This document shows positions 1-64,000 of a stretch of DNA of 64,000 nt, piece after piece (the stretch's first letter is position 1; the number at the start of each line of letters is the position of its first letter). The translations under genes and the position numbers were made by a program. The stretch is taken from NCBI RefSeq assembly GCF_051105105.1, contig NZ_CP185339.1; one strand, given 5' to 3'. Origin of the DNA: Nannocystis pusilla. GTDB taxonomy: Bacteria > Myxococcota_A > Polyangia > Nannocystales > Nannocystaceae. Under the pieces are notes generated by a model. That model was not told where the DNA came from. It did no database searches and worked only from the letters and a program-made list of their open reading frames with translations.

Positions 1-157
1 ACGGGATCCCCGCATTGCGCATAGCGCCCGCCATCGTCGCCAGCGCGCTGGCGAATGCGACGAGACGGGCGCTCCGGAGTGCGCGCGGACGATCGACGAA
101 TCCACCGCATCTTTGCCCTAGCAACATCGCCGATCGAGCCGGGTTATACGCCGCGTC

Positions 158-2000
158 ATGAACTGGACTCTTCTTCTGTTCCTCTCTCCTGTCGTGCTCG
201 CCGCCTGTCCTGGGGAGCCGGGGGCGTCGACCGACACCGATCCGGCCGATACCAGCGGCCAGACGACCACGACTGTCGCCACCGATCCATCGACCACGCT
301 TACGACCGGTCCGGCCACCGAGACCGGTCCCGATCCCACCACCACGACGACGGGCGAAAACACCACTGCGGTCGATCCCACGACCGGCGATCCCACCACG
401 ACCCTCGACACCACCACCTTCGATACCACGGTCGATCCCACGACCCTCGACACCACCACCCTCGACACCACGACCCTCGGCACCACCACCGAGACCACCG
501 ACACCGGCGTCGTCGGCGAATGTGTCCCCGGGGACATCCAGAAGCTGTTACAGCGGCCCGGACGACAGCCTCAACGTCGGCGCGTGCGTCGCGGGGCAGC
601 AGGAGTGCGGCCGGGACGAGACCTGGGGCCCGTGCGTCGGCGAGGTCGTGCCTGCGCCCGACACCTGCGACGAGCCGGGCGACGAGAGCTGCGACGGCGT
701 CGACCCGTGCCAGGGCGACGGCGAGTTCGCCTGGGGGCTCACCTTCGGCGAGGCCGGCTACGACGAGGGCGAGCGGGTCGCCTTCGACGGCGCCGGCAAC
801 CTCGTCGTCGCCGCGTGGGGCAACGGCGACATCGACTTCGGCGACGGCCTGCTCGTCCACGCCGGCCATGACATTTTCCTCGCCAAGTTCGCGCCCGACG
901 GCGCCATTCTGTGGAGCAAGCGCTTCGGCGACGGCGAATACCAGGGCGGGCCGGAATACGGCCTCGCCATCGCCGAAAACGACGATATCGTGCTCAGCGG
1001 GATCTTTCACGGCGACCTCGACTTCGGCGGCGGTCCGCTCGCAAACCCGACCCTTCAGACCGGCCTCTTCCTCGCCCGCCTCGACGGCGACGGCCAGCAG
1101 GTGTGGAGCAAGTCGTTCATCAGCGAAGAGGACGTGGCGCCCCTCGATCTCGCGCTCGACGCCGACGGCAACATCCTGCTCACCGGCGCCTTTTACGGCG
1201 CGCTCCCCCTCGGCGGCGCCCCCCTCGTCAGCGCCGGCGGCAACGACGTGTTCGTCGCCAAGTTCACCGGCGCCGGCGTCCACCTGTGGAGCCGCGGCTT
1301 CGGCGATCCCCTCTGGCAGGTCGGCATGGGCATCGCGCCCGACTCTGCGGGCAACGTCTTCGTCACCGGCGGCCTGCGCGGCAGCTTCGACCCCGGCACC
1401 GGCCCGCTCACCAGCGCCGGCTCCGAGGACATCTTCCTCCTCAAGTTCGACCCGGCCGGCACCACCTTGTGGGGCAAGCGCTGGGGCGACGCCGGCAGCC
1501 AGGACGTCGGCGGCCTCGCGGTCGACAGCAAGGGCCGCGTCACCCTCGCCGGCGGCACCAGCGGCGTCCTCGACTTCGGCGGCGGTCCGCTCGCGGGCGA
1601 CATCGTCGTCAGCTACCTCGCCCAGCTCGACGGCAATGGCGACCACCTGTGGAGCCGCGAGCTGTGCGAGGGCGGATCGATCGCCGAGCGGGTCGCCGTC
1701 GACGGCCTCGACAACGTCGTCACCGTCGGCATCTTCCACAACACCTGCGACCTCGGCAGCGGCCCGCTGACCGCGATCCAGTACCGCGACGTGTTCGTCG
1801 CCAAGTTCAGCCCCGGCGGCTCGCCCGGGTGGAGCAAGCGCCTCGGCGGCCCGCAGGAGCAGCACGGGGCCCACGTCGCCGCGTCCGCCGCCGGGTCCGT
1901 GGCCGCCGTCGGCAATTTTTACGATGCCATCGACCTCGGCGAGGGCCTCAAGACCAGCCAGGGCGCCCGCGACGGCTTCGTCGTCGTCCTCGATCCGTGA
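158..2000 (+). CDS. secreted lipoprotein with SBBP-type beta-propeller repeats (1-nt frameshift near 500-540)
   Basis: Signal peptide and lipobox (MNWTLLLFLSPVVLAAC) followed by a Thr/Pro-rich linker in frame 2. A Cys-rich segment and about 8 repeats of the DVFVAKF / GNVFVTGG / LWSKRFG pattern follow in frame 0 (track ORF 522..2000). The two parts join only if one indel is corrected. Confidence 0.6.
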
Positions 2001-2031
2001 CCGCGAGAACATGCCCCTCGTGACATGCCCC

Positions 2032-2285
2032 TTCAGCCATCGGCGGTGGATCGCCCGCCCTTCGGCTGCCCGAACGAGCAGGTCCCGAAGGCCATGCGCG
2101 CCAGCTCGCGCCCGTAGTCAGCGGCGGTGCCTCGCCCGCCCTTCGGCCGCCCGAACGAGCTTGTCCCGCAGGCCATGCGGCGCCAGCTCGCGCCCGTGGT
2201 CACCGGCGGCGGCTCGCTCGCACTTGGGTTGCCCGAACGAGCATGTCTCTCAGGACATGCCCCGAGCGCCAGCCCGGCGCCGTCC
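2032..2285. repeat. about 83-bp tandem repeat x3 (plus partial 4th) in convergent intergenic region, each unit carrying a GTCCCG.AGGCCATG / GGACATGCCCC REP-like core
   Basis: Units start near 2032, 2115 and 2198. Each begins with a copy of the last ~20 nt of the amidohydrolase gene (ccggcggtggatcg.cccgccc), so the array arose by duplication of the gene 3' end plus terminator region. Confidence 0.7.
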
Positions 2286-3587
2286 TCACCGGCGGTGGAT
2301 CGTCCCGCCCTTCATGACGAAGCGGACCTGCCGCAGCGCGGCGATCGAGCGCGTCGGGTCGCCCTCGACGGCGACCAGGTCGGCGAGCAGCCCGACCTTG
2401 ACCTGGCCGATGCTGTCGGCCATGTGCAGCATCTTTGCGTTCACCGCCGTCGCCGCGCGCAGCGCCTGGACCGGCTTCATCCCGTAGTCGACCATCAGCT
2501 CGAGCTCGCGGACGTTGTCGCCATGGGAAAACACCCCGACGTCGCTGCCGTTGCAGATCGGCACACCTGCCTTGAGGGCCGCGCGGAAGCTCGCCCGCTT
2601 GTCGCGGATCGCCTGCGGCTCCGGGGCCACCCCCTTCTTCCACCCCGAGTACTGCAGGATCGCGTCGGTCGCCGCCAGGGTCGGGCAGTAGTACACCCCG
2701 CGCTTGGCCATCAATTTAAAAACTTCGGGCGTCCCGCCGTCGCCGTGCTCGATCGTCTCGGCCCCGGCCAGCACCGCGCGGCGCATCCCCTCGGGCGTGC
2801 TCGCGTGGACCACCACCGGCCGCTGACCGTCGCGCGCGGTCGCCACGATCCGCTCCATCTCCGCCTGCGAGAACGTCGGCAGCGCCTGGCCTTTCGGGCC
2901 CCACGAGTAATCGCCGTACACCTTGATCCAGTCGGCCCCGCGGGCGATCTGGCCGCGCACCACCCGGACCAGGTCCTCGCCGTCGGCCTCCTCCGCGCCC
3001 TGCGGCACGTGCCACTCCGGCGCGAAGCCCTTCGGCGCGTACGTCCCGGTGGCGACGATCGCCCGCGTCGTCGTCAGCACCCGCGGGCCCGGGATGATGC
3101 CCTGCTGGATCGCCTGCCTGAGGCCGACATCGGCCTCGGCCGCGCCCTCCGTCCCGAGGTCGCGCACCGTCGTGAACCCGGCCAGCAGCGTCTCGCGGGC
3201 GTGGTTCGTCGCCCGGGCCACGCGCACGGTCAGCGGCTCGCGCAGCACCTGATCGTTCCACGTCGTCTCGTTGTAGGGGTGGAGCAGCATGTGCGAGTGC
3301 CCCTCGATGAGCCCCGGCAGCAGCGTCGTGTTCGGCAGCTCGATCACCTCGGCGTCGGCCGGCGCGCCGACCTGCGCCGCCGGCCCGACCGCCGCGATCC
3401 GCTCGCCGCGGACCAGCACCACCCAGCCCTCGCGCGGCTGCTCGCTCGCGCCCTCGAACACCCGCGCCGGGCGCAGCAGGTACGCCTTGCCGGGCGCCGG
3501 CGGCGGAGCGGCCGCCGCGACGCCGGGCTGTCCCCAGAGACATGTGACTGCGAGCGCGAGGGCGACGAGGGCGGCGAGGCGGCGCAT
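2286..3587 (-). CDS. amidohydrolase family metal-dependent hydrolase (secreted)
   Basis: 433-aa ORF with N-terminal signal peptide and the GLIEGHSHM metal-binding motif typical of the amidohydrolase-1 / imidazolonepropionase-like superfamily. Protein-like composition throughout. Confidence 0.8.
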
Positions 3588-3651
3588 GACGGCCCGCGAT
3601 CGTAGAACGATCGCCGCCCCCCGTCCATGTCCCGAGGGACAGCTCAGCCCC

Positions 3652-4173
3652 TCACTCGACCTCGAAGAGCTCGTCGTTCCACACCAGCTCTCCCTTGTCC
3701 GCGTCGACGGTGCCGTGGAACGACTCGCCCTCGGCCTCGGCGGCGATCACCCCGGCCTCGCAGGTGTACGCCCCGCCGATCCCGTAGTCGCCGCTCTGGT
3801 ACGTGAACTCGTCCGCGCTCGGGAACCGGACGCGGTCGGGGCAGGTCTCGACCGGCACGTCGTCGGGCTGCGGCCCGCACGGGAACTGCTTCTTCGACAC
3901 GAACTCCTTGCCGATCACGAACGCGCAGGCCTCGTCGAGCGGCGCCGTCGTGCTGCTGCTCGCCGTCCCGGTCGTGTCGTCCGGCTCGCCGGTGGAGGTG
4001 GGCTCCGTCGCGCTCGTCGACGACGTCGTCGTCGAGTCGTCGCCGGAGCTCGTGCTGTCCGGCGCGGTGGTGCTCGAGGTGTCCGCGGTCTCGCTCTCGG
4101 TGCCCGGGTCGCTGCCCTTGTCGGTACACCCCGGCAGCGCCAGAAGAAGGGTCAAACAAGCCAAATACTTCAT
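3652..4173 (-). CDS. small secreted lipoprotein, hypothetical
   Basis: Internal ATG at 4173 gives [16 protein letters not shown] (signal peptide and lipobox), then a Ser/Thr/Asp-rich linker and a folded C-terminal part. The upstream part of track ORF 3652..4320 is Arg-rich junk. Confidence 0.6.
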
Positions 4174-4352
4174 GCGCGCCAGGATAGCGCGAAGGACCCC
4201 GCCGCGCACACGCCCTCGCGATCCTCGTCGCCAGACCCTCGCCCCCCGCACCCGGGACGGCGCTCCGCTCGGGCCCGCGTCGGGCGAGCCCGCGCGGCCG
4301 CGGCTCCCCGCCCCTCGCATGTCATGAATGCTGCCGAACGAGGCGCCGGTGA

Positions 4353-5656
4353 TTGACCGGCGCGGTCGTCTGGGCCGACGAGCGCGGCGAGGTCACGCGC
4401 AAGCTGCTGCTGCAGGTCCAGCAGGACTCGCACCTCGGCCTGCTGCACCGCGACGGCCGCGGCAACCTCCTCTCGCTGGCGCGCCGCGGCAAGCAGCTGT
4501 TCGTCGCCACGCTGGAGCCGACCGGCCTCCGCTTCGCCGGGCCGGCCGCCGAGGTCGACGAATTTCAGCTCGGCCGCCGCCACGGACGGCCTGGTCGCCC
4601 GCGTGAACGACAACCAGGTGATGTACCTCGGCCAGGACGCCGCGGTGCGCTTCACCCAGGAGCTGCCGAAGGGCGCCGTTCGGGCCGCGCATGTGTCCCC
4701 GCCGTCGTACGAGCCGCGGGTCACCCGCGACGGCAGCGCGCTGATCCTCGGCCTCTCGGACCAGCGGGCCGCCGAGCTGCGCTCGACCACCGGCGCCGTG
4801 CTGGCGCGCGCCGACAATTTTTCGGGCTACTTCGCCGGCGCCCTCGCGCTCGGGCAGGACGCCGCGCTGGTGTGGTTCCGCGGCGACGCGTTCCGGATGA
4901 CCGCCGCCGGCAGCGAGCAACTGCCGCTGAAGCTCCTCGACGCCGCGCCGATCGAGCGCACCGGCGGCGCCTTCGCCCTGGTCCGCACCGAGGAGGACCT
5001 CGGCCGCCTGATCGAGCCTCGACGCCGAGGGCCGCGAGCTCGCCGAGCTCGCCACGCTCGCCGCCGACGACGTCGGCAGCACCAGCGCCCTGTTCGTCAG
5101 CCAGGACGGCTCGCTGTTCACGGCCGCGGTCTACGACTCCAAACACGGCGAGCACGTCCCGCGCTGCTGGCTGCGCGAGGGCGCGACCTTCCGCGCCTTC
5201 CCGGCCCCGTGGGGCAGCCACGACTGGCCCTGCATCTCGGCCGACGGCCGACGCGCCGCCTGGCAGTCGCGCGACGGCGACTGCTGGGTCCTCCACCACA
5301 CGCACGACGGCCGCGAGCTCGCCCGGATCTCGCTGAAGGACGCCTGGCTCGGCGAGTTCGACGGCGCCGGCCGCCTGGTGCTGAAGAGCCAGGACCGACT
5401 CCACTGGTTCGACGCCGACGGCGAGCCGCTCGCCGAGGTCGCCCTGCCCGGCAAAGAGCGGATCTCGCCGCCGGTCACGCGCCTGCTCGCCACCGGGGGC
5501 ATGCTCGACATGCTCGCAGTGACGCCGCTCGGTTCCTTCGCCCTCGGCGCCACGGGCGATCCGGCCCCGCTCGCCCACCCGGCCGCGCTGGCCGCCACCG
5601 ACTCGCGGGTGGCCATCGGCCGCGGCTGGCCGCTGGAGGTCACCGACCTCCGCTGA
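4353..5656 (+). pseudogene. hypothetical protein gene interrupted by two 1-nt frameshifts (about 4575 and 5028)
   Basis: Three consecutive protein-like segments sit in frames 0 (4353-4570), 1 (4575-5030) and 2 (5030-5656; ...LKSQDRLHWFDADGEPL...). Each ORF turns into Arg/Pro-rich junk right after the junction. No recognisable domain. Confidence 0.45.
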
Positions 5657-5692
5657 GCCGGCGCGCGGGGCATCCGGCCGCGCTGCTGGCGT

Positions 5693-5770
5693 CGTGAACA
5701 TGCCCTAAAAAACATGTTCCATGTGACATGTCCGCAAAGGCATGCCCTGATGAACATGCCCTCTCGAACA
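5693..5770. repeat. cluster of five REP-like palindromic cores (RNCATGYCC) between convergent genes
   Basis: gaacatgccc / aacatgttcc / tgacatgtcc / aggcatgccc / gaacatgccc lie within about 75 bp between the 3' ends of the 4353..5656 gene and the dienelactone hydrolase gene. Confidence 0.7.
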
Positions 5771-5771
5771 G

Positions 5772-6608
5772 TCACGCCGCCGGCAGCAGCTTGCGCCGCA
5801 GCAGGTCGAGCACCTGCTGCAGCGCCGCGTGCGTCGGCTCGCCTGGCGCGTCGACGAGTCCGCCGGTCAGCACCGAGTGGTGTTTTTTCAAGATCTCCTC
5901 CGGATGGCCGTCGCGCTGCTCGAGCTCGACCGCGACGAAGCCATCGCCGAGGCGCTCGCGCAGGAACGCGAACCGCTCCGGCGGCACCAGCGGGTCGCCG
6001 TGGAAGCGCAGGCCGAGCACCTGCAGGCCCTCGCGCACGCACCGACCGGCGACCGTGGCCAGCTCCTCGGGCCCGCAGTCGATGCTCCGCCGCTGGCGCG
6101 CGGTCAGCCCGAGCGGCAGCGACGGCTGCGACAGCACCGGCACCAGCACCCGCGGCTCGGTCGCCATCGCCAGCGCGAAGCCCCCCGTGAAGCACATCCC
6201 GACCGCGCCCACGCCCGGCCCGCCGCAGCGCGCGTGCTCGTGGACCGCGAGCGCGCGCAGCCAGTCGACCACCGGCGAGCTGCGCCCGGTCGCCAGCATC
6301 GTGAACTCGCGGCTGACGCACACCTCGGCCAGCACCTTGACCGCGCCGCGCAGCCTTGCGAGCGGCCGCGCCCTGGCGGCGTCGAAGCCCGGGGTCCCGA
6401 ACAGCTGCGGCAGCGCCACCGACAGGCCGAGCGCCACCAGCCGGTCGGCGAACCCGAGCACCTGCGGCGAGATGCCCGGCATCTCGGTGATCACGAGGAC
6501 CGCCGGCCCCGCGCCCTTGCGGTACACCGGGTGCGTCACCCCGGCGTGGGTGAACGCCTCGCAGGTGAAGGTGCTCAGGTCGCCCTCGGGAGCCTTCGGT
6601 TTGGCCAT
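5772..6608 (-). CDS. dienelactone hydrolase family protein
   Basis: Start MAKPKAPEGDLSTFTCEAFTHAGVTHPVYRKG at 6608. The Cys nucleophile motif (VGMCFTGGFA) and overall alpha/beta-hydrolase DLH layout are present. Confidence 0.75.
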   Translation of the reverse strand: MAKPKAPEGDLSTFTCEAFTHAGVTHPVYRKGAGPAVLVITEMPGISPQVLGFADRLVALGLSVALPQLFGTPGFDAARARPLARLRGAVKVLAEVCVSREFTMLATGRSSPVVDWLRALAVHEHARCGGPGVGAVGMCFTGGFALAMATEPRVLVPVLSQPSLPLGLTARQRRSIDCGPEELATVAGRCVREGLQVLGLRFHGDPLVPPERFAFLRERLGDGFVAVELEQRDGHPEEILKKHHSVLTGGLVDAPGEPTHAALQQVLDLLRRKLLPAA

Positions 6609-6921
6609 GTCGTCTCCTGCGCCGCATGATGCCCGCGCACGTCGGCCCTGCGCCAGCCGGGCCTGCGCGAGACGACCCGCGCCGCAGCGACATGTCCCTT
6701 CGGACATATCACCCGCCCGTCGCGCTCGCCCGCGACCGGACGGCGTACCGTCCGCCCCGGCTCAGCCTCTCGACGAGCCGAGCGCCCCCGGCGGCCGAGG
6801 AAATCCGTCGACCGGCGGACGCACCGACCGGGCGCGCCCGCGATGAGCCCCGCGCCCGCCGGGGTCGGGCGAACGGACGCGACACCGAAGGATCGGCGTC
6901 GCTCGAGCCCTCAACCGCGGC

Positions 6922-8436
6922 TCAGGGCGTGAAGCACCACAGCGTCGAGCGGTCGATGCCGGCCTTGTAGGCCACGTAGCCGGCCGTCTGCGGCGCCTCG
7001 CAGTGCGACGGCGCCGGCAGGAACGGCAGGCACGTCGAGACCAGCGGGCCATTGGCGCCGTCGTCGTCGTAGCAGTGGCCCGGCCGGCCGTCGCCGCCGC
7101 AGTAGAGCGCGGTCGGGTTGTCGACGCAGGGCTCGCCGATCGGCGCCGGGTCGACGCCGCTCATCTGCAGCAGCTCGTGCGGCAGGCACAGGTTGTAGCC
7201 GCCGCCGCAGTGGGTGCCCTCGGCGCAGCCGGGCGCGTCCGACAGCACGTCGCAGACCTTGCCGCACTCGTGCCCGTCGCCGAAGTCGACGCAGCGCAGG
7301 CCGAGCGCGCAGTCCGAGTCCCAGCCGTTCGGGTCGACCAGCGTGCAGCCCTCGCCCTCCGCCTTCTCGCCGCCGGTGACGCACACGCCGTCGGTGCCGA
7401 TCGCGTTGACCGGCATGCAGAACTGCTCCGCGGGGCAGGCGCCGTCCGTGTAGGGCGTGCAGCCGTTCGGCCGCTTCACGTCGTACTCCGCCTCCTGAAT
7501 CCAGTAGCACGTCCCGTCCACCACCGGCTCGAGCAGGTCGCCGTTCTTCACCATCTCGCGCAGCTCGACGTGGCGCACGCGGCCGTGCGTCTGGTGCGAC
7601 GACAGCATGTCGAAGACCTCGAGCTCGCCGGCCACCGCCACGAACGTCTTCTTGTAGGTCTGGCCCTCGAGGTCCTCCTGGTACGTGACCGTCGCGCTGC
7701 TGACGGTCACGTACTGGTTGACGAAGTTGGGGATCGCGTGGTTCGGGTCCGGGTCGAGCGGGTGGACGCCGACGGCGATGTCGCCGTCGAACATGATGCG
7801 CAGCAGGTCGAACAGCGCCTCGTCGGCGGTGATGCTGGTCTGCGTCGCCGGCGTGCGGATGAGCGGCACGGGCGCGGCGCTCTCGAGCTGGAACTCCTGC
7901 TGGCTGAGCAGCTCGATGCCGAGGATCGGCAGCTCCTCACAGTCATCGGGCTTGATCGGCCCGCCGGTGTCCGTCGTCTCGCCGGTCTCGGTCTCGCCGG
8001 TCTCGGTCTCGGTCCCGGTGGTCGTCGTCTCCTCGACCACGCCGGTGGTGGTCGTCGTCTCGCCGTCCGTCGTCGTCGTCGTCGTCGTCTCGCCGGTCGT
8101 CGTCGTCTCGACCGCCGTCGTCTCGCCGTCCGTCGTCGTCGTCGTCGTCTCGGACATCGTCGTCTCGGTCGTCGGCGCGATCGTGGTCTCCGGCTCGGTG
8201 GTCGTGGTGGTGGTCGTCGTCACGCCGCCGGTCTCGGTCGGGTCGACGTTCGACGTGGTCGGGCCGGCGGTGTCGGTGTCGGTGCCGGTCTCGCTGTCCG
8301 TCTCGGTCTCGGTCCCGGTCGCGGTCGTATCACCGGAGTCCGCGGGGCAACCCGCCGACAGCAGCGAGCCGCTCAATGTAAACAGGACGCCGGCCGAGAG
8401 GCGCGGCAGGGCGTATGCGGAGATGGATTTAATCAT
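6922..8436 (-). CDS. secreted lipoprotein with long Thr/Glu-rich linker and Cys-rich C-terminal domain, hypothetical
   Basis: MIKSISAYALPRLSAGVLFTLSGSLLSAGC signal peptide and lipobox, an about 140-aa TTTTETG low-complexity linker (codon repeats 8000-8300), then a 300-aa Cys-rich globular domain. Confidence 0.65.
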   Translation of the reverse strand: MIKSISAYALPRLSAGVLFTLSGSLLSAGCPADSGDTTATGTETETDSETGTDTDTAGPTTSNVDPTETGGVTTTTTTTTEPETTIAPTTETTMSETTTTTTDGETTAVETTTTGETTTTTTTDGETTTTTGVVEETTTTGTETETGETETGETTDTGGPIKPDDCEELPILGIELLSQQEFQLESAAPVPLIRTPATQTSITADEALFDLLRIMFDGDIAVGVHPLDPDPNHAIPNFVNQYVTVSSATVTYQEDLEGQTYKKTFVAVAGELEVFDMLSSHQTHGRVRHVELREMVKNGDLLEPVVDGTCYWIQEAEYDVKRPNGCTPYTDGACPAEQFCMPVNAIGTDGVCVTGGEKAEGEGCTLVDPNGWDSDCALGLRCVDFGDGHECGKVCDVLSDAPGCAEGTHCGGGYNLCLPHELLQMSGVDPAPIGEPCVDNPTALYCGGDGRPGHCYDDDGANGPLVSTCLPFLPAPSHCEAPQTAGYVAYKAGIDRSTLWCFTP

Positions 8437-8823
8437 GTGGGCGGTCCATATCCGTCAAGCGCCGCGAATTGGCAATGGCGGCCGCCGGGAATTTCGCCGG
8501 AGGGCGCGCGCGCGAATGCAAGCACCCGCGCTTTGGCCCGATCGCCGGGCGAATCGTCGCATTTGCGCGGGCCCGCCCTGCCCGCTCGCGCGCGCCGGGG
8601 CGGCGAATCGACAATGGGATCGGCGCCCGACCCTGCGAGCGACAGGGCGATACCCCGAGCACGAGCATGGGCGTGCGCCCTCGCCGTGCCGCCGCTGCGC
8701 CGGCGTTGCGGTCGACCCCGGCCATTGGCCGGAGTTCTCGCACGGGCCGGCGCCGACCTCATGCGTACCTGGGCGCAATGCGACGAGTGCCCGCGGGATC
8801 GCCCGCAGGGGCGACCGGCCCGC

Positions 8824-9931
8824 TCACATCCCGAGGGCCACCGCGCTGGCCTCGACCGTCGCCCGCGTGACCGCGGCCGCGAAGTCGAGGTCCAGGTTGG
8901 CGACCTCGTCGGGGCCGGCCATGCAATGATAATTGGCGTAGCGGAACTCGCTGGTGTCCGTCAGGAACACCGCCGGATAGCCCGCGTCCCAGAACGGCGC
9001 GTGATCGGAGCGCCGCAGGTCGGCGAACAGATCCGACGTCTCCTGACCCCCGGGCAGCTCGATCAGCGCCCGGCGCAGGCCGATGCGGTCGGCCGCCGCC
9101 GCGTAGGCGGCCGCGTGCGCGTTCGCCTTGGCGCTGCTCATGACGGCGATGAAGTCGCCGCGGAACTGGTTGGCCTCGAGCTCGGCGTAGGCCTCGGAGA
9201 ACACCAGCTCGAACCCGGCCGGCACCGTCTGGCTGTTCTCGGCGGCCGACGTGAAGGCGATCATGTCGAAGTTGAAGTCGACCACGATGTCGTCGCCGGC
9301 CGCCTTGGCCGCCGCCACGTACGCCTCGGAGCCGATGAGCCCGTCCTCCTCCTCGTCCCAGCAGGCCACGTGGACCGTGCGGTCGAAGTCCGCCTTGGCC
9401 AAAAGCCGCGCGATCTCGAGGGTCGCCGCCACCCCGCTGGCGTTGTCGTCGGCGCCGCGGCAATCGGAGATGTGATCGTAGTGCGCCGCGACCACCACGA
9501 TCTGCTCCGGCGTCGTCTTGCCGAGCCGCCGCCCGACCACGTTCACCCCGGTGCCGTAATCCATCAACACGACCTGGTAACCGAGCCTCGCTCAGGCGAT
9601 CGGCGCACAGGTCCTGCACCGCCTGCCAGTGCGGCGTCCCCGGCGTGCGCACGTCGGCGATGAATTGCAGGTCCTCGGCGTACGCCGCCGGGTCGATGCA
9701 ATCGGCCAGCGCTTGCGGCGACGCCGTGCACGGGTCAGGCTCGCCGGTGGTCGGCTCGGCCGTCGTGCTGCTGGTGGTCGGCGCGGCCGTCGTGCCGCCG
9801 CCGGTCGTCGTCGTCGTCGCCTCGCCCCCGGTCGTCGAGCCCGTCGGCGTCGTCGCGTTCCCGCCCGTCTGCCCACAACCGAGGCCACACACGAGCACGA
9901 GCCAGGAGATCCGCCGCAGGTCGTTCATCAT
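8824..9931 (-). CDS. M28 family metallopeptidase lipoprotein (1-nt frameshift near 9580)
   Basis: N-terminus MMNDLRRISWLVLVCGLGC plus Thr-rich linker plus M28 N-terminal region sits in one frame (part of track ORF 8759..10171). The catalytic core with HYDHISDCRGADDNASGVAATLE and SDHAPFW sits in ORF 8824..9570. They join with one indel. Confidence 0.7.
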
Positions 9932-10347
9932 CGCGGCGCGGATCCTACCACGCCCCCCGCAGCGCGAGCGCGTGACCTGACGCCGCGCGAACGCGCAGGT
10001 GCGGTGCAGTGCGGACGTCGCATCAAGGCGCTTCACGGAGCTCGTCCGCTGCCGCCTCGGCGACAAGTTCCGGTCCCCGTCCCGGTCCCCGCCCACTCCC
10101 CCTATTGGTTCGAGGGCCGCCGCTCGATCGCCGCGACCTCTACTTCCGCGTCGAGCACCGCCTGGCCCCATGGGTCGTCGACGACCTGCCGCCTGTCCTT
10201 GAATCCCGTCACCCGGCTCCTATCATTCGTCGCGCGGGTCGACTCGGGTCCACTTGCAAACTTGCAGCCGCATGCTCGCCCCGAAGCGGCCGCGACCGGC
10301 GGCCCCGGCCTTGCGCCCGCCCGCGGAGTTGGTCTAGTCCCTCTCGC

Positions 10348-11628
10348 ATGCCCCCCGACACCCATCGCGCCATTCACGCCGTCTGGCGCCTCGAGTCGGC
10401 CAGGCTGATCGCCGGGCTCACGCGATTCGTCCGCGACATCGGCATCGCCGAGGAGCTGGCCCAGGACGCGCTGGTCGCCGCGCTCGAGCAGTGGCCGACC
10501 GCGGGCGTGCCCAACAACCCCGGCGCGTGGCTCATGACCACCGCCAAGCACCGCGCCATCGATCACCTGCGGCGAGTCGAGCGGCACGGCCGCAAGCACG
10601 TCGAGCTCGGCCACGCCATCGACGCCCGCCAGGACTCGCCCGCCGCCGTGCTCGACGCGGCGCTCGACGACGACGTCGGCGACGACCTCCTGCGCCTCGT
10701 GTTCACCTCGTGTCACCCCGCGCTGTCGAGCGAGGCCCGCGTCGCGCTGACGCTGCGCCTGCTCGGCGGCCTCACGACCCAGGAGATCGCCCGCGCCTAC
10801 CTCGTGCCCGAGCCGACGATCGCCCAGCGGATCGTCCGGGCCAAGCGGACCCTCGCCGAGGAGAACGTGCCCTTCGAGGTCCCCCGCGGCCCCGAGCTGG
10901 CCGCGCGCCTGGCCTCCGTCCTCGAGGTCATCTATCTGATCTTCAACGAGGGCTACTCGGCCACCTCCGGCGACGACTGGATGCGCCCGGCCCTGTGCGA
11001 GGAGGCCCTGCGCCTCGGCCGGATCGTCGCCCAGCTGATGCCCAGCGAGCCCGAGGTCCACGGCCTGGTCGCGCTGATGGAGATCCAGGCCTCGCGCTCG
11101 CGGGCGCGGGTCGGCCCCGGCGGCCAGCCGGTCCTGCTGAACGAGCAGAACCGTGCGCTGTGGGACCGCCTGCTGATCCGCCGCGGCCTGGCCGCGCTCG
11201 AGCGCATCGACGCTCTCGGCGGCGCCCGCGGCCCCTACGCCCTGCAGGCCGCCATCGCCGCCTGCCACGCCCGCGCGCTCACCCCCGAGGCCACCGACTG
11301 GACCACGATCGCCGCCCTCTATGCGGCCCTCTATCAATTGTCGCCCTCGCCGGTCATCGAGCTCAACCGCGCGGTCGCGGTCGCCATGGCCGAGGGCCCC
11401 GCGGCCGGCCTGGCGATCGTCGATCGCCTGGTCGACGAGCCCGCCCTCGCCCGCTATCACCTGCTGCCGGGCGTGCGCGGCGACTTTTTGTTCAAGCTCG
11501 GCCGCTTCGCCGAGGCCCGCGAGGCCCTGGAGCGCGCCGCCTCGCTCACCCGCAACGCCCGCGAGCGCGACCTCCTGCGCGAGCGCGTCGCCGCCTGCGA
11601 CCGCGCCCTCGCCGGCGAATCGACCTGA
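10348..11628 (+). CDS. ECF-type RNA polymerase sigma factor with C-terminal TPR-like extension (ECF42/DUF6596-like)
   Basis: Internal ATG at 10348 (MPPDTHRAIHAVWRLESARLIAGLTRFVRDIGIAEELAQDALVAALEQW). Sigma-70 region 2 and region 4 (LGGLTTQEIARAYLVPEPTIAQRIVRAKRTL) are followed by an about 200-aa helical extension. Confidence 0.8.
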   Translation: MPPDTHRAIHAVWRLESARLIAGLTRFVRDIGIAEELAQDALVAALEQWPTAGVPNNPGAWLMTTAKHRAIDHLRRVERHGRKHVELGHAIDARQDSPAAVLDAALDDDVGDDLLRLVFTSCHPALSSEARVALTLRLLGGLTTQEIARAYLVPEPTIAQRIVRAKRTLAEENVPFEVPRGPELAARLASVLEVIYLIFNEGYSATSGDDWMRPALCEEALRLGRIVAQLMPSEPEVHGLVALMEIQASRSRARVGPGGQPVLLNEQNRALWDRLLIRRGLAALERIDALGGARGPYALQAAIAACHARALTPEATDWTTIAALYAALYQLSPSPVIELNRAVAVAMAEGPAAGLAIVDRLVDEPALARYHLLPGVRGDFLFKLGRFAEAREALERAASLTRNARERDLLRERVAACDRALAGEST

Positions 11629-11671
11629 CCTGCGAATCACCGCGGCGCGCGGCGAATGTGAGCACCGCGGA

Positions 11672-12550
11672 TCAGCGGCCCGCCGGCGCGATCCGCAGCT
11701 TGCGCAGCGCCAGCGCGTGGGCGATCCCGTCTTGCAGCGAGCTCAGCGTCTTGAGGCTCGCCAGATCGACGCCGAGGTCGACGATCGTCCGGGCCACGTC
11801 CGGCGACAGACCGACCAGCAGCAGCTGCGCCCCGAGCAGCCGCACCGCCTGGCTGGTGCGGACGATCAGCTGCGCCGCGTCGCTGTCGAACAGCGGCACC
11901 CCCGAGATGTCGACGATCACCACGCTCGCGCGCGCCTCCCCGATCGCGTGCAGCAGCCGCTCGGTCAGCAGCTGCGCGCGCTGGGCGTCGAACATCCCGA
12001 CCAGCGGCACCACCACGATGCCCTCGTGGACCGGCGCGATCGGGGTCGACGCCTGGCGGATGACCTCGAGCAGGCGCGTCTTCTCTGCGAAGGCCGCCTT
12101 GAGCTCCTCGAGCTGCGACTCGAGCTGGCGCACCTCGAGCTGGGCCGCCTGCTCCTGGAACGTCTGCTCGCGCTGGGCCACGAACCGCATCGACCCGACC
12201 AGCACCAGCTGGAACAGCCAGTCCTCGACGCGCTGGCGCTCCGCCGGCTCGGCCTCGGTCGCCGCCGCCAGCACCAGCTGTCGCAGCGTGGTCGACAGGT
12301 GGCGCAGGTCGGCGTAGCCGAGCGACCCGGAGAATCGCTGCACCAGCGCCAGCATCGCCTCGCGGCCGGCGGCGTCCTTGCCGCTCGCCGCGTCGGCGAC
12401 GAGCGCCGCGATCACGCGGTCGGCGACCGCCTCGCACGCGACCGCGCCGGCGCTGCGGAACACGCTGCCCGGGCGGCGACCGAGGCGCTCGGCCAGCTCC
12501 GCGACGAGGCCCGCCCTGGCGCGCTCGATCCAGCTAAATGGCGTCTGCAT
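11672..12550 (-). CDS. RsbR-like STAS-domain protein (anti-sigma-factor antagonist family)
   Basis: Start MQTPFSWIERARAG at 12550. A C-terminal STAS domain (GIVVVPLVGMFDAQRAQLLTERLL...VVIVDISGVPLFDSDAAQLIVRTSQAVRLLGAQLLLVGLSPDVAR) follows an N-terminal helical sensor-like domain. Confidence 0.7.
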   Translation of the reverse strand: MQTPFSWIERARAGLVAELAERLGRRPGSVFRSAGAVACEAVADRVIAALVADAASGKDAAGREAMLALVQRFSGSLGYADLRHLSTTLRQLVLAAATEAEPAERQRVEDWLFQLVLVGSMRFVAQREQTFQEQAAQLEVRQLESQLEELKAAFAEKTRLLEVIRQASTPIAPVHEGIVVVPLVGMFDAQRAQLLTERLLHAIGEARASVVIVDISGVPLFDSDAAQLIVRTSQAVRLLGAQLLLVGLSPDVARTIVDLGVDLASLKTLSSLQDGIAHALALRKLRIAPAGR

Positions 12551-12564
12551 CGTCGGCCCGCCGT

Positions 12565-13083
12565 TCAGAAGCTCACCAGGTACGTGCACGACGAGCCGCC
12601 CTCGTCCATGCAGCCGCCCGCGCCGTGCTCGACCAGCGCCGGCGCGCCGACGCGGGAGCAGCAGCCCTCGATGATGCCGACGTTGAGCGGGCACGGCCCG
12701 AGCGAGGTCCACACCATCGTCGCGCTGTTGTCGTCGTCGAATTCGCAGGTGATGGCGCCGATGTCGGCGGCGCGGGCGTTCATGCGATAGGCCGCGTCGA
12801 GGCCCATCAGCAGGCTCTTCACGTCGTCGAGGCCGGGCGGGAACGGGGCCGTCTCGATCATCTTCTTGCCGACGGCGATCATCGCCCCGCGGCCGATCTT
12901 CTCGTAGATGGCGAAGTAGATTTCCATCGCCCAGTTGATGTCGTACCAGCGCCTCGGATCGATGCGATCGACGCCGGCGTCGCGCAGCACCTTCTGCACG
13001 AGCGCCTCGGAATGGCCCAAGCCGAGCAAAAAGGAGTAGAGCGCGGCGCCGTTGTATTGTCCGCCCGATTTGCTGGTTCGCAT
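12565..13083 (-). CDS. V4R-like small-molecule-binding protein (hypothetical)
   Basis: ATG at 13083 preceded by GGAGG. The C-terminal CPLNVGIIEGCCSRVG...EHGAGGCMDEGGSSCTYLV resembles the Cys pattern of V4R domains. It lies 15 bp upstream of, and co-directional with, the STAS gene. Confidence 0.5.
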   Translation of the reverse strand: MRTSKSGGQYNGAALYSFLLGLGHSEALVQKVLRDAGVDRIDPRRWYDINWAMEIYFAIYEKIGRGAMIAVGKKMIETAPFPPGLDDVKSLLMGLDAAYRMNARAADIGAITCEFDDDNSATMVWTSLGPCPLNVGIIEGCCSRVGAPALVEHGAGGCMDEGGSSCTYLVSF

Positions 13084-13622
13084 GAGTCCTCCGACCGCTG
13101 GCGCGCCCGCGCGCGACTCGACGCCTCGAAGCATCGAAAGCGCCGCGCACGCCGTCTCTCCGTGTACCGCGAACTTCGCCTCACTGTCCAGCTCGCTGCA
13201 TGAAACGTGCTGGATTGCGCCACGTCTTCGTCGGCCTCTTCAATTGGCGGGACCCGCCGCCGCGGCCGGCGGGACGTCCCCCGATGAGGCGGCAGGACCG
13301 CCCACGGTCGCTTCGTTCGTCTCGCGCCGCAGCTCCTCCGCGAGACCTCCTCCCGACGGGCGAATCTCGCCTCGGAACGCGTTCTATCGCCGCTGCCGGC
13401 GCCGCGTGGTCGGGTGTGCCGAAGCGGCGCACCCGCCGTCGCTGCCGACCGGCGCCCGCGCCCGCGCGGCACATCGTCCCGCGAATGAACATCGATTCAT
13501 CCAATCCCTCACACCACAATCGTGACGCGAACGGTACGTCCGCGCCGGCGGGCGAGCCCACGATTCGCCGGTCCCGCCATTTCGCACCGCCGCGAATCAT
13601 CGCGGACGCGCCCATCCACTCG

Positions 13623-14666
13623 CTACGCCGCGAGCCCTGCCTCGCGCACCAGCAGCGCCACCAGCTCTGCGGCAGGCAGCGCGCGGCCCATCGGCGCGCC
13701 CTGCCCGGCCCACAGCTGCATGAGATCGGCCCGGCCCTGCGCCGCCGCGGCCGCGCGGAGGTCCCGGGTCAGGCTCTGCTGCTGCGGGAACGGAGCCGCC
13801 TCGACCGCCGCGAACGCCTCGCTGAAGCGATTGCGGACGCCTCGCGCCGGCCGGCCGCTGAACGCCCGCGTCACCACCGTGCGCCACGCGGTCGCCAGCG
13901 CGGCGCGGTGCGCCTCGCTCGTGCCGGCTTCGGGGCACGTCATGAACGCGGTGCCGAGCTGCACCCCCGCCGCTCCGAGCTCGAGCATCGCCCGGATCGC
14001 GCGACCATCCATGATCCCGCCGGCCGCGATCACCGGCACCTGCACGCGTGCCGCGATTTGCGGCACCAGAGTGATCGACCCGACCAGCCCGTCCTCGAAC
14101 GCGCCGAGGAAGGTCCCGCGATGCCCGCCCGCCTCGGCCCCCTGCGCACACACGGCGTCGACCCCGAGCGCCGCCAGCACCACCGCCTCCTCGACCGTCG
14201 TCGCCGTCCCGATCACCGCGATCGAGCGCGCGTGCAGGGCCTCGATCTGGGCCCGCGACGGCGCCCCGAACGTGAAGCTGAACACCGCCGGACGGATCTG
14301 CAGCACCGCCTCGAGCTGCGCCTCGAACTCCGGCGCCGCGCGGCCGGGCGGCGCCGGCGAGGGCAAGCCGAGCTCGCGGCGGAACTCGGCCAGGACGGGC
14401 GACACGCGCGCCGTCGCGGCCGGATCGTCGGGCGCGTCGGCGCGGACGAACAGGTTGAGCGCGAACGGCTGCAACGTCAGCGAGCGCAGCTTCGCCGCCG
14501 CCGCTTCGATCTCCTGCGGCGCCATGTAAGCGCAGCCCAGCGAGCCCAGCCCGCCGGCGTTCGAAACCGCGGCCGCGAGCGCCGGCGTATCGGGCCCGCC
14601 GGCCATCGGCGCCTGTACGATCGGCCATCTCGTCGGCAACGCCGTCGTCGTTCCTCGGTCGGTCAT
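13623..14666 (-). CDS. nitronate monooxygenase (2-nitropropane dioxygenase family)
   Basis: WPIVQAPMAGG N-terminal motif and the GGIMDGRAIRAMLELGAAGVQLGTAFM FMN-binding TIM-barrel signature of NMO enzymes. Confidence 0.85.
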   Translation of the reverse strand: MTDRGTTTALPTRWPIVQAPMAGGPDTPALAAAVSNAGGLGSLGCAYMAPQEIEAAAAKLRSLTLQPFALNLFVRADAPDDPAATARVSPVLAEFRRELGLPSPAPPGRAAPEFEAQLEAVLQIRPAVFSFTFGAPSRAQIEALHARSIAVIGTATTVEEAVVLAALGVDAVCAQGAEAGGHRGTFLGAFEDGLVGSITLVPQIAARVQVPVIAAGGIMDGRAIRAMLELGAAGVQLGTAFMTCPEAGTSEAHRAALATAWRTVVTRAFSGRPARGVRNRFSEAFAAVEAAPFPQQQSLTRDLRAAAAAQGRADLMQLWAGQGAPMGRALPAAELVALLVREAGLAA

Positions 14667-14777
14667 CGCCGACGATCATGCATCACCCTCGGGCCTCCGC
14701 CCACGACGAACTCTTCCGTCTTCGCCGTGACCCGTGCGATTCGGGCCTGGGGCCGCTGCATCGCGTAAGGTGAGCCC

Positions 14778-15782
<1,005 letters not shown>

Positions 15783-15787
15783 TCCTC

Positions 15788-16534
15788 ATGTCCACCGCCA
15801 ACCTCGCCGCCGATCACTACGAGCTGTACTACTGGCCGGGCATCCCCGGCCGCGGCGAGTTCGTGCGCCTCGTGTGCGAGGACGCCGGCGCGCCCTACCT
15901 CGACGTCGCCCGCCGGCCCGCCGCGGACGGCGGCGGCGAGGCGGCCATCGTCCGCGCGCTCGAGTCGCTGCCCGGCCTGCCCGCCTTCGCCCCGCCGATC
16001 CTCCGCGCCGGCGAGCTGGTGATCGCCCAGACCGCCAACATCTGCGGCTTCCTCGGCGATCGCCACGACCTGTCCCCGGGGACAGAGGGCGGCCGCGCCG
16101 AGGCCATGCAGCTGCAGCTCACCGTCTCCGACCTCGTCGCCGAGGTCCACGACACGCACCACCCGATCTCCACCGCCCAGTACTACGAGGAGCAGCGCGA
16201 CGCCGCCGAGCTGCGGGCGACCGGCTTCCGCGAGCAGCGGCTGCCGAAGTTCCTCGCCTACTTCGACCGCGTCCTGCAGCGCAGCGGCGGCCCGTGGCTG
16301 CTCGGCGACGCCTGCAGCCACGCCGACCTGTCGCTCTTCCAAGCCCTGCTCGGCCTCGAGTACGCGTTCCCGCGCGCGTTCGCCCGCCAGGCCCGCCGCG
16401 TCCCCGCGCTGCTGCGCCTGCGCGACCGCGTCGCCGAGCGCCCGCGGATCGCAGCCTACCTCGCCTCGCCGCGCCGGCTGGCCTTCAACGAGAACGGCAT
16501 CTTCCGCCGCTACCCCGAGCTCGACCCGGTCTGA
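15788..16534 (+). CDS. glutathione S-transferase family protein
   Basis: YELYYWPGIPGRGEFVRLV thioredoxin-like N-domain and a helical C-domain. It is coupled to the upstream LLM gene (stop and start 5 nt apart). Confidence 0.8.
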   Translation: MSTANLAADHYELYYWPGIPGRGEFVRLVCEDAGAPYLDVARRPAADGGGEAAIVRALESLPGLPAFAPPILRAGELVIAQTANICGFLGDRHDLSPGTEGGRAEAMQLQLTVSDLVAEVHDTHHPISTAQYYEEQRDAAELRATGFREQRLPKFLAYFDRVLQRSGGPWLLGDACSHADLSLFQALLGLEYAFPRAFARQARRVPALLRLRDRVAERPRIAAYLASPRRLAFNENGIFRRYPELDPV

Positions 16535-16546
16535 GCGCCGCGGCCC

Positions 16547-16645
16547 GATAGCATGTCCTTCGGGACATGGCCAGGGAGACATTTAGAACCGGCGCCGGGA
16601 GCGACCCCGACGCGCGTTCTTCAGGACATGTCCCGTGAGACATCC
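16547..16645. repeat. two REP-like palindromic elements (ATGTCCTTCGGGACATGG... and CAGGACATGTCCCGTGAGACATCC) between convergent genes
   Basis: GGACATGTCC cores lie at about 16560 and about 16624, between the GST 3' end and the 16725..17445 gene 3' end. Confidence 0.7.
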
Positions 16646-16724
16646 CCGCGCCGAGGCGCGGGCTCGCCGGCCCCCGGCGCGAGCGCAGAAAGCGGCGCGG
16701 GTCCGTCGTCGTTCCGCGCGCCCG

Positions 16725-17445
16725 CTACGCCCCGATCCCGCAGCACGACAGCGCCTTGGCCGCGAGCAGGTCGTGGTTCTCGCAGACCGGCTCGAACGCG
16801 CACTCGCCGAACTTGACGTCGTCCTCGAAGCACTCGCAGGCCGCCTCGGTGCAGCGCATCGCCAGCGTCGGCTCGCCGGCGCACTCGCGCGACCACTCGC
16901 ACATCGACTCATTGCCGCCGCCGCCGATCGAGCACACGTTGCCGAACCCGCACACGTCCTCCTGGGCGATCGCCAGGTCGGTGCAGGGCCCTTCCTCGCC
17001 CTGCTCGAGCTCCTCGACTTGCTGGCACGTCAGGCCCGCCTGACAGTCCATCGTCGCCGTCGCGGCCGCCTGGCACTCGCCCTCGAGCTCCGCCAGAATC
17101 CGCCTCGCAATCCTCCGGGCACGTCATCGCCTCTTCGGGCGTGAGGCCGACGCACTTGGCCAGCATCACGCAGTACTTCTGACAGGTCGTCGCCTCCGGT
17201 GGGTCGCCGGCGCTGGTGCTGGTCTCGCCGGGGTCCGTCGACTCGCCGGTGGTCGCCGGCGTCGTCGGCGAGCCCGTCGTGGTCGGCTCCGTGGCGCCGT
17301 CGGTGGACGTCCCCGACTCGGTCGCCGGCGCCGTGTCGCCGCCGCTCGTCGACGGCTCCGTGGCCGCGTCGGTGTCGTTCTTCTCGCCGGGACAGGCCCC
17401 GAGCAACAGGGCCGTGAGGATGAGTCCGTTTCTGGGATGGAGCAT
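16725..17445 (-). CDS. Cys-rich secreted lipoprotein, hypothetical (1-nt frameshift near 17050-17110)
   Basis: MLHPRNGLILTALLLGAC lipobox plus Thr/Pro linker plus Cys motifs sits in the 16909..17520 frame. It continues in ORF 16725..17051 (CxxxC-rich, 14 Cys). Confidence 0.5.
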
Positions 17446-17589
17446 GTCGGTTCTCCCTGGCCCGCGGCCTGGCAACCCGGCGCGCGGCGACCCCCGAAAC
17501 CGCGCGCCCTCGCAGGCCATTCCTGCGGGTCGGATCGGCGTCGGGTCGGAACTGCTCGCGCCCCTTCACCCTCGCAGTGGCCGTACCTC

Positions 17590-17613
17590 GGCTATTCTGT
17601 CGGCTATTCTGTC
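17590..17613 (+). promoter_or_regulatory. perfect 12-bp direct repeat GGCTATTCTGTC x2 immediately upstream of start codon of 17617 gene
   Basis: A comparatively AT-rich tandem duplicate abuts the ATG. It may be an operator or leader element. Confidence 0.3.
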
Positions 17614-17616
17614 GCC

Positions 17617-18582
17617 ATGGTCTGGGGCGGAGCCACGTTCGACGCCATCGCGCGGCTGAAGCGGGAGCAGAGCGCCCTCGCCAGCAAGCGCAGCTCGATC
17701 CGCCCGCACGAACTGGGCGCGGGGCCGAAGAAGGAACCGTTCGACTGCATGTTCCTGTGCAACGTCTGCGGCTACCTCAGCGACACCGACCCGCCCTGCC
17801 CCTCGTGCGGTCGCCAGGCCTGGATCGACCTCGACTACTGGGGCCTCGCGGAGGCTCTGCGCGCCCGCGAGGAGGAGGAGCGGCGACACCCGCCCGATCG
17901 CCTCAAGTGGCAGATCCGGCTCGCCTCCCTGGCCGCTGGCGCGGCGATCGGCGTCGGCGGTGCCGCCGGCCTCGCGCTCGCCGGCGTCGCTGCCCTCGGC
18001 TGGCCCTCGCTGCTCGGTCTGGGCGGCGGCGCCACGGCGCTCACCCACCGCCTCGGCCGGCGCCGGATCGGCCGCAGCTTGATGCTCCGCGGCGGCGCTC
18101 GACCGACGCGCTGGCACATGCCGCTGCCGCTGGTCGCCGAGGACGCCGTCGTCGCCGCGCGCGTCGTCGGCCAGCCGCAGCCGCGCGGCGCCCTGCTCAC
18201 CGCCCCGTTCTCCGGCCGCCCCTGCCTCGGCTACGAGCTCGGCGTCCTGTTCGACGCGCCCGGCGACGCCTGGCCGCCGATCTGGGTCCTCCGCGAGATG
18301 CACTCGTGCGCCTTCGACGTCCACGACCGCCACGTCGAGGCCGACGCCGTCACCCTCGCGCTGCCCATCACCCCCGTCGCCCAGCCGTTCATGATCGAGA
18401 GCGCCCGCCAGCGGTTCCTCCGCCAGCGCGGCCTCTTCCTCCTCGACGGCCGCTTCGACCTGTTCGAGGCCATCCTCGAGCCCGGCGCGGTCTACGAGCT
18501 GCAGTGGGCCTCGGCGCCGCAGGGCGCCCCACCCGTCATTCACGCCACCAGCGGCGTCCTCCCGCGCGGCGCCTACCGCTGA
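17617..18582 (+). CDS. zinc-ribbon membrane protein, hypothetical
   Basis: Internal ATG at 17617 (MVWGGATFDAIARLKREQ). A CNVCGYLSDTDPPCPSCGRQAW zinc ribbon and a Gly/Ala-rich TM segment (LASLAAGAAIGVGGAAGLALAGVAALGWPSLLGLGGG) precede a C-terminal soluble domain. Confidence 0.55.
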   Translation: MVWGGATFDAIARLKREQSALASKRSSIRPHELGAGPKKEPFDCMFLCNVCGYLSDTDPPCPSCGRQAWIDLDYWGLAEALRAREEEERRHPPDRLKWQIRLASLAAGAAIGVGGAAGLALAGVAALGWPSLLGLGGGATALTHRLGRRRIGRSLMLRGGARPTRWHMPLPLVAEDAVVAARVVGQPQPRGALLTAPFSGRPCLGYELGVLFDAPGDAWPPIWVLREMHSCAFDVHDRHVEADAVTLALPITPVAQPFMIESARQRFLRQRGLFLLDGRFDLFEAILEPGAVYELQWASAPQGAPPVIHATSGVLPRGAYR

Positions 18583-18608
18583 GCCCGACCCCGCCGCGTC
18601 GGCGAAGC

Positions 18609-18642
18609 GACGATATGTCTTCACGGACATGTCCTTTTCGCC
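18609..18642. repeat. REP-like element (gacgatATGTCttcacGGACATGTCCttttcgcc)
   Basis: Same GGACATGTCC core family, in an intergenic position. Confidence 0.6.
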
Positions 18643-18771
18643 ATGTCATGCCCGCGCTCCGGCCCGGACGTGAGACGCGGGCCGAGGCTCTCCCGCGCGC
18701 GAACACCGGTCCGCCCGCCGCCTGCACCCCGCTTCCTGGGCCCCCGCCTCGCCTCGTATCATTCGCGGCGC

Positions 18772-19893
18772 ATGCCCACCCGCCGCCGCTTCCTCGCGCT
18801 CACCGCCGCTCTCTCGGCAGCAGCCTGCAGACCGCGAGCCACGGCCACCCCGCCCGAGCCCCCGCCCCGCCCGCTCACCCCGCCCGAGCCCCCGCCCCGC
18901 CCGCTCACCATGCTCGTCTTCGGCGGCACCGGCTTCATCGGCCCGCACCTCGTGCGCCACGCGGTCGCCCGCGGCCACAGCGTCTCGATCTTCACCCGCG
19001 GCCGGCGCAAGGTCGACCTGCCCGACAGCGTCGAGCGGCTGCTCGGCGACCGCGACGGTCAGCTCGGCATCCTCGAAGGCAGGCGCTGGGACATCGTCGT
19101 CGACGACTCCGCCACCCGCCCCGAATGGGTCCAGCAATCGACGCAGTTGCTCAAGGACCAGGTCGGCCGGTATCTCTACACCTCCTCGACCGGCGTCTAC
19201 TACCCCTATTTGAAGCCCGGCGCCGACGAGACCTGGCCGGTGCGCACCGAGGTCACCGATCCCGAGGACGGCTCCGAGGCCTACGGCGTGGCCAAGGCCC
19301 GCTGCGAGCGCGAGGTCCTGCAGACCTTCGGCGAGCGCGGCCTCGTCGTCCGCCCGACCTACATCGTCGGCCCCGGCGACACCACCGACAGGTTCCCCTA
19401 CTGGCCCGTCCGCCTGCAGCGCGGCGGCGACGTGCTCGCCCCCGGGCGGCGCGACGACCCGGTCCAGCTCATCGACGTCCGCGACCTCGCCGAGTTCATG
19501 CTGCGCCTGCTCGAGGACGGGCGCAGCGGCATCTACAACGCGGTCGGCCCCAGCGAGCCGATCACCATGCCGCAATTCCTCGAGGCCGCGCGGGCCGCCG
19601 TCAACCCCGAGGCGCGCCTGGTATGGGTCGACGACTACGCCTTCCTCGAGGCCCACGGCATCACCGATGCTGTCCCGTGGGTCATGTTGAAGGGCAACGA
19701 CCTCGGCCACATGTCGACGCGCAACGCCAGGGCCGTGGCCGCCGGCCTGCGGTTCCGCCCGCTGGCCGACACCGTGCGCGACACCCTCGCCTGGTGGCCC
19801 ACCGTCCCCGCCGAGCGGCGCGACGCGGCGCAGTTCGCCATCACCCCCGAGCAGGAGGCGAAGGCGCTGGTCGACTGGCGCGCGCGCGGCTGA
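18772..19893 (+). CDS. Tat-secreted NAD-dependent epimerase/dehydratase (extended SDR) family protein
   Basis: MPTRRRFLALTAALSAAAC twin-arginine signal and a Rossmann LVFGGTGFIGPHLV motif. An in-frame 30-bp tandem duplication encodes TPPEPPPRPL x2 at about 18841-18900. Confidence 0.8.
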   Translation: MPTRRRFLALTAALSAAACRPRATATPPEPPPRPLTPPEPPPRPLTMLVFGGTGFIGPHLVRHAVARGHSVSIFTRGRRKVDLPDSVERLLGDRDGQLGILEGRRWDIVVDDSATRPEWVQQSTQLLKDQVGRYLYTSSTGVYYPYLKPGADETWPVRTEVTDPEDGSEAYGVAKARCEREVLQTFGERGLVVRPTYIVGPGDTTDRFPYWPVRLQRGGDVLAPGRRDDPVQLIDVRDLAEFMLRLLEDGRSGIYNAVGPSEPITMPQFLEAARAAVNPEARLVWVDDYAFLEAHGITDAVPWVMLKGNDLGHMSTRNARAVAAGLRFRPLADTVRDTLAWWPTVPAERRDAAQFAITPEQEAKALVDWRARG

Positions 19894-20554
19894 CCGCCCG
19901 CGGCGCCTCCGCCTCGGGGTCCCAGGTCGGCCGCCGGCCTGGCGCTCCGGACATGTCCTTCAGACCAGGCTCATCCCGCGGCACCAGCGCGACCCGCAGC
20001 AGCTGCAGCTCGCCGCGGTGCGCCGCGAGGAAGCGGACCAGGCGGTCGAAGCGGCGGTGATCGCCCCCCTGCCGCGACCACGGCACGTCGACCCGCAGCG
20101 TCGCCGGCCCCGTCCACGCCAGCCGCGCGTCGGGCTCGACCAGTCGCACCGCCGCCACCGCGAGCTCGCTCGGCCGGCGCAGCACCAGCTCGATCTTGCC
20201 GAACCACACCGCGCCGTGCAGCAGCCACGGCTTCAAATCGCCGACCGGCACCGGGTAGCGGGCGATCCGGCGCCGCAGCCAGCCATCGGCCGGGACCTCG
20301 CGGTCGACCGCGCTGCGGGCCAGCGCGACCACGTTCCACAGCAGGAACGCCGCGAACAGCTGCGGCACCATCGCCACGCCGCACACGACCGCGGTGAACA
20401 CCCCCGCCACGCGCGCGGCGCCCCAGAACTCGTGCGGCGGCCCCGGTTCGGACCAGGCCGGCAGCCCCTCCCGCAGCGCCCGCTCGAGCGCCGTCTCGAC
20501 GAAGCTGCGATACGGCTCGCGGGCGACGGGGGGCTGTCCTTCGAGCGCACGCAT
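19841..20554 (-). CDS. membrane protein, hypothetical (co-directional downstream of RING-TerD gene)
   Basis: Two predicted TM helices (VAGVFTAVVCGVAMVPQLFAAFLLWNVVAL). The C-terminal 50 codons overlap the epimerase gene end and a REP-like element (GLKDMSGAP), so the true stop may lie earlier. Confidence 0.4.
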   Translation of the reverse strand: MRALEGQPPVAREPYRSFVETALERALREGLPAWSEPGPPHEFWGAARVAGVFTAVVCGVAMVPQLFAAFLLWNVVALARSAVDREVPADGWLRRRIARYPVPVGDLKPWLLHGAVWFGKIELVLRRPSELAVAAVRLVEPDARLAWTGPATLRVDVPWSRQGGDHRRFDRLVRFLAAHRGELQLLRVALVPRDEPGLKDMSGAPGRRPTWDPEAEAPRAVSRARASRPAPSPPARG

Positions 20555-20620
20555 CGAGCCGAGCCAAGGCTAGCAGCCACCCCCGGACCGCGCCACGCGC
20601 CCCGCAGCGAGGCGCGGCGG

Positions 20621-23231
20621 TCACGACAGCAGGTCGCTGGCCGCGATCGGTGCGATGACCTGCTCGCGGAACAGCGCGTAGCACACGCTGCCCGCCGGCA
20701 GCTCGAGGTCGCCGCGGACCAGCGCCGCGAACACCGGCGGCCCCGAGGCCGCGGGCAGCACCGCCGGGCTCGCCCCCTCGCCGGCGCGGATCCGCCGCAA
20801 GAACTGCTCCGTCGATTCATTGGCCATACGGGCGAACCCGCGCGCCCCGCCCGCCCCGCGCACGATCACCTGCCGACCGCGCGCCGCTGCGTGCAGCAGC
20901 GCCAGCTCGAACATCGAGCTCCGCACGCCGCTGGCGAAGTAGTCGATCATCTCCGGACAGATCTTCGTGATCGCCCCGTTCGACGTCGCCACGTTGTTCA
21001 TCGCCAGCTGCCCGGTCGAGTAGACGTCGAGCCAGTGCATCGTCGACTCGGCGACGTTCGAGCACCAGCGGCATGAACACCCCGTTGTCGCCCTGCAGGT
21101 CGAACTTGAGCTCGACCTTGCGCGCGTCGAATTGCTTCCCGCCGAGGTCGGCGCGCAGCATCATCCCGGCCCACGCCCGCTCGAGCCGCGAGAACGGCAT
21201 GCCGGCGTAGTTGTTGACGACCATCACCGCGTAGCGGATCCCGCGGGCCCGGGCGCGCTCCCGGTGGACGTCGACGAATTCGGCCGCGCCGTCGGGGAAC
21301 GGCCCGCTGCGCAGGTCGCCGGAGCTCTGCGCGATCGGCTGACCGTCGGGCCCGTCGAACCGCAATTGATAATAGGAGCACACGCCGACGTACTCCCAAT
21401 TTTCGTCGTAGAAGGCGACCGACAGGTCGATGTCGGTGGTGTGGCCGTCCTGCGGCTCGCACCAGTGCAGGAACAGCCGCACCACCTCGCCGGCCGGCAG
21501 CGCCACCCGCGAGCCGCGCGGCAGCGACACCGCGGCGCGGCTGGCCGTGCGCTCGTTGAACGGCACGATGACGTCGCGCAGCCCCTCGTCGAGCACGCAG
21601 GCGTCGAACCCCGGCTTGCCTTCCAGCCGGCGCAGCAGCTCGCGCTCGACAGCCTCGCTCGCCGCCGCGATCGCCCGCGGGGCCAGCGGGGCCCGCCCGT
21701 CGGGGGTCGACGTGCCCTTCGTGACCTGTCCCTTGGGCCAGAACACCCGCACCGCCGCCGGCCGCCCGCGCGTCGGCAGGTGGCCGTGCAGCGTCAGCAG
21801 CAGCGCGTTCTGCAGCCGCGGCGCCGCCGCGACGAACGCCGAGATCACCACGTCCTGCGCGCCCGGGTCGGCGCCCGCGACCCGCAGCGCGTGGTCGAAG
21901 CGCCGGCCCAGCTCGCCCGGCCGCGCCCGCAGCCGCTCGATCATCGCCGGCGCGTCGCCGGCCCGCGCCGCCGCCTCGATCGCCGCGTGGAAGCCGACGA
22001 ACCGCGGCGCCGGCGTGCCGTCGGGCGCCTTCTTGCGCACCACCGCGAACGCCCGCGCCACGCCCGGGAACCGCTCGGCGAACTCGTGCGGGTGGAGGAA
22101 CTGCCCGAGCCACTGCCAGTACGAGCGGTGGCGCAGCATGTCCTCGACGAGTCCATCCGGGTGCATCGACTCGAGGTGGGCCAGCACCGCCCGCCGCAGC
22201 GGCCGGCGCAGCGGCGCCACCTTGAAGCGATACTTGTGGATCGTCAGCGCCACCATCTTGGCCTTCGGCAGCGTGCTCGCGCCGCCGAACACCTGCTTGA
22301 GCTTGGCCGCGAACCCGCCGGCGAGGCTCCCCCCGGGCGGCTGCTCGACCCACCGCTTCTCGATCGTGCCCTGCAGCGACGGGTCGGCGTCGGAGTAGAC
22401 CGCCAGAGTGCGCAGCACGTCGGTCGCGGTCGTCAGGTGGGCCCGCGCCACCGCGAAGGTCGCCGGCGCGTTGCAATTGCGCAGCAGCGCGCCGAAGATC
22501 CGCGCCACGTTCTCGCGCACCGCGATCGTGTCCGGCAGCCAGGCCAGCACCTGCTCGCCGAACTCGTTCACCAGCGTCCCGAGGTCGCCGGCGTCGATCG
22601 GCGACATCACCTGCTTGCGGGCGCAGAACGACTCGAACAGCCCCCGCGCCGCGGCCGGCAGGTCCTCGCCGAGGTCGAGCAGCTTGAAGCGGACCTTCTC
22701 GCGCGGCAGGCTGCGCTCGAGGAACCGCCCCGGCTTGAAGAACGGCGACTCGCGGTCGACGTGGTGCTCGCACACCGGGCACGCGCTGTAGTTCGCGCCG
22801 TCGAAGCAGCGGTCGCAGACCACGTGCATGCACGGGCTCAGCACGTGGGTCGTGCCGACCCGCCGACAGAACACGCACGGCTGGCCCTCGGCCTGCAGGA
22901 GGTGGCACAGCACCTTGCGCAGGTACAGCTCCGACGTGTCCTTCGGGACATCCTCCGGAAAGCGCCGGAACAGCGGCGTGTAGCGGACGTTGCCGCCGAC
23001 CTGGGCCGCCAGCGCGGTCGCCACGAAGCGCGGCTGCAGCGCGAGCTGGTCGGGGGCCAGGGTCGCCAGGCGCTGTCGCAGCCGCCACGACACCACGTAG
23101 CCGAGCTGCGCCAGCTCGAGCTCGATCGCCTGCAGGTGCCGCTCGCTCGCGGTCGCCGCGCCCGGGGCCACGAACACCAGCCCCTGGCGGCGCAGCAGCG
23201 CCTCGCGGGTGGCGGTGTACGTGGCGTCCAT
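20621..23231 (-). CDS. about 870-aa protein with N-terminal RING-HC (C3HC4) zinc finger and C-terminal TerD-like domain (1-nt frameshift near 21040-21080)
   Basis: CVFCRRVGTTHVLSPCMHVVCDRCFDGANYSACPVC fits the RING consensus C-x2-C-x11-C-x-H-x2-C-x2-C-x8-C-x2-C. The C-terminus (DIDLSVAFYDE...GDLRSGPFPDGAAEFVDV...YAVMVVNNY...FSRLERAWAGMM...NGVFMPLVLER) aligns motif by motif with TerD. The last about 140 aa continue in ORF 20621..21040. Confidence 0.6.
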
Positions 23232-23408
23232 GGCGGGCCGGGAAAAGGTGGAGGTAAGCGTCCGAGCTGTTTTTCTGAAAAGAGTGAGAAGGAAGCCCGG
23301 ACTGAGCCTCCGCGCCCAGCGTAGAGCGGCCGCGACGCCGACGTCAAGCCGCGCGGCCGCTCGCGGCGCGCCTGCACCTTCGCGCGATCTTTGCTACCAA
23401 CGACGGTG

Positions 23409-24086
23409 ATGCCGCGAAAGCGCGCCCGAACGCTCCTCGCCTGGAGCGGCGGCAAAGACTCCGCGTGGGCCGGCGTCGCGCTCGCCCGCGACCCTTCGGT
23501 CGAGCTCGTCGGCCTGCTCACCACCACGCGTGAGGACGACGCGCGGGTCGTCATGCACCGCACCCCGCGCGCCGCCTTGCTGGCCCAGGCCGACGCTCTC
23601 GGCCTGCCGCTGTGGGAGGTCGCCCTGCCCGACCCGTGCCCCAACGCGGTCTACGCGGCCAGGATGTCCGCAGTGATCGCTCGCGCCCGCGCCGAGCAGG
23701 TCGAGGCGATCGCCTTCGGCGACCTGTTCCTGGCCGACATCCGGGCTTACCGCGAGGACATGCTCCGAGGGACAGGTCTGCGCGCCGTCTTCCCGCTGTG
23801 GGGCGAGGACACCGCCGCGCTCGCGGAGACCATGATCGCCGGCGGTCTGCGGGCCACCGTGGTCGCAGTCGACCTCGCGCGCCTGTCCGCCGCCTGGCTC
23901 GGCCGCGGCTTCGACCGCGAGTTCCTGGCCGCGCTGCCGCCCGACGTCGATCCGTGCGGCGAGCGCGGCGAGTTCCACACCCTCGTCACCGACCTGCCCG
24001 GCCTCGCCCGCCCGCTCGCGCTCCGCCCCGGCGCCGCGTTCGAACGCGACGGCCACGCCTTCCTCGACGTCCAGCTCGACGCCTGA
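23409..24086 (+). CDS. PP-loop ATP pyrophosphatase (Dph6/MJ0570-related adenine nucleotide alpha-hydrolase)
   Basis: LAWSGGKDS PP-loop motif at the N-terminus and an about 225-aa length typical of the family. Confidence 0.7.
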   Translation: MPRKRARTLLAWSGGKDSAWAGVALARDPSVELVGLLTTTREDDARVVMHRTPRAALLAQADALGLPLWEVALPDPCPNAVYAARMSAVIARARAEQVEAIAFGDLFLADIRAYREDMLRGTGLRAVFPLWGEDTAALAETMIAGGLRATVVAVDLARLSAAWLGRGFDREFLAALPPDVDPCGERGEFHTLVTDLPGLARPLALRPGAAFERDGHAFLDVQLDA

Positions 24087-24219
24087 ATCACATGTCCTCA
24101 CGGACATGTCCCGATTATCACCCGTCGCGCGCCCGCCCTACGGGCTCACGCTCACGCACCTGTCCGCCGGGACACCCCACCACCGCCTCGACCTGTCCCG
24201 CAGGACATGTCGCGGGTCC
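24084..24219. repeat. two REP-like elements between convergent genes (CACATGTCCTCACGGACATGTCCCG and CCTGTCCCGCAGGACATGTCGCGGGTCC)
   Basis: GGACATGTCC cores lie at about 24101 and about 24203. Confidence 0.7.
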
Positions 24220-24229
24220 CGCTCGGCGC

Positions 24230-24913
24230 TCACGCCATCGCCTTCGTCGGCGACTTGGCGAGGATCCAGCTGGCCAGCCAGCTCTCGTGCCCGGGCGCGA
24301 TCGCGGCGACCGTCTCCGGGCGCACGCCGAGCCGCCTTCGCGCCTCGACCAGCGGGACCGCCAGCAGGTCCTCGAGCCGCGCCTCGAGCATCGGCTCGGC
24401 CTCCTTGGCCATGCGCAGCCCGACGCGGACGTTGTGCCACACCCCGGGGACGTGCAGCGGCATCAGCAGCGAGTAGATCACGGTGCTCAGCCACAGCATC
24501 GCCCGTGACGAGCCGAAGCCCTGGCCGATCATGAACGCGAACACCCCGATCTCGCCGGCCGGCGTGGTCGGGAAGCCGGTCAGCACGTGGACCAGGTCGT
24601 GCGTGGTCGTGTAGCGCAGCGCCAGCGGGTTTTGGGCCAGGCGCTGCTTCATGTCGTCGCTGATCACCAGCGGCTCGAGCTTGTTGCGGTCGAGCTGGTG
24701 GGCGAACGCGCGGCCGACGGTGCCCTCGGGCAGCGCTCGCAGCTCGGCCAGGTCGACCTCGAGGCAGGGCGTCGGCAGCGTGTGCAGGCGGTCGTTGCCG
24801 GTGTGCTCCGGCCCGGCCAAAACGGCGAACTTCAGCGCCGCGATGTCGCCGATCGATCGGCCCTCGCGCTGCATGCGGCTGAGCTCGCGGATGTCGCTCC
24901 ACTTCATCTTCAT
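24230..24913 (-). CDS. Coq4-family protein (ubiquinone biosynthesis COQ4 homolog)
   Basis: HDLVHVLTGFPTTPAGE matches the Coq4 HDxxH-x11-E zinc-binding signature. The start MKMKWSDIREL at 24913 has an AGGAG upstream. Confidence 0.7.
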   Translation of the reverse strand: MKMKWSDIRELSRMQREGRSIGDIAALKFAVLAGPEHTGNDRLHTLPTPCLEVDLAELRALPEGTVGRAFAHQLDRNKLEPLVISDDMKQRLAQNPLALRYTTTHDLVHVLTGFPTTPAGEIGVFAFMIGQGFGSSRAMLWLSTVIYSLLMPLHVPGVWHNVRVGLRMAKEAEPMLEARLEDLLAVPLVEARRRLGVRPETVAAIAPGHESWLASWILAKSPTKAMA

Positions 24914-25006
24914 GTCTCCTGGGGCCCGCGCGGGCGTCGGAGCGGGCGCGCGTTTTCGCGCCGACATCAGCTCCAAACGGTCTCTCCGGCGGGCTCGGGA
25001 ACAATA

Positions 25007-25031
25007 TTGACTAACTGACCGATTAAGTCAA
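25007..25031. promoter_or_regulatory. palindromic operator TTGACTAACTGACCGATTAAGTCAA in the divergent Coq4-like / TetR intergenic region
   Basis: An AT-rich 25-bp inverted repeat (TTGACTAA / TTAAGTCAA) ends 12 nt upstream of the TetR-family gene start. This is the classic TetR autoregulatory operator arrangement. Confidence 0.5.
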
Positions 25032-25043
25032 ACTGGTCATCAC

Positions 25044-25718
25044 ATGAATTTCGAGAGCCTCGCCGAGATGCGCGCCATCCTCGCGGACGCGGTGGGTGAC
25101 GTCGACCCCGAGAGCAGCAAGGGCAAGAAGCGGCTGAAGATCCTCGAGGCCGCGATCGGGCTGTTCGTCGCGCACGGCTACCGCAAGACCAGCATCGACG
25201 ACATCGCCCGCGCCGCCGGCATCGCCAAGGGCACGGTCTACCTCTACTTCGCGACCAAGCTCGACGTCCTCTACATCGCGTGCGCCTACGAGAAGCTGCG
25301 GCTGTTCACCGTGCTCGACGGCTTCGAGGCCCCCTCCCTCGACGCGCGCGATCGCCTGCGCCAGTGGGTGCGCGCGTCGATCCTCATGGTCGCCGCCTCG
25401 CCGCTGCTCACCCGCGCCTCCGCGAGCGACCCCGACATGCTCGCCGCGCTGATCGAAGCCATGCCCGAGCGCGTCGGCGAGGCCATGGCCGACGCCAACA
25501 GCTTCCTCGGTCACCTCCTCGACGCCGCGGTCGCGCCGGCCCAGTGGACCGACGAGGAGCGCCACGCCCGCGCCATCGTCCTGCAGGCGCTGACCCGCTT
25601 CGCCCCGCTGGTCGGCGACGACCCGCTGCGGCAGGGCCTGAGCATCGAGCAATTCGCCGAGACCCTCGCCGACGTGTTCGTCGACGGGATGCGCGTCCCC
25701 GATCGCGCGCGCACCTGA
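25044..25718 (+). CDS. TetR/AcrR family transcriptional regulator
   Basis: N-terminal HTH (KRLKILEAAIGLFVAHGYRKTSIDDIARAAGIAKGTVYLYFATK) plus a helical ligand-binding domain. Confidence 0.85.
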   Translation: MNFESLAEMRAILADAVGDVDPESSKGKKRLKILEAAIGLFVAHGYRKTSIDDIARAAGIAKGTVYLYFATKLDVLYIACAYEKLRLFTVLDGFEAPSLDARDRLRQWVRASILMVAASPLLTRASASDPDMLAALIEAMPERVGEAMADANSFLGHLLDAAVAPAQWTDEERHARAIVLQALTRFAPLVGDDPLRQGLSIEQFAETLADVFVDGMRVPDRART

Positions 25719-25848
25719 GGCTCGCGCGCGACGAGCCGGTGCCCGCCGCGACGTCGGTGAACGCGAGCACGGTCGAACGCTCGCCGATCCTACGAGACAG
25801 CCCGGGCCGTCGCGCGAGCTGTCTCTCGGGACATCGCCCGCGACGCGC

Positions 25849-26493
25849 CTACGCGCGCACCGCCGCCAGCTCGAGCAGCACCGGCTGGCCGCGTCGGCGG
25901 GCCAGCTTGGCGCTGGCTGACGGATTGGCGTACCAGTCGGTCGCCGACACTAAGGTCCACGCCGCGCCCATCGCCGCCTGGAGCTCCGTGACCTCGTGCA
26001 GGTAGCTCGGCAGGTACAGGTCCTCGCCCTCGTGGGCGAAGTGGGCGCGGCCGCCGTCGGCCCGCCAGCGCGGGTGGATCTCGAAGATGTGCAGCCAGCC
26101 GCCGGACCGCACCGCTCGCGCCGCCGTGGCCAGCAGCGGCGCCACGTCCTCCGCGTGCTCGAGCACGAGGCTCAGCAGCGCGCCGTCGAATTCGGCCAGC
26201 TCCAGCGCCTCGGCGGCGTCGCTGCGGACGAAGCGAGCCCGCGCGTCGGGCACGTTGCGGGCCGCCTGCGCCAGCATCCCCGGCGACACGTCGACGCCGA
26301 CGTACTCCGCGAACCCGCGCGCCAGCAAGAACGGCGCGTTGCGGCCCGTCCCGCACCCCAGCTCGAGCACGCGCCGCCCCTCCGGGTGCCAGCGCCGCAT
26401 CGCCACTGCCGTCATCGCCACCAGCGGGTTGTCGATGTGGTCGTACGTGGACGCCCACAGATCATAGCCTTGAACGACGTCGGTGGTCTTCAT
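25849..26493 (-). CDS. class I SAM-dependent methyltransferase
   Basis: Start MKTTDVVQGYD at 26493 with GGGAGG upstream. Motif I is VLELGCGTGRN. Confidence 0.8.
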   Translation of the reverse strand: MKTTDVVQGYDLWASTYDHIDNPLVAMTAVAMRRWHPEGRRVLELGCGTGRNAPFLLARGFAEYVGVDVSPGMLAQAARNVPDARARFVRSDAAEALELAEFDGALLSLVLEHAEDVAPLLATAARAVRSGGWLHIFEIHPRWRADGGRAHFAHEGEDLYLPSYLHEVTELQAAMGAAWTLVSATDWYANPSASAKLARRRGQPVLLELAAVRA

Positions 26494-26793
26494 GTGTCCT
26501 CCCTCGGGGTTACCCGGTCGCGTCACGCGATTGGGGGCACTTTGCGTCCGCCAGACGTGCTCGCGGTATAGTCAATCCGCGGCGCGCCCGCAACTCGCCG
26601 CAGCGAACGGTCGTCGGCCCGCCCGTGCGCCGCGTCACGCCGCGCGCCGCGCGAAGCGCCGGCCCGCGGGGCATGTCTCTTCGGCCAGCTCATCGGATAC
26701 GGCGTCGATCGTCGTCGCGGACATCCACCCGCGCGCGCAGCCCAAACCTGTCCGCGAGGACATGCAGCCAGCGAGCCGCGCGCAGCGTCGGCC

Positions 26794-27927
26794 TCACATC
26801 GGGATCGGCACCAGGTCGGCCGCGAAGCGGAAGATGAGGTACTGGTGGTCGGGGTTGCCGCCGCCGCCCGGCCACATGAACGGGCTCTGCGGCGGCTTCA
26901 CGTTGGCCGGATCCCAGTTGAACCACATCCACTTCGCCTCCTCCGGCATGTCCATCGGGCACACCAGCGGGAACTCGTTGCCGGCCATCGGCCCGCCGTT
27001 GTACGGCGTCGTGTTGGGCTCGCCGAACGCGACCGCGCCGTACTGCGTGCCGACTTCGTCGACCCAGCCCACGCTGCTGGTGTTCGGGTCGAGCGCGCCC
27101 TGGTTGCACTTGACGATGTGGTCGTTGATGACCTGCAAGGACGGCCCGCCGCTGCCCGGCTGATAGTCGACCCCGGTCGCGCACACCTCCCAGCCCTCGG
27201 TGCCGGTGAACACGTCCTCGCCGAAGTTGCCGCCGCCGTCCTTGCGGCGGAAGCGGGCCAGCACGCCCTGCGTCGTCGACGAGTCGGCCCAGGCGATGAT
27301 GTAGAGGAAGCTGGCGTTGTCGGCCTCCTCGTACGGCACCACGTACTTCTCCGGCCCCTCGCCGCAGTTGAAGATCTGCCCCGCGGTGGTGTTCTCGATC
27401 CCGCCCCAGTACATCGAGATGTTGTCGTCGGTGCCGTACGCGAACCCGTAGGCGTTGTCGGCGGTGATCACGATCTCGATGTCGCTGGCCGGCTCCCCGG
27501 TCGTCTCCGTGGTCTCGCCCGTCGTCGTCGTCGTCGTCGTCTCGCCCGTCGTCGTCGTCGTCGTCGTCGACGAGGTCTCGTCCGTGGTGCTCGTCGTCGT
27601 CCCCGGCTCGCTGGTGCTCGTCGTCGTGTCCGAGGTCGTGGTGTCGACGCCCTGCGTCGTCGTCGACGTCGCGTCGGTGGTCGTCAAGCCGGTGCCCTCC
27701 GTGCCGACCGTGCTGGTCCCGCCGGTCGGATCGTCGGTCGTTTGCGTCGTCGTCGTCGGGTTCGCGTTGCCGGTCGTCGGCTCGGTCGCGGTGCCCATCG
27801 TGGCCTGTGTCTCGCTCGCCGACCCGCTGCTCGGGTCGCCGGAGTCCGGACACCCGGAACGTCAGCAGCGACAACACGGCGAACGAGAGCGACGATTGAA
27901 CTACTTTCAAGGAGCAGATTCTCAACA
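26794..27927 (-). CDS. secreted protein with Thr-rich linker and unknown C-terminal domain (1-nt frameshift near 27848)
   Basis: Signal peptide MLRICSLKVVQSSLSFAVLSLLT(SGC) sits in the 26690..27955 frame. An about 120-aa Thr-rich linker and a 220-aa Trp-rich domain (ORF 26794..27798) follow. Confidence 0.55.
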
Positions 27928-28284
27928 TGACGCCACGATACCCGAAAGGGCGCACCTCGGCGCCCGATCCTCGTCCCTCTCGTCCGCGTCACGCGGTCAC
28001 GATCGCGCCGACCGGAGCGAACGCCTCCGATTCGCCCCGATTCGGGCGTCCCCCGGGTCCGTGGTCCGCCTGGCGGCGGGCGCCTCGCGGGGGCATCCAC
28101 GGGTCTGCCGACGCGAAGACGACGACCGGGCGTCAGGCCGCGAAGGCGCGAAGGACCGATTCGCAGTAGTGCGAATCGATCCTCGCGCGTCGCTTCTCTG
28201 TCACCTCCGCGGGTCACGCCGCGGGGCCGCAGCGGTCGCTACGGTCGCAGCGCGCGCGGCCGCGGCCGTGCGCGCCGTCGCGGG

Positions 28285-29544
28285 TCACATCCCGCCGCCG
28301 GCCGCTTGCATGAGCTGCTCCACCTCGGCGTAGCGGACCACGCCGGCCACGGTGGTGTCCTTCTTCTTCATCGGCCGCCACACGAAGTCGGGGTGGCGGC
28401 GCTTCGACTTGCCGACCCACTCGCCGCCGATGACGCGGCCGACCCCGTCGAGCTCGATGATGTAGTCGTAGACCTCGGTGAACGTGAAGGTCGCCAGGTT
28501 GTCGACCAGCTGCTGGTTGAACCCCGGGCCCGCCTCGTTGATCCAGTACACCTCGGTGCGGACGCGCCGCAGCTCGACCGCGTCCGGGTTGAAGCGGTAC
28601 TGCGAGCCGCCGCTGCTGATCATGTCGTTCGCGGTCGCGCCCGACACCTCCTCGTTGCGCGTCACCTTGTAGCCGACCACCGGGTGGTTCCAGACCTCGC
28701 GGTCGTAGGTGCGGTCGAACACGAACGACTCGCCGCGGAGCCCGAGCATATTGGTCAGCGCCACGTGGAAGCTGCCGGCGTTGGTGTCCTGGCACGCCTG
28801 GCTCTTGATGCTGCCCGTCGTGTTGCAGCGCAGCGACATGAAGCGGACCGACAGGCCCTCGGTGTACGTCAGGCTGATGAGCGCCTTGAGGTCGGAGATC
28901 TCGAAGCGCACCCCGTTGTACGTGATGCCCTGCTGGGGCTCGCGCTCCATGATGGCCGCCGGCGCCCACGCGTGGCAGATGCCCATCCACGTCTCGATGC
29001 AGCGGCCGCGCGACTCGCCGCGCCGACGGCCGCACACGCGGCCCCCCACGTTGGAGCAGTCGGAGTCGTACCTGCACGCCTTCGTGCCGCCGATGCTGCC
29101 GACGCCGAAGCGGTTGGAGATGACCGCCCCGACCCCCTTGCGGCCGAACGCGGCCCCGTACTTCTCGGCCGGCGAGCGGATCTTCGAGCCCGCCCAGCGG
29201 TAGTTGATCGAGTCGTTGTAGGTCGGCCAGTAGTAGCCCGGCCACGGCACGCGCTCCGCCCAGCCCGACTCGGGCAGCTCGTCGAGATCGAAGTTGAAGT
29301 CCTTGCTGAGGAGGCGGGGATCGTCCGCCTTCGTCCACCCCTCGCGGTAGAGCAACGCCTCTTCCTGCTCCTCGGTGAGCGCCGGCTCCTCTCCCTCGTC
29401 CGCGGCGAGCTCGTCGGTCTCTTCGACCGGCTCGTCACAGGCGGACAGCCCCGAGCAGAGCATGCCCAGCGCCAGCGCGGCGCGGAAGGTGAGACGGCCC
29501 GCGAGACGACTCGCGGAGGATGAGGATGGAATCGTGAATGACAT
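28285..29544 (-). CDS. lipoprotein of the transglutaminase-elicitor (GP42 TGase-like) family
   Basis: Lipobox LGMLCSGLSAC. VWNHPVVGYKV closely matches the Pep-13 epitope (VWNQPVRGFKV) of oomycete GP42 transglutaminase. A candidate Cys nucleophile lies in WMGICHAWAPAA. Confidence 0.7.
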   Translation of the reverse strand: MSFTIPSSSSASRLAGRLTFRAALALGMLCSGLSACDEPVEETDELAADEGEEPALTEEQEEALLYREGWTKADDPRLLSKDFNFDLDELPESGWAERVPWPGYYWPTYNDSINYRWAGSKIRSPAEKYGAAFGRKGVGAVISNRFGVGSIGGTKACRYDSDCSNVGGRVCGRRRGESRGRCIETWMGICHAWAPAAIMEREPQQGITYNGVRFEISDLKALISLTYTEGLSVRFMSLRCNTTGSIKSQACQDTNAGSFHVALTNMLGLRGESFVFDRTYDREVWNHPVVGYKVTRNEEVSGATANDMISSGGSQYRFNPDAVELRRVRTEVYWINEAGPGFNQQLVDNLATFTFTEVYDYIIELDGVGRVIGGEWVGKSKRRHPDFVWRPMKKKDTTVAGVVRYAEVEQLMQAAGGGM

Positions 29545-30017
29545 GAAACACCTCGAAAATGGTCTGACCGATTCGCACGTTCTCCGTCGTCGTCAGCGGC
29601 AGGATCGCCGCTGGGTCCTCGGGAGCGACATCGAGGCGGAGCGGTCGTCACGCAGCGTCGAACGACAGCCTCGCATGATTCTCCTCTCGTCTCGTGGCGA
29701 GAGCCCGCCGGAGCGGTCCCCTGCGTGAGCGCGATTCACTGGACCGACGCATCGATCCGGACAATGACGGCAGTGCGACGAAGTCTGCGTCGGCTCGCCG
29801 AGACGACAGGCGAGGACGGCGGGACATGGGTCGCACGGAGGAGACCGGCGGGAGTTCCATCCAGTCGAGGTCAGCGTGACGGTCGCCGGTGAGGGTTCGA
29901 CGGGCCGCGAGGTCAAGGTCCCCGCGGGGGTCGTCGCCGAGTCGTGAGAGCGCGCTCGATCTGCCGCTCGAGCGCTGCGCCGGGGCGCGTGGACTCGGGT
30001 GAATGGGTCAGAGGTCC

Positions 30018-30074
30018 AGCGGCGAGGTCCTCGCCGCTCGCAGCGGAGCGCTCGAGGGGCCTCGAGCGCTCCGC
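30018..30074. terminator. two adjacent GC-rich palindromes downstream of the 30137..31430 gene
   Basis: AGCGGCGAGGTCCTCGCCGCT sits at about 30018-30038 and GCGGAGCGCTCGAGGGGCCTCGAGCGCTCCGC at about 30043-30074. There is no U-tract, so terminator function is speculative. Confidence 0.25.
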
Positions 30075-30136
30075 TTCAGGCGGGGCCGGCGTGCGCGATC
30101 GTCAGGCGATCATCCTGCCGGTCCGCCGTGGTCGGC

Positions 30137-31430
<1,294 letters not shown>

Positions 31431-32029
31431 GGGAGGGTTTCCTTTCTCTGTCTCGAAAGCAGCCGGCGGGTCAATCCCGCCTGAGCTCTTCCGGACGAAC
31501 TATTGGTTGGTAGTCCCGGGTAGGCAAAGCTAAGGTGTGGTGAAGCGCAAAGGAGGACGGCGCCCCATTCTGCGACACCCCCCTCTACGAGGCCCTACAG
31601 CCGCGAATTTCAGGGAATTGCCGGGGTCCCGCGAGCCCGGCGGGGCGCGCGGAGAACCGCTCGAACAGGCGTTATTTCCGGTCGCTGCGGCCGCCTCGCC
31701 CACTGCTATCAATGTCGTCCGCCTGCCGCGGCCGTCCGCCGCGCCGGAGTCGTCCGCGCCTGCGCGATATCGAATGCCATCAGGCGATCGATGGGCGCGA
31801 AAATGACAGTACATCACCGCCGCGATCCATCTGACAGCGCACCGAACATTTCCGCGACCGGGCGGCGGTATGGCCAATGGCTCACCGAAACGTCGCAGCG
31901 GCCCGCCCGCGCGAACCACCGCGCGCCGCCCGTTTCCGCCGCGCGCCTGGGCGGCGCGCCTAAAGCGTCCGCTCGTCGTCCGCTCTCCGCCGGCCCGTGC
32001 GACCGCCCGGACACGTCAGGTCGGCGGCC

Positions 32030-41091: not shown

Positions 41092-43195
41092 ATGCCGACC
41101 TCGCACCGCGTCTGTCTCCTCCTCCTCGCCGCTGCTGCCTGCGACGCTCCGCCGTCGAAGGACGCGCCGAAGGTCGCCACGATCCAGGCCAAGCGCGCCC
41201 TACCGGCGGACAAGGCCGACGCCGCGCCCGCCGACGACAAGGCGCGCGACGGCAAGTCCGACGCCCCGCCCGTCATCGTCGCGGGCCCGCCTGCGTCGGA
41301 CGACATCGTCAACATGCCTGACAGCTTGACCGCGGAGAACATCCCGCCGATCCCGCGGGCCATCGCCGACGGCGTCGGCACCTACTCCGAGGCGCGCTCG
41401 GCCGCCGCGCTCGAGTGGCACCCCAAGGATCACTCGCTGCTGATCCGCACCCGCTTCGCCGAAGCGCCCCAGATCCACGAGGTCAAGATGGCGGGCGGCG
41501 ATCGCCGCCAGCTCACCTTCTTCAACGACAGCGTCGGCGGGGCCATCTATCCGCCGGTCGGCGACGGCAGCTTCTTCGTGTTGTCGAAGGACATCGGCGG
41601 CAACGAGTTCGCGCAGAACTGGCGCTTCGATCGCGCCGACGGCAAGCTCACCCTCCTCACCGACGGCGCCTCGAAGAACAGCCTCGGCCCGTGGACCCGC
41701 GGCGGCGAGAAGTTCGCCTACACCTCGACCCGGCGCAACAAGAAGGACACCGACTTCTACGTCGTCGACCCGCGCGACCCGACCACCGACAAGCTGGTCG
41801 CCGAGGTCGAGGGCGGCGGCTGGTCGCCCGCGGACTTCTCCGCCGACGGCAACCAGATCCTCGCGGAGGAGTACGTCTCGGTCAACGAGAGCTACCTGTG
41901 GCTGTTCGACCTGGCCACCGGCCAGCGCACCAAGCTGACCGAAAAGACCGGCGACGTGCCGGTCGTCTGGTCGGGCGCCAGCTTCACCGCCGACGGCAAG
42001 GGCGTCATCACCACCACCGACGGCAAGGGCGAGTTCCGCGAGCTCGTCACCCTCGACCTCGCCACCAAGCAGACCAGCCCGCTCGGCCCGCCGGTGCAGT
42101 GGGACGTCGAGAGCTTCGCCATCAGCCACGACCGCAAGAAGCTGGCCTCGATCGTCAACGAGGCCGGCGTCGATCGCCTGCGGCTGCACGACCTGCCGAG
42201 CGGGCGCGAGCGGCCGATCAAGACCCGCCTGCCGGCCGGCACCATCGGCGGCCTCAACTTCCACCCCGACGGCAAGCTGCTGGCCTTCAGCCTGTCGTCG
42301 GCGCGCTCGCCCGCCGACACCTACGTGCTCGAACGTCCAGAGCGGCGTCATCGAGCGCTGGACCGAGAGCGAGGTCGGCACCCTCAACCCCGGCACCTTC
42401 AGCGAGCCCGAGCTGGTGAAGTGGAAGAGCTTCGACGACCGCGAGATCTCCGGCTTCTACTACAAGCCCCCGGCGCGGTTCGCCGGCAAGCGCCCGGTCG
42501 TCGTCATCGTCCACGGCGGGCCCGAGGGCCAGTCGCAGCCCGGCTTCATCGCCCGCAACAACTACTACCTCGACGAGCTCGGCGTCGCCCTGCTCTACCC
42601 CAACGTGCGCGGCTCGACCGGCTACGGCAAGACCTTCGTGAGGCTCGACAACGGCGCCAAGCGCGAGGACTCGGTCAAGGACCTCGGGGCCGCGCTCGAC
42701 TGGATCGCCAGCCAGCCCGATCTCGACGCCGATCGCATCATGATCATGGGCGGCTCGTACGGCGGCTACATGACCCTGGCCGCCTCGGTCCACTTCGCCG
42801 ACCGGATCCGCTGCGCCGTCGACATCGTCGGCATCAGCAACTTCGTCACCTTCCTCGAGAACACCGAGGCTTACCGCCGCGACCTCCGCCGCGTCGAGTA
42901 CGGCGACGAGCGCGACCCGGAGATGCGCAAGAAGCTGCTCGAGATCTCGCCCCTCACCCGCGCCGCCGAGATCAAGAAGCCGCTGTTCGTCATCCAAGGC
43001 AAGAACGACCCGCGCGTGCCGGCCAGCGAGGCGCACCAGATCGTCGCCACCCTCAAGCAGGGCGGCACGCCGGTGTGGTACCTCGAGGGCAAGGACGAGG
43101 GCCACGGCTTCCAGAAGAAGCGCAATCAGGACTACCAGATGTACGCCACGATCCTGTTCATGAAGAAGTTCCTGCTCGACGGGATGGGCGAATGA
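41092..43195 (+). CDS. S9 family prolyl oligopeptidase-type serine peptidase lipoprotein (1-nt frameshift near 42332)
   Basis: MPTSHRVCLLLLAAAAC lipobox and an N-terminal beta-propeller (TolB/PD40-like). The catalytic domain with GGSYGG nucleophile elbow is in ORF 42416..43195. They join at TYVLD/VQSGVIERW after removing one base in ctcgaacgtc. Confidence 0.75.
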
Positions 43196-44049
43196 GCGGC
43201 GACAACTCGCAGATGATCGCCGACTGGAACGGCCGCGTCGGCGAGGGCTGGCGCGTCCACCAGGAGCGGCTCGACGACATGATGGCCGCCTACGGCGAGG
43301 CCGTGCTGCGGGCCGCCGCGGCGCGCCCCGGCGAGCGCGTGCTCGACATCGGCTGCGGCGCCGGCGACACCGCGCTGGCCCTGGCGCGCGCGGTCCAGCC
43401 CGGCGGCGCGGTCGTCGGCGTCGACGTGTCCTCGCCCCTGCTCGAGCGCGCCCGCGAGCGGGCCGCCGCGGCGGGCCTCGACCTCGAGCTCCGCCACGCC
43501 GACGCCAGCGTCGCCGACCTCGGCCCCGGCGCCTACGACCTGCTGTTCTCGCGCTTCGGCGTGATGTTCTTCGCCGACCCGGTCGCCGCCTTCACCCACC
43601 TGCGGGCCGCGGCGCGCCCCGGCGCCCGCCTCGTGTTCGTGTGCTGGCGCGCGGCCGCCGACAACGACTGGGTCGTGCTGCCGCAACGAGCGCTGCGAGA
43701 CGTCGTCCCGCCGCTGCCGCCGCCCGACCCGGAGGCGCCCGGTCCGTTCTCGTTCGGCGCCCGCGAGCGGGTCGAGCGGATCCTCGGCGCCGCCGGCTTC
43801 CACGCCGTCTCGATCGCCCCGTTCGACGCCCCGCTGCGGTTCGGCCGCGGCGACACGCCCGAAGCCGCGGTCGACGACGCAGTCGCCCAGGCCCTCGACG
43901 TCGGCCCCGTCTCGCGCCTGCTCGCCGGCCAGCCCGACGACGTGCGCGCGCGCGGGCTCGCGGCGGTGCGCGCCGCCTTCGCCGCGCACGCCGGGCCGAC
44001 CGGGGTGATCATCCGCGGCGCCGCCTGGATCGTCACGGCGCAGGTCTGA
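43192..44049 (+). CDS. class I SAM-dependent methyltransferase
   Basis: ATGA start/stop overlap with the S9 peptidase gene. Motif I is VLDIGCGAGDTALAL. Confidence 0.75.
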   Translation: MSGDNSQMIADWNGRVGEGWRVHQERLDDMMAAYGEAVLRAAAARPGERVLDIGCGAGDTALALARAVQPGGAVVGVDVSSPLLERARERAAAAGLDLELRHADASVADLGPGAYDLLFSRFGVMFFADPVAAFTHLRAAARPGARLVFVCWRAAADNDWVVLPQRALRDVVPPLPPPDPEAPGPFSFGARERVERILGAAGFHAVSIAPFDAPLRFGRGDTPEAAVDDAVAQALDVGPVSRLLAGQPDDVRARGLAAVRAAFAAHAGPTGVIIRGAAWIVTAQV

Positions 44050-44057
44050 TCAAGAGT

Positions 44058-44083
44058 GAGACATGTCCTCGAGGACATGTCTC
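44058..44083. repeat. perfect 26-bp palindrome GAGACATGTCCTCGAGGACATGTCTC (REP-like) between convergent genes
   Basis: Self-complementary over the full length. It contains two GGACATGTC cores. Confidence 0.8.
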
Positions 44084-44092
44084 ACCATTGAC

Positions 44093-44674
44093 TCACACGC
44101 ACTGGTTGTTCTCGCAGCTCATCAGGTCCATGCAGTCCTTGGCGAACTCGCACGGGTCGAACTCGTTGCCGTCGTAGCACTTGCCGTACACGCAGTGCTT
44201 CGAGCCCTCGGCGCAGTCGGTGTCGGTCTTGCAGGGGTCGCCCTCGCTGCCGTCGTAGCAGGCGGCCATGATGCAGCGCGGCGCGGCGGCGCTGCACTCC
44301 TCGTGGAACTCGCACGGGTCGCCCTCGCTGCCGTCGTGGCACTCGCCGAACACGCAGAACGGCGCGGAGTCCGGGCAGTCGGCGATGAACTGGCACGCCT
44401 GCCCCTCGGTCTCCGCGGGCGGGGCGCCGGTGGTCATCTCGCCGGTGGTCGTCGCCGGCCCGGTCGTGCCCTCGCCGGTCGTCGACGTCGTCGGCACCGC
44501 GCTGGTCCCCGTGGTCGTGGTCGTGCTCGTGCCGGTGGTCGTGCCGGTCTCCATGATCGGCACCATCGGCCCCGGCTCGGTGTCGCCGTCGGTGACGGCC
44601 ACTCCTTGCTTCTCCTTCTCACCGCAGGACGCCGTGAGCGCCACGGCGAGGTACAGGACGACGTTGGCACGCAT
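44093..44674 (-). CDS. Cys-rich secreted lipoprotein with three CxDxxPFCVFGECHDGSEGDPCEF-type repeats
   Basis: Start at 44674 (MRANVVLYLAVALTASC lipobox). A Thr/Gly linker precedes three tandem about 38-aa Cys-rich repeats. Confidence 0.6.
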   Translation of the reverse strand: MRANVVLYLAVALTASCGEKEKQGVAVTDGDTEPGPMVPIMETGTTTGTSTTTTTGTSAVPTTSTTGEGTTGPATTTGEMTTGAPPAETEGQACQFIADCPDSAPFCVFGECHDGSEGDPCEFHEECSAAAPRCIMAACYDGSEGDPCKTDTDCAEGSKHCVYGKCYDGNEFDPCEFAKDCMDLMSCENNQCV

Positions 44675-44936
44675 GATCGATCGGAAAGATGGCGACGGTC
44701 GGCCGGGCGGCACCTCAATTTCCATTGATGTGACACGAACGACGTTCGTCGAGCGGAGCCCGCCAAACGGTCATCGGCGCGTCATTTCGGGAAAATTCGG
44801 CCGCGCCCGCGAGCGGCGGCGCGCCGTGATCGCGGCCACGGCCCCTGCCCACATTCGCGGTCAATGCATGCACTCGCCGCCCCCGCCCGCGGAGACTGCT
44901 CATGGGCGCGCCGCCCGAAGGGCGACCTGGCCTGGC

Positions 44937-46769
44937 TCAGCGCAGGCGGTGCTCGAGCCGCTGCGCGGTGTCCTCGAGGACGGCGCGGTGCTCGGCCGGG
45001 ACGAACTCGATCTGGCGGCGCAGGTACGGCAGGAGCTCCGAGTTGGGCAGCTCGCTGATGGCGGTGCTGGCGACCTTGACGAACGGCTGCTCGCCCTCGC
45101 GGAGGCGGTCGCACAGGAAGTCGAGCGCCTCGACGCTGCCGATCTTGCCGATCGCGGTCAGGGCGGCCTTGCGGGCCGCCTCCGGGTCGGGCAGGTCGCG
45201 GGCCTCGAAGATCCGGCGCAGCGGCTCGAACGCGTGGGGGAACACCAGCCGCTCGACCGAGGCCGCCGCGGCCTTGCGGACCGGCGCGCTCGGGTCGCGC
45301 AGCGCCTGCGACACCAGGCCGAAGCTGCGCTTGAAGCGGAGCGCCCCCATCGCCGCCGCCACCGACTCGCGCAGCGACGCGTCGCCGTGGCGGTACATCG
45401 CCTCGAGGCCGGCGATGACCGGGTAGGCGCGGACCACCGCCAGGCTCTTGACGATCTCGAGCGGCGGCACCGCCTGCCCGCGGCGCTCGAGCTCGAGCAC
45501 CAGCAACAGCGCGTGGCGGCGCACGTAGTCGGGGAAGCGGCGGTCGGCCATCACGCCGGCGGCCACCAGGGCCGGGTCGCCGCCGAGCTCCCACTCGGCC
45601 AGGTCGACGTACCAGACCTCTTCGTAGTCGGGCAGCTGGCGCAGGAACTCGGGCACCGGCATCGGCCGCGGCGCGTCCTGGGGCCCGTCGCCGAGGCGAC
45701 GGATCAGCCGCAGCGCGCGCTCGCGGTTCTTCGCCGGCAGGTCGAGCGTGGTGATCTTGCGGTACGACTCGGCGACCTGGCGGAACGCCCGCACCGACGC
45801 GAACGCCTCGGCCGCGGCCAGGCACGCGTTCTCGATGATCTGCGGCGGGTGGCCGGCCGCCAGCGCCTCGGTCGCCGCCTTGATCCACGCCTCCGCGCTG
45901 CGCCAGCGCAGGTCGTCGGCGTACGGCAGCCCCGAGCGGGTGCAGTAGTCGGCGGCCTCGCGCAGGATCGACGCCACCGCGTGGAACTCGCCGGCCTCGC
46001 GGGCCATGGCGATGAACGTCTCGTACAGGCGCAGCGCGTCGAGCTTGAGCCCGTCGTCGCGGAGGATCCGGACGCTGTTGAGGTAGCCCTCGGCCACGTT
46101 CTCGAACGCCCGCGTCTCCGAGCCGAGGCGGGCGATCAGCTGGTAGCAGTCGAACGCGCGCTCGCGCAGGCCCTCGCTCTCGAACGCGTCGGCGACCTCC
46201 TCGACGCTGGTGGTCGCGTCGGCGATGGCCTGGCGGGCGCGCTCGTGGCCGAGGCGGCGCAGGCACAGCGCGTAGTTGATCTTCATCAGCGCGCGCTCGT
46301 AGTCGCGGTCGACCAGCGCGTCGCCGGCGAGCATGCGGGCCCACAGCTGCGAGGCGGCCGCGTCGTCGCCGGCGCGCTCGAGCGCGATCGCCCGGTGCAC
46401 CGGCATCCCGCCGAGCTCGAACCACGAGGCCGCCGGGCGGTGCTGGCCGGCGCGCGACAGATAGATCGCGTACAGGCGCACCGTGCGGATCGCGTCGGCG
46501 TCGCCGGCCTGGGCCCGCTGCGCGTACAGCCGCATGATGTCGGGCCCCGGCATCTCGCGCGCGCCGAGGTACGACAGGCAGGCCATGCCCTCGCCCCAGT
46601 TGCCGGTCGCGCGCAGCGAGTCGACGTAGGCGCGCAGCCACTCCTCGTACTCGAAGTCGATGCGGTCGACCACCTGGACCAGCTGGCGCAGGTAGATCTG
46701 GGCGTCGGCGTGGCGGCCGGCCCGCAGCGCCCCCTCGGCGCGGATCCACAGCACGTTGGTGTCGATCAC
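44937..46769 (-). CDS. HEAT/PBS-lyase-type repeat protein, last gene of MoxR-vWA operon
   Basis: GTG start at 46769 with GGAGG 7 nt upstream (MIDTNVLWIRAEG). C-terminal HEAT-like repeats include DPSAPVRKAAAASV and DPEAARKAALTAIGKIG. The start overlaps the vWA gene stop. Confidence 0.6.
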   Translation of the reverse strand: MIDTNVLWIRAEGALRAGRHADAQIYLRQLVQVVDRIDFEYEEWLRAYVDSLRATGNWGEGMACLSYLGAREMPGPDIMRLYAQRAQAGDADAIRTVRLYAIYLSRAGQHRPAASWFELGGMPVHRAIALERAGDDAAASQLWARMLAGDALVDRDYERALMKINYALCLRRLGHERARQAIADATTSVEEVADAFESEGLRERAFDCYQLIARLGSETRAFENVAEGYLNSVRILRDDGLKLDALRLYETFIAMAREAGEFHAVASILREAADYCTRSGLPYADDLRWRSAEAWIKAATEALAAGHPPQIIENACLAAAEAFASVRAFRQVAESYRKITTLDLPAKNRERALRLIRRLGDGPQDAPRPMPVPEFLRQLPDYEEVWYVDLAEWELGGDPALVAAGVMADRRFPDYVRRHALLLVLELERRGQAVPPLEIVKSLAVVRAYPVIAGLEAMYRHGDASLRESVAAAMGALRFKRSFGLVSQALRDPSAPVRKAAAASVERLVFPHAFEPLRRIFEARDLPDPEAARKAALTAIGKIGSVEALDFLCDRLREGEQPFVKVASTAISELPNSELLPYLRRQIEFVPAEHRAVLEDTAQRLEHRLR

Positions 46770-48367
46770 CGCCGCCTCCGCCCCTGTCCCTTCAACCCTG
46801 TCCCGACGGACATGGTCTTCGGGGCACCAGTCTTGCGCCGGGTCGTCTGGGCCTGGCGATGGCCGGCCTCGACGTCGCTGATGATCTGGCGGGCGCGCTG
46901 GGCCCTTCGGCCGTGGCTTATCGCCTGGTCGTCGATCACGTGCACGCGGTAGAACAGGTCGAGGTAGCCGAGGTCGAGCACGCCCGAGCTCGGCAGGATG
47001 AACACCCCGTAGATCGGCGCGCGCGCGGCCAGGGCGGCGACGTCGTCGGGCGGCAGCTGGCACTCGCCGTGCGTCAGCAGGTAGACCAGCACCTTGCCGC
47101 CGCCGCCCCCGCCCGAGCGGCGCGGGGCCGACAGCTCGGCGTTGATCTGGCGGATCACGCGGGCGTAGTTGCGGCCGTGCTCGGCGCGGAACTGCAGCAC
47201 ATAGGGCACCTCGGCGTGGCCCTGGGCGCCGACCTTGACGCCCTCGTACAGGCGGCTGTCGAAGAAGCGCAGGATCACGTGCTCGCCGAGCAGCGCCAGC
47301 CGCTTACACAGCGCCAGCGCCAGGCCGCGGGCGAACACCTCCCGCACCCCGCGCATCGACGCCGAGCCGTCGACCAGCACGTAGTGGGTGCGGTGCTCGT
47401 TCTCGACCTGCTTCTCGTGGGTGAAGTAGAACAGCTCGTCGTCGATGAACTTCTGTTCGAAGATGTCTTCGTCGTAGGCGAGCTGCGACAGCTCGAGGTC
47501 GTCGACCCCGCCGAAGCGCTCGATGGACGCGTAGCCGTCGATCGAGAACACCTGCTGGCCGGCCTCGCGCTTGACCTCGAGGATCGACGGCAGGAGCTCC
47601 ATCGAGAAGTCGATCACGTCGGCCAGCGCCGGGCTGACCATCACGTTGTAGAGGTCGGCCAGGTCGACGCCCGCGGCCGCCTCGCCGGGCCCGCCGCGGA
47701 ACAGGCCGAACAGGCGCAGCGCGTCGACGTCGATCTGCTCGACCGCCAGCAGCGGCAGCAGCCGGTGGGTCGTCAGCGTCTGCAGCCACGCGATCGTCTG
47801 CCGCTGGTCGTAGCGGGTGTACGCCGAGCTCGGCTCGACCTTCGCGTAGTGGACCGCGTCGACCGGCAGCTCGATCGGCCGCAGCACCCGCACGTCGTCG
47901 GGCAGCTGCGGGACCACCGGCGCGAACACCCGCGCCAGGACCACGCCGATCATCTGGTCGCGGTGCTTCCAGCCGGCCTGCGCGCGCACCAGGTCGCTCT
48001 CGCCGAGCTCGACGAGCAGCCCGCGCCAGGCCTCGCACAGCTCCGACTCGGCGATGCCCTTGACCACCGGGCCAGGGCCGCCCAGGCCCGTGATGAGACA
48101 GCCGAGGTCGTGCAGGATCACCAGCGGCACGGCCACGCCGAGGCGCGCCAGGATCCCCTGCCACACCAGCGCGCGCATCATCGCCAGCGCGCCGGCGCCG
48201 TCGATCTGCGACAGCGCCAGGCTGCCGACCTGGCGCTCGAGCTCGGCCACGTTGGGCGTCACCCGCGGCGCCTGGGCCTGGCCGCCCGCGGCGGGCCGCG
48301 ACGTCCGCGGCGCCGGGGCCTGAGGCGGGGCCGCGCGCGGCGGCGGGGGCTTGCGGACGTCGGCCAT
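46766..48367 (-). CDS. von Willebrand factor A (vWA) domain protein, MoxR partner
   Basis: C-terminal vWA with MIDAS motif (HYVLVDGSASMRG). The start lies 16 nt after the MoxR stop with a GAGGTG SD. Confidence 0.7.
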   Translation of the reverse strand: MADVRKPPPPRAAPPQAPAPRTSRPAAGGQAQAPRVTPNVAELERQVGSLALSQIDGAGALAMMRALVWQGILARLGVAVPLVILHDLGCLITGLGGPGPVVKGIAESELCEAWRGLLVELGESDLVRAQAGWKHRDQMIGVVLARVFAPVVPQLPDDVRVLRPIELPVDAVHYAKVEPSSAYTRYDQRQTIAWLQTLTTHRLLPLLAVEQIDVDALRLFGLFRGGPGEAAAGVDLADLYNVMVSPALADVIDFSMELLPSILEVKREAGQQVFSIDGYASIERFGGVDDLELSQLAYDEDIFEQKFIDDELFYFTHEKQVENEHRTHYVLVDGSASMRGVREVFARGLALALCKRLALLGEHVILRFFDSRLYEGVKVGAQGHAEVPYVLQFRAEHGRNYARVIRQINAELSAPRRSGGGGGGKVLVYLLTHGECQLPPDDVAALAARAPIYGVFILPSSGVLDLGYLDLFYRVHVIDDQAISHGRRAQRARQIISDVEAGHRQAQTTRRKTGAPKTMSVGTGLKGQGRRRR

Positions 48368-48383
48368 AAAAGGCGGGCACCTC

Positions 48384-49572
48384 TTACGCGAAGCGGCTCG
48401 ACGCGAACATCGTCTCGAGCAGCTTGTCGACCTCGCCGACCATGCGCTGGGCCGTCGGGCTGTCCTGCATGCGCAGCAGCGCCGCCTTGATGTCGCCGAG
48501 GTTGCGCAGCTGGCTGAACAGCTGCATGTCCGACAGCACCTGGCTGCCGGTGAGCGTCTCGCGGATGACCCGCAGCTCCTCGAGCAGGTCCTGCAGGCTC
48601 GTCGGCGTCGCGCCGATCCGGCCGTGGTCGGGGTGCGACTCGTACCAGCGGTCGAGCACCGGGCCGACGATCTCCTGGAGAATCTCCTCCTGCTCCGGCG
48701 TGTTCCACACGTGGCGGAGGATGAACAGGTCGGCGTCGGTCACGTGGTCGCGGCCGTCGAACAGCGCCGAGCTGGCGAACACCTTGAGCAGCTTGACCAC
48801 GCGGCGGTCGGACAGGCCGATGCCCTCCGAGCGGATCTGGAACACCATGCCCTTGAAGGTGGTGAGGAACTCCTCGCTCATCTTCACGTGCGAGCCGAAG
48901 TCGCGCTGGATCGTCAGCAGCTCGGCCGCGGTCGCCACCTTGCGCCCGACCTGCTGGTCGGCCATCTGCTGCACCTCGAGCTGGATGCCCTTCTGCAGCA
49001 GGCCGCGGAAGTGATAGCTGTCGAGGTAGTCGCAGCGCACGCGCAGCAGGAAGCGGTCGAAGATCGCCGACAGCGCCTCGTCGGTCGGCACCTCGTTGCT
49101 GGCCGCGAAGAGGCTGATGAGCGGCACCCGCACCGTGCTGGTGCCGTGGGTGAAGCGGCGCGCGTTGACCAGCGTGAGCAGGCTGTTCAAGATGGCGCTG
49201 TTGGCCTTGAAGATCTCGTCGAGGAACACGACCTCGGCCTCGGGCAGCATCTTCTCGATGCGCCGGCGGTACGTGCCCTGGCGGAACGCCTGGATGTCGA
49301 CCGGGCCGAAGATCTCGTTGGGCTCGGTGAAGCGGGTCAGCAGGTAGTCGAAGAAGCGGGCGTCGATCACCTGCGCGAACGCGCGGACGATCGCGCTCTT
49401 GGCGGTGCCGGGCGGCCCGACCATCACCATGTGTTCGCCGGCCAGGGCCGAGATGAAGAGGAGGCGGATGATCTCCTCCTTGCCGAGGAACTGCTGCTCG
49501 AGCTGGCGCGCCCCGTCCTGCAGGCGGCGGGCGAGGTCGCTGATCGAGAAGGTGGCCGGGGTGGTGCTCATG
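48384..49572 (-). CDS. MoxR-family AAA+ ATPase
   Basis: Start MSTTPATFSISDLARRL at 49572. Walker A is GPPGTAKS and Walker B is VVFLDEIFKANSAILNSLL. The length (396 aa) is typical of MoxR. Confidence 0.85.
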
Positions 49573-49573
49573 G

Positions 49574-52410
49574 CTATTTTTCGGCTTTTACGACGCGCGG
49601 GACGAGCGTCGCCAGGAGATTTTCGACGACCGAGCGCGGGATGAGCTCGCCGAGATGATCGATATACTCGATCCAGCGCCGCTCCACTTGCGCGTCGAAG
49701 CCGAGGCTGGCGGCCCCGCCGAGCGGCGAGCCCAGCACGTCCCCCAGCGCGGGCAGCAGGAGCGGCAGCGCCAGGAACATCTGCACCGGCCGGTCGCGGC
49801 TGGTGGGCGCGACGCCGAGCCGGGCGCCGAGGTCGAGCACGCGGAGGAAATGGACGTGGATGAGGGCCGCGACCAGGGCCGCGACGTCTTCGGGCCCGGC
49901 GCTGTCGGCGGGGGCCGGCAGGGCGAGCATCGGCCGGGCGCCGGCGGTCTGCGCGCCCGTCGCTCCCGCCGACGGCGTCGGCCCCGACAGCGGGCGGCCC
50001 GTCAGCGAGAACAGGAGCGAGCCGAGGACGGTGCCGCCGATCTCGATCCAGTGCCGCGACGACGCCCACGCGTGGCAGACCGCGCGGGCGAACGCGCGGT
50101 GCCGCAGGAAGCTCGCCCCCTCGAGCGGGCTGTAGCCCGGCGGGGCCAGCAACGGGCGCAGGAGGCAGGTCACCGGGCTGGCCCAAAGGACATCTTGCAG
50201 CAGCGCCGAGACCTCGGCCGCGTGCGCGGTCGACCACCAGTTGACCGTCTCCTCGCGCACCGACAGCGCCCCCGGCACCGTCCAGCGCAGGCGCCTGCGC
50301 GGGATCTCCTGGCCGACGAAGCGCAGCTCGCCCTCGGCGCCGCTTAGGATCTGGTCGCGGCGGAGCAGCTCCAAGAACGCCCCCACCGCCGCGTGGTCGG
50401 CCAGCGCCGCCGAGAAGCCCTCGGGCCGGCTGAACAGCAGCCAGTAGCGGGCGGCCGACTCGACCCGCCGCCACGTCGCCTGGCGGGCCCACACGCGGCT
50501 GCGGTCGGGGTGGTCGAGCACGAGCAGGTTGTAGAGCGCCACCCACAGCGCCAGCTCCTCGGCCCCCGGCTCGTGCAGGTCGGGCTCGGCCACCAGCTGC
50601 TGCGCGCGCTGCAGGCGGAGCGCCGCGACCTCGCTGGTGCGCAGCGTCGCCAGCTCGCCGGACATCGCCCGGAAGTCCGCCGGCCGCACCGGCGCGGCCA
50701 CGTGGACCGTCCCGCCCCCGAGCAGGGGCGCCACGAAGCGCGCGCAGAACTCGCCGAGGTTCCGGGTCACGACTCTCGTCCCGGCGGCAGCTCCGGCGTC
50801 CCGCTGGTCTCCTCGACCGCGGGCCGGCCCCCGCGCCCCGCCTCGCCGAAGCCCCACAGCGCGAACCGGCCGAGCCGCTCGTTGAGCAGCGTCGCCGGCC
50901 CCGACGTCGGCGAGTCCGACGGGCTCGCCTCGATCACCGCCAGCTCGAGCCGGCTCATCATCGCCGCGTCGAGCGGCGCCAGGTGGTCGGGCCGCAGGCG
51001 CAGCGGGCTCTGATCTGTCCCGAGGAACAGGGCGTGATCGGCCGCCTCGAGCCCCAGCAGCTCGCGCACCAGCTGCGGGCGCACGTGCGGCCACAGCTCG
51101 AACCCGTCGGGCACCAGCACCCCGGGCGCGACCTCGACGATGCGCATCCCCAGCGGGATGATCGCCGCCGCGCCGACCCCCGCCGCCAGCCCGGCCGTGC
51201 CGCCGAGCGACGACCCGGTCAGCACCAGCATCCCTTGCGGCAGCACCGCCAGCCGCGCCGCCGCCAGCGCCATCGGCGGGATCAGATAAATCAAGCGCCG
51301 CAAAAGGCCCGCCTGCTCCCAGCGGATCAGCGCCCCGCGCGGCTCGCGGATCGACGCCGTCGGCCGCAGCCGCAGCTCGACCTTGAGCGCCTGCACCGCG
51401 GTGCCGCGGGCGTCGCCCGGCTCGTGTGCGCGCGCGGCCACGTCGCTGCGCACGAGGTGGGCCCCGTCGATGAACTGCGGCGCCCCGTCGAGCCGCTCGA
51501 CCCGGCCGACGCGGCCGCGGAACAGATACATCTCGTCGCCCGGCAGGCACGACGACGCCGACGCCAGGTGGATCGGGTGGCGGTACCCGATCTCGACCGC
51601 CGCCCGCTGCGACACCGGGGCCAGCAGCTCGACGCCCGGGATCCCGTGCAGCACGTCGAGCACCTGCCCGCTCGGCTGGCGCAGCCGCAGCAGCAGGCTG
51701 GCCCGCCGCTCGCCGGCCAGCGCCACGCGGACCCCCGCGAGCGGCACCTGGTTGCCCCACAGGTAGCTCAGGATCCTGTCCGAAAGGCCAGGTGCCACCA
51801 GCACCAGGGCGATCTCGTGCAGCCCGCACAGCTGCGGATCGGAGACGATGCCCGCGATCGGCAGCGGGATCTGGCGCAGCGACAGCCGCTGGATCAGCTC
51901 GACGGGGTCGAGCCGGTCGAGCGCGCGGTAGCGCGCCGTGACGTCGTGGTCGACCACCACGACCTCCTCGGGGCTGGCGGCGGTCGTCGTCCCGCCGGCG
52001 AGGTCGTAGCCGAACGGGGCCATGCGGTCGCGGTAGCGGACGAACACGGTGCCGCTGCCGGTGAACAGCTGCCCGTGGACCGCCAGCGACAGCCGGGCCA
52101 GGCGGTCGAGCACGTAGCTGTCGGCCCCGGCGCAGCGCATCAGCAGCGCATGACCGCCGCCGTCGCGGCGGGCCCGCTCGATCGTCATCGTCGGGATCAG
52201 CTCGTCGAGGCTGCACTCCTCGCTGTACGCGCCGAGGAACGCCACCAGGCGGTCGAGCGACGGGAACGTCACCAGCGTCTCGCGCCCGCACGCCACCCCG
52301 CGAGCGTCCGGCGCCAGACCCTGGAGATGAAAGCGCGTCTGTCCGGCGGCGATCGGCTCGAGCAGGGCGGGCATCGGGACCGGGAGTGTAGCCGCTCCCC
52401 TCGGGACCAT
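49574..52410 (-). CDS. large (about 945 aa) conserved hypothetical protein, first gene of MoxR-vWA operon (1-nt frameshift near 50780); candidate effector/VMAP-like component
   Basis: The N-terminal 540 aa are in ORF 50767..52410 and contain a GxSxG-like GSSLGG element. The C-terminal about 400 aa are in the 49574..52507 frame. The stop is 1 nt from the MoxR start. No recognised domain. Confidence 0.5.
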
Positions 52411-52931
52411 CTACGGCGTCGTTTCGGCCGCCAGCCCGCGCGTGCAGCGGGATCGCGCTCGCCGCCGTGACGCCGACGACAGCCCGGACCGCGACCGCCT
52501 TCCTCAACGCGGGCCCACGACCACGAGCGAGCGCCTGCAGTCCCCGACATCGGCGTCGCCCGACGCATCCGCCTCACGAGCCTCGTCGAGACCGCGAGCC
52601 CGCATCGATCTTCGCGGGCCCGAGATTCCCCGCCTCGTCCTCGGACATGGGCGCCCACCCGACGGAGGCGCCGACGAGCCGCGCCTGATCGGACCGACGC
52701 GCCATCGAGGCCCTGCGCGGCTCGCGACGGCTCGCGGCCGATCGCCCGCGCACCCGACCCCTCGGCCCACTCGATCCGAAAAGCCGTGCGCGGCTCGCCC
52801 CGACGCCTCGGCCGCCCCGCCTGCCGGGCGCTCGCGGCCCTCCGCCCGCGCCCCGAAAACCTCGCCGTCGTCGCCCCTGAGGCCCGCAGGAGCCCGCGCG
52901 CGGCCTCCGGGCGTGTTAGCATGGCGGTTGC

Positions 52932-54279
52932 TTGTCCCGCCCGAGCAAGCCGCGTCCGCCGCCGCCGCCTCCGCCTGCCTTGCGTCCGCCTGCAGCCGCG
53001 CTCGACACGCCGGCGCGCCCTGGCCCTGGCGACGGCCTCGCCCGCGCGCGGGCCCTCGAGCACACCGGCGACCACGCCCGCGCCGCCGCCCTGCGCCTCG
53101 AGTACGCCCACACCTTGTGCGGCACGGCCCAGCGGATCGCCCTCCTGCGCGAGGGCGCAGCGCGGCACTCCGGCGCCACCGAGGAGGGCCGCAGCCTCCA
53201 CCAGGCGCTCGCCGAGACCCTCCTGCGCCACGCCGAATTCATGGAAGACGGCGCCCCGCGGCGCGCGATCCTCATGGAAGCCGCGCGTGCGCTCGAGGAG
53301 GCCGACCAGGGCGCCATCGCCGGCGAGATCTACGAGCGCCTGCACATGCTGCGGCGCGCCGCCGTCGCCTACGAGCAGGCCGGCGCCGTCACCCAGCTCG
53401 AGTACGTGCTCGGCCTCATCGACCGCATCGAGCACGCCGAGGCCGTCCTCCAGCGCGCCAGCGACGAGATCGACGCCGCCCTGCGCGAGGGTCGGCGGTT
53501 CTTCGCCCATGGCCTGCTGCAGGAGCACCTGCAGGACGCGCGGACCACCCGCGGCCCGCTCGCCCACAGCGGCGCTCCGCTGCTGCGCGCCGCCCTCGCC
53601 CGCGTCCAGGCCGACCTCGGCGTCGCCCTCCCGCGCGGCCAGCGGGTCGACCTGCGCTGGGGGACAGGTCAGGTCACGCGCGTCGTCTTGCGGGCCGATC
53701 TGCGGCTCGGGCGCTCGCCCGACGTTCGAGCTCAGCCTCGGCGGCGCCAGCCTCTCGCGCGAGCACGCCGCCTTGCGGCTCGAGGCCATCGCCGCCGCCG
53801 CGGGCAGCAGCGCCCACGGCCTCGACGAGGTCGAGCTGGCCGTCGCCCTCGTCGACCTCGGCTCGCGCGCCGGCACCTTCTGGCGCGGCGAGACCCTCGC
53901 CCCCGGCGAGCCCGTCGCCCTCGAGGGCCCCGGCGAGCTCACCCTCGGCCTGTCCGCCGCTCGCATCGAGGTCCACCCGCTCCCGCGCGAGCGCGGCGAG
54001 CTCGGCGCCCTCCTGCGCCCGCAGGGCCAGGGCGCCGCTTCCCCGTGGACCCTCTACCTCCCCGGCGGCGGCCCCCTGTGGCTCGCCCCCGATCGCCCGA
54101 TCCCCGCCGTCCTCGAGCTACGCCCGCCCTTCATCGCCGTGCGGATCGCCGCCGGCGTGCGCGCCCAGCTCGGCCAGGAGCCGCTCGGCCCCGGCGCCAG
54201 CATCGAGCTCCTCCACGGCGACCGCCTCCACCTCGACCTGCCCGACGGCCGCCTGACGCTCGAGATCTCGATGACCTGA
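52932..54279 (+). CDS. FHA-domain protein with N-terminal helical domain (1-nt frameshift near 53700)
   Basis: TTG start. The N-terminal about 250 aa are helical in frame 0. The C-terminal FHA-like core (DLRLGRSP...FELSLGGASLSREHAALRLE...GSRAGTFWRGETL) continues in the 52786..54279 frame. Confidence 0.6.
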
Positions 54280-54282
54280 CCT

Positions 54283-54395
54283 TTCGGACCTGCCCCTCGG
54301 GACCTGCCCCTCCAGACCTGCCCCTCGGGACCTGCCCCTCGGGACCTGCCCCTCGGGACCTGCCCCTCCGGACCTGCCCTCTCGACCACTCCGCC
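54283..54395. repeat. 14-bp tandem repeat CTCGGGACCTGCCC x7 between FHA gene and Ser/Thr kinase gene
   Basis: Seven near-identical units with core GGACCTGCCC, related to the GGACATGTCC REP core. Confidence 0.8.
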
Positions 54396-54505
54396 CCGCC
54401 CGCTCGCGCCTGCGCTCTCGGTCCGCTCCCGCGCCGAAGCCTCCCTCGCTCCGCCGCCACGGTCCTCTCCGTCCCCACCTGTCTCTTCGACCATCTCTCG
54501 CTCCC

Positions 54506-55852
54506 ATGCCGATCGAGCCCCTCCGCGGCGACATCCGCGCCGATCCAGCCCTCGACCACCAGCTGCGGGCCGTCCTCTCGCGCCTCTCGGAGGGCGCCGA
54601 GCTGCCGCGCGAGCTGCCGGGCATCGCCGCGCTCGCGCGCCGGCTCGTCGAGGGCGCCCCGGCGCCGGAGATCGATCGCCAGATCCGCGACCTCAGCCAC
54701 GCCGGCTACGTCCGCGGCGCGCTCGTCAGCCTCGCCGCCCACCTGCGTCTGCGGCCGCGGCCCGACCTCGTCCTCGTCCTCGCGCGCGAGCTGTGCGACG
54801 CCCTCGCGCCCGACCTCGGCGTCGAGCTCGCGCGCGCCGCCCTCGCCTTGCCCGAGGTCGAGGATAGCCGCTGGCAGCCGACCGGCGCCTACGCGGCCGC
54901 CAACCTCCTCCTCGGCGACACCCTCCTCGATCGCGGCGACCCGCTCGGCGCCCTGCGTCACTTCGAGGCCCTGCTAGCGATCGACATCGACCACGCCCGC
55001 GCCCTGCGCGGCTGGAGCACCGCCCAGCGCCGCCTCGGTCGCGGGGGCGCCCACGCCAGCCGCGGCCTCGCCCTGCTCGAGGGCCTCGACGCCACCGAGC
55101 TCGTCGCCGGCCTCGGCGTCGACCGCTACGAGCTCGGCCGCCCGCTCGGCCGCGGCCGCCACGCCGTCGTCTATCAGGCCTTCGACCGCCGCGTCGGCCG
55201 CGACGTCGCCATCAAGCGCCTGGTCGCCGAGGGCAGCGACGGCCGGCTCGTCAGCGCCCGCTTCTTCGCCGAGGCCCGCACCCTCGCCCGCGTACGCAGC
55301 CCGCACGTCATCGCCCTCCTCGACGTCCAGCCCGCGCACCGCTTCGTCGCGCTCGGCCTGTGCCGCGGCGGCAACCTGCGCGTCGCCGTGCGCAAGCGCC
55401 TGCTCGGCCCCGCCGACCTGCCGCGGGTCGGCGCCCAGATCGTCAGCGCCCTGCGGGCCGTGCACGCCGCCGGCGCCGTCCACCGCGACATCAAGCCGGC
55501 CAACATCCTCGTCCGCGAGGCCCGCGAGGGCTCGCCCGTGGCCCTCGCCGACTTCGGCCTCGCCCTCGCCGACCCGCGCTCCGGCAGCGGCCACGCCGGC
55601 ACCCTGCGCTACCTCGCCCCCGAGCTGCGCAGCCCCGGCCCGGCCGCCCGCGCCACCCCGGCCTCCGACCTCTTCAGCGCCGGCGTCGTCCTGCTCGAGC
55701 TCGCCCTCCACCCGCAGCCCCTCCCCGCCGTGTTCGACCAGATCGGCGCCGCCGCCTTCGACCCCGAAGAACATGTCCCGAAGGACCTGCCCGGCGGCTG
55801 GACCGATCGCCTCGTCCGCATGCTCGGCCCCGACCCCGCCGCCCGCGGCTGA
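54506..55852 (+). CDS. eukaryotic-type Ser/Thr protein kinase with N-terminal TPR-like region
   Basis: The kinase catalytic loop HRDIKPANIL, DFG and APE (LAPELRSPG) motifs lie in the C-terminal half. The N-terminal 200 aa are helical repeats. Confidence 0.8.
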   Translation: MPIEPLRGDIRADPALDHQLRAVLSRLSEGAELPRELPGIAALARRLVEGAPAPEIDRQIRDLSHAGYVRGALVSLAAHLRLRPRPDLVLVLARELCDALAPDLGVELARAALALPEVEDSRWQPTGAYAAANLLLGDTLLDRGDPLGALRHFEALLAIDIDHARALRGWSTAQRRLGRGGAHASRGLALLEGLDATELVAGLGVDRYELGRPLGRGRHAVVYQAFDRRVGRDVAIKRLVAEGSDGRLVSARFFAEARTLARVRSPHVIALLDVQPAHRFVALGLCRGGNLRVAVRKRLLGPADLPRVGAQIVSALRAVHAAGAVHRDIKPANILVREAREGSPVALADFGLALADPRSGSGHAGTLRYLAPELRSPGPAARATPASDLFSAGVVLLELALHPQPLPAVFDQIGAAAFDPEEHVPKDLPGGWTDRLVRMLGPDPAARG

Positions 55853-55909
55853 CATGGCCCTTCGCACATGTCCTCTCCGACCTTCCCCTTCGGACCTGTC
55901 CCTCGCACC

Positions 55910-56539
55910 ATGCCTCGCCTCGCCTCGCTCGCCCTGCTCCTCCTCGCCTGCGAGGAGCTGCCGCGCACCTACAGCAGCGCCGGCCCGGCCCAGCTGCTGT
56001 TCGCCGACCGCTTCGACGGCCCCGAGCTCGGCCCCTCGTGGAAGTCGACCGGCCCCGGCGCGCGCCTGGAGGGCGGCGAGCTCGTGACCGAGGGCCTGCG
56101 CAACCACCCGCTGTGGCTGACCCTGCCGCTGCCCGACAACGTGCGCGTCGAGTTCGACGCCCGCGCCGCCACCGACGAGGGTGACATCAAGGTCGAGCTC
56201 GCGGGCGACGGCAAGAGCTTCGCGCGCAGCGCCAGCTACACCGCCACCGGCTACGTCATCATCTTCGGCGGCTGGAACAACACCACCAGCGCGATCGTCC
56301 GCCGCGACGAGCACGGCGGCGATCGCAAGACCACCCAGTCGCTCAAGGTCGAGGCCGGCAAGCGCTACCACTTCGCCATCACCCGCCGCGACGGCGCGAT
56401 CCGCTGGGAGCTCGACGGTCAGGAGGTCCTCGCCTACGACGACCCCGAGCCGCTGACCGGCCCCGCCCAGCGCCACTTCGCCTTCGGCGGCTGGGAGGCC
56501 CGCGTCGCCTTCGACAACCTCGAGGTGTTCGCGCTGTGA
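55910..56539 (+). CDS. secreted lipoprotein, hypothetical (possible concanavalin/LamG-like fold)
   Basis: Internal ATG gives MPRLASLALLLLAC. The mature domain of about 190 aa is beta-rich. It is preceded by REP-like elements (ACATGTCCTCTCCG...TCGGACCTGTCCC). Confidence 0.55.
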   Translation: MPRLASLALLLLACEELPRTYSSAGPAQLLFADRFDGPELGPSWKSTGPGARLEGGELVTEGLRNHPLWLTLPLPDNVRVEFDARAATDEGDIKVELAGDGKSFARSASYTATGYVIIFGGWNNTTSAIVRRDEHGGDRKTTQSLKVEAGKRYHFAITRRDGAIRWELDGQEVLAYDDPEPLTGPAQRHFAFGGWEARVAFDNLEVFAL

Positions 56540-57036
56540 CGGCTTCGGCCTTCAAGTACGCCGACCTCCTCGCCGACGGCGGCCATTTCGCCGAGCCCTA
56601 CCCCGACGACCTCGACTGGAGCGACCCTGACGGCCTGGGAGAGTGGGAGGACCAGGTCCACCACCGCTTCGTGTTCCACGCCGACAACGCCTTCGAATAC
56701 CTCTACTACGGCGTCAGCAACAATCACGTCGAGTCCGAGGTGTGGTGCGGCACCTACCGCCTCGACGGCGCCGTCGTGCACTTCCGGCGCACGCAGTTGT
56801 GGTCGTGGGTGTTTGGCAAGTGGATGGACGAGCCGGTCCCCCCGGCGAGGTTCGACCCGGTCGTCGAGACCTTCGCCGTCTGTCTCACCCGCGACGCCGG
56901 CGGCCTGCGCTTCGACCTCGACGAGTGCACCTTCCGCCCGCTCCGCGACTGCCCCGCCATCGAACCGATGCTCGACGACGTGCGCCTGCGGATCGGCGAG
57001 TGCATCTCCCGCGTGCGCGCGCACCTCGGGATTTGA
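56536..57036 (+). CDS. hypothetical protein
   Basis: GTG start overlaps the previous stop. The 166-aa protein-like composition is Trp/Tyr/Phe-rich. Confidence 0.5.
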   Translation: MTASAFKYADLLADGGHFAEPYPDDLDWSDPDGLGEWEDQVHHRFVFHADNAFEYLYYGVSNNHVESEVWCGTYRLDGAVVHFRRTQLWSWVFGKWMDEPVPPARFDPVVETFAVCLTRDAGGLRFDLDECTFRPLRDCPAIEPMLDDVRLRIGECISRVRAHLGI

Positions 57037-57107
57037 AGCACCGAGCCGGCGCAGCAATCCTGGCCGGCTCGACCGCGCCGGTGGCGGCGACCGCTTGGCT
57101 CGCCGCA

Positions 57108-58613
57108 TCAAGGCGCCACTTGGGTGCAGTTGAACGTGCGCTCGTGAACGACCGTCCTGCCGATCGCGTCGGTGAAGGTCCCGCGCACGCGGGCCGACGC
57201 GTTGACCTTGCAGCTGCCGGTGAGCAGCGACGGATCCATGGAGTTCGGCGAGATCGTGACATTCTGAACGCCCGTCCACGCGGCCGTGAAAGGCCCCACA
57301 CCGCCCGTGATCACGGGTGAGCAGAAGAAGCTACCGCCGCCCGTGGACTCGCAGTGGACGGTCATGCCGAAGGTCGCCCCGCTCGCCGCCTTGTACGCGT
57401 CCAGCATGCCCGCGCCGCAGGCGGCGCCGCACGGGATGGACTTCTTCGCCGTCTTCTCGAGGATCGACTTGATCTGCGCGACCGAGAGCGCGGGGTTGCG
57501 CGAGCGCATCAGCGCCACCACGCCGCTGACGTGCGGGGCGGCCATCGAGGTGCCGGCCCAGTGGCGATGGCAGGCGCTCGTGTTCTGTCCGAACGGGAGC
57601 CAGGTCGACACCACCCCGCTGGTACCGGTGGTGCCCGTGTCGGTCATCTGCTGACAGCCGATGACAGCGCCGTGACCGGCCAGGCCGTTCACCGCGGAAC
57701 CGCCCGGCGCCGCGATCGTGACGCCGCTGCCCGTGAGCGAGTACGGTTCGGCCTTCCCTGCGGCGTCGACTGCCGCGACGACGATCAGGTTGGACGAGTT
57801 ACAGGTCGTCCACAAATAATGGGCGGGGTTGAAGTCCGGGACCGGCCCGTATTCATAGCCGGAATCGCCGTTGCCAGCCGCTGCGACCACCACGGTACCC
57901 GCGGCCGCCGCGGCGTCGATCGCGGACTTCAGCGCGGCCGGGCACGGCCCCGCGACGTTGCCGACGCTGATGTTGACGACGTTGGCCCGCTTGCTGGACT
58001 GGACCGTCTGCCCGCGACCGTTCGGGGTCGGAAGCCCCGCCGCGTAGCGAATGGCCCGGGCCGCGATCGTCGGGAAGCTCTCCACCATCCCCGGATCGCT
58101 GACATTGGCGCTGCCATAGGCCTGCGCCACCCGGAGCGGCATCAGCGGGCAATGCCAGCAGATGCCCGCGCCGCCGGAACCATTGTTGCTGGCGGCGCCG
58201 AGCGTGCCGGCGACGTGGATCCCGTGGTGATAATCCCCCTGATCGAACGGGTCGACGTTGCCGCCGAAGAAGTCGTAGCCAGTCGTCCACTTACCGTTCA
58301 GCTCCGGGTGGCTCAGCCTCCCGCTGTCGGCCACCGCGATGAGGACGCCCGTCGAGCCCTTGCTCAGAGTCCACGCCTCGGGCACCCGCGCTGCCTCGTA
58401 GTGCCACTTTTGCAGGGAGAACAACGGGTCGGACGGCGTCACGCCGAGCGCCCGCTCCTCCACCTCGGCGTCGACGAAATCATCAGTGTCCCCGAACTCG
58501 TCCGGCTCCGCCTCGCAACCCGCGAGGGTCAACCCCAGGACGCACAGCGCCCGCTGCAGCCGGCGTGATTGAGACAGAGGAGCGTGAATCGACGATGTGT
58601 GCGGATTGTTCAT
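57108..58613 (-). CDS. S8 family (subtilisin-like) serine peptidase lipoprotein
   Basis: Start MNNPHTSSIHAPLSQSRRLQRALCVLGLTLAGC at 58613. The catalytic motifs are VAVADSG (Asp), HGIHVAG (His) and GTSMAAPHVSG (Ser). Confidence 0.85.
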   Translation of the reverse strand: MNNPHTSSIHAPLSQSRRLQRALCVLGLTLAGCEAEPDEFGDTDDFVDAEVEERALGVTPSDPLFSLQKWHYEAARVPEAWTLSKGSTGVLIAVADSGRLSHPELNGKWTTGYDFFGGNVDPFDQGDYHHGIHVAGTLGAASNNGSGGAGICWHCPLMPLRVAQAYGSANVSDPGMVESFPTIAARAIRYAAGLPTPNGRGQTVQSSKRANVVNISVGNVAGPCPAALKSAIDAAAAAGTVVVAAAGNGDSGYEYGPVPDFNPAHYLWTTCNSSNLIVVAAVDAAGKAEPYSLTGSGVTIAAPGGSAVNGLAGHGAVIGCQQMTDTGTTGTSGVVSTWLPFGQNTSACHRHWAGTSMAAPHVSGVVALMRSRNPALSVAQIKSILEKTAKKSIPCGAACGAGMLDAYKAASGATFGMTVHCESTGGGSFFCSPVITGGVGPFTAAWTGVQNVTISPNSMDPSLLTGSCKVNASARVRGTFTDAIGRTVVHERTFNCTQVAP

Positions 58614-58904
58614 GGCCCTGGCCTCCGATCGAGCCGAAGCTCTTCGACTCTTGGTAACCGCGGGGCTCGGCGGGATCCTGGACGACAGCGCACCGCCATT
58701 CGCTCGACAGCGCGGTCGCAAGATCCGGATGCACCCAAAGTCGCGAATTCGGAATCATCATTCGACAGGTCGCGCTCGCCGCCGAGCTCGTCGGGCGGCA
58801 ACGCACCTTCGGGCCGTTTCACGCCTGTTACGCCACGAACCTCGCCGGGGGCGGCCTGATACCTTGGAAAATGCCGCGCGGCGCCCCGCTGGCGGCGGAG
58901 GATC

Positions 58905-59861
58905 ATGATGCAGCTCCGATTCGACACGTCCACGGTCCCCGAGAAGAGTCGGCTCGAGTTCTGGCAGGATGTCTCGAGCCGAACCTTCGTCGGAATGCGC
59001 ATGGAACCGCTGTCCGAGCGGCCGTTCTTCGGCGAGCTCGCGGCCCGCAAGGTCGGTACGCTCGGCCTTACGCACCTGCGCTCCGCCGCGAAGCGGGTCT
59101 TTCGCGGCTCGGCGGAGATCGCCAGCTCGTCGCGAGATTGCTACGTCGTCTGCATGCAGCTCACGGGTACTTGCGTGCTCCGTCAGGGCCGCCACGAGCG
59201 GCTCGCCCGGACGGGAGATCTGGAGCTGTTCGACGGCACGCGCCCAGGGACGCTGCTCTTCACCGCCGATTATCAGCGTATCGTCGTGACGATCCCCCGG
59301 CACGAGCTCGCTCCTCTGCTCGCCGCCCCGGAGGACGCGCCCGGCGTGGTGATACCGGGCGACAGCGGCGCCGGCGATCTGCTCTCCACCTACTTGCGGG
59401 CCTTCGCCAGGAACGACCTACCCGAGCCCGTGGTGGGGTCCGCCTCCGACGTGCTCGTACGGCTCGTCGCGGTCGCGTTCAACGCCTCCAGGCTCGGCGG
59501 GGAGGTCGCGAAGGTCAGCGTCGAGGAGGGATGGCGAGAGAAGATCCGCGGGTACGTCGAGCGGAACCTCGCCAATCCTTCGCTGCGGCCGGAGACCGTC
59601 GCGCGGCACTTCGGCATCGGCAAGCGCTACTTGCACGAGCTGTTCGCCAGGACCGACCAGAGCTTCATGGCGTGGGTCTTGGCGCGCCGCCTCGAGCGCT
59701 GCGCCGAGGCCTTGCGAGACCCCGCGCTGCGATCCCGGACCATCGCCGATATCGCCTTCGCCTGGGGGTTCACCGACCTGTCCCACTTCGGCCGGAACTT
59801 CAAGGCGCGCTTCGGCGCGACACCTCGCGAATGGCGGGGCCGGGCGACTCGCAACGCCTGA
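58905..59861 (+). CDS. AraC family transcriptional regulator
   Basis: C-terminal double HTH (ETVARHFGIGKRYLHELF ... IADIAFAWGFTDLSHFGRNFKARFGATPREWR) with an N-terminal ligand-binding domain. Confidence 0.8.
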   Translation: MMQLRFDTSTVPEKSRLEFWQDVSSRTFVGMRMEPLSERPFFGELAARKVGTLGLTHLRSAAKRVFRGSAEIASSSRDCYVVCMQLTGTCVLRQGRHERLARTGDLELFDGTRPGTLLFTADYQRIVVTIPRHELAPLLAAPEDAPGVVIPGDSGAGDLLSTYLRAFARNDLPEPVVGSASDVLVRLVAVAFNASRLGGEVAKVSVEEGWREKIRGYVERNLANPSLRPETVARHFGIGKRYLHELFARTDQSFMAWVLARRLERCAEALRDPALRSRTIADIAFAWGFTDLSHFGRNFKARFGATPREWRGRATRNA

Positions 59862-59919
59862 GGCTGCGCTGTCGCGCCCCGTCGAGCTCGACGGCGACGC
59901 GACAGCGCTGCGCCGCGGA

Positions 59920-60189
59920 TCACCCTGCTTCGAAGCCGACCTCGTCGACGTAGCACCAGAACCACCGCTCGCCCGGCTCGAGCGAGCGGACGATCGCGTG
60001 CTTTGTCTCGTGGAAGTGCGCCGTCGCGTGCTTGTTCTTCGACGAGTCGCAGCAGCCGACCTTGCCGCACGTCATGCACAGCCGCAGGTGGACCCATTCG
60101 TCGCCGAGCTTGAGGCACTCCTCGCAGCCGCGGGTGTGCGGGCGGACGTCGTGGATCTGGTCGAGGTGGTCACAAATCTCTTTCGCCAT
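59920..60189 (-). CDS. UBP-type zinc finger protein
   Basis: MAKEICDHLDQIHDVRPHTRGCEECLKLGDEWVHLRLCMTCGKVGCCDSSKNKHATAHFHETKHAIVRS is a zf-UBP. It is the tail of track ORF 59920..62052, whose upstream part is an Arg-rich shadow. Confidence 0.7.
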   Translation of the reverse strand: MAKEICDHLDQIHDVRPHTRGCEECLKLGDEWVHLRLCMTCGKVGCCDSSKNKHATAHFHETKHAIVRSLEPGERWFWCYVDEVGFEAG

Positions 60190-60209
60190 GACAGCTCCCT
60201 TGCTGGCCC

Positions 60210-61877
60210 TCACTCGGCCAGCGCGCGGTGGATCATCTGCACGCAGATCGAGCCCTCCCCGACGGCCGAGGCCACGCGCTTCACGTTGCCCGAGCGGACA
60301 TCGCCCACCGCGAACACGTTGGGCAGGCTCGTCTCGAGCAGGTACGGCGCGCGTCGCCACGGCCGCTGGGCCAGCTCTGCGGGCGTCAGGTCGGGGCCGG
60401 TCTTGACGAACCCGGCCGGGTCGAGCGCCACGCAGCCCTCGAGCCAGCCCGTGTTGGGGCGCGCGCCGGCCATCGAGAACACGTGGCGGATCGGGCGCGT
60501 CTCGCTCGTCCCGTCCTTGCGGTTGACCCAGCGGACCTGCTCGAGGCTCGTCTCCCCGAACATCTCCACGATCTCCGTGTACGGTCGCAGCGTGATCTTC
60601 TGGTGCTCCTCGATCCGGCGGATCAGGTAGCGCGACATGCTGTCGGCCAGCCCGCTCGCGCGCACCAGGATGTGGACGTGGCGCACCGACTCGGCCAGGA
60701 ACACCGCCGCTTGCCCGGCCGAGTTGCCGCCGCCGACCACGATCACCTCCTCGCCCGAGCACAGCTGCGCCTCCATCTGCGTCGCCCCGTAGTAGACCCC
60801 GTCGCCCTCGAAGCGGTGCAGGTCGGGCACCCCGAGCCGGCGGTACTCCGCCCCGGTGGCCAGGATGATCGACCGCGCCTGCACCGAGCCCTGCGCCCCG
60901 AGCTCGACCACGTACGGCGTGCGAGAGCAGTCGAGCCGGACCGCCGCCATCGCCACCGCCACGTGGGCCCCGAACTTCTGCGCCTGCGTCAGCGCCCGGC
61001 CGGCCAGCGCCTGTCCCGAAATACCTGTCGGAAAGCCCAGGTAGTTCTCGATCTTCGACGACGAGCCCGCCTGCCCGCCCGGCGCGTTGCGCTCGATCAC
61101 CAGCACGTCGAGCCCCTCCGACGCCGCGTAGACCGCCGCCGCCAGCCCGGCCGGCCCCGCGCCGATCACCACCACGTCGCGCAGCACGCTGCGGTCGACG
61201 TCGGCGTTGAAGCCGAGGCAACGGGCGACCTCCTCGGTGGTCGGGTTGCGCAGCACCATGTTGCCGCGGCAGATGATCACCGGCACCTCGTCGACCCCGA
61301 CCTGGAACTGCTCGAGCAGCCCCGCGACGTCCGCGTCGCGCTCGACGTTGATGTACGAGAACGGGTGGCCGTTGCGGGTCAGAAACTCCTTCAGCCGCAG
61401 CGTCGCCGGCGAGTGGACCGAGCCGACCAGGACCGCGTCGCTGGCGTTGTGGGCGATCAGGCTGACGCGGCGGAGGATGAACGCGCGCATCAGCAGCTCG
61501 CCCACCTCGGCCTCGACCTGGACGATGTGGCGCAGGCCCTCGCGGTCGACCTCCAGCAGCTCGCCGGGCTCGCCGACCCGCGCGCGCACCAGGCTCGGGC
61601 GGCCGCTCAGCATGTTGATCTCGCCGGTGAACTGCCCCGGCTCGTGGACCACCACCGGATGCTCGACCCCGTCGAAGCCCGGCTGCACCACCTCGAGCGT
61701 GCCCGACAGGACCACGAAGAAGTTGGTGCCGACTTCGCCGTGTTCGAACACGATCTCGCCGGCTCGCGTCGGGCGGCGGCGGCCGTAGCGGCACAGCCGG
61801 GACTGCTGCGCCGGCGTGAGCCGCGGGAAGGTCGCCTCGCGTCGCTGGGCCGACGGATCGTTGGGGATGGTCGTCAT
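60210..61877 (-). CDS. cyclic-nucleotide-binding domain fused to thioredoxin-reductase-like FAD/NAD(P) pyridine nucleotide-disulfide oxidoreductase
   Basis: The N-terminal cNMP-binding fold (FFVVLSGTLEVV...GEINMLSG) is followed by GAGPAGLAAAVYA FAD-binding and GGGNSAGQAAVFL NAD-binding Rossmann motifs. Confidence 0.85.
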   Translation of the reverse strand: MTTIPNDPSAQRREATFPRLTPAQQSRLCRYGRRRPTRAGEIVFEHGEVGTNFFVVLSGTLEVVQPGFDGVEHPVVVHEPGQFTGEINMLSGRPSLVRARVGEPGELLEVDREGLRHIVQVEAEVGELLMRAFILRRVSLIAHNASDAVLVGSVHSPATLRLKEFLTRNGHPFSYINVERDADVAGLLEQFQVGVDEVPVIICRGNMVLRNPTTEEVARCLGFNADVDRSVLRDVVVIGAGPAGLAAAVYAASEGLDVLVIERNAPGGQAGSSSKIENYLGFPTGISGQALAGRALTQAQKFGAHVAVAMAAVRLDCSRTPYVVELGAQGSVQARSIILATGAEYRRLGVPDLHRFEGDGVYYGATQMEAQLCSGEEVIVVGGGNSAGQAAVFLAESVRHVHILVRASGLADSMSRYLIRRIEEHQKITLRPYTEIVEMFGETSLEQVRWVNRKDGTSETRPIRHVFSMAGARPNTGWLEGCVALDPAGFVKTGPDLTPAELAQRPWRRAPYLLETSLPNVFAVGDVRSGNVKRVASAVGEGSICVQMIHRALAE

Positions 61878-62075
61878 GCGCCGCGCAGTCTACCGCGAAC
61901 GCGCGGGCTCGCCCGGCCGCCCGCGATCGTTGCACCCGCACGCCGGACCCGACTTTGGTCGGGGTCGAGCGCCCGGACCGCGCTCGGGCCCCGGCCGCAC
62001 CGGCGGACCCTCGCAGGCGGGGCGCTGCGCACGGTTGAAAGCCCGCCGTCACCGCACTAGCCTGCCGACGCCGGC

Positions 62076-62915
62076 ATGAAGCTCTGGGCCCTCAGCGATC
62101 TCCACGTCGGTCACCGCCGCAACCGCGAGCTGCTCGAGAACCTGTCCCCGCGGCCAGGTGACTGGCTCATCGTCGGCGGCGACGTCGGCGAGACCGGCGA
62201 TCACATGCAGTGGGCCTTCGACCTGCTGCAGCCGCGCTTCGCCCGGCTGTTGTGGGTGCCCGGCAACCACGAGCTGTGGACCACCGAGGAGCGAGGCGTC
62301 CGCCTCGGCGGCGCCGACAAGCTGGCCGCCCTGTGCGAGCTGTGCCGCAGCCGCGGCGTCATCAGCGTCGACGACCCGTGGCCGGTGTGGCCTGGCGACG
62401 GAGGCCCGCACACCCTCGCGCTGCTCGCCCTCCTCTACGACTACACCTTCGCCCCCGCGGGCATGGATCGGGCCGCCGCGATCGCCTGGGCCGCCGACGA
62501 CGGCGTCCTCGCCGCCGACGAGGCCCGCCTCGATCCGCGCCCGTTCGCCGACATCGTCGCCTGGTCCGCCGAGCGCGTGCGCACCGCCGCCGCGCGCCTC
62601 GAGCTCGCGCGGGCGCACCCGACGATCCTCGTCAACCACTGGCCGCTGCGCGACGACCTCATCTTCATCCCGCGCGTGCCGCGGTACCGCCCGTGGTGCG
62701 GCACGCGAGCGACGCACGACTGGCACCGCCGCTACGGCGCGCGCGTGGTCGTCAGCGGCCACCTTCACACGCGGCGCACCGACTGGATCGACGGCGTGCG
62801 CTTCGAGGAGGTCTCGCTCGGCTATCCGCGCGAGCAACGGCCCGGCATGATCGCCGACGCCTATCTGCGCCAGATCTTGCCCGAGCCGACGGCTTGCACT
62901 ACCGAGCGGCGCTAA
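62076..62915 (+). CDS. metallophosphoesterase (calcineurin-like phosphoesterase)
   Basis: Calcineurin-like phosphoesterase motifs LSDLHVGH, GDVGETG and GNHE, with a later GHLH motif. Confidence 0.8.
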   Translation: MKLWALSDLHVGHRRNRELLENLSPRPGDWLIVGGDVGETGDHMQWAFDLLQPRFARLLWVPGNHELWTTEERGVRLGGADKLAALCELCRSRGVISVDDPWPVWPGDGGPHTLALLALLYDYTFAPAGMDRAAAIAWAADDGVLAADEARLDPRPFADIVAWSAERVRTAAARLELARAHPTILVNHWPLRDDLIFIPRVPRYRPWCGTRATHDWHRRYGARVVVSGHLHTRRTDWIDGVRFEEVSLGYPREQRPGMIADAYLRQILPEPTACTTERR

Positions 62916-63001
62916 AACGTCGCACGCGTATGAGCGCCCGCAATTTCCCCGCGTCCCTGCCAGCGTTGCCGCGGCCGCGCGGCGCGGGGTATCCTGCGCG
63001 C

Positions 63002-64000: not shown

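Follow-up and report, generated by a model that had tools for sequence, protein, structure and literature searches.

A REP-like family of paired palindromes concentrated at gene 3′ ends in Nannocystis

Introduction

Between two convergent genes of Nannocystis pusilla, a 115-bp gap (from the end of a plus-strand gene at 5656 to the end of a minus-strand gene at 5772) is filled by degenerate copies of a short, CATG-centred palindrome. The question raised by this locus is what kind of repeat the palindromes represent and what keeps them at such sites. The first-pass annotation of the 64-kb stretch of N. pusilla DNA analysed here, hereafter the window, had likened them to the REP and BIME elements of enterobacteria, with a different core, and had not recognised the motif as a described element. 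Among known repeats of this kind, REPINs consist of two REPs that together make a hairpin; they are passed on vertically, persist for long, and are tied to single-copy RAYT transposases. Herein, we examine the unit of the repeat, its abundance and taxonomic range, its structure, its position relative to genes, and its evolution, and weigh the explanations that have been offered for comparable elements.

Results

Repeat unit and copies in the window

The exact core, GGACATGTCC, was present six times in the window against an expectation of 0.04, a count reached by none of 100 dinucleotide-preserving shuffles, and RGACATGTCY with at most one mismatch was found 22 times against 3.3 expected. The window has a G+C content of 72%; chance or composition as the cause was ruled out by the shuffles together with control palindromes of like make-up, which gave 0 to 11 occurrences versus 192. 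Tallied against GGACATGTCC, the window held 20 one-mismatch copies and 18 arrays (Table 1). When phased partners were included, these 18 arrays comprised at least 36 units, with a variant array in addition, in agreement with the earlier estimate of at least 25 copies, and each of the sites listed at that stage was found when read in the sequence. A search of the whole window against Rfam at the gathering threshold matched no family. A radical SAM protein encoded in the window matched one of N. pusilla, on a 12.2-Mb contig, at 100% identity, while exact entries for the window's TPR protein and for a further product (P0001) were absent from the assembly index.

Inspection of every CATG in the window placed the true repeat in a 14-bp register, made up of the 10-bp palindrome and a 4-nt spacer. 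The centres of close pairs of good units were 14 bp apart in 163 of 188 cases and 28 bp apart in a further 18. The CATG-centred 10-mer that had been described is a real palindrome, but the repeating unit is the 14-bp register and not the 10-mer alone; the accompanying remark that copies often occur as pairs or composites was borne out by the 14-bp partners and the multi-unit arrays.

Table 1. Units and arrays of the palindrome family in the window, by position
Position	Strand	Element	Context
2007..2030		Degenerate dimer GAACATGCCC-ctcg-TGACATGCCC	CATG centres 2010, 2024; directly after stop of plus-strand gene ending 2000
2239..2262		Dimer GAGCATGTCT-ctca-GGACATGCCC	CATG centres 2242, 2256; in third copy of local 82-bp tandem repeat, convergent gap
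5696..5761		Focal array, five 14-bp units GAACATGCCC, AAACATGTTC, TGACATGTCC, AGGCATGCCC, GAACATGCCC	CATG 5699, 5713, 5727, 5741, 5755
6688..6711		Dimer CGACATGTCC-cttc-GGACATATCA	Co-directional gap
16549..16572		Dimer TAGCATGTCC-ttcg-GGACATGGCC	CATG centres 16552, 16566; 15 nt past stop of GST-like gene 15779-16534
16624..16647		Dimer GGACATGTCC-cgtg-AGACATCCCC	Shares convergent gap with 16549..16572 dimer; whole gap folds with z -3.8
18611..18648		Three units CGATATGTCT / GGACATGTCC / CGCCATGTCA	CATG centres 18628, 18642; past stop at 18582
19949..19958		Exact core	Partner 19963-19972 (AGACCAGGCT) decayed to 5 mismatches
24088..24111		Dimer TCACATGTCC-tcac-GGACATGTCC	CATG centres 24091, 24105; begins 2 nt past stop at 24086, convergent gap
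24189..24212		Dimer CGACCTGTCC-cgca-GGACATGTCG	Opposite end of convergent gap of 24088..24111 dimer; next gene ends 24230
26669..26678		Degenerate unit GGGCATGTCT, 2 mismatches	Weakest among listed sites
36496..36519	+	Coding copy GGACATGTCC-ccga-GGACAGCACA, peptide SGHVPEDS	Radical SAM gene linker
36580..36603	+	Second coding copy, peptide SGHVSEDS	84 bp downstream of 36496 copy; local in-frame duplication
36894..36917	+	Coding dimer GGACATGTCT-tctg-CGACATGCCC, peptide DMSSATCPEG	CATG centres 36897, 36911; frame differs from GHV copies
38169..38192	+	Coding copy, peptide ADMSLWTG	TPR gene; conserved in N. bainbridge, N. punicea
38674..38711	+	Coding three-unit array DGHVLRRLSTRT	TPR gene; cores conserved in three Nannocystis species and MAG locus L125; spacers differ
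39266..39289		AGACATGTCC-ttca-CGCCATGCTC	CATG centres 39269, 39283; 3′ part of TPR gene; conserved in L121, L122
44056..44085		Perfect 30-nt palindrome GTGA-GACATGTCC-TCGA-GGACATGTC-TCAC	CATG centres 44062, 44076
54273..54395	+	Variant array GGACCTGCCCCTCG, at least 7.6 copies	Upstream of kinase start 54506
55769..55792	+	Coding dimer GAACATGTCC-cgaa-GGACCTGCCC, peptide EEHVPKDLP	Near kinase gene 3′ end
55850..55918		Four to five units TGACATGGCC, GCACATGTCC, CGACCTTCCC, GGACCTGTCC plus CATG unit 55909	CATG centres 55853 to 55909

The units of the focal array are degenerate, and one further CATG lies off register at 5720. The minus-strand gene that ends beside it is dienelactone-hydrolase-like. 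As RNA, the minus strand of the array gave two long, G:U-containing hairpins when folded (-55.6 kcal/mol, z -3.95), while the plus strand folded more weakly (-44.9 kcal/mol, z -2.2) and had a G+C-rich hairpin of its own at 5657-5690. The perfect 26-nt palindrome that had been reported at 44058-44083 is present and extends to 30 nt, filling most of the 43-nt gap between convergent genes at 43192-44049 (plus strand) and 44093-44725 (minus strand); the surrounding stretch, 44045-44097, had fold energies of -28.7 and -29.7 kcal/mol for its two strands, with z about -5.3. An array of seven 14-bp copies had likewise been noted at 54283-54395, and Tandem Repeats Finder (TRF) recovered it at 54273-54379 with period 14, 7.6 copies, and 90% matches. 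Here the unit is a variant without palindromic symmetry, GGACCTGCCC, and the array lacks structure (fold z +2.4). The array at 55850 overlaps the kinase stop codon (55850-55852). The window's tandem repeats of 82 bp and 71 bp are purely local and do not belong to the palindrome family.

Taxonomic range and abundance

A scan for the dimer GACATGTCC-N4-GGACATGTC over 185,579 species genomes matched at least 120 stretches. Among the 120 listed matches, 113 belonged to Nannocystis, to Nannocystaceae MAGs, or to one Myxococcales MAG, with Nannocystis represented by N. exedens, N. pusilla, N. punicea, N. bainbridge, N. radixulma, RBIL2, and MAGs; the remaining seven were single strays in unrelated taxa. 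These 120 loci had been chosen for a perfect dimer, and counts in the 863 kb of other Nannocystis DNA were taken with the seed matches masked. So counted, the exact core was present 58 times versus 0.7 expected, an approximately 80-fold excess, and copies with one mismatch or none 272 times versus 26 expected. No other word of equal length was as strongly over-represented in the genome sample as GGACATGTCC. The register recurred as well, core-like sites in the 863 kb being spaced 14 bp apart 292 times, 28 bp apart 40 times, and 42 bp apart 14 times, with hardly any spacings of 13 or 15 bp. The first-pass annotation had named confinement of the copies to this window as grounds for refutation; the counts outside the window show otherwise, and local duplication was ruled out as the origin of the family, the repeat being genus-wide.

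Exact cores occurred at 0.7-0.9 per 10 kb and units with at most one mismatch at about 3 per 10 kb in the Nannocystis sample, from which we estimate, by extrapolation, a few thousand copies per 12-Mb genome. In regions orthologous to the loci sampled, no unit with at most one mismatch was present in Enhygromyxa salina (16 kb) or in Nannocystaceae strain ST9 (22 kb), and a more Nannocystis-like MAG locus (L125) had seven. The repeat family therefore looks clade-specific to Nannocystis and its close relatives. A search of viral contigs for the motif returned one match only.

Hairpin architecture and covariation

A partner with at most four mismatches was located exactly 14 bp away from 181 of 199 intergenic and 84 of 113 coding units, where control offsets put chance at approximately 2-3, and single units were almost absent. 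The self-complementary core allows neighbouring units to pair, so that two of them make up a hairpin of 10 bp in the stem and 4 nt in the loop. Around 115 perfect dimers, conservation was confined to the 10-mer, with a weak preference for A/R before it and Y/T after it, giving a 14-bp palindromic unit with the consensus a-R-GGACATGTCC-Y-t. The loop was fixed at 4 nt in length and free in sequence; GNRA and UUCG loops were in slight excess only and without sense-strand bias. Position frequencies across the same 115 dimers revealed no conserved tetranucleotide beside the hairpin.

Outside the stem, the non-conserved flanks paired with each other, with standard pairs in 65%, 61%, and 56% of 112 independent dimers at the first three outer positions. 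In these dimers, 213 flank cells were changed on both sides versus 144 ± 12 after shuffling, a value reached in none of 500 shuffles, and a separate count of flank pairing agreed (267 versus 175 ± 11). The flank covariation score was 0.156 versus 0.096, and every slid register performed worse. Core variants, too, were compensated between units (111 versus 83 ± 8 shuffled), with symmetric compensation within units at 59. A perfect DNA palindrome running through the loop centre was not significantly enriched (16 versus 12.3 ± 3.3). Birth of the dimer by tandem duplication of a 14-mer was considered and rejected, the loop being unlike neighbouring spacers (190 versus 176 ± 11). Slippage was visible in a few young arrays only, namely the array at 54273 and the coding linker copies that lie 39, 54, or 84 bp apart.

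Position relative to genes and transcript-end features

On a home-made gene map (codon log-odds, 83% coding, with starts and some contexts approximate), units with one mismatch or none had a density of 2.9 per kb in convergent gaps, 0.94 per kb in co-directional gaps, and 0.5 per kb in divergent gaps, versus 0.14 per kb in coding DNA, with seeds masked throughout and the masked bases kept in the denominators for the three gap classes. Convergent gaps were thereby approximately 20 times as dense as coding DNA, in keeping with the enrichment that the first-pass annotation had proposed to check, and approximately 61% of these units fell in the approximately 17% of DNA called non-coding. In the window, such a unit was present in seven of 11 convergent and none of nine divergent gaps; nine of the 20 one-mismatch units were located between convergent genes and seven within called ORFs. 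Arrays lay a median of 48 nt from the stop codon facing them. It had been stated that most copies sit between convergent gene ends or upstream of starts. The former part stands, but proximity to starts appears mostly to be a by-product, as in 90 of 114 co-directional gaps the arrays lay nearer the upstream stop than the downstream start. The genes that flank the arrays were unrelated (dienelactone hydrolase, methyltransferase, GST, Coq4, TPR, kinase), and the idea of a regulon was discarded.

The hairpins are not followed by a U-tract, the eight downstream nucleotides having a mean of 1.5 T and four or more T in four of 55 cases, and a consensus terminator scan called no motif hairpin; the lack of a U-tract indicates that they are not canonical intrinsic terminators. 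Canonical hairpins with a T-run were themselves at chance level between 1 and 20 kb of the window (4 versus 3.7 expected), which makes other 3′-end signals plausible in this genome. Signs of action as RNA were mixed. Sense-strand mismatches in co-directional gaps were more often G:U than A:C (72 versus 49, p 0.045), while sense and antisense RNA had equal fold energies (-20.3 versus -20.5 kcal/mol), with the sense strand more stable in 41 of 88 cases. Because these tests disagree and stable tetraloops are barely enriched, the hairpin may instead have a role in single-stranded or cruciform DNA.

Evolution between and within genomes

Orthologous loci were available from N. bainbridge (L121) and N. 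punicea (L122), plus orthologous pairs among the loci from the scan. Between orthologous dimers, identity was 87% in stems, 69-74% in flanks, and 50% in loops. The hairpin at 44056-44085 exemplifies this pattern: the window has the outer stem GTGA...TCAC and the loop TCGA, forming the perfect 30-nt palindrome; a second N. pusilla (Na p29) has CGA...TCG and the loop GCCC, so that loop and flanks differ; N. punicea has other flanks again, with ATGATGA...AATCATT as the outer stem; and N. bainbridge has GGACATGACC-cgaa-GGTCATGTCC, in which the own symmetry of each unit is lost and the hairpin kept. Moreover, compensated variants were kept between species, among them GGCCATGTCC-N4-GGACATGGCC at two loci (L062 and L083). 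Constraint is thus on the structure and on the sequence of the inner stem, not on that of the loop.

Related species also differed in the presence or absence of the motif and in copy number. The dimer at 24088..24111 was retained in the N. bainbridge ortholog (L022) in a more decayed state, and the one at 24189..24212 was retained there too; L022 has, in addition, one extra dimer without a counterpart in the window. Identical loops were found in 1.75% of same-genome pairs versus 1.98% of between-genome pairs, that is, without an excess within genomes. No within-genome pair of dimers matched past the core, the best extended matches all being orthologs in other genomes. Hence, with neither loops nor flanks shared within a genome, nothing pointed to a larger element having been copied and pasted recently. 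Among 18 indels that contained the motif, none was a clean insertion with target duplication, the boundaries being messy and intergenic DNA too diverged; one 7-bp direct repeat was ambiguous.

Copies inside coding genes

Six of the seven one-mismatch units within ORFs of the window lie in solid ORFs, and the seventh, at 39266, falls in the 3′ part of the TPR gene, where the reading frame appears to be shifted in the window. The coding copies use three reading frames, giving the peptides GHV, DMS, and TC. Those in the radical SAM gene are located in a hypervariable linker, which has two to seven of the peptides SGHVPEDS or GHVPPAISS across Nannocystis species and is short, without the motif peptides, in Enhygromyxa, ST9, and a Nannocystaceae MAG. 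The spacings of the linker copies in DNA (39, 54, or 84 bp) are each divisible by three, in accord with local duplications that kept the frame. More distant relatives retain the second unit (EDMS) and not the first, and this retention suggests that the ancestral linker segment may have been a perfect dimer encoding GHVPEDMS.

Discussion

The palindromes constitute a family with a strict register, a biased distribution over genes, and a bounded taxonomic range, and selection acts on their structure and stem sequence. We consider it a Nannocystis-clade, REP-like hairpin family that is selected at gene 3′ ends and most likely provides two-way transcript-end hairpins, a reading to which we assign even odds (probability about 0.5). 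The working element would be two adjacent units, sometimes three to six, that pair into a hairpin with a conserved 10-bp inner stem, a 4-nt loop of free sequence, roughly 3-4 complementary outer pairs, and flanks that are slightly A-rich on the 5′ and T-rich on the 3′ side. Selection would keep such hairpins at gene 3′ ends, above all between convergent genes, where they would act from both sides, either as terminators independent of a U-tract or as barriers to 3′-to-5′ RNA decay, which REP hairpins are known to block in Escherichia coli. Local slippage would grow and shrink the arrays, and copies that land in tolerant coding linkers would be translated as peptide. That the role is at the RNA level, in termination or in RNA protection, is what we infer from position and structure; the enrichment at convergent ends could also reflect the sites where insertions harm least.

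A purely structural role leaves the invariant stem and the 4-nt loop unaccounted for, and the invariant, rather A+T-rich stem together with the fixed loop points to a putative factor that reads both sequence and geometry. One might therefore envisage a hairpin-specific protein, confined to the Nannocystis clade, that recognises stem and loop, being either a domesticated HUH/RAYT-like seeder or a new termination or RNA-decay factor, with the same process placing hairpins in genes, where they would be translated as expanding linker peptides. We put this forward as a tentative extension, possible though short of probable.

Whether the repeat is instead a REPIN-like selfish element, a non-autonomous hairpin that owes its copying to a transposase, whether a single-copy HUH (RAYT-like) enzyme or another kind, and that accumulates at 3′ ends where it does the least harm, seems doubtful to us, even though REPINs and RAYTs are described in just these terms, as hairpin doublets in high copy number that persist vertically and are mobilised by single-copy enzymes. 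Copied elements would naturally have a fixed loop length, would differ in presence and number between related species, and would turn up in coding linkers, here in three frames and always as dimers. Set against this are the loops, which are shared no more often within than between genomes, the lack of within-genome matches past the core, of a conserved tetranucleotide adjoining the hairpin, and of a clean target-duplicating insertion among the motif-containing indels, as well as the purifying and compensatory evolution of stems and flank pairing, which implies constraint at the level of the host. A tblastn search with IS200 TnpA and E. coli RAYT, approximate queries applied to the approximately 1.05 Mb sampled, a small part of each genome, retrieved nothing, and none of the 19 genes that have the motif at both ends encoded a Y1 transposase-like product, although this is a weak test. 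An origin of this sort could, in any case, coexist with a host function. An alternative that we regard as unlikely places recognition in double-stranded DNA, each 14-bp palindrome binding a dimeric protein (nucleoid-associated, gyrase-type, or a roadblock) and neighbouring units acting cooperatively. The palindromic 14-bp unit, the very strict register, and the fold energies without strand bias would suit such sites, and E. coli BIMEs bind gyrase and IHF. But units are almost never single, compensation between units exceeds that within them (111 versus 59), the N. bainbridge ortholog of the 30-nt palindrome gave up the symmetry of each unit and kept the hairpin, and complementary, non-conserved flanks are not predicted by double-stranded recognition.

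A DNA-uptake-like word, accumulated by biased transformation and accommodated as inverted pairs in terminators in the manner of the Neisseria DUS and Haemophilus USS, would likewise be short and conserved with free flanks and loops, kept at orthologous sites, present in several coding frames, and paired at gene ends. DUS and USS are mostly single copies, with inverted pairs in terminators, and are roughly ten times denser than the 0.7-0.9 exact copies per 10 kb found here; the near-absence of single units, the strict 14-bp spacing, and the strong intergenic bias also speak against this reading, we know of no palindromic uptake word, and we judge it highly improbable. The comparison nevertheless holds in that the Nannocystis core, like the DUS and the USS of Pasteurellaceae, is a genus-specific, over-represented 10-mer, often paired at gene ends and tolerated in coding DNA; it is unlike them in its palindromic core and fixed spacing. 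The cyanobacterial HIP1 is similarly a short, perfect palindrome and, as in our genome sample, the most over-represented word of its length, but HIP1 occurs as single sites throughout coding and non-coding DNA, whereas the Nannocystis motif comes in pairs set 14 bp apart and clusters at the 3′ ends of genes. Readings after the model of DUS/USS or of HIP1 both fail on the near-absence of single units and on distribution.

Among known kinds, the repeat comes closest to the RAYT-associated REP and REPIN elements of Enterobacteria and Pseudomonas, with which it shares short, high-copy, mostly extragenic palindromes, a hairpin doublet with conserved stem and variable centre, a location after gene ends and between convergent genes, and long-lasting vertical inheritance. 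Unlike these, its core is a self-complementary 10-mer, so that direct and inverted repeats are identical; the units stand head to tail in the strict register and leave a 4-nt loop; the hairpin, no more than 24-32 nt in all, has neither an asymmetric bulge nor a conserved flanking tetranucleotide; the genomes lack identical copies of the kind a master copy would leave; and the host is a myxobacterium. BIMEs alternate two types of unit with defined linkers, whereas the arrays here repeat one self-complementary unit with free 4-nt spacers. The initial REP/BIME comparison is accordingly apt for a dispersed, mostly extragenic family of paired hairpins at convergent ends, and does not extend to the tetranucleotide, to BIME alternation, or to shared loops and flanks. 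With intrinsic terminators and REP-type 3′ stabilisers the family has in common a stable, symmetric hairpin, a few to approximately 50 nt past the stop and usable from both sides. It differs in having no U-tract, no strand bias in RNA fold energy, and a stem sequence common to an estimated thousands of sites, which structure alone would not need.

The copies in proteins recall Rickettsia palindromic elements (RPEs), in that in-frame palindromic copies add peptide, here SGHVPEDS and GHVPPAISS in a radical SAM linker that outgroups have without them. RPEs are 100-150 bp; the Nannocystis copies, unlike them, measure 24-28 bp, are followed by local duplications of 39, 54, or 84 bp, and belong to a family that is mostly intergenic. 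The radical SAM linker clearly illustrates how a structured DNA repeat can be recruited into protein linkers.

As the first-pass annotation had surmised, the motif appears not to be a described element: the literature, including a review of myxobacterial genomics, gave no account of it or of REP-like repeats in Myxococcota, within an incomplete coverage. As far as the searchable literature shows, this is possibly the first REP-like repeat family described for Myxococcota, and its architecture is unusually minimal and symmetric. It bears on how transcript ends are marked in very GC-rich genomes without canonical terminators. Over the sampled regions the taxonomic boundary appears sharp, and the responsible factor can therefore be searched for by comparing repeat-bearing with repeat-free genomes. 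Artefacts of assembly and annotation are likely at these repeats, because the ATG in each core can pass for a start codon. In practice, the motif serves as a marker of the genus.

Divergence of hairpin loops and a viral dimer

The loops of orthologous dimers, in which two copies of the palindromic core form the stem and the 4-nt spacer the loop, were compared between the window and L051 (the locus of N. pusilla Na p29), between L018 and L099 and between L062 and L083 (other loci of the Nannocystis clade), and in further pairs. Loop identity was 50%, versus 69–74% for the surrounding intergenic DNA; that is, the loops change faster than the DNA around them. In two N. pusilla strains that are ~96% identical overall, 4/4 loop bases were different. 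This rapid divergence may reflect hypermutable loops or, alternatively, replacement of elements at the same site.

A single viral contig, L126 (IMGVR_UViG_3300005675_000065; G+C 66%), carried the dimer, at position 8920-8955, where it formed a perfect extended hairpin, CTCTC-GGACATGTCC-TCTC-GGACATGTCC-GAGAG. The contig may represent a phage or prophage with a Nannocystis-like host.

Start codons within the core

Every motif core contains an ATG (e.g., at 18643, 44063, 55868 and similar positions), so that ORFs in mechanically generated lists begin inside the repeat. The same ATGs could give rise to erroneous start-codon calls in annotations.

Other features of the window

Repeats, genes and compositionally distinct stretches in the window
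Feature	Position	Details
82-bp tandem repeat	2041-2313	3.3 copies; convergent gap
71-bp tandem repeat	32102-32399	4.3 copies, 86% matches; long gap, lower G+C
Repetitive ORF	30137-31147	minus strand; nested 12-, 24- and 153-bp repeats
TPR gene, apparently split	37435-39491	ORF 37435-39150, then 39132-39491 in a different frame
Class I methyltransferase gene	43192-44049	compared in L051, L121 (N. bainbridge) and L122 (N. punicea)
Lower-G+C stretches	28000-32000, 40000-44000	G+C 0.68 versus 0.72-0.77

Each copy of the 82-bp tandem repeat enclosed a degenerate motif pair, and this repeat was not detected in the other fetched loci; the 71-bp repeat was likewise seen in the window only. The nested repeats of the repetitive ORF imply a highly repetitive predicted protein. 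Within this ORF, GCCCATGTCC matches the motif with two mismatches, and these matches look coincidental.

The lower-G+C stretches, in parts of which (29.5–32.9 kb and 39.5–42.4 kb) our codon log-odds model placed few or zero genes, may be foreign or atypical DNA. For the TPR gene, the N. bainbridge and N. punicea orthologs are each one undivided gene of 685 aa and the window is 1 nt short of both in the DNA alignment, which together suggest a frameshift or sequencing error. The methyltransferase gene is shared by the window and N. punicea, but N. pusilla Na p29 and N. bainbridge lack it at this position; the indel junction falls right at the 44056-44085 hairpin.

Follow-up and report, generated by a model that had tools for sequence, protein, structure and literature searches.

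A RING protein gene of Nannocystis pusilla belongs to the MXAN_6230/SCO0854 family and carries a Ro60-like helical region and a divergent TerD-like domain

We identified a gene in Nannocystis pusilla which is orthologous to the catalogued MXAN_6230/SCO0854 family of RING domain-containing proteins and which encodes a protein of five parts, an assignment that we regard as practically certain. The gene lies on the minus strand at 20621..23231 of the 64-kb window (the whole stretch of DNA that was analysed, 64,000 nucleotides), with the ATG at 23231 and the stop codon at 20621-20623 as defined by the open reading frames and the GC content at third codon positions (GC3). Its 2611 nt are made up of 869 codons and a stop codon plus a single inserted base. 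The repaired 869-aa protein matched NCBIfam model NF041916, an equivalog model named 'MXAN_6230/SCO0854 family RING domain-containing protein', with 983.3 bits (E 1e-295; curated cutoff 600 bits), and residues 9-865 aligned in a single stretch to positions 2-842 of the 842 model positions. The nearest homolog (P0001, 869 aa) is 95% identical to the repaired protein, and close homologs from N. exedens and from other Nannocystis already bear the NF041916 family name. The protein is thus the same full-length protein as in the rest of the family, and the sole difference in the N. pusilla copy is the single-base insertion. We consider the product to be a soluble, stand-alone protein.

At least 454 homologs were found, every one a single protein of about 865 aa, and the family was located at 79 genomic loci in Myxococcota, Oxalobacteraceae, Planctomycetota, Acidobacteriota and others. 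The RING and TerD-like halves are not separate genes in related genomes, which carry one open reading frame of about 865 aa. The original prediction had taken the RING–TerD architecture for an undescribed one. This did not hold: the fusion is already known as a curated family of hundreds of proteins, catalogued in Pfam (PF14447, 'Prokaryotic RING finger family 4') and in NCBIfam (NF041916). In the PF14447 entry the RING is reported to be fused with a helical domain at the N-terminus, repeats of the ROT/TROVE type and a TerD domain at the C-terminus, and a role in RNA processing is reportedly proposed for this family. The architecture recovered here independently agrees with that description, with no difference detected; the present analysis adds the phage relatives without RING and a domain at the C-terminus that may be vWA-like. 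The RING–TerD family was reportedly first described in 2011 by Burroughs, Iyer and Aravind on the basis of comparative genomics. No experimental work on MXAN_6230 or SCO0854 was found in the open-access literature.

The protein starts with an N-terminal helical domain (residues 1-112; 22896..23231, minus strand), which is predicted by AlphaFold2 (AF2) to contain helices at residues 3-16, 30-41, 49-55, 60-78 and 99-112 and which is kept in the RING-less phage relatives. It is followed by a C3HC4 RING finger (residues 119-164; 22740..22877, minus strand) with the zinc ligands C119, C122, C134, H136, C139, C142, C151 and C154. A full RING consensus had been predicted at about residues 110-160, and a regular-expression search indeed placed the pattern C-x2-C-x11-C-x-H-x2-C-x2-C-x8-C-x2-C at residues 119-154. 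PF14447 (Prok-RING_4) matched residues 119-164 over model positions 1-46 of 46 with E 3.3e-18 and 65.8 bits against a gathering threshold of 27 bits, so that a chance match can be dismissed, and zf-C3HC4_3 matched with 26.7 bits. A set of 48 homologs, reaching down to 51% identity, showed no variation at seven of these ligand positions and, at the eighth, C142, a conservation of at least 90%. A sequence-profile search of the PDB with the protein returned RING domains only, the best of which were IAP-type RINGs (E 1e-3 to 0.05). The family RING has the C3HC4 spacing class in common with the IAP-type RING E3 ligases (BIRC7/ML-IAP, 4auq; cIAP; XIAP), but it is internal whereas the IAP-type RING is C-terminal, it has a Glu after the last Cys where BIRC7 has an Arg, and, unlike these ligases, it has no known bacterial E2 or ubiquitin-like (Ubl) partner.

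Between the RING and the TerD-like domain lies a helical repeat region of about 360 residues with a Ro60/TROVE-like fold (residues ~180-540; 21612..22694, minus strand), which the first reading of the sequence had missed. In the AF2 model of the protein (pLDDT 87, pTM 0.84), three independent Ro60/TROVE structures each aligned over about 347 residues at about 4 Å; generic helical repeats aligned over 100-200 residues only and mostly at far higher rmsd. The likeness to Ro60 appears in the predicted fold alone: Pfam TROVE did not match the full protein or the isolated TerD-like sandwich of ten members, hhalign of the family profile against ten Ro60/TROVE sequences gave a probability of 0.3%, and Ro60 was absent from the PDB sequence matches at E ≤ 10. 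The protein ends with an alpha/beta domain (residues 745-869; 20624..20998, minus strand) which is possibly a reduced vWA-like domain, its weak matches being to Ro60 and to vWA domains. Ro60 consists of a TROVE and a vWA domain, and Ro60/Rsr proteins (1yvp, 2nvo, 9l5y) bind RNA. Apart from the lack of sequence-level similarity, the RING family differs from Ro60/Rsr by the TerD domain that separates the C-terminal domain from the helical region, by the extra N-terminal domain and RING, and by the lack of an adjacent Y-RNA-like gene at the loci searched with Rfam. In that search, by which only known Rfam families can be detected, no Y RNA or other Rfam family was found in the 64-kb window, and eight homolog loci yielded one tRNA only.

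The divergent TerD-like beta-sandwich is found at residues ~568-740 (21011..21530, minus strand) and contains the frameshift. It had been predicted to form the last ~200 residues; the final 125 residues turned out to be the separate alpha/beta domain. The TerD assignment itself stood as far as fold, profile-profile comparison and motifs are concerned, although the suggested Pfam TerD model (PF02342) gave no match at E ≤ 1 with the full protein and none at E ≤ 10 with the isolated domain of ten members. Structure comparison recovered the TerD beta-sandwich fold. The motifs DIDLS (residues 600-604), GD (638-639), YAVMVVNNY (667-675) and FSRLERAWAGMM (680-691) align in the same register with real TerD proteins. 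A 134-sequence family profile compared by hhalign with 11 real TerD/TerE/TerZ sequences, taken from plasmids, gave a probability of 97.7% (E 2.3e-12, 135 columns), with 0.4-0.7% for reversed controls; shallow profiles gave 11% only, and the result became decisive once both profiles were deepened. Homology to TerD can be proven by profile-profile and fold methods only. The calcium-site-like segment that had been proposed is present in reduced form: the TerD calcium signature GDN(R/L)TGEGDGDDE aligns to SGDLxSAPxPxGAsE, which retains no more than the G-D and the final E and has xAPxPxGAxE in place of the acidic, calcium-binding GEGDGDDE. Whereas members of the TerD family (Klebsiella TerD, 2kxt; Streptomyces SCO6318, 2qz7; plasmid TerD/TerE/TerZ) are stand-alone proteins of about 190 aa, the domain is here part of an 869-aa protein, and, unlike plasmid TerD/TerE/TerZ, the gene lies outside any ter operon.

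The reading frame is interrupted, as had been predicted, by one frameshift at 21057..21058 (minus strand), where one extra A changes GAC to GAAC at codon 725/726 within the last strands of the TerD-like domain. The window reads CTCGAACGTCGCC at this site while five Nannocystis genomes read CTCGA(C/T)GTCGCC, and the homolog peptide across the site is PLVLDVAESTMHWLDVY. GC3 (~0.98) changes frame near 21050-21100. Of the TerD-like domain the frameshift, as it stands, removes just the terminal strands, along with what follows. The extra A probably reflects an assembly or sequencing error and no real inactivation, since a second clear frameshift occurs elsewhere in the window, in an S9 peptidase split at about 42331. 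Up to four further junctions in the 64 kb look like frameshifts, and a related N. pusilla assembly also has split genes. A real pseudogene in this strain, in which a true extra A deprives the protein of its final TerD strands and of the C-terminal domain, would fit the intact site in the five related genomes and the position of the insertion outside a long homopolymer, which is not that of a classic homopolymer miscall. We consider it unlikely, because the remainder of the gene is undamaged, being free of further stops and indels, 95% identical to its nearest homolog at the protein level and with a GC3 of 0.88-0.98 past the shift, and because the number of similar junctions in 64 kb represents a rate too high for pseudogenes in a free-living bacterium. 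Programmed frameshifting was rejected, as the sequence CUC GAA CGU offers no slippery motif and the relatives simply read GAC in frame (GAT in one genome).

An exhaustive search with a profile of the TerD-like sandwich yielded 2067 clusters. Among 111 full-length representatives the RING is full in 69, reduced to zinc site 2 in 14 and without a recognizable pattern in 28. Homologous 'hypothetical proteins' of about 690-750 aa that lack the RING, compared to about 865 aa with the RING in the bacterial family, occur in large phages (Rhodococcus Weasels2 gp266, Rhodobacter RcXuper_7, Xanthomonas XacN1 ORF396, Mycobacterium WXIN, Lactobacillus LpeD_166 and Salicola SCTP-2). Five phage homologs without RING keep the N-terminal helical, middle and TerD-like parts and matched the family HMM with E 5e-24 to 5e-81, their N-terminal domain corresponding to HMM positions 13-111. 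Several phage relatives adjoin tRNA genes, RtcB or a nucleotidyltransferase: Weasels2 gp266 lies within a tRNA array, 3 kb from RtcB, and the RcXuper_7 homolog lies in a tRNA array with a nucleotidyltransferase one short open reading frame away. The canonical Ro protein of phage Trina sits in an equivalent tRNA array, and a metagenomic relative is found 1.3 kb from an RNA ligase. Such surroundings of tRNA and RNA-repair genes suggest a role connected with RNA; the context is seen in some phages only, the WXIN and LpeD contexts giving no RNA-related hint. The phage RNA context belongs to the RING-less relatives, outside the RING-bearing bacterial clade.

The gene downstream of the RING gene (19841..20554, minus strand) encodes a predicted membrane protein of 237 aa, with a hydrophobic stretch at residues ~43-84 that is compatible with two transmembrane helices and no match in Pfam, NCBIfam or PADLOC. 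By tblastn it was detected at six of the 79 loci, all from Nannocystis. The eight neighbours in the window were likewise found in Nannocystis only, and in an all-against-all clustering of flanking open reading frames from the 79 loci no family occurred at more than six. In three distant genomes with Pfam-annotated neighbourhoods, which share nothing with one another, the gene downstream of the RING gene is convergent. No E1, E2, Ubl or JAB gene was found within 8 kb on either side in these three neighbourhoods, and none of the TerB, TerC, TerY/TerF and PRTase/HAD biosynthetic genes that the plasmid ter operon contains. The proximity of E1/E2/Ubl or TerB/TerC genes that had been suggested as a check was thus not observed. 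Anti-phage defence models (PADLOC) gave a noise match of 10.8 bits only. The 237-aa gene is a genus-specific neighbour and no conserved partner of the family, judging from this comparison of loci.

The overlooked Ro60/TROVE-like region changes the most likely function of the protein. We propose that the Ro-like region and the TerD sandwich would form a conserved core that serves as a platform for RNA binding or RNA surveillance, akin to Ro60/Rsr. The TerD module, having lost most of the classical calcium site, would more likely bind a ligand or partner, and the RING would be an accessory protein-interaction module, gained or retained in the bacterial clade, which could function without any ubiquitin-like conjugation system. 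The division into core and accessory RING is suggested because 42 of the 111 related clusters have half a RING or none and the five phage homologs have none. Counting against an RNA platform are the blank TROVE profile search, the Y RNA search and the uninformative bacterial neighbourhoods, and we offer the mechanism tentatively, as a possible but doubtful one. The whole explanation, comprising family identity, five-part architecture, frameshift artefact and RNA-platform mechanism, appears to us slightly more probable than improbable.

The original prediction had seen the protein as an E3-like module or as a calcium or stress sensor of the Ter type, possibly acting with the downstream membrane protein, functional ideas that found no support here. 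A true E3-type ligase, whose RING might recruit an E2-like enzyme charged with a Ubl, both encoded elsewhere, while the Ro-like and TerD parts choose the substrate, would account for the complete cross-brace C3HC4 RING and for active IAP-type E3s being the closest solved RINGs by sequence. The residue following Cys1 is also hydrophobic in the family and the proline of C-P-x-C is retained; in eukaryotic RINGs these positions contact E2 enzymes. Because the ligands are strictly conserved in the bacterial clade, the RING matters functionally there and may have an E3 activity. However, the BIRC7 Arg which is replaced by Glu in the family is the residue that activates E2~Ub, the related clusters and phage homologs frequently do without a complete RING, and neither the three annotated neighbourhoods nor the 79 loci supplied conjugation genes or a recurrent gene family, so that we judge an E3 ligase to be rather improbable. 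A Ter-type sensor is far less probable still. The TerD fold and homology are real, and the 237-aa gene is co-directional, 66 nt away, encodes a hydrophobic hairpin and is separated by no terminator-like site in an otherwise uninformative promoter/terminator scan; the restriction of that gene to Nannocystis, its lack of a homolog in most family genomes, the convergent downstream gene in three other lineages, the reduction of GDNxTGEGDGDDE to GD...E and the missing Ter genes in the three neighbourhoods all speak against it. A chance origin of the resemblances to RING and TerD, in a sequence that is GC-rich and rich in Cys and His, could be argued from the Pfam TerD model being blank even at E ≤ 10 in ten members, but the probability of this is negligible given the PF14447 match, the ligand conservation, the hhalign result and the NF041916 score, which rule it out.

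The RNA-platform reading can be taken further. The family and its phage relatives might constitute a second lineage of Ro60-like proteins for RNA surveillance that has gone unrecognised, with a TerD-derived sensor placed between the Ro-like region and the possibly vWA-like domain at the C-terminus; the bacterial RING would recruit a degradative or modifying partner and the phage copy would act in tRNA or RNA repair during infection. We regard this extension as speculative and improbable; if true, such a lineage would parallel, within one polypeptide, the pairing of Ro52(TRIM21) with Ro60 in eukaryotes. The family represents a widespread group of bacterial RING proteins with no ubiquitin-like system nearby in the neighbourhoods examined. 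The TerD relationship by profile and fold, the Ro60 likeness by fold and the tRNA/RNA-repair context in phages together provide a concrete hypothesis that is testable in Myxococcus xanthus and Streptomyces coelicolor, two species amenable to genetics.

The window has a GC content of about 72%, and because of this long spurious open reading frames are present in all frames. Third-position GC, calculated by frame, placed the true coding sequence of the minus strand in a single frame between 23231 and ~21060, below which coding moves to another frame that ends at the stop codon at 20621-20623. The two pieces, an 804-aa ORF (20817-23231, minus strand; genuine coding sequence ending at ...GVFMPLVLE) and a 139-aa ORF (20621-21040, minus strand), combine as a single protein of 869 aa once repaired. 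Across the junction, PLVLD(V/I)A(E/A)STMHWLDVY is the sequence found in the six closest homologs, and the window DNA reads CTCGAACGTCGCC compared to CTCGA(C/T)GTCGCC in five Nannocystis genomes. The frameshift is therefore a single extra A at ~21057/21058. Both the gene boundaries (20621-23231) and the frameshift of the original prediction were correct.

Besides this single base the RING gene is undamaged, with 95% identity to its nearest homolog and a third-position GC that is still high past the shift. In a frame plot of the whole window, the upstream frame was seen to extend far beyond the coding boundary at five more junctions. A clear second frameshift lies at ~42331 in an S9 prolyl-oligopeptidase-type gene (~41090-43195, plus strand), in which the Peptidase_S9_N propeller spans the junction and the Peptidase_S9 catalytic domain is in a different frame. 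An FHA-domain gene (~52920-54277, plus strand) is probably frameshifted at ~53716, where the FHA match (LGR/RPTF...SREHAAL) starts exactly at the frame change. At 4353-5654 (plus strand) one apparent gene without Pfam match seems to pass through three frames (junctions ~4564 and ~5014) and is a candidate frameshift. A further junction (~30708) falls within the repeats of a highly repetitive acidic protein (30139-31499, minus strand; GFGKDVDQ and another repeat) in a region of lower GC (0.67); GC is also lower (0.625) at 40-42 kb. Split genes are also found close to the RING-gene copy in the assembly of N. pusilla Na p29 (record L005), with split tblastn matches at ~5500-6200 and 10685-11400 for a TetR-like gene and the copy of the 237-aa gene described below. 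Indels appear to be common in these Nannocystis assemblies. So many frameshifts are better explained by an indel-prone assembly than by genuine gene decay, and the one in the RING gene is probably an artefact.

The repaired protein matches the NCBIfam equivalog NF041916, 'MXAN_6230/SCO0854 family RING domain-containing protein', with 983 bits (cutoff 600 bits), aa 9-865 aligning unbroken to positions 2-842 of the 842-position model. A search of 5.8 billion proteins gave at least 454 homologs, some of which are already called 'RING finger family protein 4' or carry the NCBIfam family name. Each of the 120 matches listed is one polypeptide, with a length of 835-925 aa in nearly all cases, so that the RING and TerD halves form one gene in relatives as well; the closest among them are Nannocystis proteins (95%, 87%, 82%, and 80% identity). 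At the DNA level the gene is 96.6-96.9% identical to those of N. pusilla Na p29 and Nannocystis sp. RBIL2, and the same as neither. A genome scan identified 79 loci in Myxococcota, Oxalobacteraceae (Massilia, Duganella, Janthinobacterium, and Undibacterium), Planctomycetota, Acidobacteriota, Verrucomicrobiota, Obscuribacterales and others. Judged by family membership, the named homologs and these loci, the RING-TerD architecture, which had been proposed to be novel, is therefore already catalogued. In its Pfam description the PF14447 RING is reported to be combined with a helical domain at the N-terminus, ROT/TROVE-like repeats and a TerD domain at the C-terminus, which agrees with the architecture found here. 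A literature search found no experimental study on MXAN_6230 or SCO0854.

The predicted RING finger was confirmed at aa 119-154 (C-x2-C-x11-C-x-H-x2-C-x2-C-x8-C-x2-C). Prok-RING_4 (PF14447) matches over its full length (E 3.3e-18) and the eukaryote-derived model zf-C3HC4_3 scores 26.7 bits, slightly below its 27-bit cutoff. Across 48 homologs with identities as low as 51%, seven of the eight zinc ligands never vary, and the conservation of the eighth, C142, is at least 90%.

The Pfam TerD model matched neither the full protein nor, at E ≤ 10, the domain taken alone from ten diverse members, and a family-profile search of all PDB sequences returned only RINGs and no TerD. A confident AlphaFold2 model built from a 48-sequence alignment (pLDDT 87.2, pTM 0.84) was compared to the PDB using Foldseek. 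The top five matches were TerD-family structures (3ibz, 2kxt, 2qng, and 2qz7 chains A and B; probability 1.00, target TM 0.63-0.69). For hhalign, the TerD family was represented by genes of four plasmids (terZ, terD, terE and others). Shallow profiles gave a probability of 11%, in the same register as originally predicted, and the 134-sequence family profile against 11 TerD sequences gave 97.7% (E 2.3e-12, 135 columns) versus 0.4-0.7% for reversed-sequence controls. Fold and profile comparison thus establish homology to TerD. The domain comprises aa ~568-740 and not the last 200 residues as had been proposed, and in it the classical calcium signature GDNxTGEGDGDDE is replaced by SGDLxSAPxPxGAsE.

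The helical region between RING and TerD-like domain, overlooked in the original prediction, aligns to each of three Ro60/TROVE structures (1yvp, 2nvo, and 9l5y) at ~4 Å rmsd, whereas with generic HEAT-type repeats the alignment extends over just 100-200 residues and the rmsd is in most cases much higher. Pfam TROVE did not match the protein, and a set of ten Ro60/TROVE sequences (human Ro60, checked against its PDB entry, and nine bacterial and phage proteins) gave an hhalign probability of 0.3%. The modelled region is therefore described as Ro60-like by fold only. Very divergent TROVE proteins (22-23% identity to human Ro60) were observed on Shinella and Rhizobium plasmids (L090 and L091), divergent from an adjoining rtcR. 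The linkage of Rsr to RtcB RNA repair is known, and this arrangement fits it.

An exhaustive HMMER search of 1.84 billion representatives using the sandwich profile identified 2067 clusters at E ≤ 1e-3 (1479 at E ≤ 1e-10 and 197 at E ≤ 1e-30). By regular expression, and hence approximately, the full C3HC4 pattern is present in 69 of 111 full-length representatives (median 873 aa); 28 lack any RING pattern (median ~763 aa), and 14 have a half RING in which C3, H4, C7, and C8 alone are kept (zinc site 2 of the cross-brace), indicating that the RING is dispensable in relatives. Some relatives (proteins P0250, P0238, and P0213, aa ~115-160) have lost zinc site 1 and kept site 2, which suggests that within this superfamily the RING has decayed or been built up in steps. 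One half-RING relative is encoded on phage-like contigs, where an RNA ligase lies at a distance of 1.3 kb. Using tblastn, relatives were detected in the phages Rhodococcus Weasels2, Rhodobacter RcXuper, Ruegeria RpAliso, Mycobacterium WXIN, Xanthomonas XacN1 and Xoo-sp13, Salicola SCTP-2, and Lactobacillus LpeD, all annotated as 'hypothetical.' In the five examined, all from large phages (records L100, 4437-6515; L102, 5962-8064; L103, 4291-6453; L104, 5644-7731; L105, 5197-7437), the family HMM matches the N-terminal, middle, and TerD-like parts (E 5e-24 to 5e-81), and the RING is absent from all of them. Several phage relatives lie in RNA-related contexts: Weasels2 gp266 inside a tRNA array directly after tRNA-Asn, with RtcB 3 kb away; RcXuper_7 in a tRNA array, one short ORF from a nucleotidyltransferase; and the XacN1 relative 1.4 kb from a nucleotidyltransferase. 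WXIN and LpeD gave no informative gene context. Phage Trina, which shares its host with Weasels2, has a canonical Ro protein in the equivalent tRNA array; a 209-nt 'tRNA-OTHER' (pseudo) feature immediately upstream of this gene (L101, 4643-4851) could be a Y-RNA/YrlA-like partner RNA.

The RING gene had been placed in an operon with a membrane protein. This 237-aa protein (19841-20554; same strand, 66 nt downstream; hydrophobic stretch aa 43-84) has no family assignment in Pfam, NCBIfam or PADLOC. Its gene and all other window neighbours occur only in the six Nannocystis loci of the 79 searched, and when the ORFs flanking all 79 loci were clustered, no family recurred in more than six of them. 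In Pyxidicoccus, Janthinobacterium and one MAG, the Pfam-annotated neighbours share nothing and the downstream gene is convergent in each. The bacterial RING gene is a stand-alone gene and the supposed operon is genus-level synteny. No Rfam family reached threshold within the 64-kb window, and no Y RNA was found in eight homolog loci. A divergent Dph6-like ATP pyrophosphatase gene (23391-24086, plus strand; Diphthami_syn_2, E 8e-27) is likewise syntenic within Nannocystis only. A 381-aa ORF (17437-18582, plus strand) contains a CxxC...CxxC zinc-ribbon-like motif (CNVCGYLSDTDPPCPSCG) and, after it, a hydrophobic stretch; it gave no match in PADLOC and is conserved in just some of the Nannocystis loci.

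The original prediction, right in its domain calls but not supported in its claim of novelty or its partners, envisaged an E3-like or zinc-scaffold module coupled to a TerD-type stress sensor, possibly acting with the membrane protein. The solved structures nearest to the RING by sequence profile are IAP-type RING E3s such as BIRC7, cIAP, and XIAP; the last Cys is followed by Glu here and by Arg in BIRC7. The Pfam-annotated neighbourhoods of the three distant genomes contain no E1, E2, Ubl or JAB genes, and a true E3 is unlikely. Ter genes are equally absent there and the membrane partner is confined to Nannocystis, making a Ter-type membrane stress sensor, despite the TerD homology, highly improbable. 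Both are less likely than a role as an RNA platform. Phage ROT/TROVE proteins have been described as RNA-repair platforms, with TerD as ligand-sensing domain (PMC7824862; PMC7159879). The conserved core of N-terminal helical, Ro-like, and TerD parts may be an RNA-binding or surveillance platform, in which the TerD part would be a ligand or partner module rather than a classical calcium site, and the RING would be an accessory interaction module of the bacterial clade.

Follow-up and report, generated by a model that had tools for sequence, protein, structure and literature searches.

The window analysed here, a stretch of 64,000 nucleotides of the Nannocystis pusilla contig NZ_CP185339.1 (assembly GCF_051105105.1), holds a chromosomal cluster of eight genes, made up of a five-gene core operon and a divergent three-gene unit, which is genuine and strongly conserved in Nannocystis-type myxobacteria. 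The core genes follow one another in the order A-B-MoxR-vWA-HEAT, and the divergent unit encodes an FHA-domain protein, a Ser/Thr kinase and a probable lipoprotein. The reading that we favour, with chances that we would put at about even, is that the cluster encodes a MoxR-vWA ternary variant lacking both propeller and FtsH, which would act as an ATP-driven switch tied to Ser/Thr phospho-signalling rather than as a carrier of a toxic effector. The features are the following, with coordinates of the window.

44937..46769, minus strand: HEAT scaffold protein, 610 aa, with a GTG start in a GTGA overlapping the vWA stop (Pfam, PDB)
46766..48367, minus strand: vWA adaptor, 533 aa (alignment, hhalign, name of the UniRef orthologues)
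48384..49571, minus strand: MoxR-class AAA+ ATPase of the bpMoxR type, 395 aa, with a RavA-like module (Pfam)
49574..50770, minus strand: gene B, 398 aa, with a GTG start within a GTGA overlapping the A stop (codon-position GC)
50767..52410, minus strand: gene A, 547-aa ORF at the head of the operon (predicted ferredoxin-like domains; fvmX7/bpX2 relatives)
52411..52931, no strand: intergenic region between gene A and the FHA gene, about 520 nt (flat codon-position GC profile)
52932..54279, plus strand: FHA-domain protein, 448 aa once repaired (Pfam FHA, E = 2e-6, in the downstream frame)
54273..54384, no strand: 14-bp tandem repeat GACCTGCCCCTCGG, 7.6 copies (TRF)
54506..55852, plus strand: Hanks-type Ser/Thr kinase, 448 aa (Pkinase, E = 1e-33)
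55910..56539, plus strand: probable exported lipoprotein, 209 aa from Met15, with the signal MPRLASLALLLLAC (Pfam DUF6250)

The coupled minus-strand operon spans 44937..52410 and its junctions can be read directly in the sequence: stop and start overlap in a GTGA both between A and B and between vWA and HEAT, B and MoxR are separated by 2 nt, and MoxR and vWA by 16 nt, with a GAGG right after the MoxR stop. The preliminary description had counted four tightly coupled genes; the coupling was borne out and the number was not, since A and B are distinct proteins in every homologue and the operon thus consists of five genes. The large uncharacterised protein of 945 aa that had been described merges the two reading frames of A and B. 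In fact, codon-position GC indicates that the 977-codon ORF at 49574..52507 is coding only to about 50770, beyond which the coding frame is that of the ORF 50767..52410. NCBI likewise annotates two genes, placing the start of A at Met13 (52374; 535 aa), and the two are spaced by 20-270 nt in many genera.

From its predicted fold, A would be a chain of ferredoxin-like alpha/beta domains. An exhaustive profile search for its remote relatives yielded 407 representative clusters; the Pfam families fvmX7 ('FtsH ternary system domain X7', with scores up to 56 bits) and bpX2 are matched by 17 and 16 of 49 members, respectively, and JGI labels some of these relatives with the fvmX7 name. Through these relatives, A can be placed in the fvmX7/bpX2 superfamily of accessory proteins of MoxR-vWA ternary systems. 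B is predicted to be mostly alpha-helical with one small beta-sheet; its confident predicted fold has no PDB match, and it falls into no recognisable family. The 'GxSxG-like element' that had been pointed out in the large protein is GSSLG at residues 399-403 of A, and does not stand as a hydrolase signature, its serine (S401) being kept in only 32 of 60 sequences and its region lying outside any hydrolase fold. No enzymatic fold was found in A or B, and domain searches of both returned no peptidase, caspase, patatin or VMAP-type domain, so that the 'large variable third partner' of the preliminary description gives way to two conserved genes.

The MoxR, vWA and HEAT identities first proposed all held. 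The ATPase matches the Pfam families bpMoxR (E = 2e-77), AAA_5 and AAA_lid_8, its P-loop is GPPGTAKS (pattern GxxxTAKS), and Walker A, Walker B, sensor-1 and the conserved Arg-containing motifs DRFLLR and LSDRR show no change in any of the 53 sequences. Among solved structures RavA is the nearest by sequence (E = 4e-48), and sequence comparison supports placing the protein in the clade that Kaur et al. (2020) put in MoxR-vWA 'ternary' systems. The vWA adaptor carries a divergent vWA domain at its C-terminus, besides a variable tail and a conserved stretch of ~270 aa in its N-terminal part. No Pfam model matches the protein itself and no beta-propeller was found on it; its identity comes from an invariant DxSxS motif in the alignment (D333, S335, S337), from hhalign matches to the canonical bp-type vWA component (91%, E = 9e-7) and, weakly, to E. 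coli ViaA with the MIDAS motif in register (E = 8e-4, probability 25%), and from the name given to its orthologues in UniRef, 'VWFA domain-containing protein'. The canonical MIDAS Thr and Asp are replaced by invariant R399 and H433, and classical metal-mediated peptide capture may therefore not apply. The scaffold is helical over its N-terminal ~440 aa, with weak SNAP/TPR-like similarity (Pfam SNAP, E = 0.01), and carries PBS-lyase-type HEAT repeats at its C-terminus (Pfam HEAT_2, E = 3e-13), where residues 440-600 match alphaRep/PBS-HEAT chains in the PDB (E = 6e-41); its conservation is even over the whole length.

The region between the two transcription units (GC ~78%, non-coding, no match to Rfam families) presumably holds promoters for both. 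The FHA protein consists of a helical N-terminal domain, the FHA domain and a beta-rich C-terminal part. The gene as assembled here is interrupted within the FHA domain by one additional T at 53725/6; the switch of frame is visible in codon-position GC, and the insertion of 1 nt is missing from four related Nannocystis genomes (L001, L004, L005, L006). All 42 orthologues keep the R, S and H that bind phosphothreonine. The kinase, whose TPR-like N-terminus had been noted before, has a helical N-terminal region of ~200 aa with a weak TPR_2 match; K237, HRD, DFG and APE are each conserved, position by position, in 38-41 of 41 sequences, no transmembrane segment is present, and the enzyme is predicted to be catalytically active and cytoplasmic. 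Most of the spacer between the FHA and kinase genes is occupied by the tandem repeat, described earlier as seven copies of 14 bp and recovered by TRF as 7.6 copies within 54273..54379. It is specific to the genus Nannocystis, varies in copy number and contains the indels seen among Nannocystis species, its RNA has less structure than that of shuffled controls (z = +1.5), and in other lineages the two genes abut; the conserved system does not include it. The domain of the lipoprotein, whose 209-aa start is that of the NCBI annotation, is of the ConA-like lectin/glucanase type (DUF6250, 28.8 bits against a cut-off of 26.9, with sub-threshold Pfam matches to 3keto-disac_hyd and Laminin_G_3). Its gene lies downstream of the kinase in 36 of 41 Nannocystaceae loci and is also found at distant loci, with 49% identity.

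Conservation of the gene order across myxobacteria had been set beforehand as a test, and B, MoxR, vWA and HEAT follow A in this order in 44 of 45 Nannocystaceae loci, the order being kept where the proteins are only 25-60% identical and the stop/start overlaps being present in close and distant relatives alike. Within Nannocystaceae the cluster is inherited vertically. Its five-gene core is found again across the class Polyangia, in one MAG each of Kofleriaceae and Sandaracinaceae and in further contigs, and MAGs with the labels Polyangia, Myxococcales or Myxococcota contribute other relatives of A. The pairwise distances measured for the seven core genes are strongly correlated (r = 0.84-0.97) and conservation is even along every protein of the system, which fits one co-evolving machine. 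Variation takes the form of subclade-specific insertions between MoxR and vWA (a P-loop NTPase, kinase or receiver-domain gene, with a receiver-domain gene inside the operon at one locus), and of one marine MAG in which A-B lack a MoxR nearby. In 37 of 41 Nannocystaceae loci the operon is flanked by orthologues of the FHA and kinase genes, which also stand beside it in several deeply branching lineages of Polyangia, and in one relative PP2C and kinase take their place; the signalling link that had been suggested is real and old. Polyangia genomes are very rich in kinases, which raises the background chance of finding one beside any operon. A chance adjacency is argued against by the orthology of the N-terminal regions, the kinase orthologues that adjoin the operon in distant lineages having this region included. 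The pair is missing nearby in 4 of 41 Nannocystaceae loci and at several distant loci, and the phospho-link is therefore not obligatory in cis.

On the physical complex and its client, on which way the signal runs and on what triggers it biologically, what we infer is the following. The vWA protein would dock on a MoxR hexamer and use its MIDAS-derived site to hold a peptide from a partner protein, and ATP hydrolysis would remodel or release the bound partner, as suggested by the established pairs RavA-ViaA, CbbQ-CbbO and NorQ-NorD and by midasin. A, B and HEAT, encoded in the same operon, are the probable partners and would form a soluble cytoplasmic complex switched between assembled states; no transmembrane segments were found, and a search for shared adaptor domains that would predict docking among the components found none. 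Coupling to phospho-signalling could be of two kinds: the kinase may mark a component and the FHA protein read the phosphothreonine, or remodelling may gate the kinase with the FHA protein as output, as has been proposed for the actinobacterial Esr pathway.

A second reading, which we regard as rather unlikely, takes the cluster for a true biological-conflict ternary system, in which MoxR-vWA would set the threshold at which infection releases an unconventional effector (A, B or HEAT) and the kinase and FHA protein would be sensor or regulator. It draws on the homology to bpMoxR, to fvmX7/bpX2 and to the bp-type vWA component, on the social and predatory habit of the myxobacterial hosts, on the insertions between MoxR and vWA, which hint at modular accretion, and on the defensive role of the analogous Esr pathway (bioRxiv 10.64898/2026.09.08.750141). 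Moreover, the class, which is reported as enriched in multicellular bacteria and without conventional effectors, has been assigned as a whole to biological conflict (Kaur et al., 2020, eLife 9:e52696). A or B may have a cryptic effector role that sequence does not reveal. However, no nuclease, peptidase, TIR, pore or other effector fold was found in A or B, conservation profiles reveal no hypervariable region in any component, and each locus has one copy of the system, with genes co-inherited to the degree that the distance correlations express. The system is present in every Nannocystaceae locus recovered, whereas typical defence genes are sporadic; searches for A and vWA on plasmids and phages found no copies, and the flanking genes are ordinary, with housekeeping genes at one distant locus. 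No PADLOC model matches A, B, MoxR or vWA, the matches being generic ones to the kinase domain and two weak ones to the HEAT protein. The even conservation, the common gene history and the lack of plasmid or phage copies of A or vWA give no sign of the effector deployment invoked in the preliminary description, nor of an arms race. Its assignment to the MoxR-vWA ternary class stands as far as the MoxR clade, the vWA homology and the fvmX7/bpX2 relatives of A are concerned, and falls for the variable effector partner; as a whole, the earlier observation was partly confirmed and its interpretation partly supported.

Known MoxR-vWA maturation pairs adjoin the genes of their client enzymes. Their adaptors combine an N-terminal domain with a C-terminal vWA domain, as summarised by Kaur et al. 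(2020). The adaptor of the window has this same architecture, the AAA+ module is RavA-like and vertical conservation throughout the lineage fits a housekeeping role, as would be expected of a maturation or assembly chaperone for a client encoded elsewhere, comparable to RavA-ViaA, CbbQ-CbbO or NorQ-NorD, with A, B and HEAT as assembly factors and the kinase and FHA protein merely co-regulated. This we hold to be quite improbable: the conserved neighbours here are only non-enzymatic proteins together with the FHA protein, kinase and lipoprotein, the NCBIfam RavA score of 200 is far under the cut-off of 681, and orthologous FHA/kinase or PP2C/kinase pairs across deep lineages are hard to explain by co-regulation alone. 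That the cluster is a curiosity of annotation or assembly, unrelated genes packed into a gene-dense, high-GC, kinase-rich genome, could appeal to indel artefacts or mutations in the window, such as the FHA frameshift, and to the high-GC artefact of the 945-aa ORF, but is effectively refuted by synteny, with the five-gene order, the overlaps and the correlated distances retained among divergent relatives.

Among known systems, the beta-propeller ternary systems ('subsystem 4' of Kaur, Burroughs, Iyer & Aravind, 2020, eLife 9:e52696) share with the cluster a MoxR of the Pfam family bpMoxR with its GxxxTAKS P-loop, a homologous vWA component with a degenerate MIDAS in both, an accessory protein related to bpX2 and the absence of a conventional effector. 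In the canonical plasmid locus of Chondrinema litorale (L071), with the order bpX4 - bpMoxR - bpX2 - [bpX0..vWA..bpX1-L12] - [bpX3+TPR/SNAP], the last component also gives a weak SNAP/TPR-like match (E = 7e-4), as does the HEAT protein. In contrast, the window vWA lacks the propeller, a feature that Kaur et al. (2020) call 'strict', and in the last component HEAT repeats replace the propeller, with neither transmembrane segment, bpX3 domain nor variable N-terminus. A has twice the length of bpX2 and is a better match to fvmX7, B has no counterpart (hhalign to bpX4 was negative), the gene order differs, a conserved FHA/kinase/lipoprotein unit lies alongside, and the system is restricted to Polyangia and vertically inherited.

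The FtsH ternary systems ('subsystem 3'), whose MoxR type is sister to that of the propeller class, have been reported from deltaproteobacteria, the older class of the myxobacteria (Kaur et al., 2020, eLife 9:e52696). They resemble the cluster in the fvmX7 matches of the relatives of A, in a divergent vWA with a large N-terminal region and in system-specific helical proteins. However, no FtsH-type double AAA+ was found in the operon, in the Pfam-scanned neighbours in the window or in the 9-10 kb flanks of ~10 related contigs, Ubl-conjugation genes, caspase and NEFF1 were seen neither in the operon nor in these flanks, and the HEAT scaffold and FHA/kinase partners fall outside the definition of that class. 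Against E. coli RavA-ViaA the alignment of the AAA+ module covers residues 13-305, and the partner has its DxSxS in register, whereas the window MoxR (395 aa against 498 aa) lacks the LARA and C-terminal domains and stays below the NCBIfam RavA cut-off, its context has no decarboxylase or respiratory-complex link, and three extra dedicated partner proteins are present.

The only experimentally studied cluster of this kind tied to threonine phosphorylation of an FHA protein is the Esr (epibiont sensing and response) pathway of Actinomycetes (Wang et al., 2026, bioRxiv 10.64898/2026.09.08.750141). In Schaalia, a cluster of MoxR, vWA, kinase, phosphatase and FHA genes signals threat through FHA threonine phosphorylation, as shown with sensor-gene deletions and a phosphosite mutant, the roles of MoxR and vWA being part of the authors' model (bioRxiv 10.64898/2026.09.08.750141). 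Here too MoxR and vWA are the conserved core and are encoded together with a Ser/Thr kinase and an FHA protein, with PP2C in one relative. Esr is confined to Actinomycetes, is often linked to Esx secretion and includes EsrA, a secreted sensor with beta-propeller/Ig repeats, as well as a transglutaminase, instead of which the window system has A, B and HEAT, all cytoplasmic; by gene content it would be an analogue of Esr, not a member. Set beside all of these, the system constitutes an undescribed variant of the predicted MoxR-vWA ternary family.

The block comprises a core operon on the minus strand and a divergent unit on the plus strand, with the following features:

44937..46769, minus strand: HEAT-repeat protein
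46766..48367, minus strand: vWA protein
48384..49571, minus strand: MoxR ATPase
49574..50770, minus strand: gene B, 398 aa
50767..52410, minus strand: gene A, a 547-aa ORF (535 aa from the NCBI start at Met13)
52932..54279, plus strand: FHA-domain protein
54273..54379: tandem repeat, 14 bp x 7.6, in the spacer that separates the FHA stop from the kinase start
54506..55852, plus strand: Ser/Thr kinase
55910..56539, plus strand: gene after the kinase, encoding a probable lipoprotein with a ConA-like (lectin-like) domain

Because chance long ORFs open at a GC content as high as that of the window (about 72%), codon-position GC was used to find the true frames. The ORF at 49574..52507 (977 codons) has a coding-type GC3 only up to about position 50770, while from there to 52410 the coding signal has moved to the frame of ORF 50767..52410. 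At the junction the sequence is ...GAG TCG TGA, and the GTG start of B overlaps the stop of A (GTGA), so that the 945-aa protein of the preliminary description corresponds to two genes, A and B. Moreover, the homologues of A (490-580 aa) and of B (380-460 aa) are separate proteins without exception, NCBI annotates the two genes separately, and in many genera a gap of 20-270 nt divides them. With different frames, separate homologues and such gaps, both a single protein and a fusion of A and B by programmed frameshift are rejected, and the operon counts five genes instead of four. The tight coupling reported for it is real: 2 nt separate B from MoxR and 16 nt MoxR from vWA, with a GAGG right behind the MoxR stop, and the vWA stop and HEAT start overlap in a second GTGA. 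The encoded proteins are the same as those of NCBI entries XWX07398 to XWX07405 (Nannocystis pusilla). The gene count is the one substantive error in an observation that was otherwise largely right, and it carries a caution, namely that a 977-codon open frame in DNA of 72% GC can be an artefact extending across two real genes.

The FHA gene switches frame within the FHA domain, between 'LRLGRSPDV' and 'ELSLGGASLSREHAALRLE', owing to one extra T at 53725/6 ('GACGTTCGAG' in the window vs 'GACGTCGAG' in relatives) that is absent in four other Nannocystis genomes. In other N. pusilla assemblies, too, the cluster has truncated calls or single-base indels, different from this one; the homologous locus L001 has indels in the FHA and HEAT genes, and a 12.69-Mb N. 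pusilla assembly has truncated calls for B and the kinase (P0181, P0531, P0571). Since related assemblies carry other single-base indels in the same genes, a sequencing error is as likely as a real pseudogene, and an assembly error is a plausible origin of the frameshift.

A locus scan with the A alignment as query, using one genome per species, returned 64 loci, all from Nannocystaceae/Nannocystales (Nannocystis, Enhygromyxa, Plesiocystis, Paraliomyxa and MAGs). B, MoxR, vWA and HEAT follow A in 44 of the 45 Nannocystaceae loci with room for them; similarly, the lipoprotein gene is present in 36/41. The link to phospho-signalling, already suggested by the neighbourhood in the window, is borne out by FHA and kinase genes upstream in 37 of 41 Nannocystaceae loci with room and in four distant core contexts. 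Outside the block, conservation of the flanking genes is confined to the genus Nannocystis, while the block itself persists. For the seven core genes, the vectors of pairwise distances correlate with one another at r = 0.84-0.97, and therefore the genes have one common history, with no component swapping seen. Furthermore, conservation is even along the length of each protein and no hypervariable block was found in any of them.

Conservation of the proteins of the block: mean pairwise identity within the family; identity of distant orthologues to the window
MoxR: 0.81; 49-61%
vWA: 0.73; 35-42%
HEAT: 0.69; 34-39%
A: 0.64; 23-35%
Kinase: 0.61
B: 0.52; 26-31%
FHA protein: 0.48

An exhaustive profile search gave 407 representative clusters of A relatives, mostly full-length proteins of about 500 aa. 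Beyond the family, in the contexts of remote A relatives, the core A-B-bpMoxR-vWA-HEAT was found also in a Kofleriaceae MAG, a Sandaracinaceae MAG and further contigs, and additional A relatives belong to MAGs labelled Polyangia, Myxococcales or Myxococcota. Two of the four distant contexts with FHA and kinase genes also have the lectin-like gene, and in three of the four (those with DNA available) the N-terminal regions of FHA and kinase match those of the window. One distant locus has PP2C and kinase genes, with a receiver-domain gene within the operon; other distant cores have no phospho-signalling neighbour. No homologue of A or vWA was found on plasmids or phages, and the plasmid relatives of MoxR (at most 41% identity) are part of other systems. 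A marine Myxococcales MAG (L069, 10001-12725) carries the A-B pair with no MoxR, vWA or HEAT gene within 9 kb, and A and B may therefore be a unit able to function with no ATPase in cis. Lineage-specific insertions have a hotspot at the MoxR-vWA junction: in two MAGs (L038 and L061, both 13933-15555) it holds a 540-aa P-loop NTPase (GFRGVGKS) together with about 4 kb of other genes, and in single further loci an opposite-strand Ser/Thr kinase, a receiver-domain gene or two small ORFs (L062 5151-6536, L072 13083-13493, L075 12582-13458).

The MoxR protein (395 aa) matches Pfam bpMoxR with E=2e-77 (259 bits vs a cut-off of 27), as well as AAA_5 and AAA_lid_8. Its P-loop, GPPGTAKS, is invariant in 53/53 sequences, as are Walker A, Walker B, sensor-1 and two conserved Arg-containing motifs, a pattern that predicts an intact ATPase. 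This P-loop is the GxxxTAKS variant, described for two classes of MoxR-vWA ternary systems, beta-propeller and FtsH (Kaur et al., 2020, eLife 9:e52696). The nearest solved relative is RavA (E=4e-48).

The vWA protein (533 aa) has no match among Pfam, NCBIfam or PDB sequence profiles, although UniRef names its orthologues 'VWFA domain-containing'. In the alignment of its family (A3), D333-x-S335-x-S337 is invariant and the first MIDAS motif is therefore retained, while 'GRNY' stands in place of the usual 'GGT(N/D)' and 'LTHGE' in place of the usual 'lTDGe', with invariant Arg and His at the usual Thr and Asp positions. The equivalence of these residues, R399 and H433, to the canonical positions is our reading of the alignment. 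Conserved aspartates are often missing from the vWA domains of the beta-propeller and FtsH classes (Kaur et al., 2020, eLife 9:e52696). Profile comparison of A3 with the bpX0-vWA-bpX1-L12 protein of the Chondrinema litorale plasmid locus gave a probability of 91.4% (hhalign, E=8.9e-7), with an overlap made up of the linker ahead of the vWA domain and that domain's first strand and helix; a weak match to Escherichia coli ViaA places the MIDAS motif in register. The conserved region stops near residue 500 of 533, followed by a short variable tail only, and no beta-propeller follows the vWA domain in the window or in any of the 12 relatives, including the distant ones of 418-509 aa. From these features the protein is predicted to be of the adaptor type, with a MIDAS site conserved but altered. 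The earlier assignment of the locus to the MoxR-vWA ternary kind is thereby upheld, through bpMoxR with its GxxxTAKS P-loop and the homologous vWA component.

The three remaining core proteins, A, B and HEAT, are conserved, non-enzymatic, soluble partners. As regards A, the fvmX7 domain (PF20005, 'FtsH ternary system domain X7') is matched by 17 of 49 remote full-length relatives, with a best E-value of 1.9e-15 and a best score of 56 bits vs a cut-off of 24, and precomputed annotations concur; bpX2 is matched by 16/49 at E<=1e-3, a few of them above cut-off. Window A itself is too divergent for a direct match to fvmX7 and reaches 14.2 bits against bpX2 (cut-off 23.6). Because its remote relatives match fvmX7 and bpX2, A is placed in an accessory-domain superfamily common to the FtsH and beta-propeller classes. 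Profile comparisons of A with one canonical bpX2 sequence, of B with bpX4 and of HEAT with the canonical bpX3-TPR protein (hhalign) were all negative, each being a weak test against a single-sequence template. A serine hydrolase or patatin, suggested for A by a GxSxG element, is rejected, as the motif is not conserved and no hydrolase fold was detected. B is a helical protein, and the name 'DUF547' that UniRef gives to some orthologues was not reproduced in Pfam scans of 25 family members. In the HEAT protein (610 aa), residues 440-600 form HEAT repeats of the PBS-lyase type, which match alphaRep chains at E=6e-41, and the helical N-terminal part gives weak SNAP/TPR-like signals and is conserved to the same degree as the remainder; no hydrophobic segment qualifies as transmembrane (maximum KD19 1.4). 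In fact, no transmembrane segment was detected in any core-operon protein, in the kinase or in the FHA protein.

The catalytic motifs of the kinase are conserved in 38-41 of 41 sequences per position, and the phosphothreonine-binding Arg, Ser and His of the FHA domain are invariant, so that the kinase is predicted to be active and the FHA protein competent as a reader; both co-evolve with the core operon. A search for homotypic adaptor domains common to the N-termini of kinase, HEAT and vWA, both termini of FHA, A, B and the C-terminus of MoxR found none, all probabilities being <=1.1%. The 14-bp tandem repeat in the FHA-kinase spacer is real, with 7.6 copies; the spacer contains no structured RNA, and no Rfam family was found anywhere in the window. 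Degenerate tandem copies of its unit, GACCTGCCCCTCGG, at the same 14-bp spacing also occur just past the kinase stop (55858-55903) and at 2008-2035 and 21709-21736, in addition to the FHA-kinase array (54273-54384). Other Nannocystis species have copies in the FHA-kinase spacer too, in varying number, and the unit may be a genus-specific dispersed mini-repeat. On the opposite strand the repeat presents GGGG runs every 14 nt.

Several other features were observed around the block. The gene directly downstream of HEAT (44093-44725, minus strand) encodes a Cys-rich and Thr/Gly-rich protein of 210 aa, whose N-terminal segment is hydrophobic and signal-like; the gene consists of three 81-bp repeats (TRF 44143-44397) and is kept only within Nannocystis; a distant relative (L076) has two Cys-rich Stig1-domain genes in its FHA-kinase unit. 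A subtilase gene (Peptidase_S8; 57108-58721, minus strand) sits just past the lipoprotein gene and is absent there in other Nannocystis loci, and a different S8 peptidase is directly divergent from gene A in a distant contig (L073, 5520-7892), possibly a coincidence. The stretches 30000-32400 and 40000-42000 are lower in GC (0.63-0.67 vs 0.72), and the former contains tandem arrays with 12/24/153-bp units at 30329-31024 and a 71 bp x 4.3 array at 32102-32399; another array (82 bp x 3.3) occupies 2041-2313. At 28285-29592 (minus strand) there is an unusual 'transglutaminase elicitor' domain protein (TGase_elicitor, E=6e-91), unrelated to the operon. The family is better known from oomycetes.

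The gene clusters of MoxR-vWA ternary systems, a large family, are known from prediction alone, and the beta-propeller/FtsH branch is the least understood of them because it has no recognisable effector. The locus is a simpler version of this branch, with neither propeller, FtsH component nor membrane part, conserved over an entire class of myxobacteria and persistently tied to a predicted active kinase and an FHA reader. In established MoxR-vWA biology, a vWA protein docked on the MoxR hexamer holds a partner's peptide, and ATP hydrolysis then remodels that partner (summarised in Kaur et al., 2020, eLife 9:e52696). By extension, the vWA protein of the window would dock on the MoxR hexamer while holding a partner peptide, and ATP hydrolysis by MoxR would remodel that partner, presumably one of the co-encoded proteins. 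Remodelling may be coupled to threonine phosphorylation as its input, with the kinase marking a component; alternatively, phosphorylation may be its output, with remodelling gating the kinase as proposed for Esr. For the branch, the locus makes ATP-dependent signalling or control of assembly a likelier role than the deployment of effectors, and it offers eight defined genes for genetics and biochemistry.

The preliminary description had named a signalling or conflict system as candidate and had pointed to effector-deploying ternary systems. The reading as an effector-deploying conflict system was not borne out: searches of A and B with Pfam, NCBIfam and PADLOC found no peptidase, caspase/CHAT or VMAP domain. 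In PADLOC-DB v2, A, B, MoxR, vWA, FHA and lipoprotein have no match, and the matches obtained are generic kinase-domain ones and two weak ones for the HEAT protein (a HEAT-ARM repeat model and PDC-S39, E=0.0057). A role in defence, as proposed for the whole class, has homology and the lifestyle of the host as its sole points in favour, and we consider it unlikely. A good deal more doubtful still is the idea of a new type of bacterial signal-transduction device, spread across Polyangia, a phosphorylation-gated AAA+ switch in which the vWA protein, having traded the canonical Thr and Asp for invariant Arg and His, would read a phosphothreonine written by the kinase instead of a metal-bound acidic residue, MoxR would reset or propagate the state of an A/B/HEAT complex, and B would represent a new fold. 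If true, the locus would serve as a conserved regulator of how myxobacterial cells behave and not as an immune effector system.

Among known systems, the beta-propeller ternary system, with the canonical order bpX4 - bpMoxR - bpX2 - [bpX0..vWA..bpX1-L12] - [bpX3 + TPR/SNAP] seen in the Chondrinema locus, has in common with the window the MoxR type, a homologous vWA component and, judged by remote relatives of A, probably a bpX2/fvmX7-related accessory protein. However, the two features treated as defining (Kaur et al., 2020), a propeller behind the vWA domain and a third component with variable N-terminus, transmembrane segment and propeller, are missing here, and the HEAT protein shares only a weak SNAP/TPR-like signal with the canonical bpX3-TPR component. 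The FtsH ternary system is related through fvmX7, by way of the remote A relatives, but its FtsH-type double AAA+ protein is lacking: Pfam detected none in the operon, in the scanned window neighbours or in 9-10 kb of flanking DNA in about ten related contigs. Of the effectors linked to FtsH systems (NEFF1, radical-SAM-modified peptide, Ubl-conjugation set with caspase), none is adjacent in any locus compared. For simple FtsH-type systems a radical SAM enzyme is listed as an effector-side partner (Kaur et al., 2020, eLife 9:e52696). As a separate observation, the stretch 32976-39150, about 6-12 kb from the operon, encodes a TPR protein and two large radical SAM proteins of 893 and 705 aa, which are divergent or overlapping; the two radical SAM genes themselves lie 7.5-12 kb away, past the ends of the loci compared. 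Since MoxR, vWA and accessory relatives are present and the defining components absent, the locus is best filed as a new reduced variant, one with a HEAT scaffold and a new helical protein, in the FtsH/beta-propeller branch. Nor is it of the RavA-ViaA type: RavA is a 498-aa protein with an AAA+ module and a LARA domain, whereas the 395-aa MoxR of the window aligns with the RavA NCBIfam model only over residues 11-302 and scores 200 bits, below the equivalog cut-off of 681.

Kaur et al. (2020, eLife 9:e52696) mention kinases and FHA domains solely as effectors that are fused to the vWA proteins of another class, mostly as inactive kinases, and do not describe separate conserved kinase and FHA partners; the names Nannocystis, Plesiocystis, Enhygromyxa, Haliangium, Sandaracinus and Sorangium, and the term HEAT, do not occur in one supplementary file of that study. 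Among analogues studied by experiment, the closest is the Esr pathway of Schaalia, whose authors propose that a surface sensor signals through MoxR, vWA, kinase and phosphatase, so that an FHA protein is phosphorylated (bioRxiv 10.64898/2026.09.08.750141). MoxR, vWA, Ser/Thr kinase and FHA protein are encoded together in Esr as they are here, with a PP2C phosphatase in one relative of the present locus. Compared by gene content, Esr differs in having a secreted sensor with beta-propeller and Ig repeats (EsrA) and a transglutaminase (EsrD), neither of which is part of the conserved block. Esr is effectively confined to Actinomycetes (bioRxiv 10.64898/2026.09.08.750141), and the myxobacterial locus may be regarded as an independent parallel to this actinobacterial pathway.
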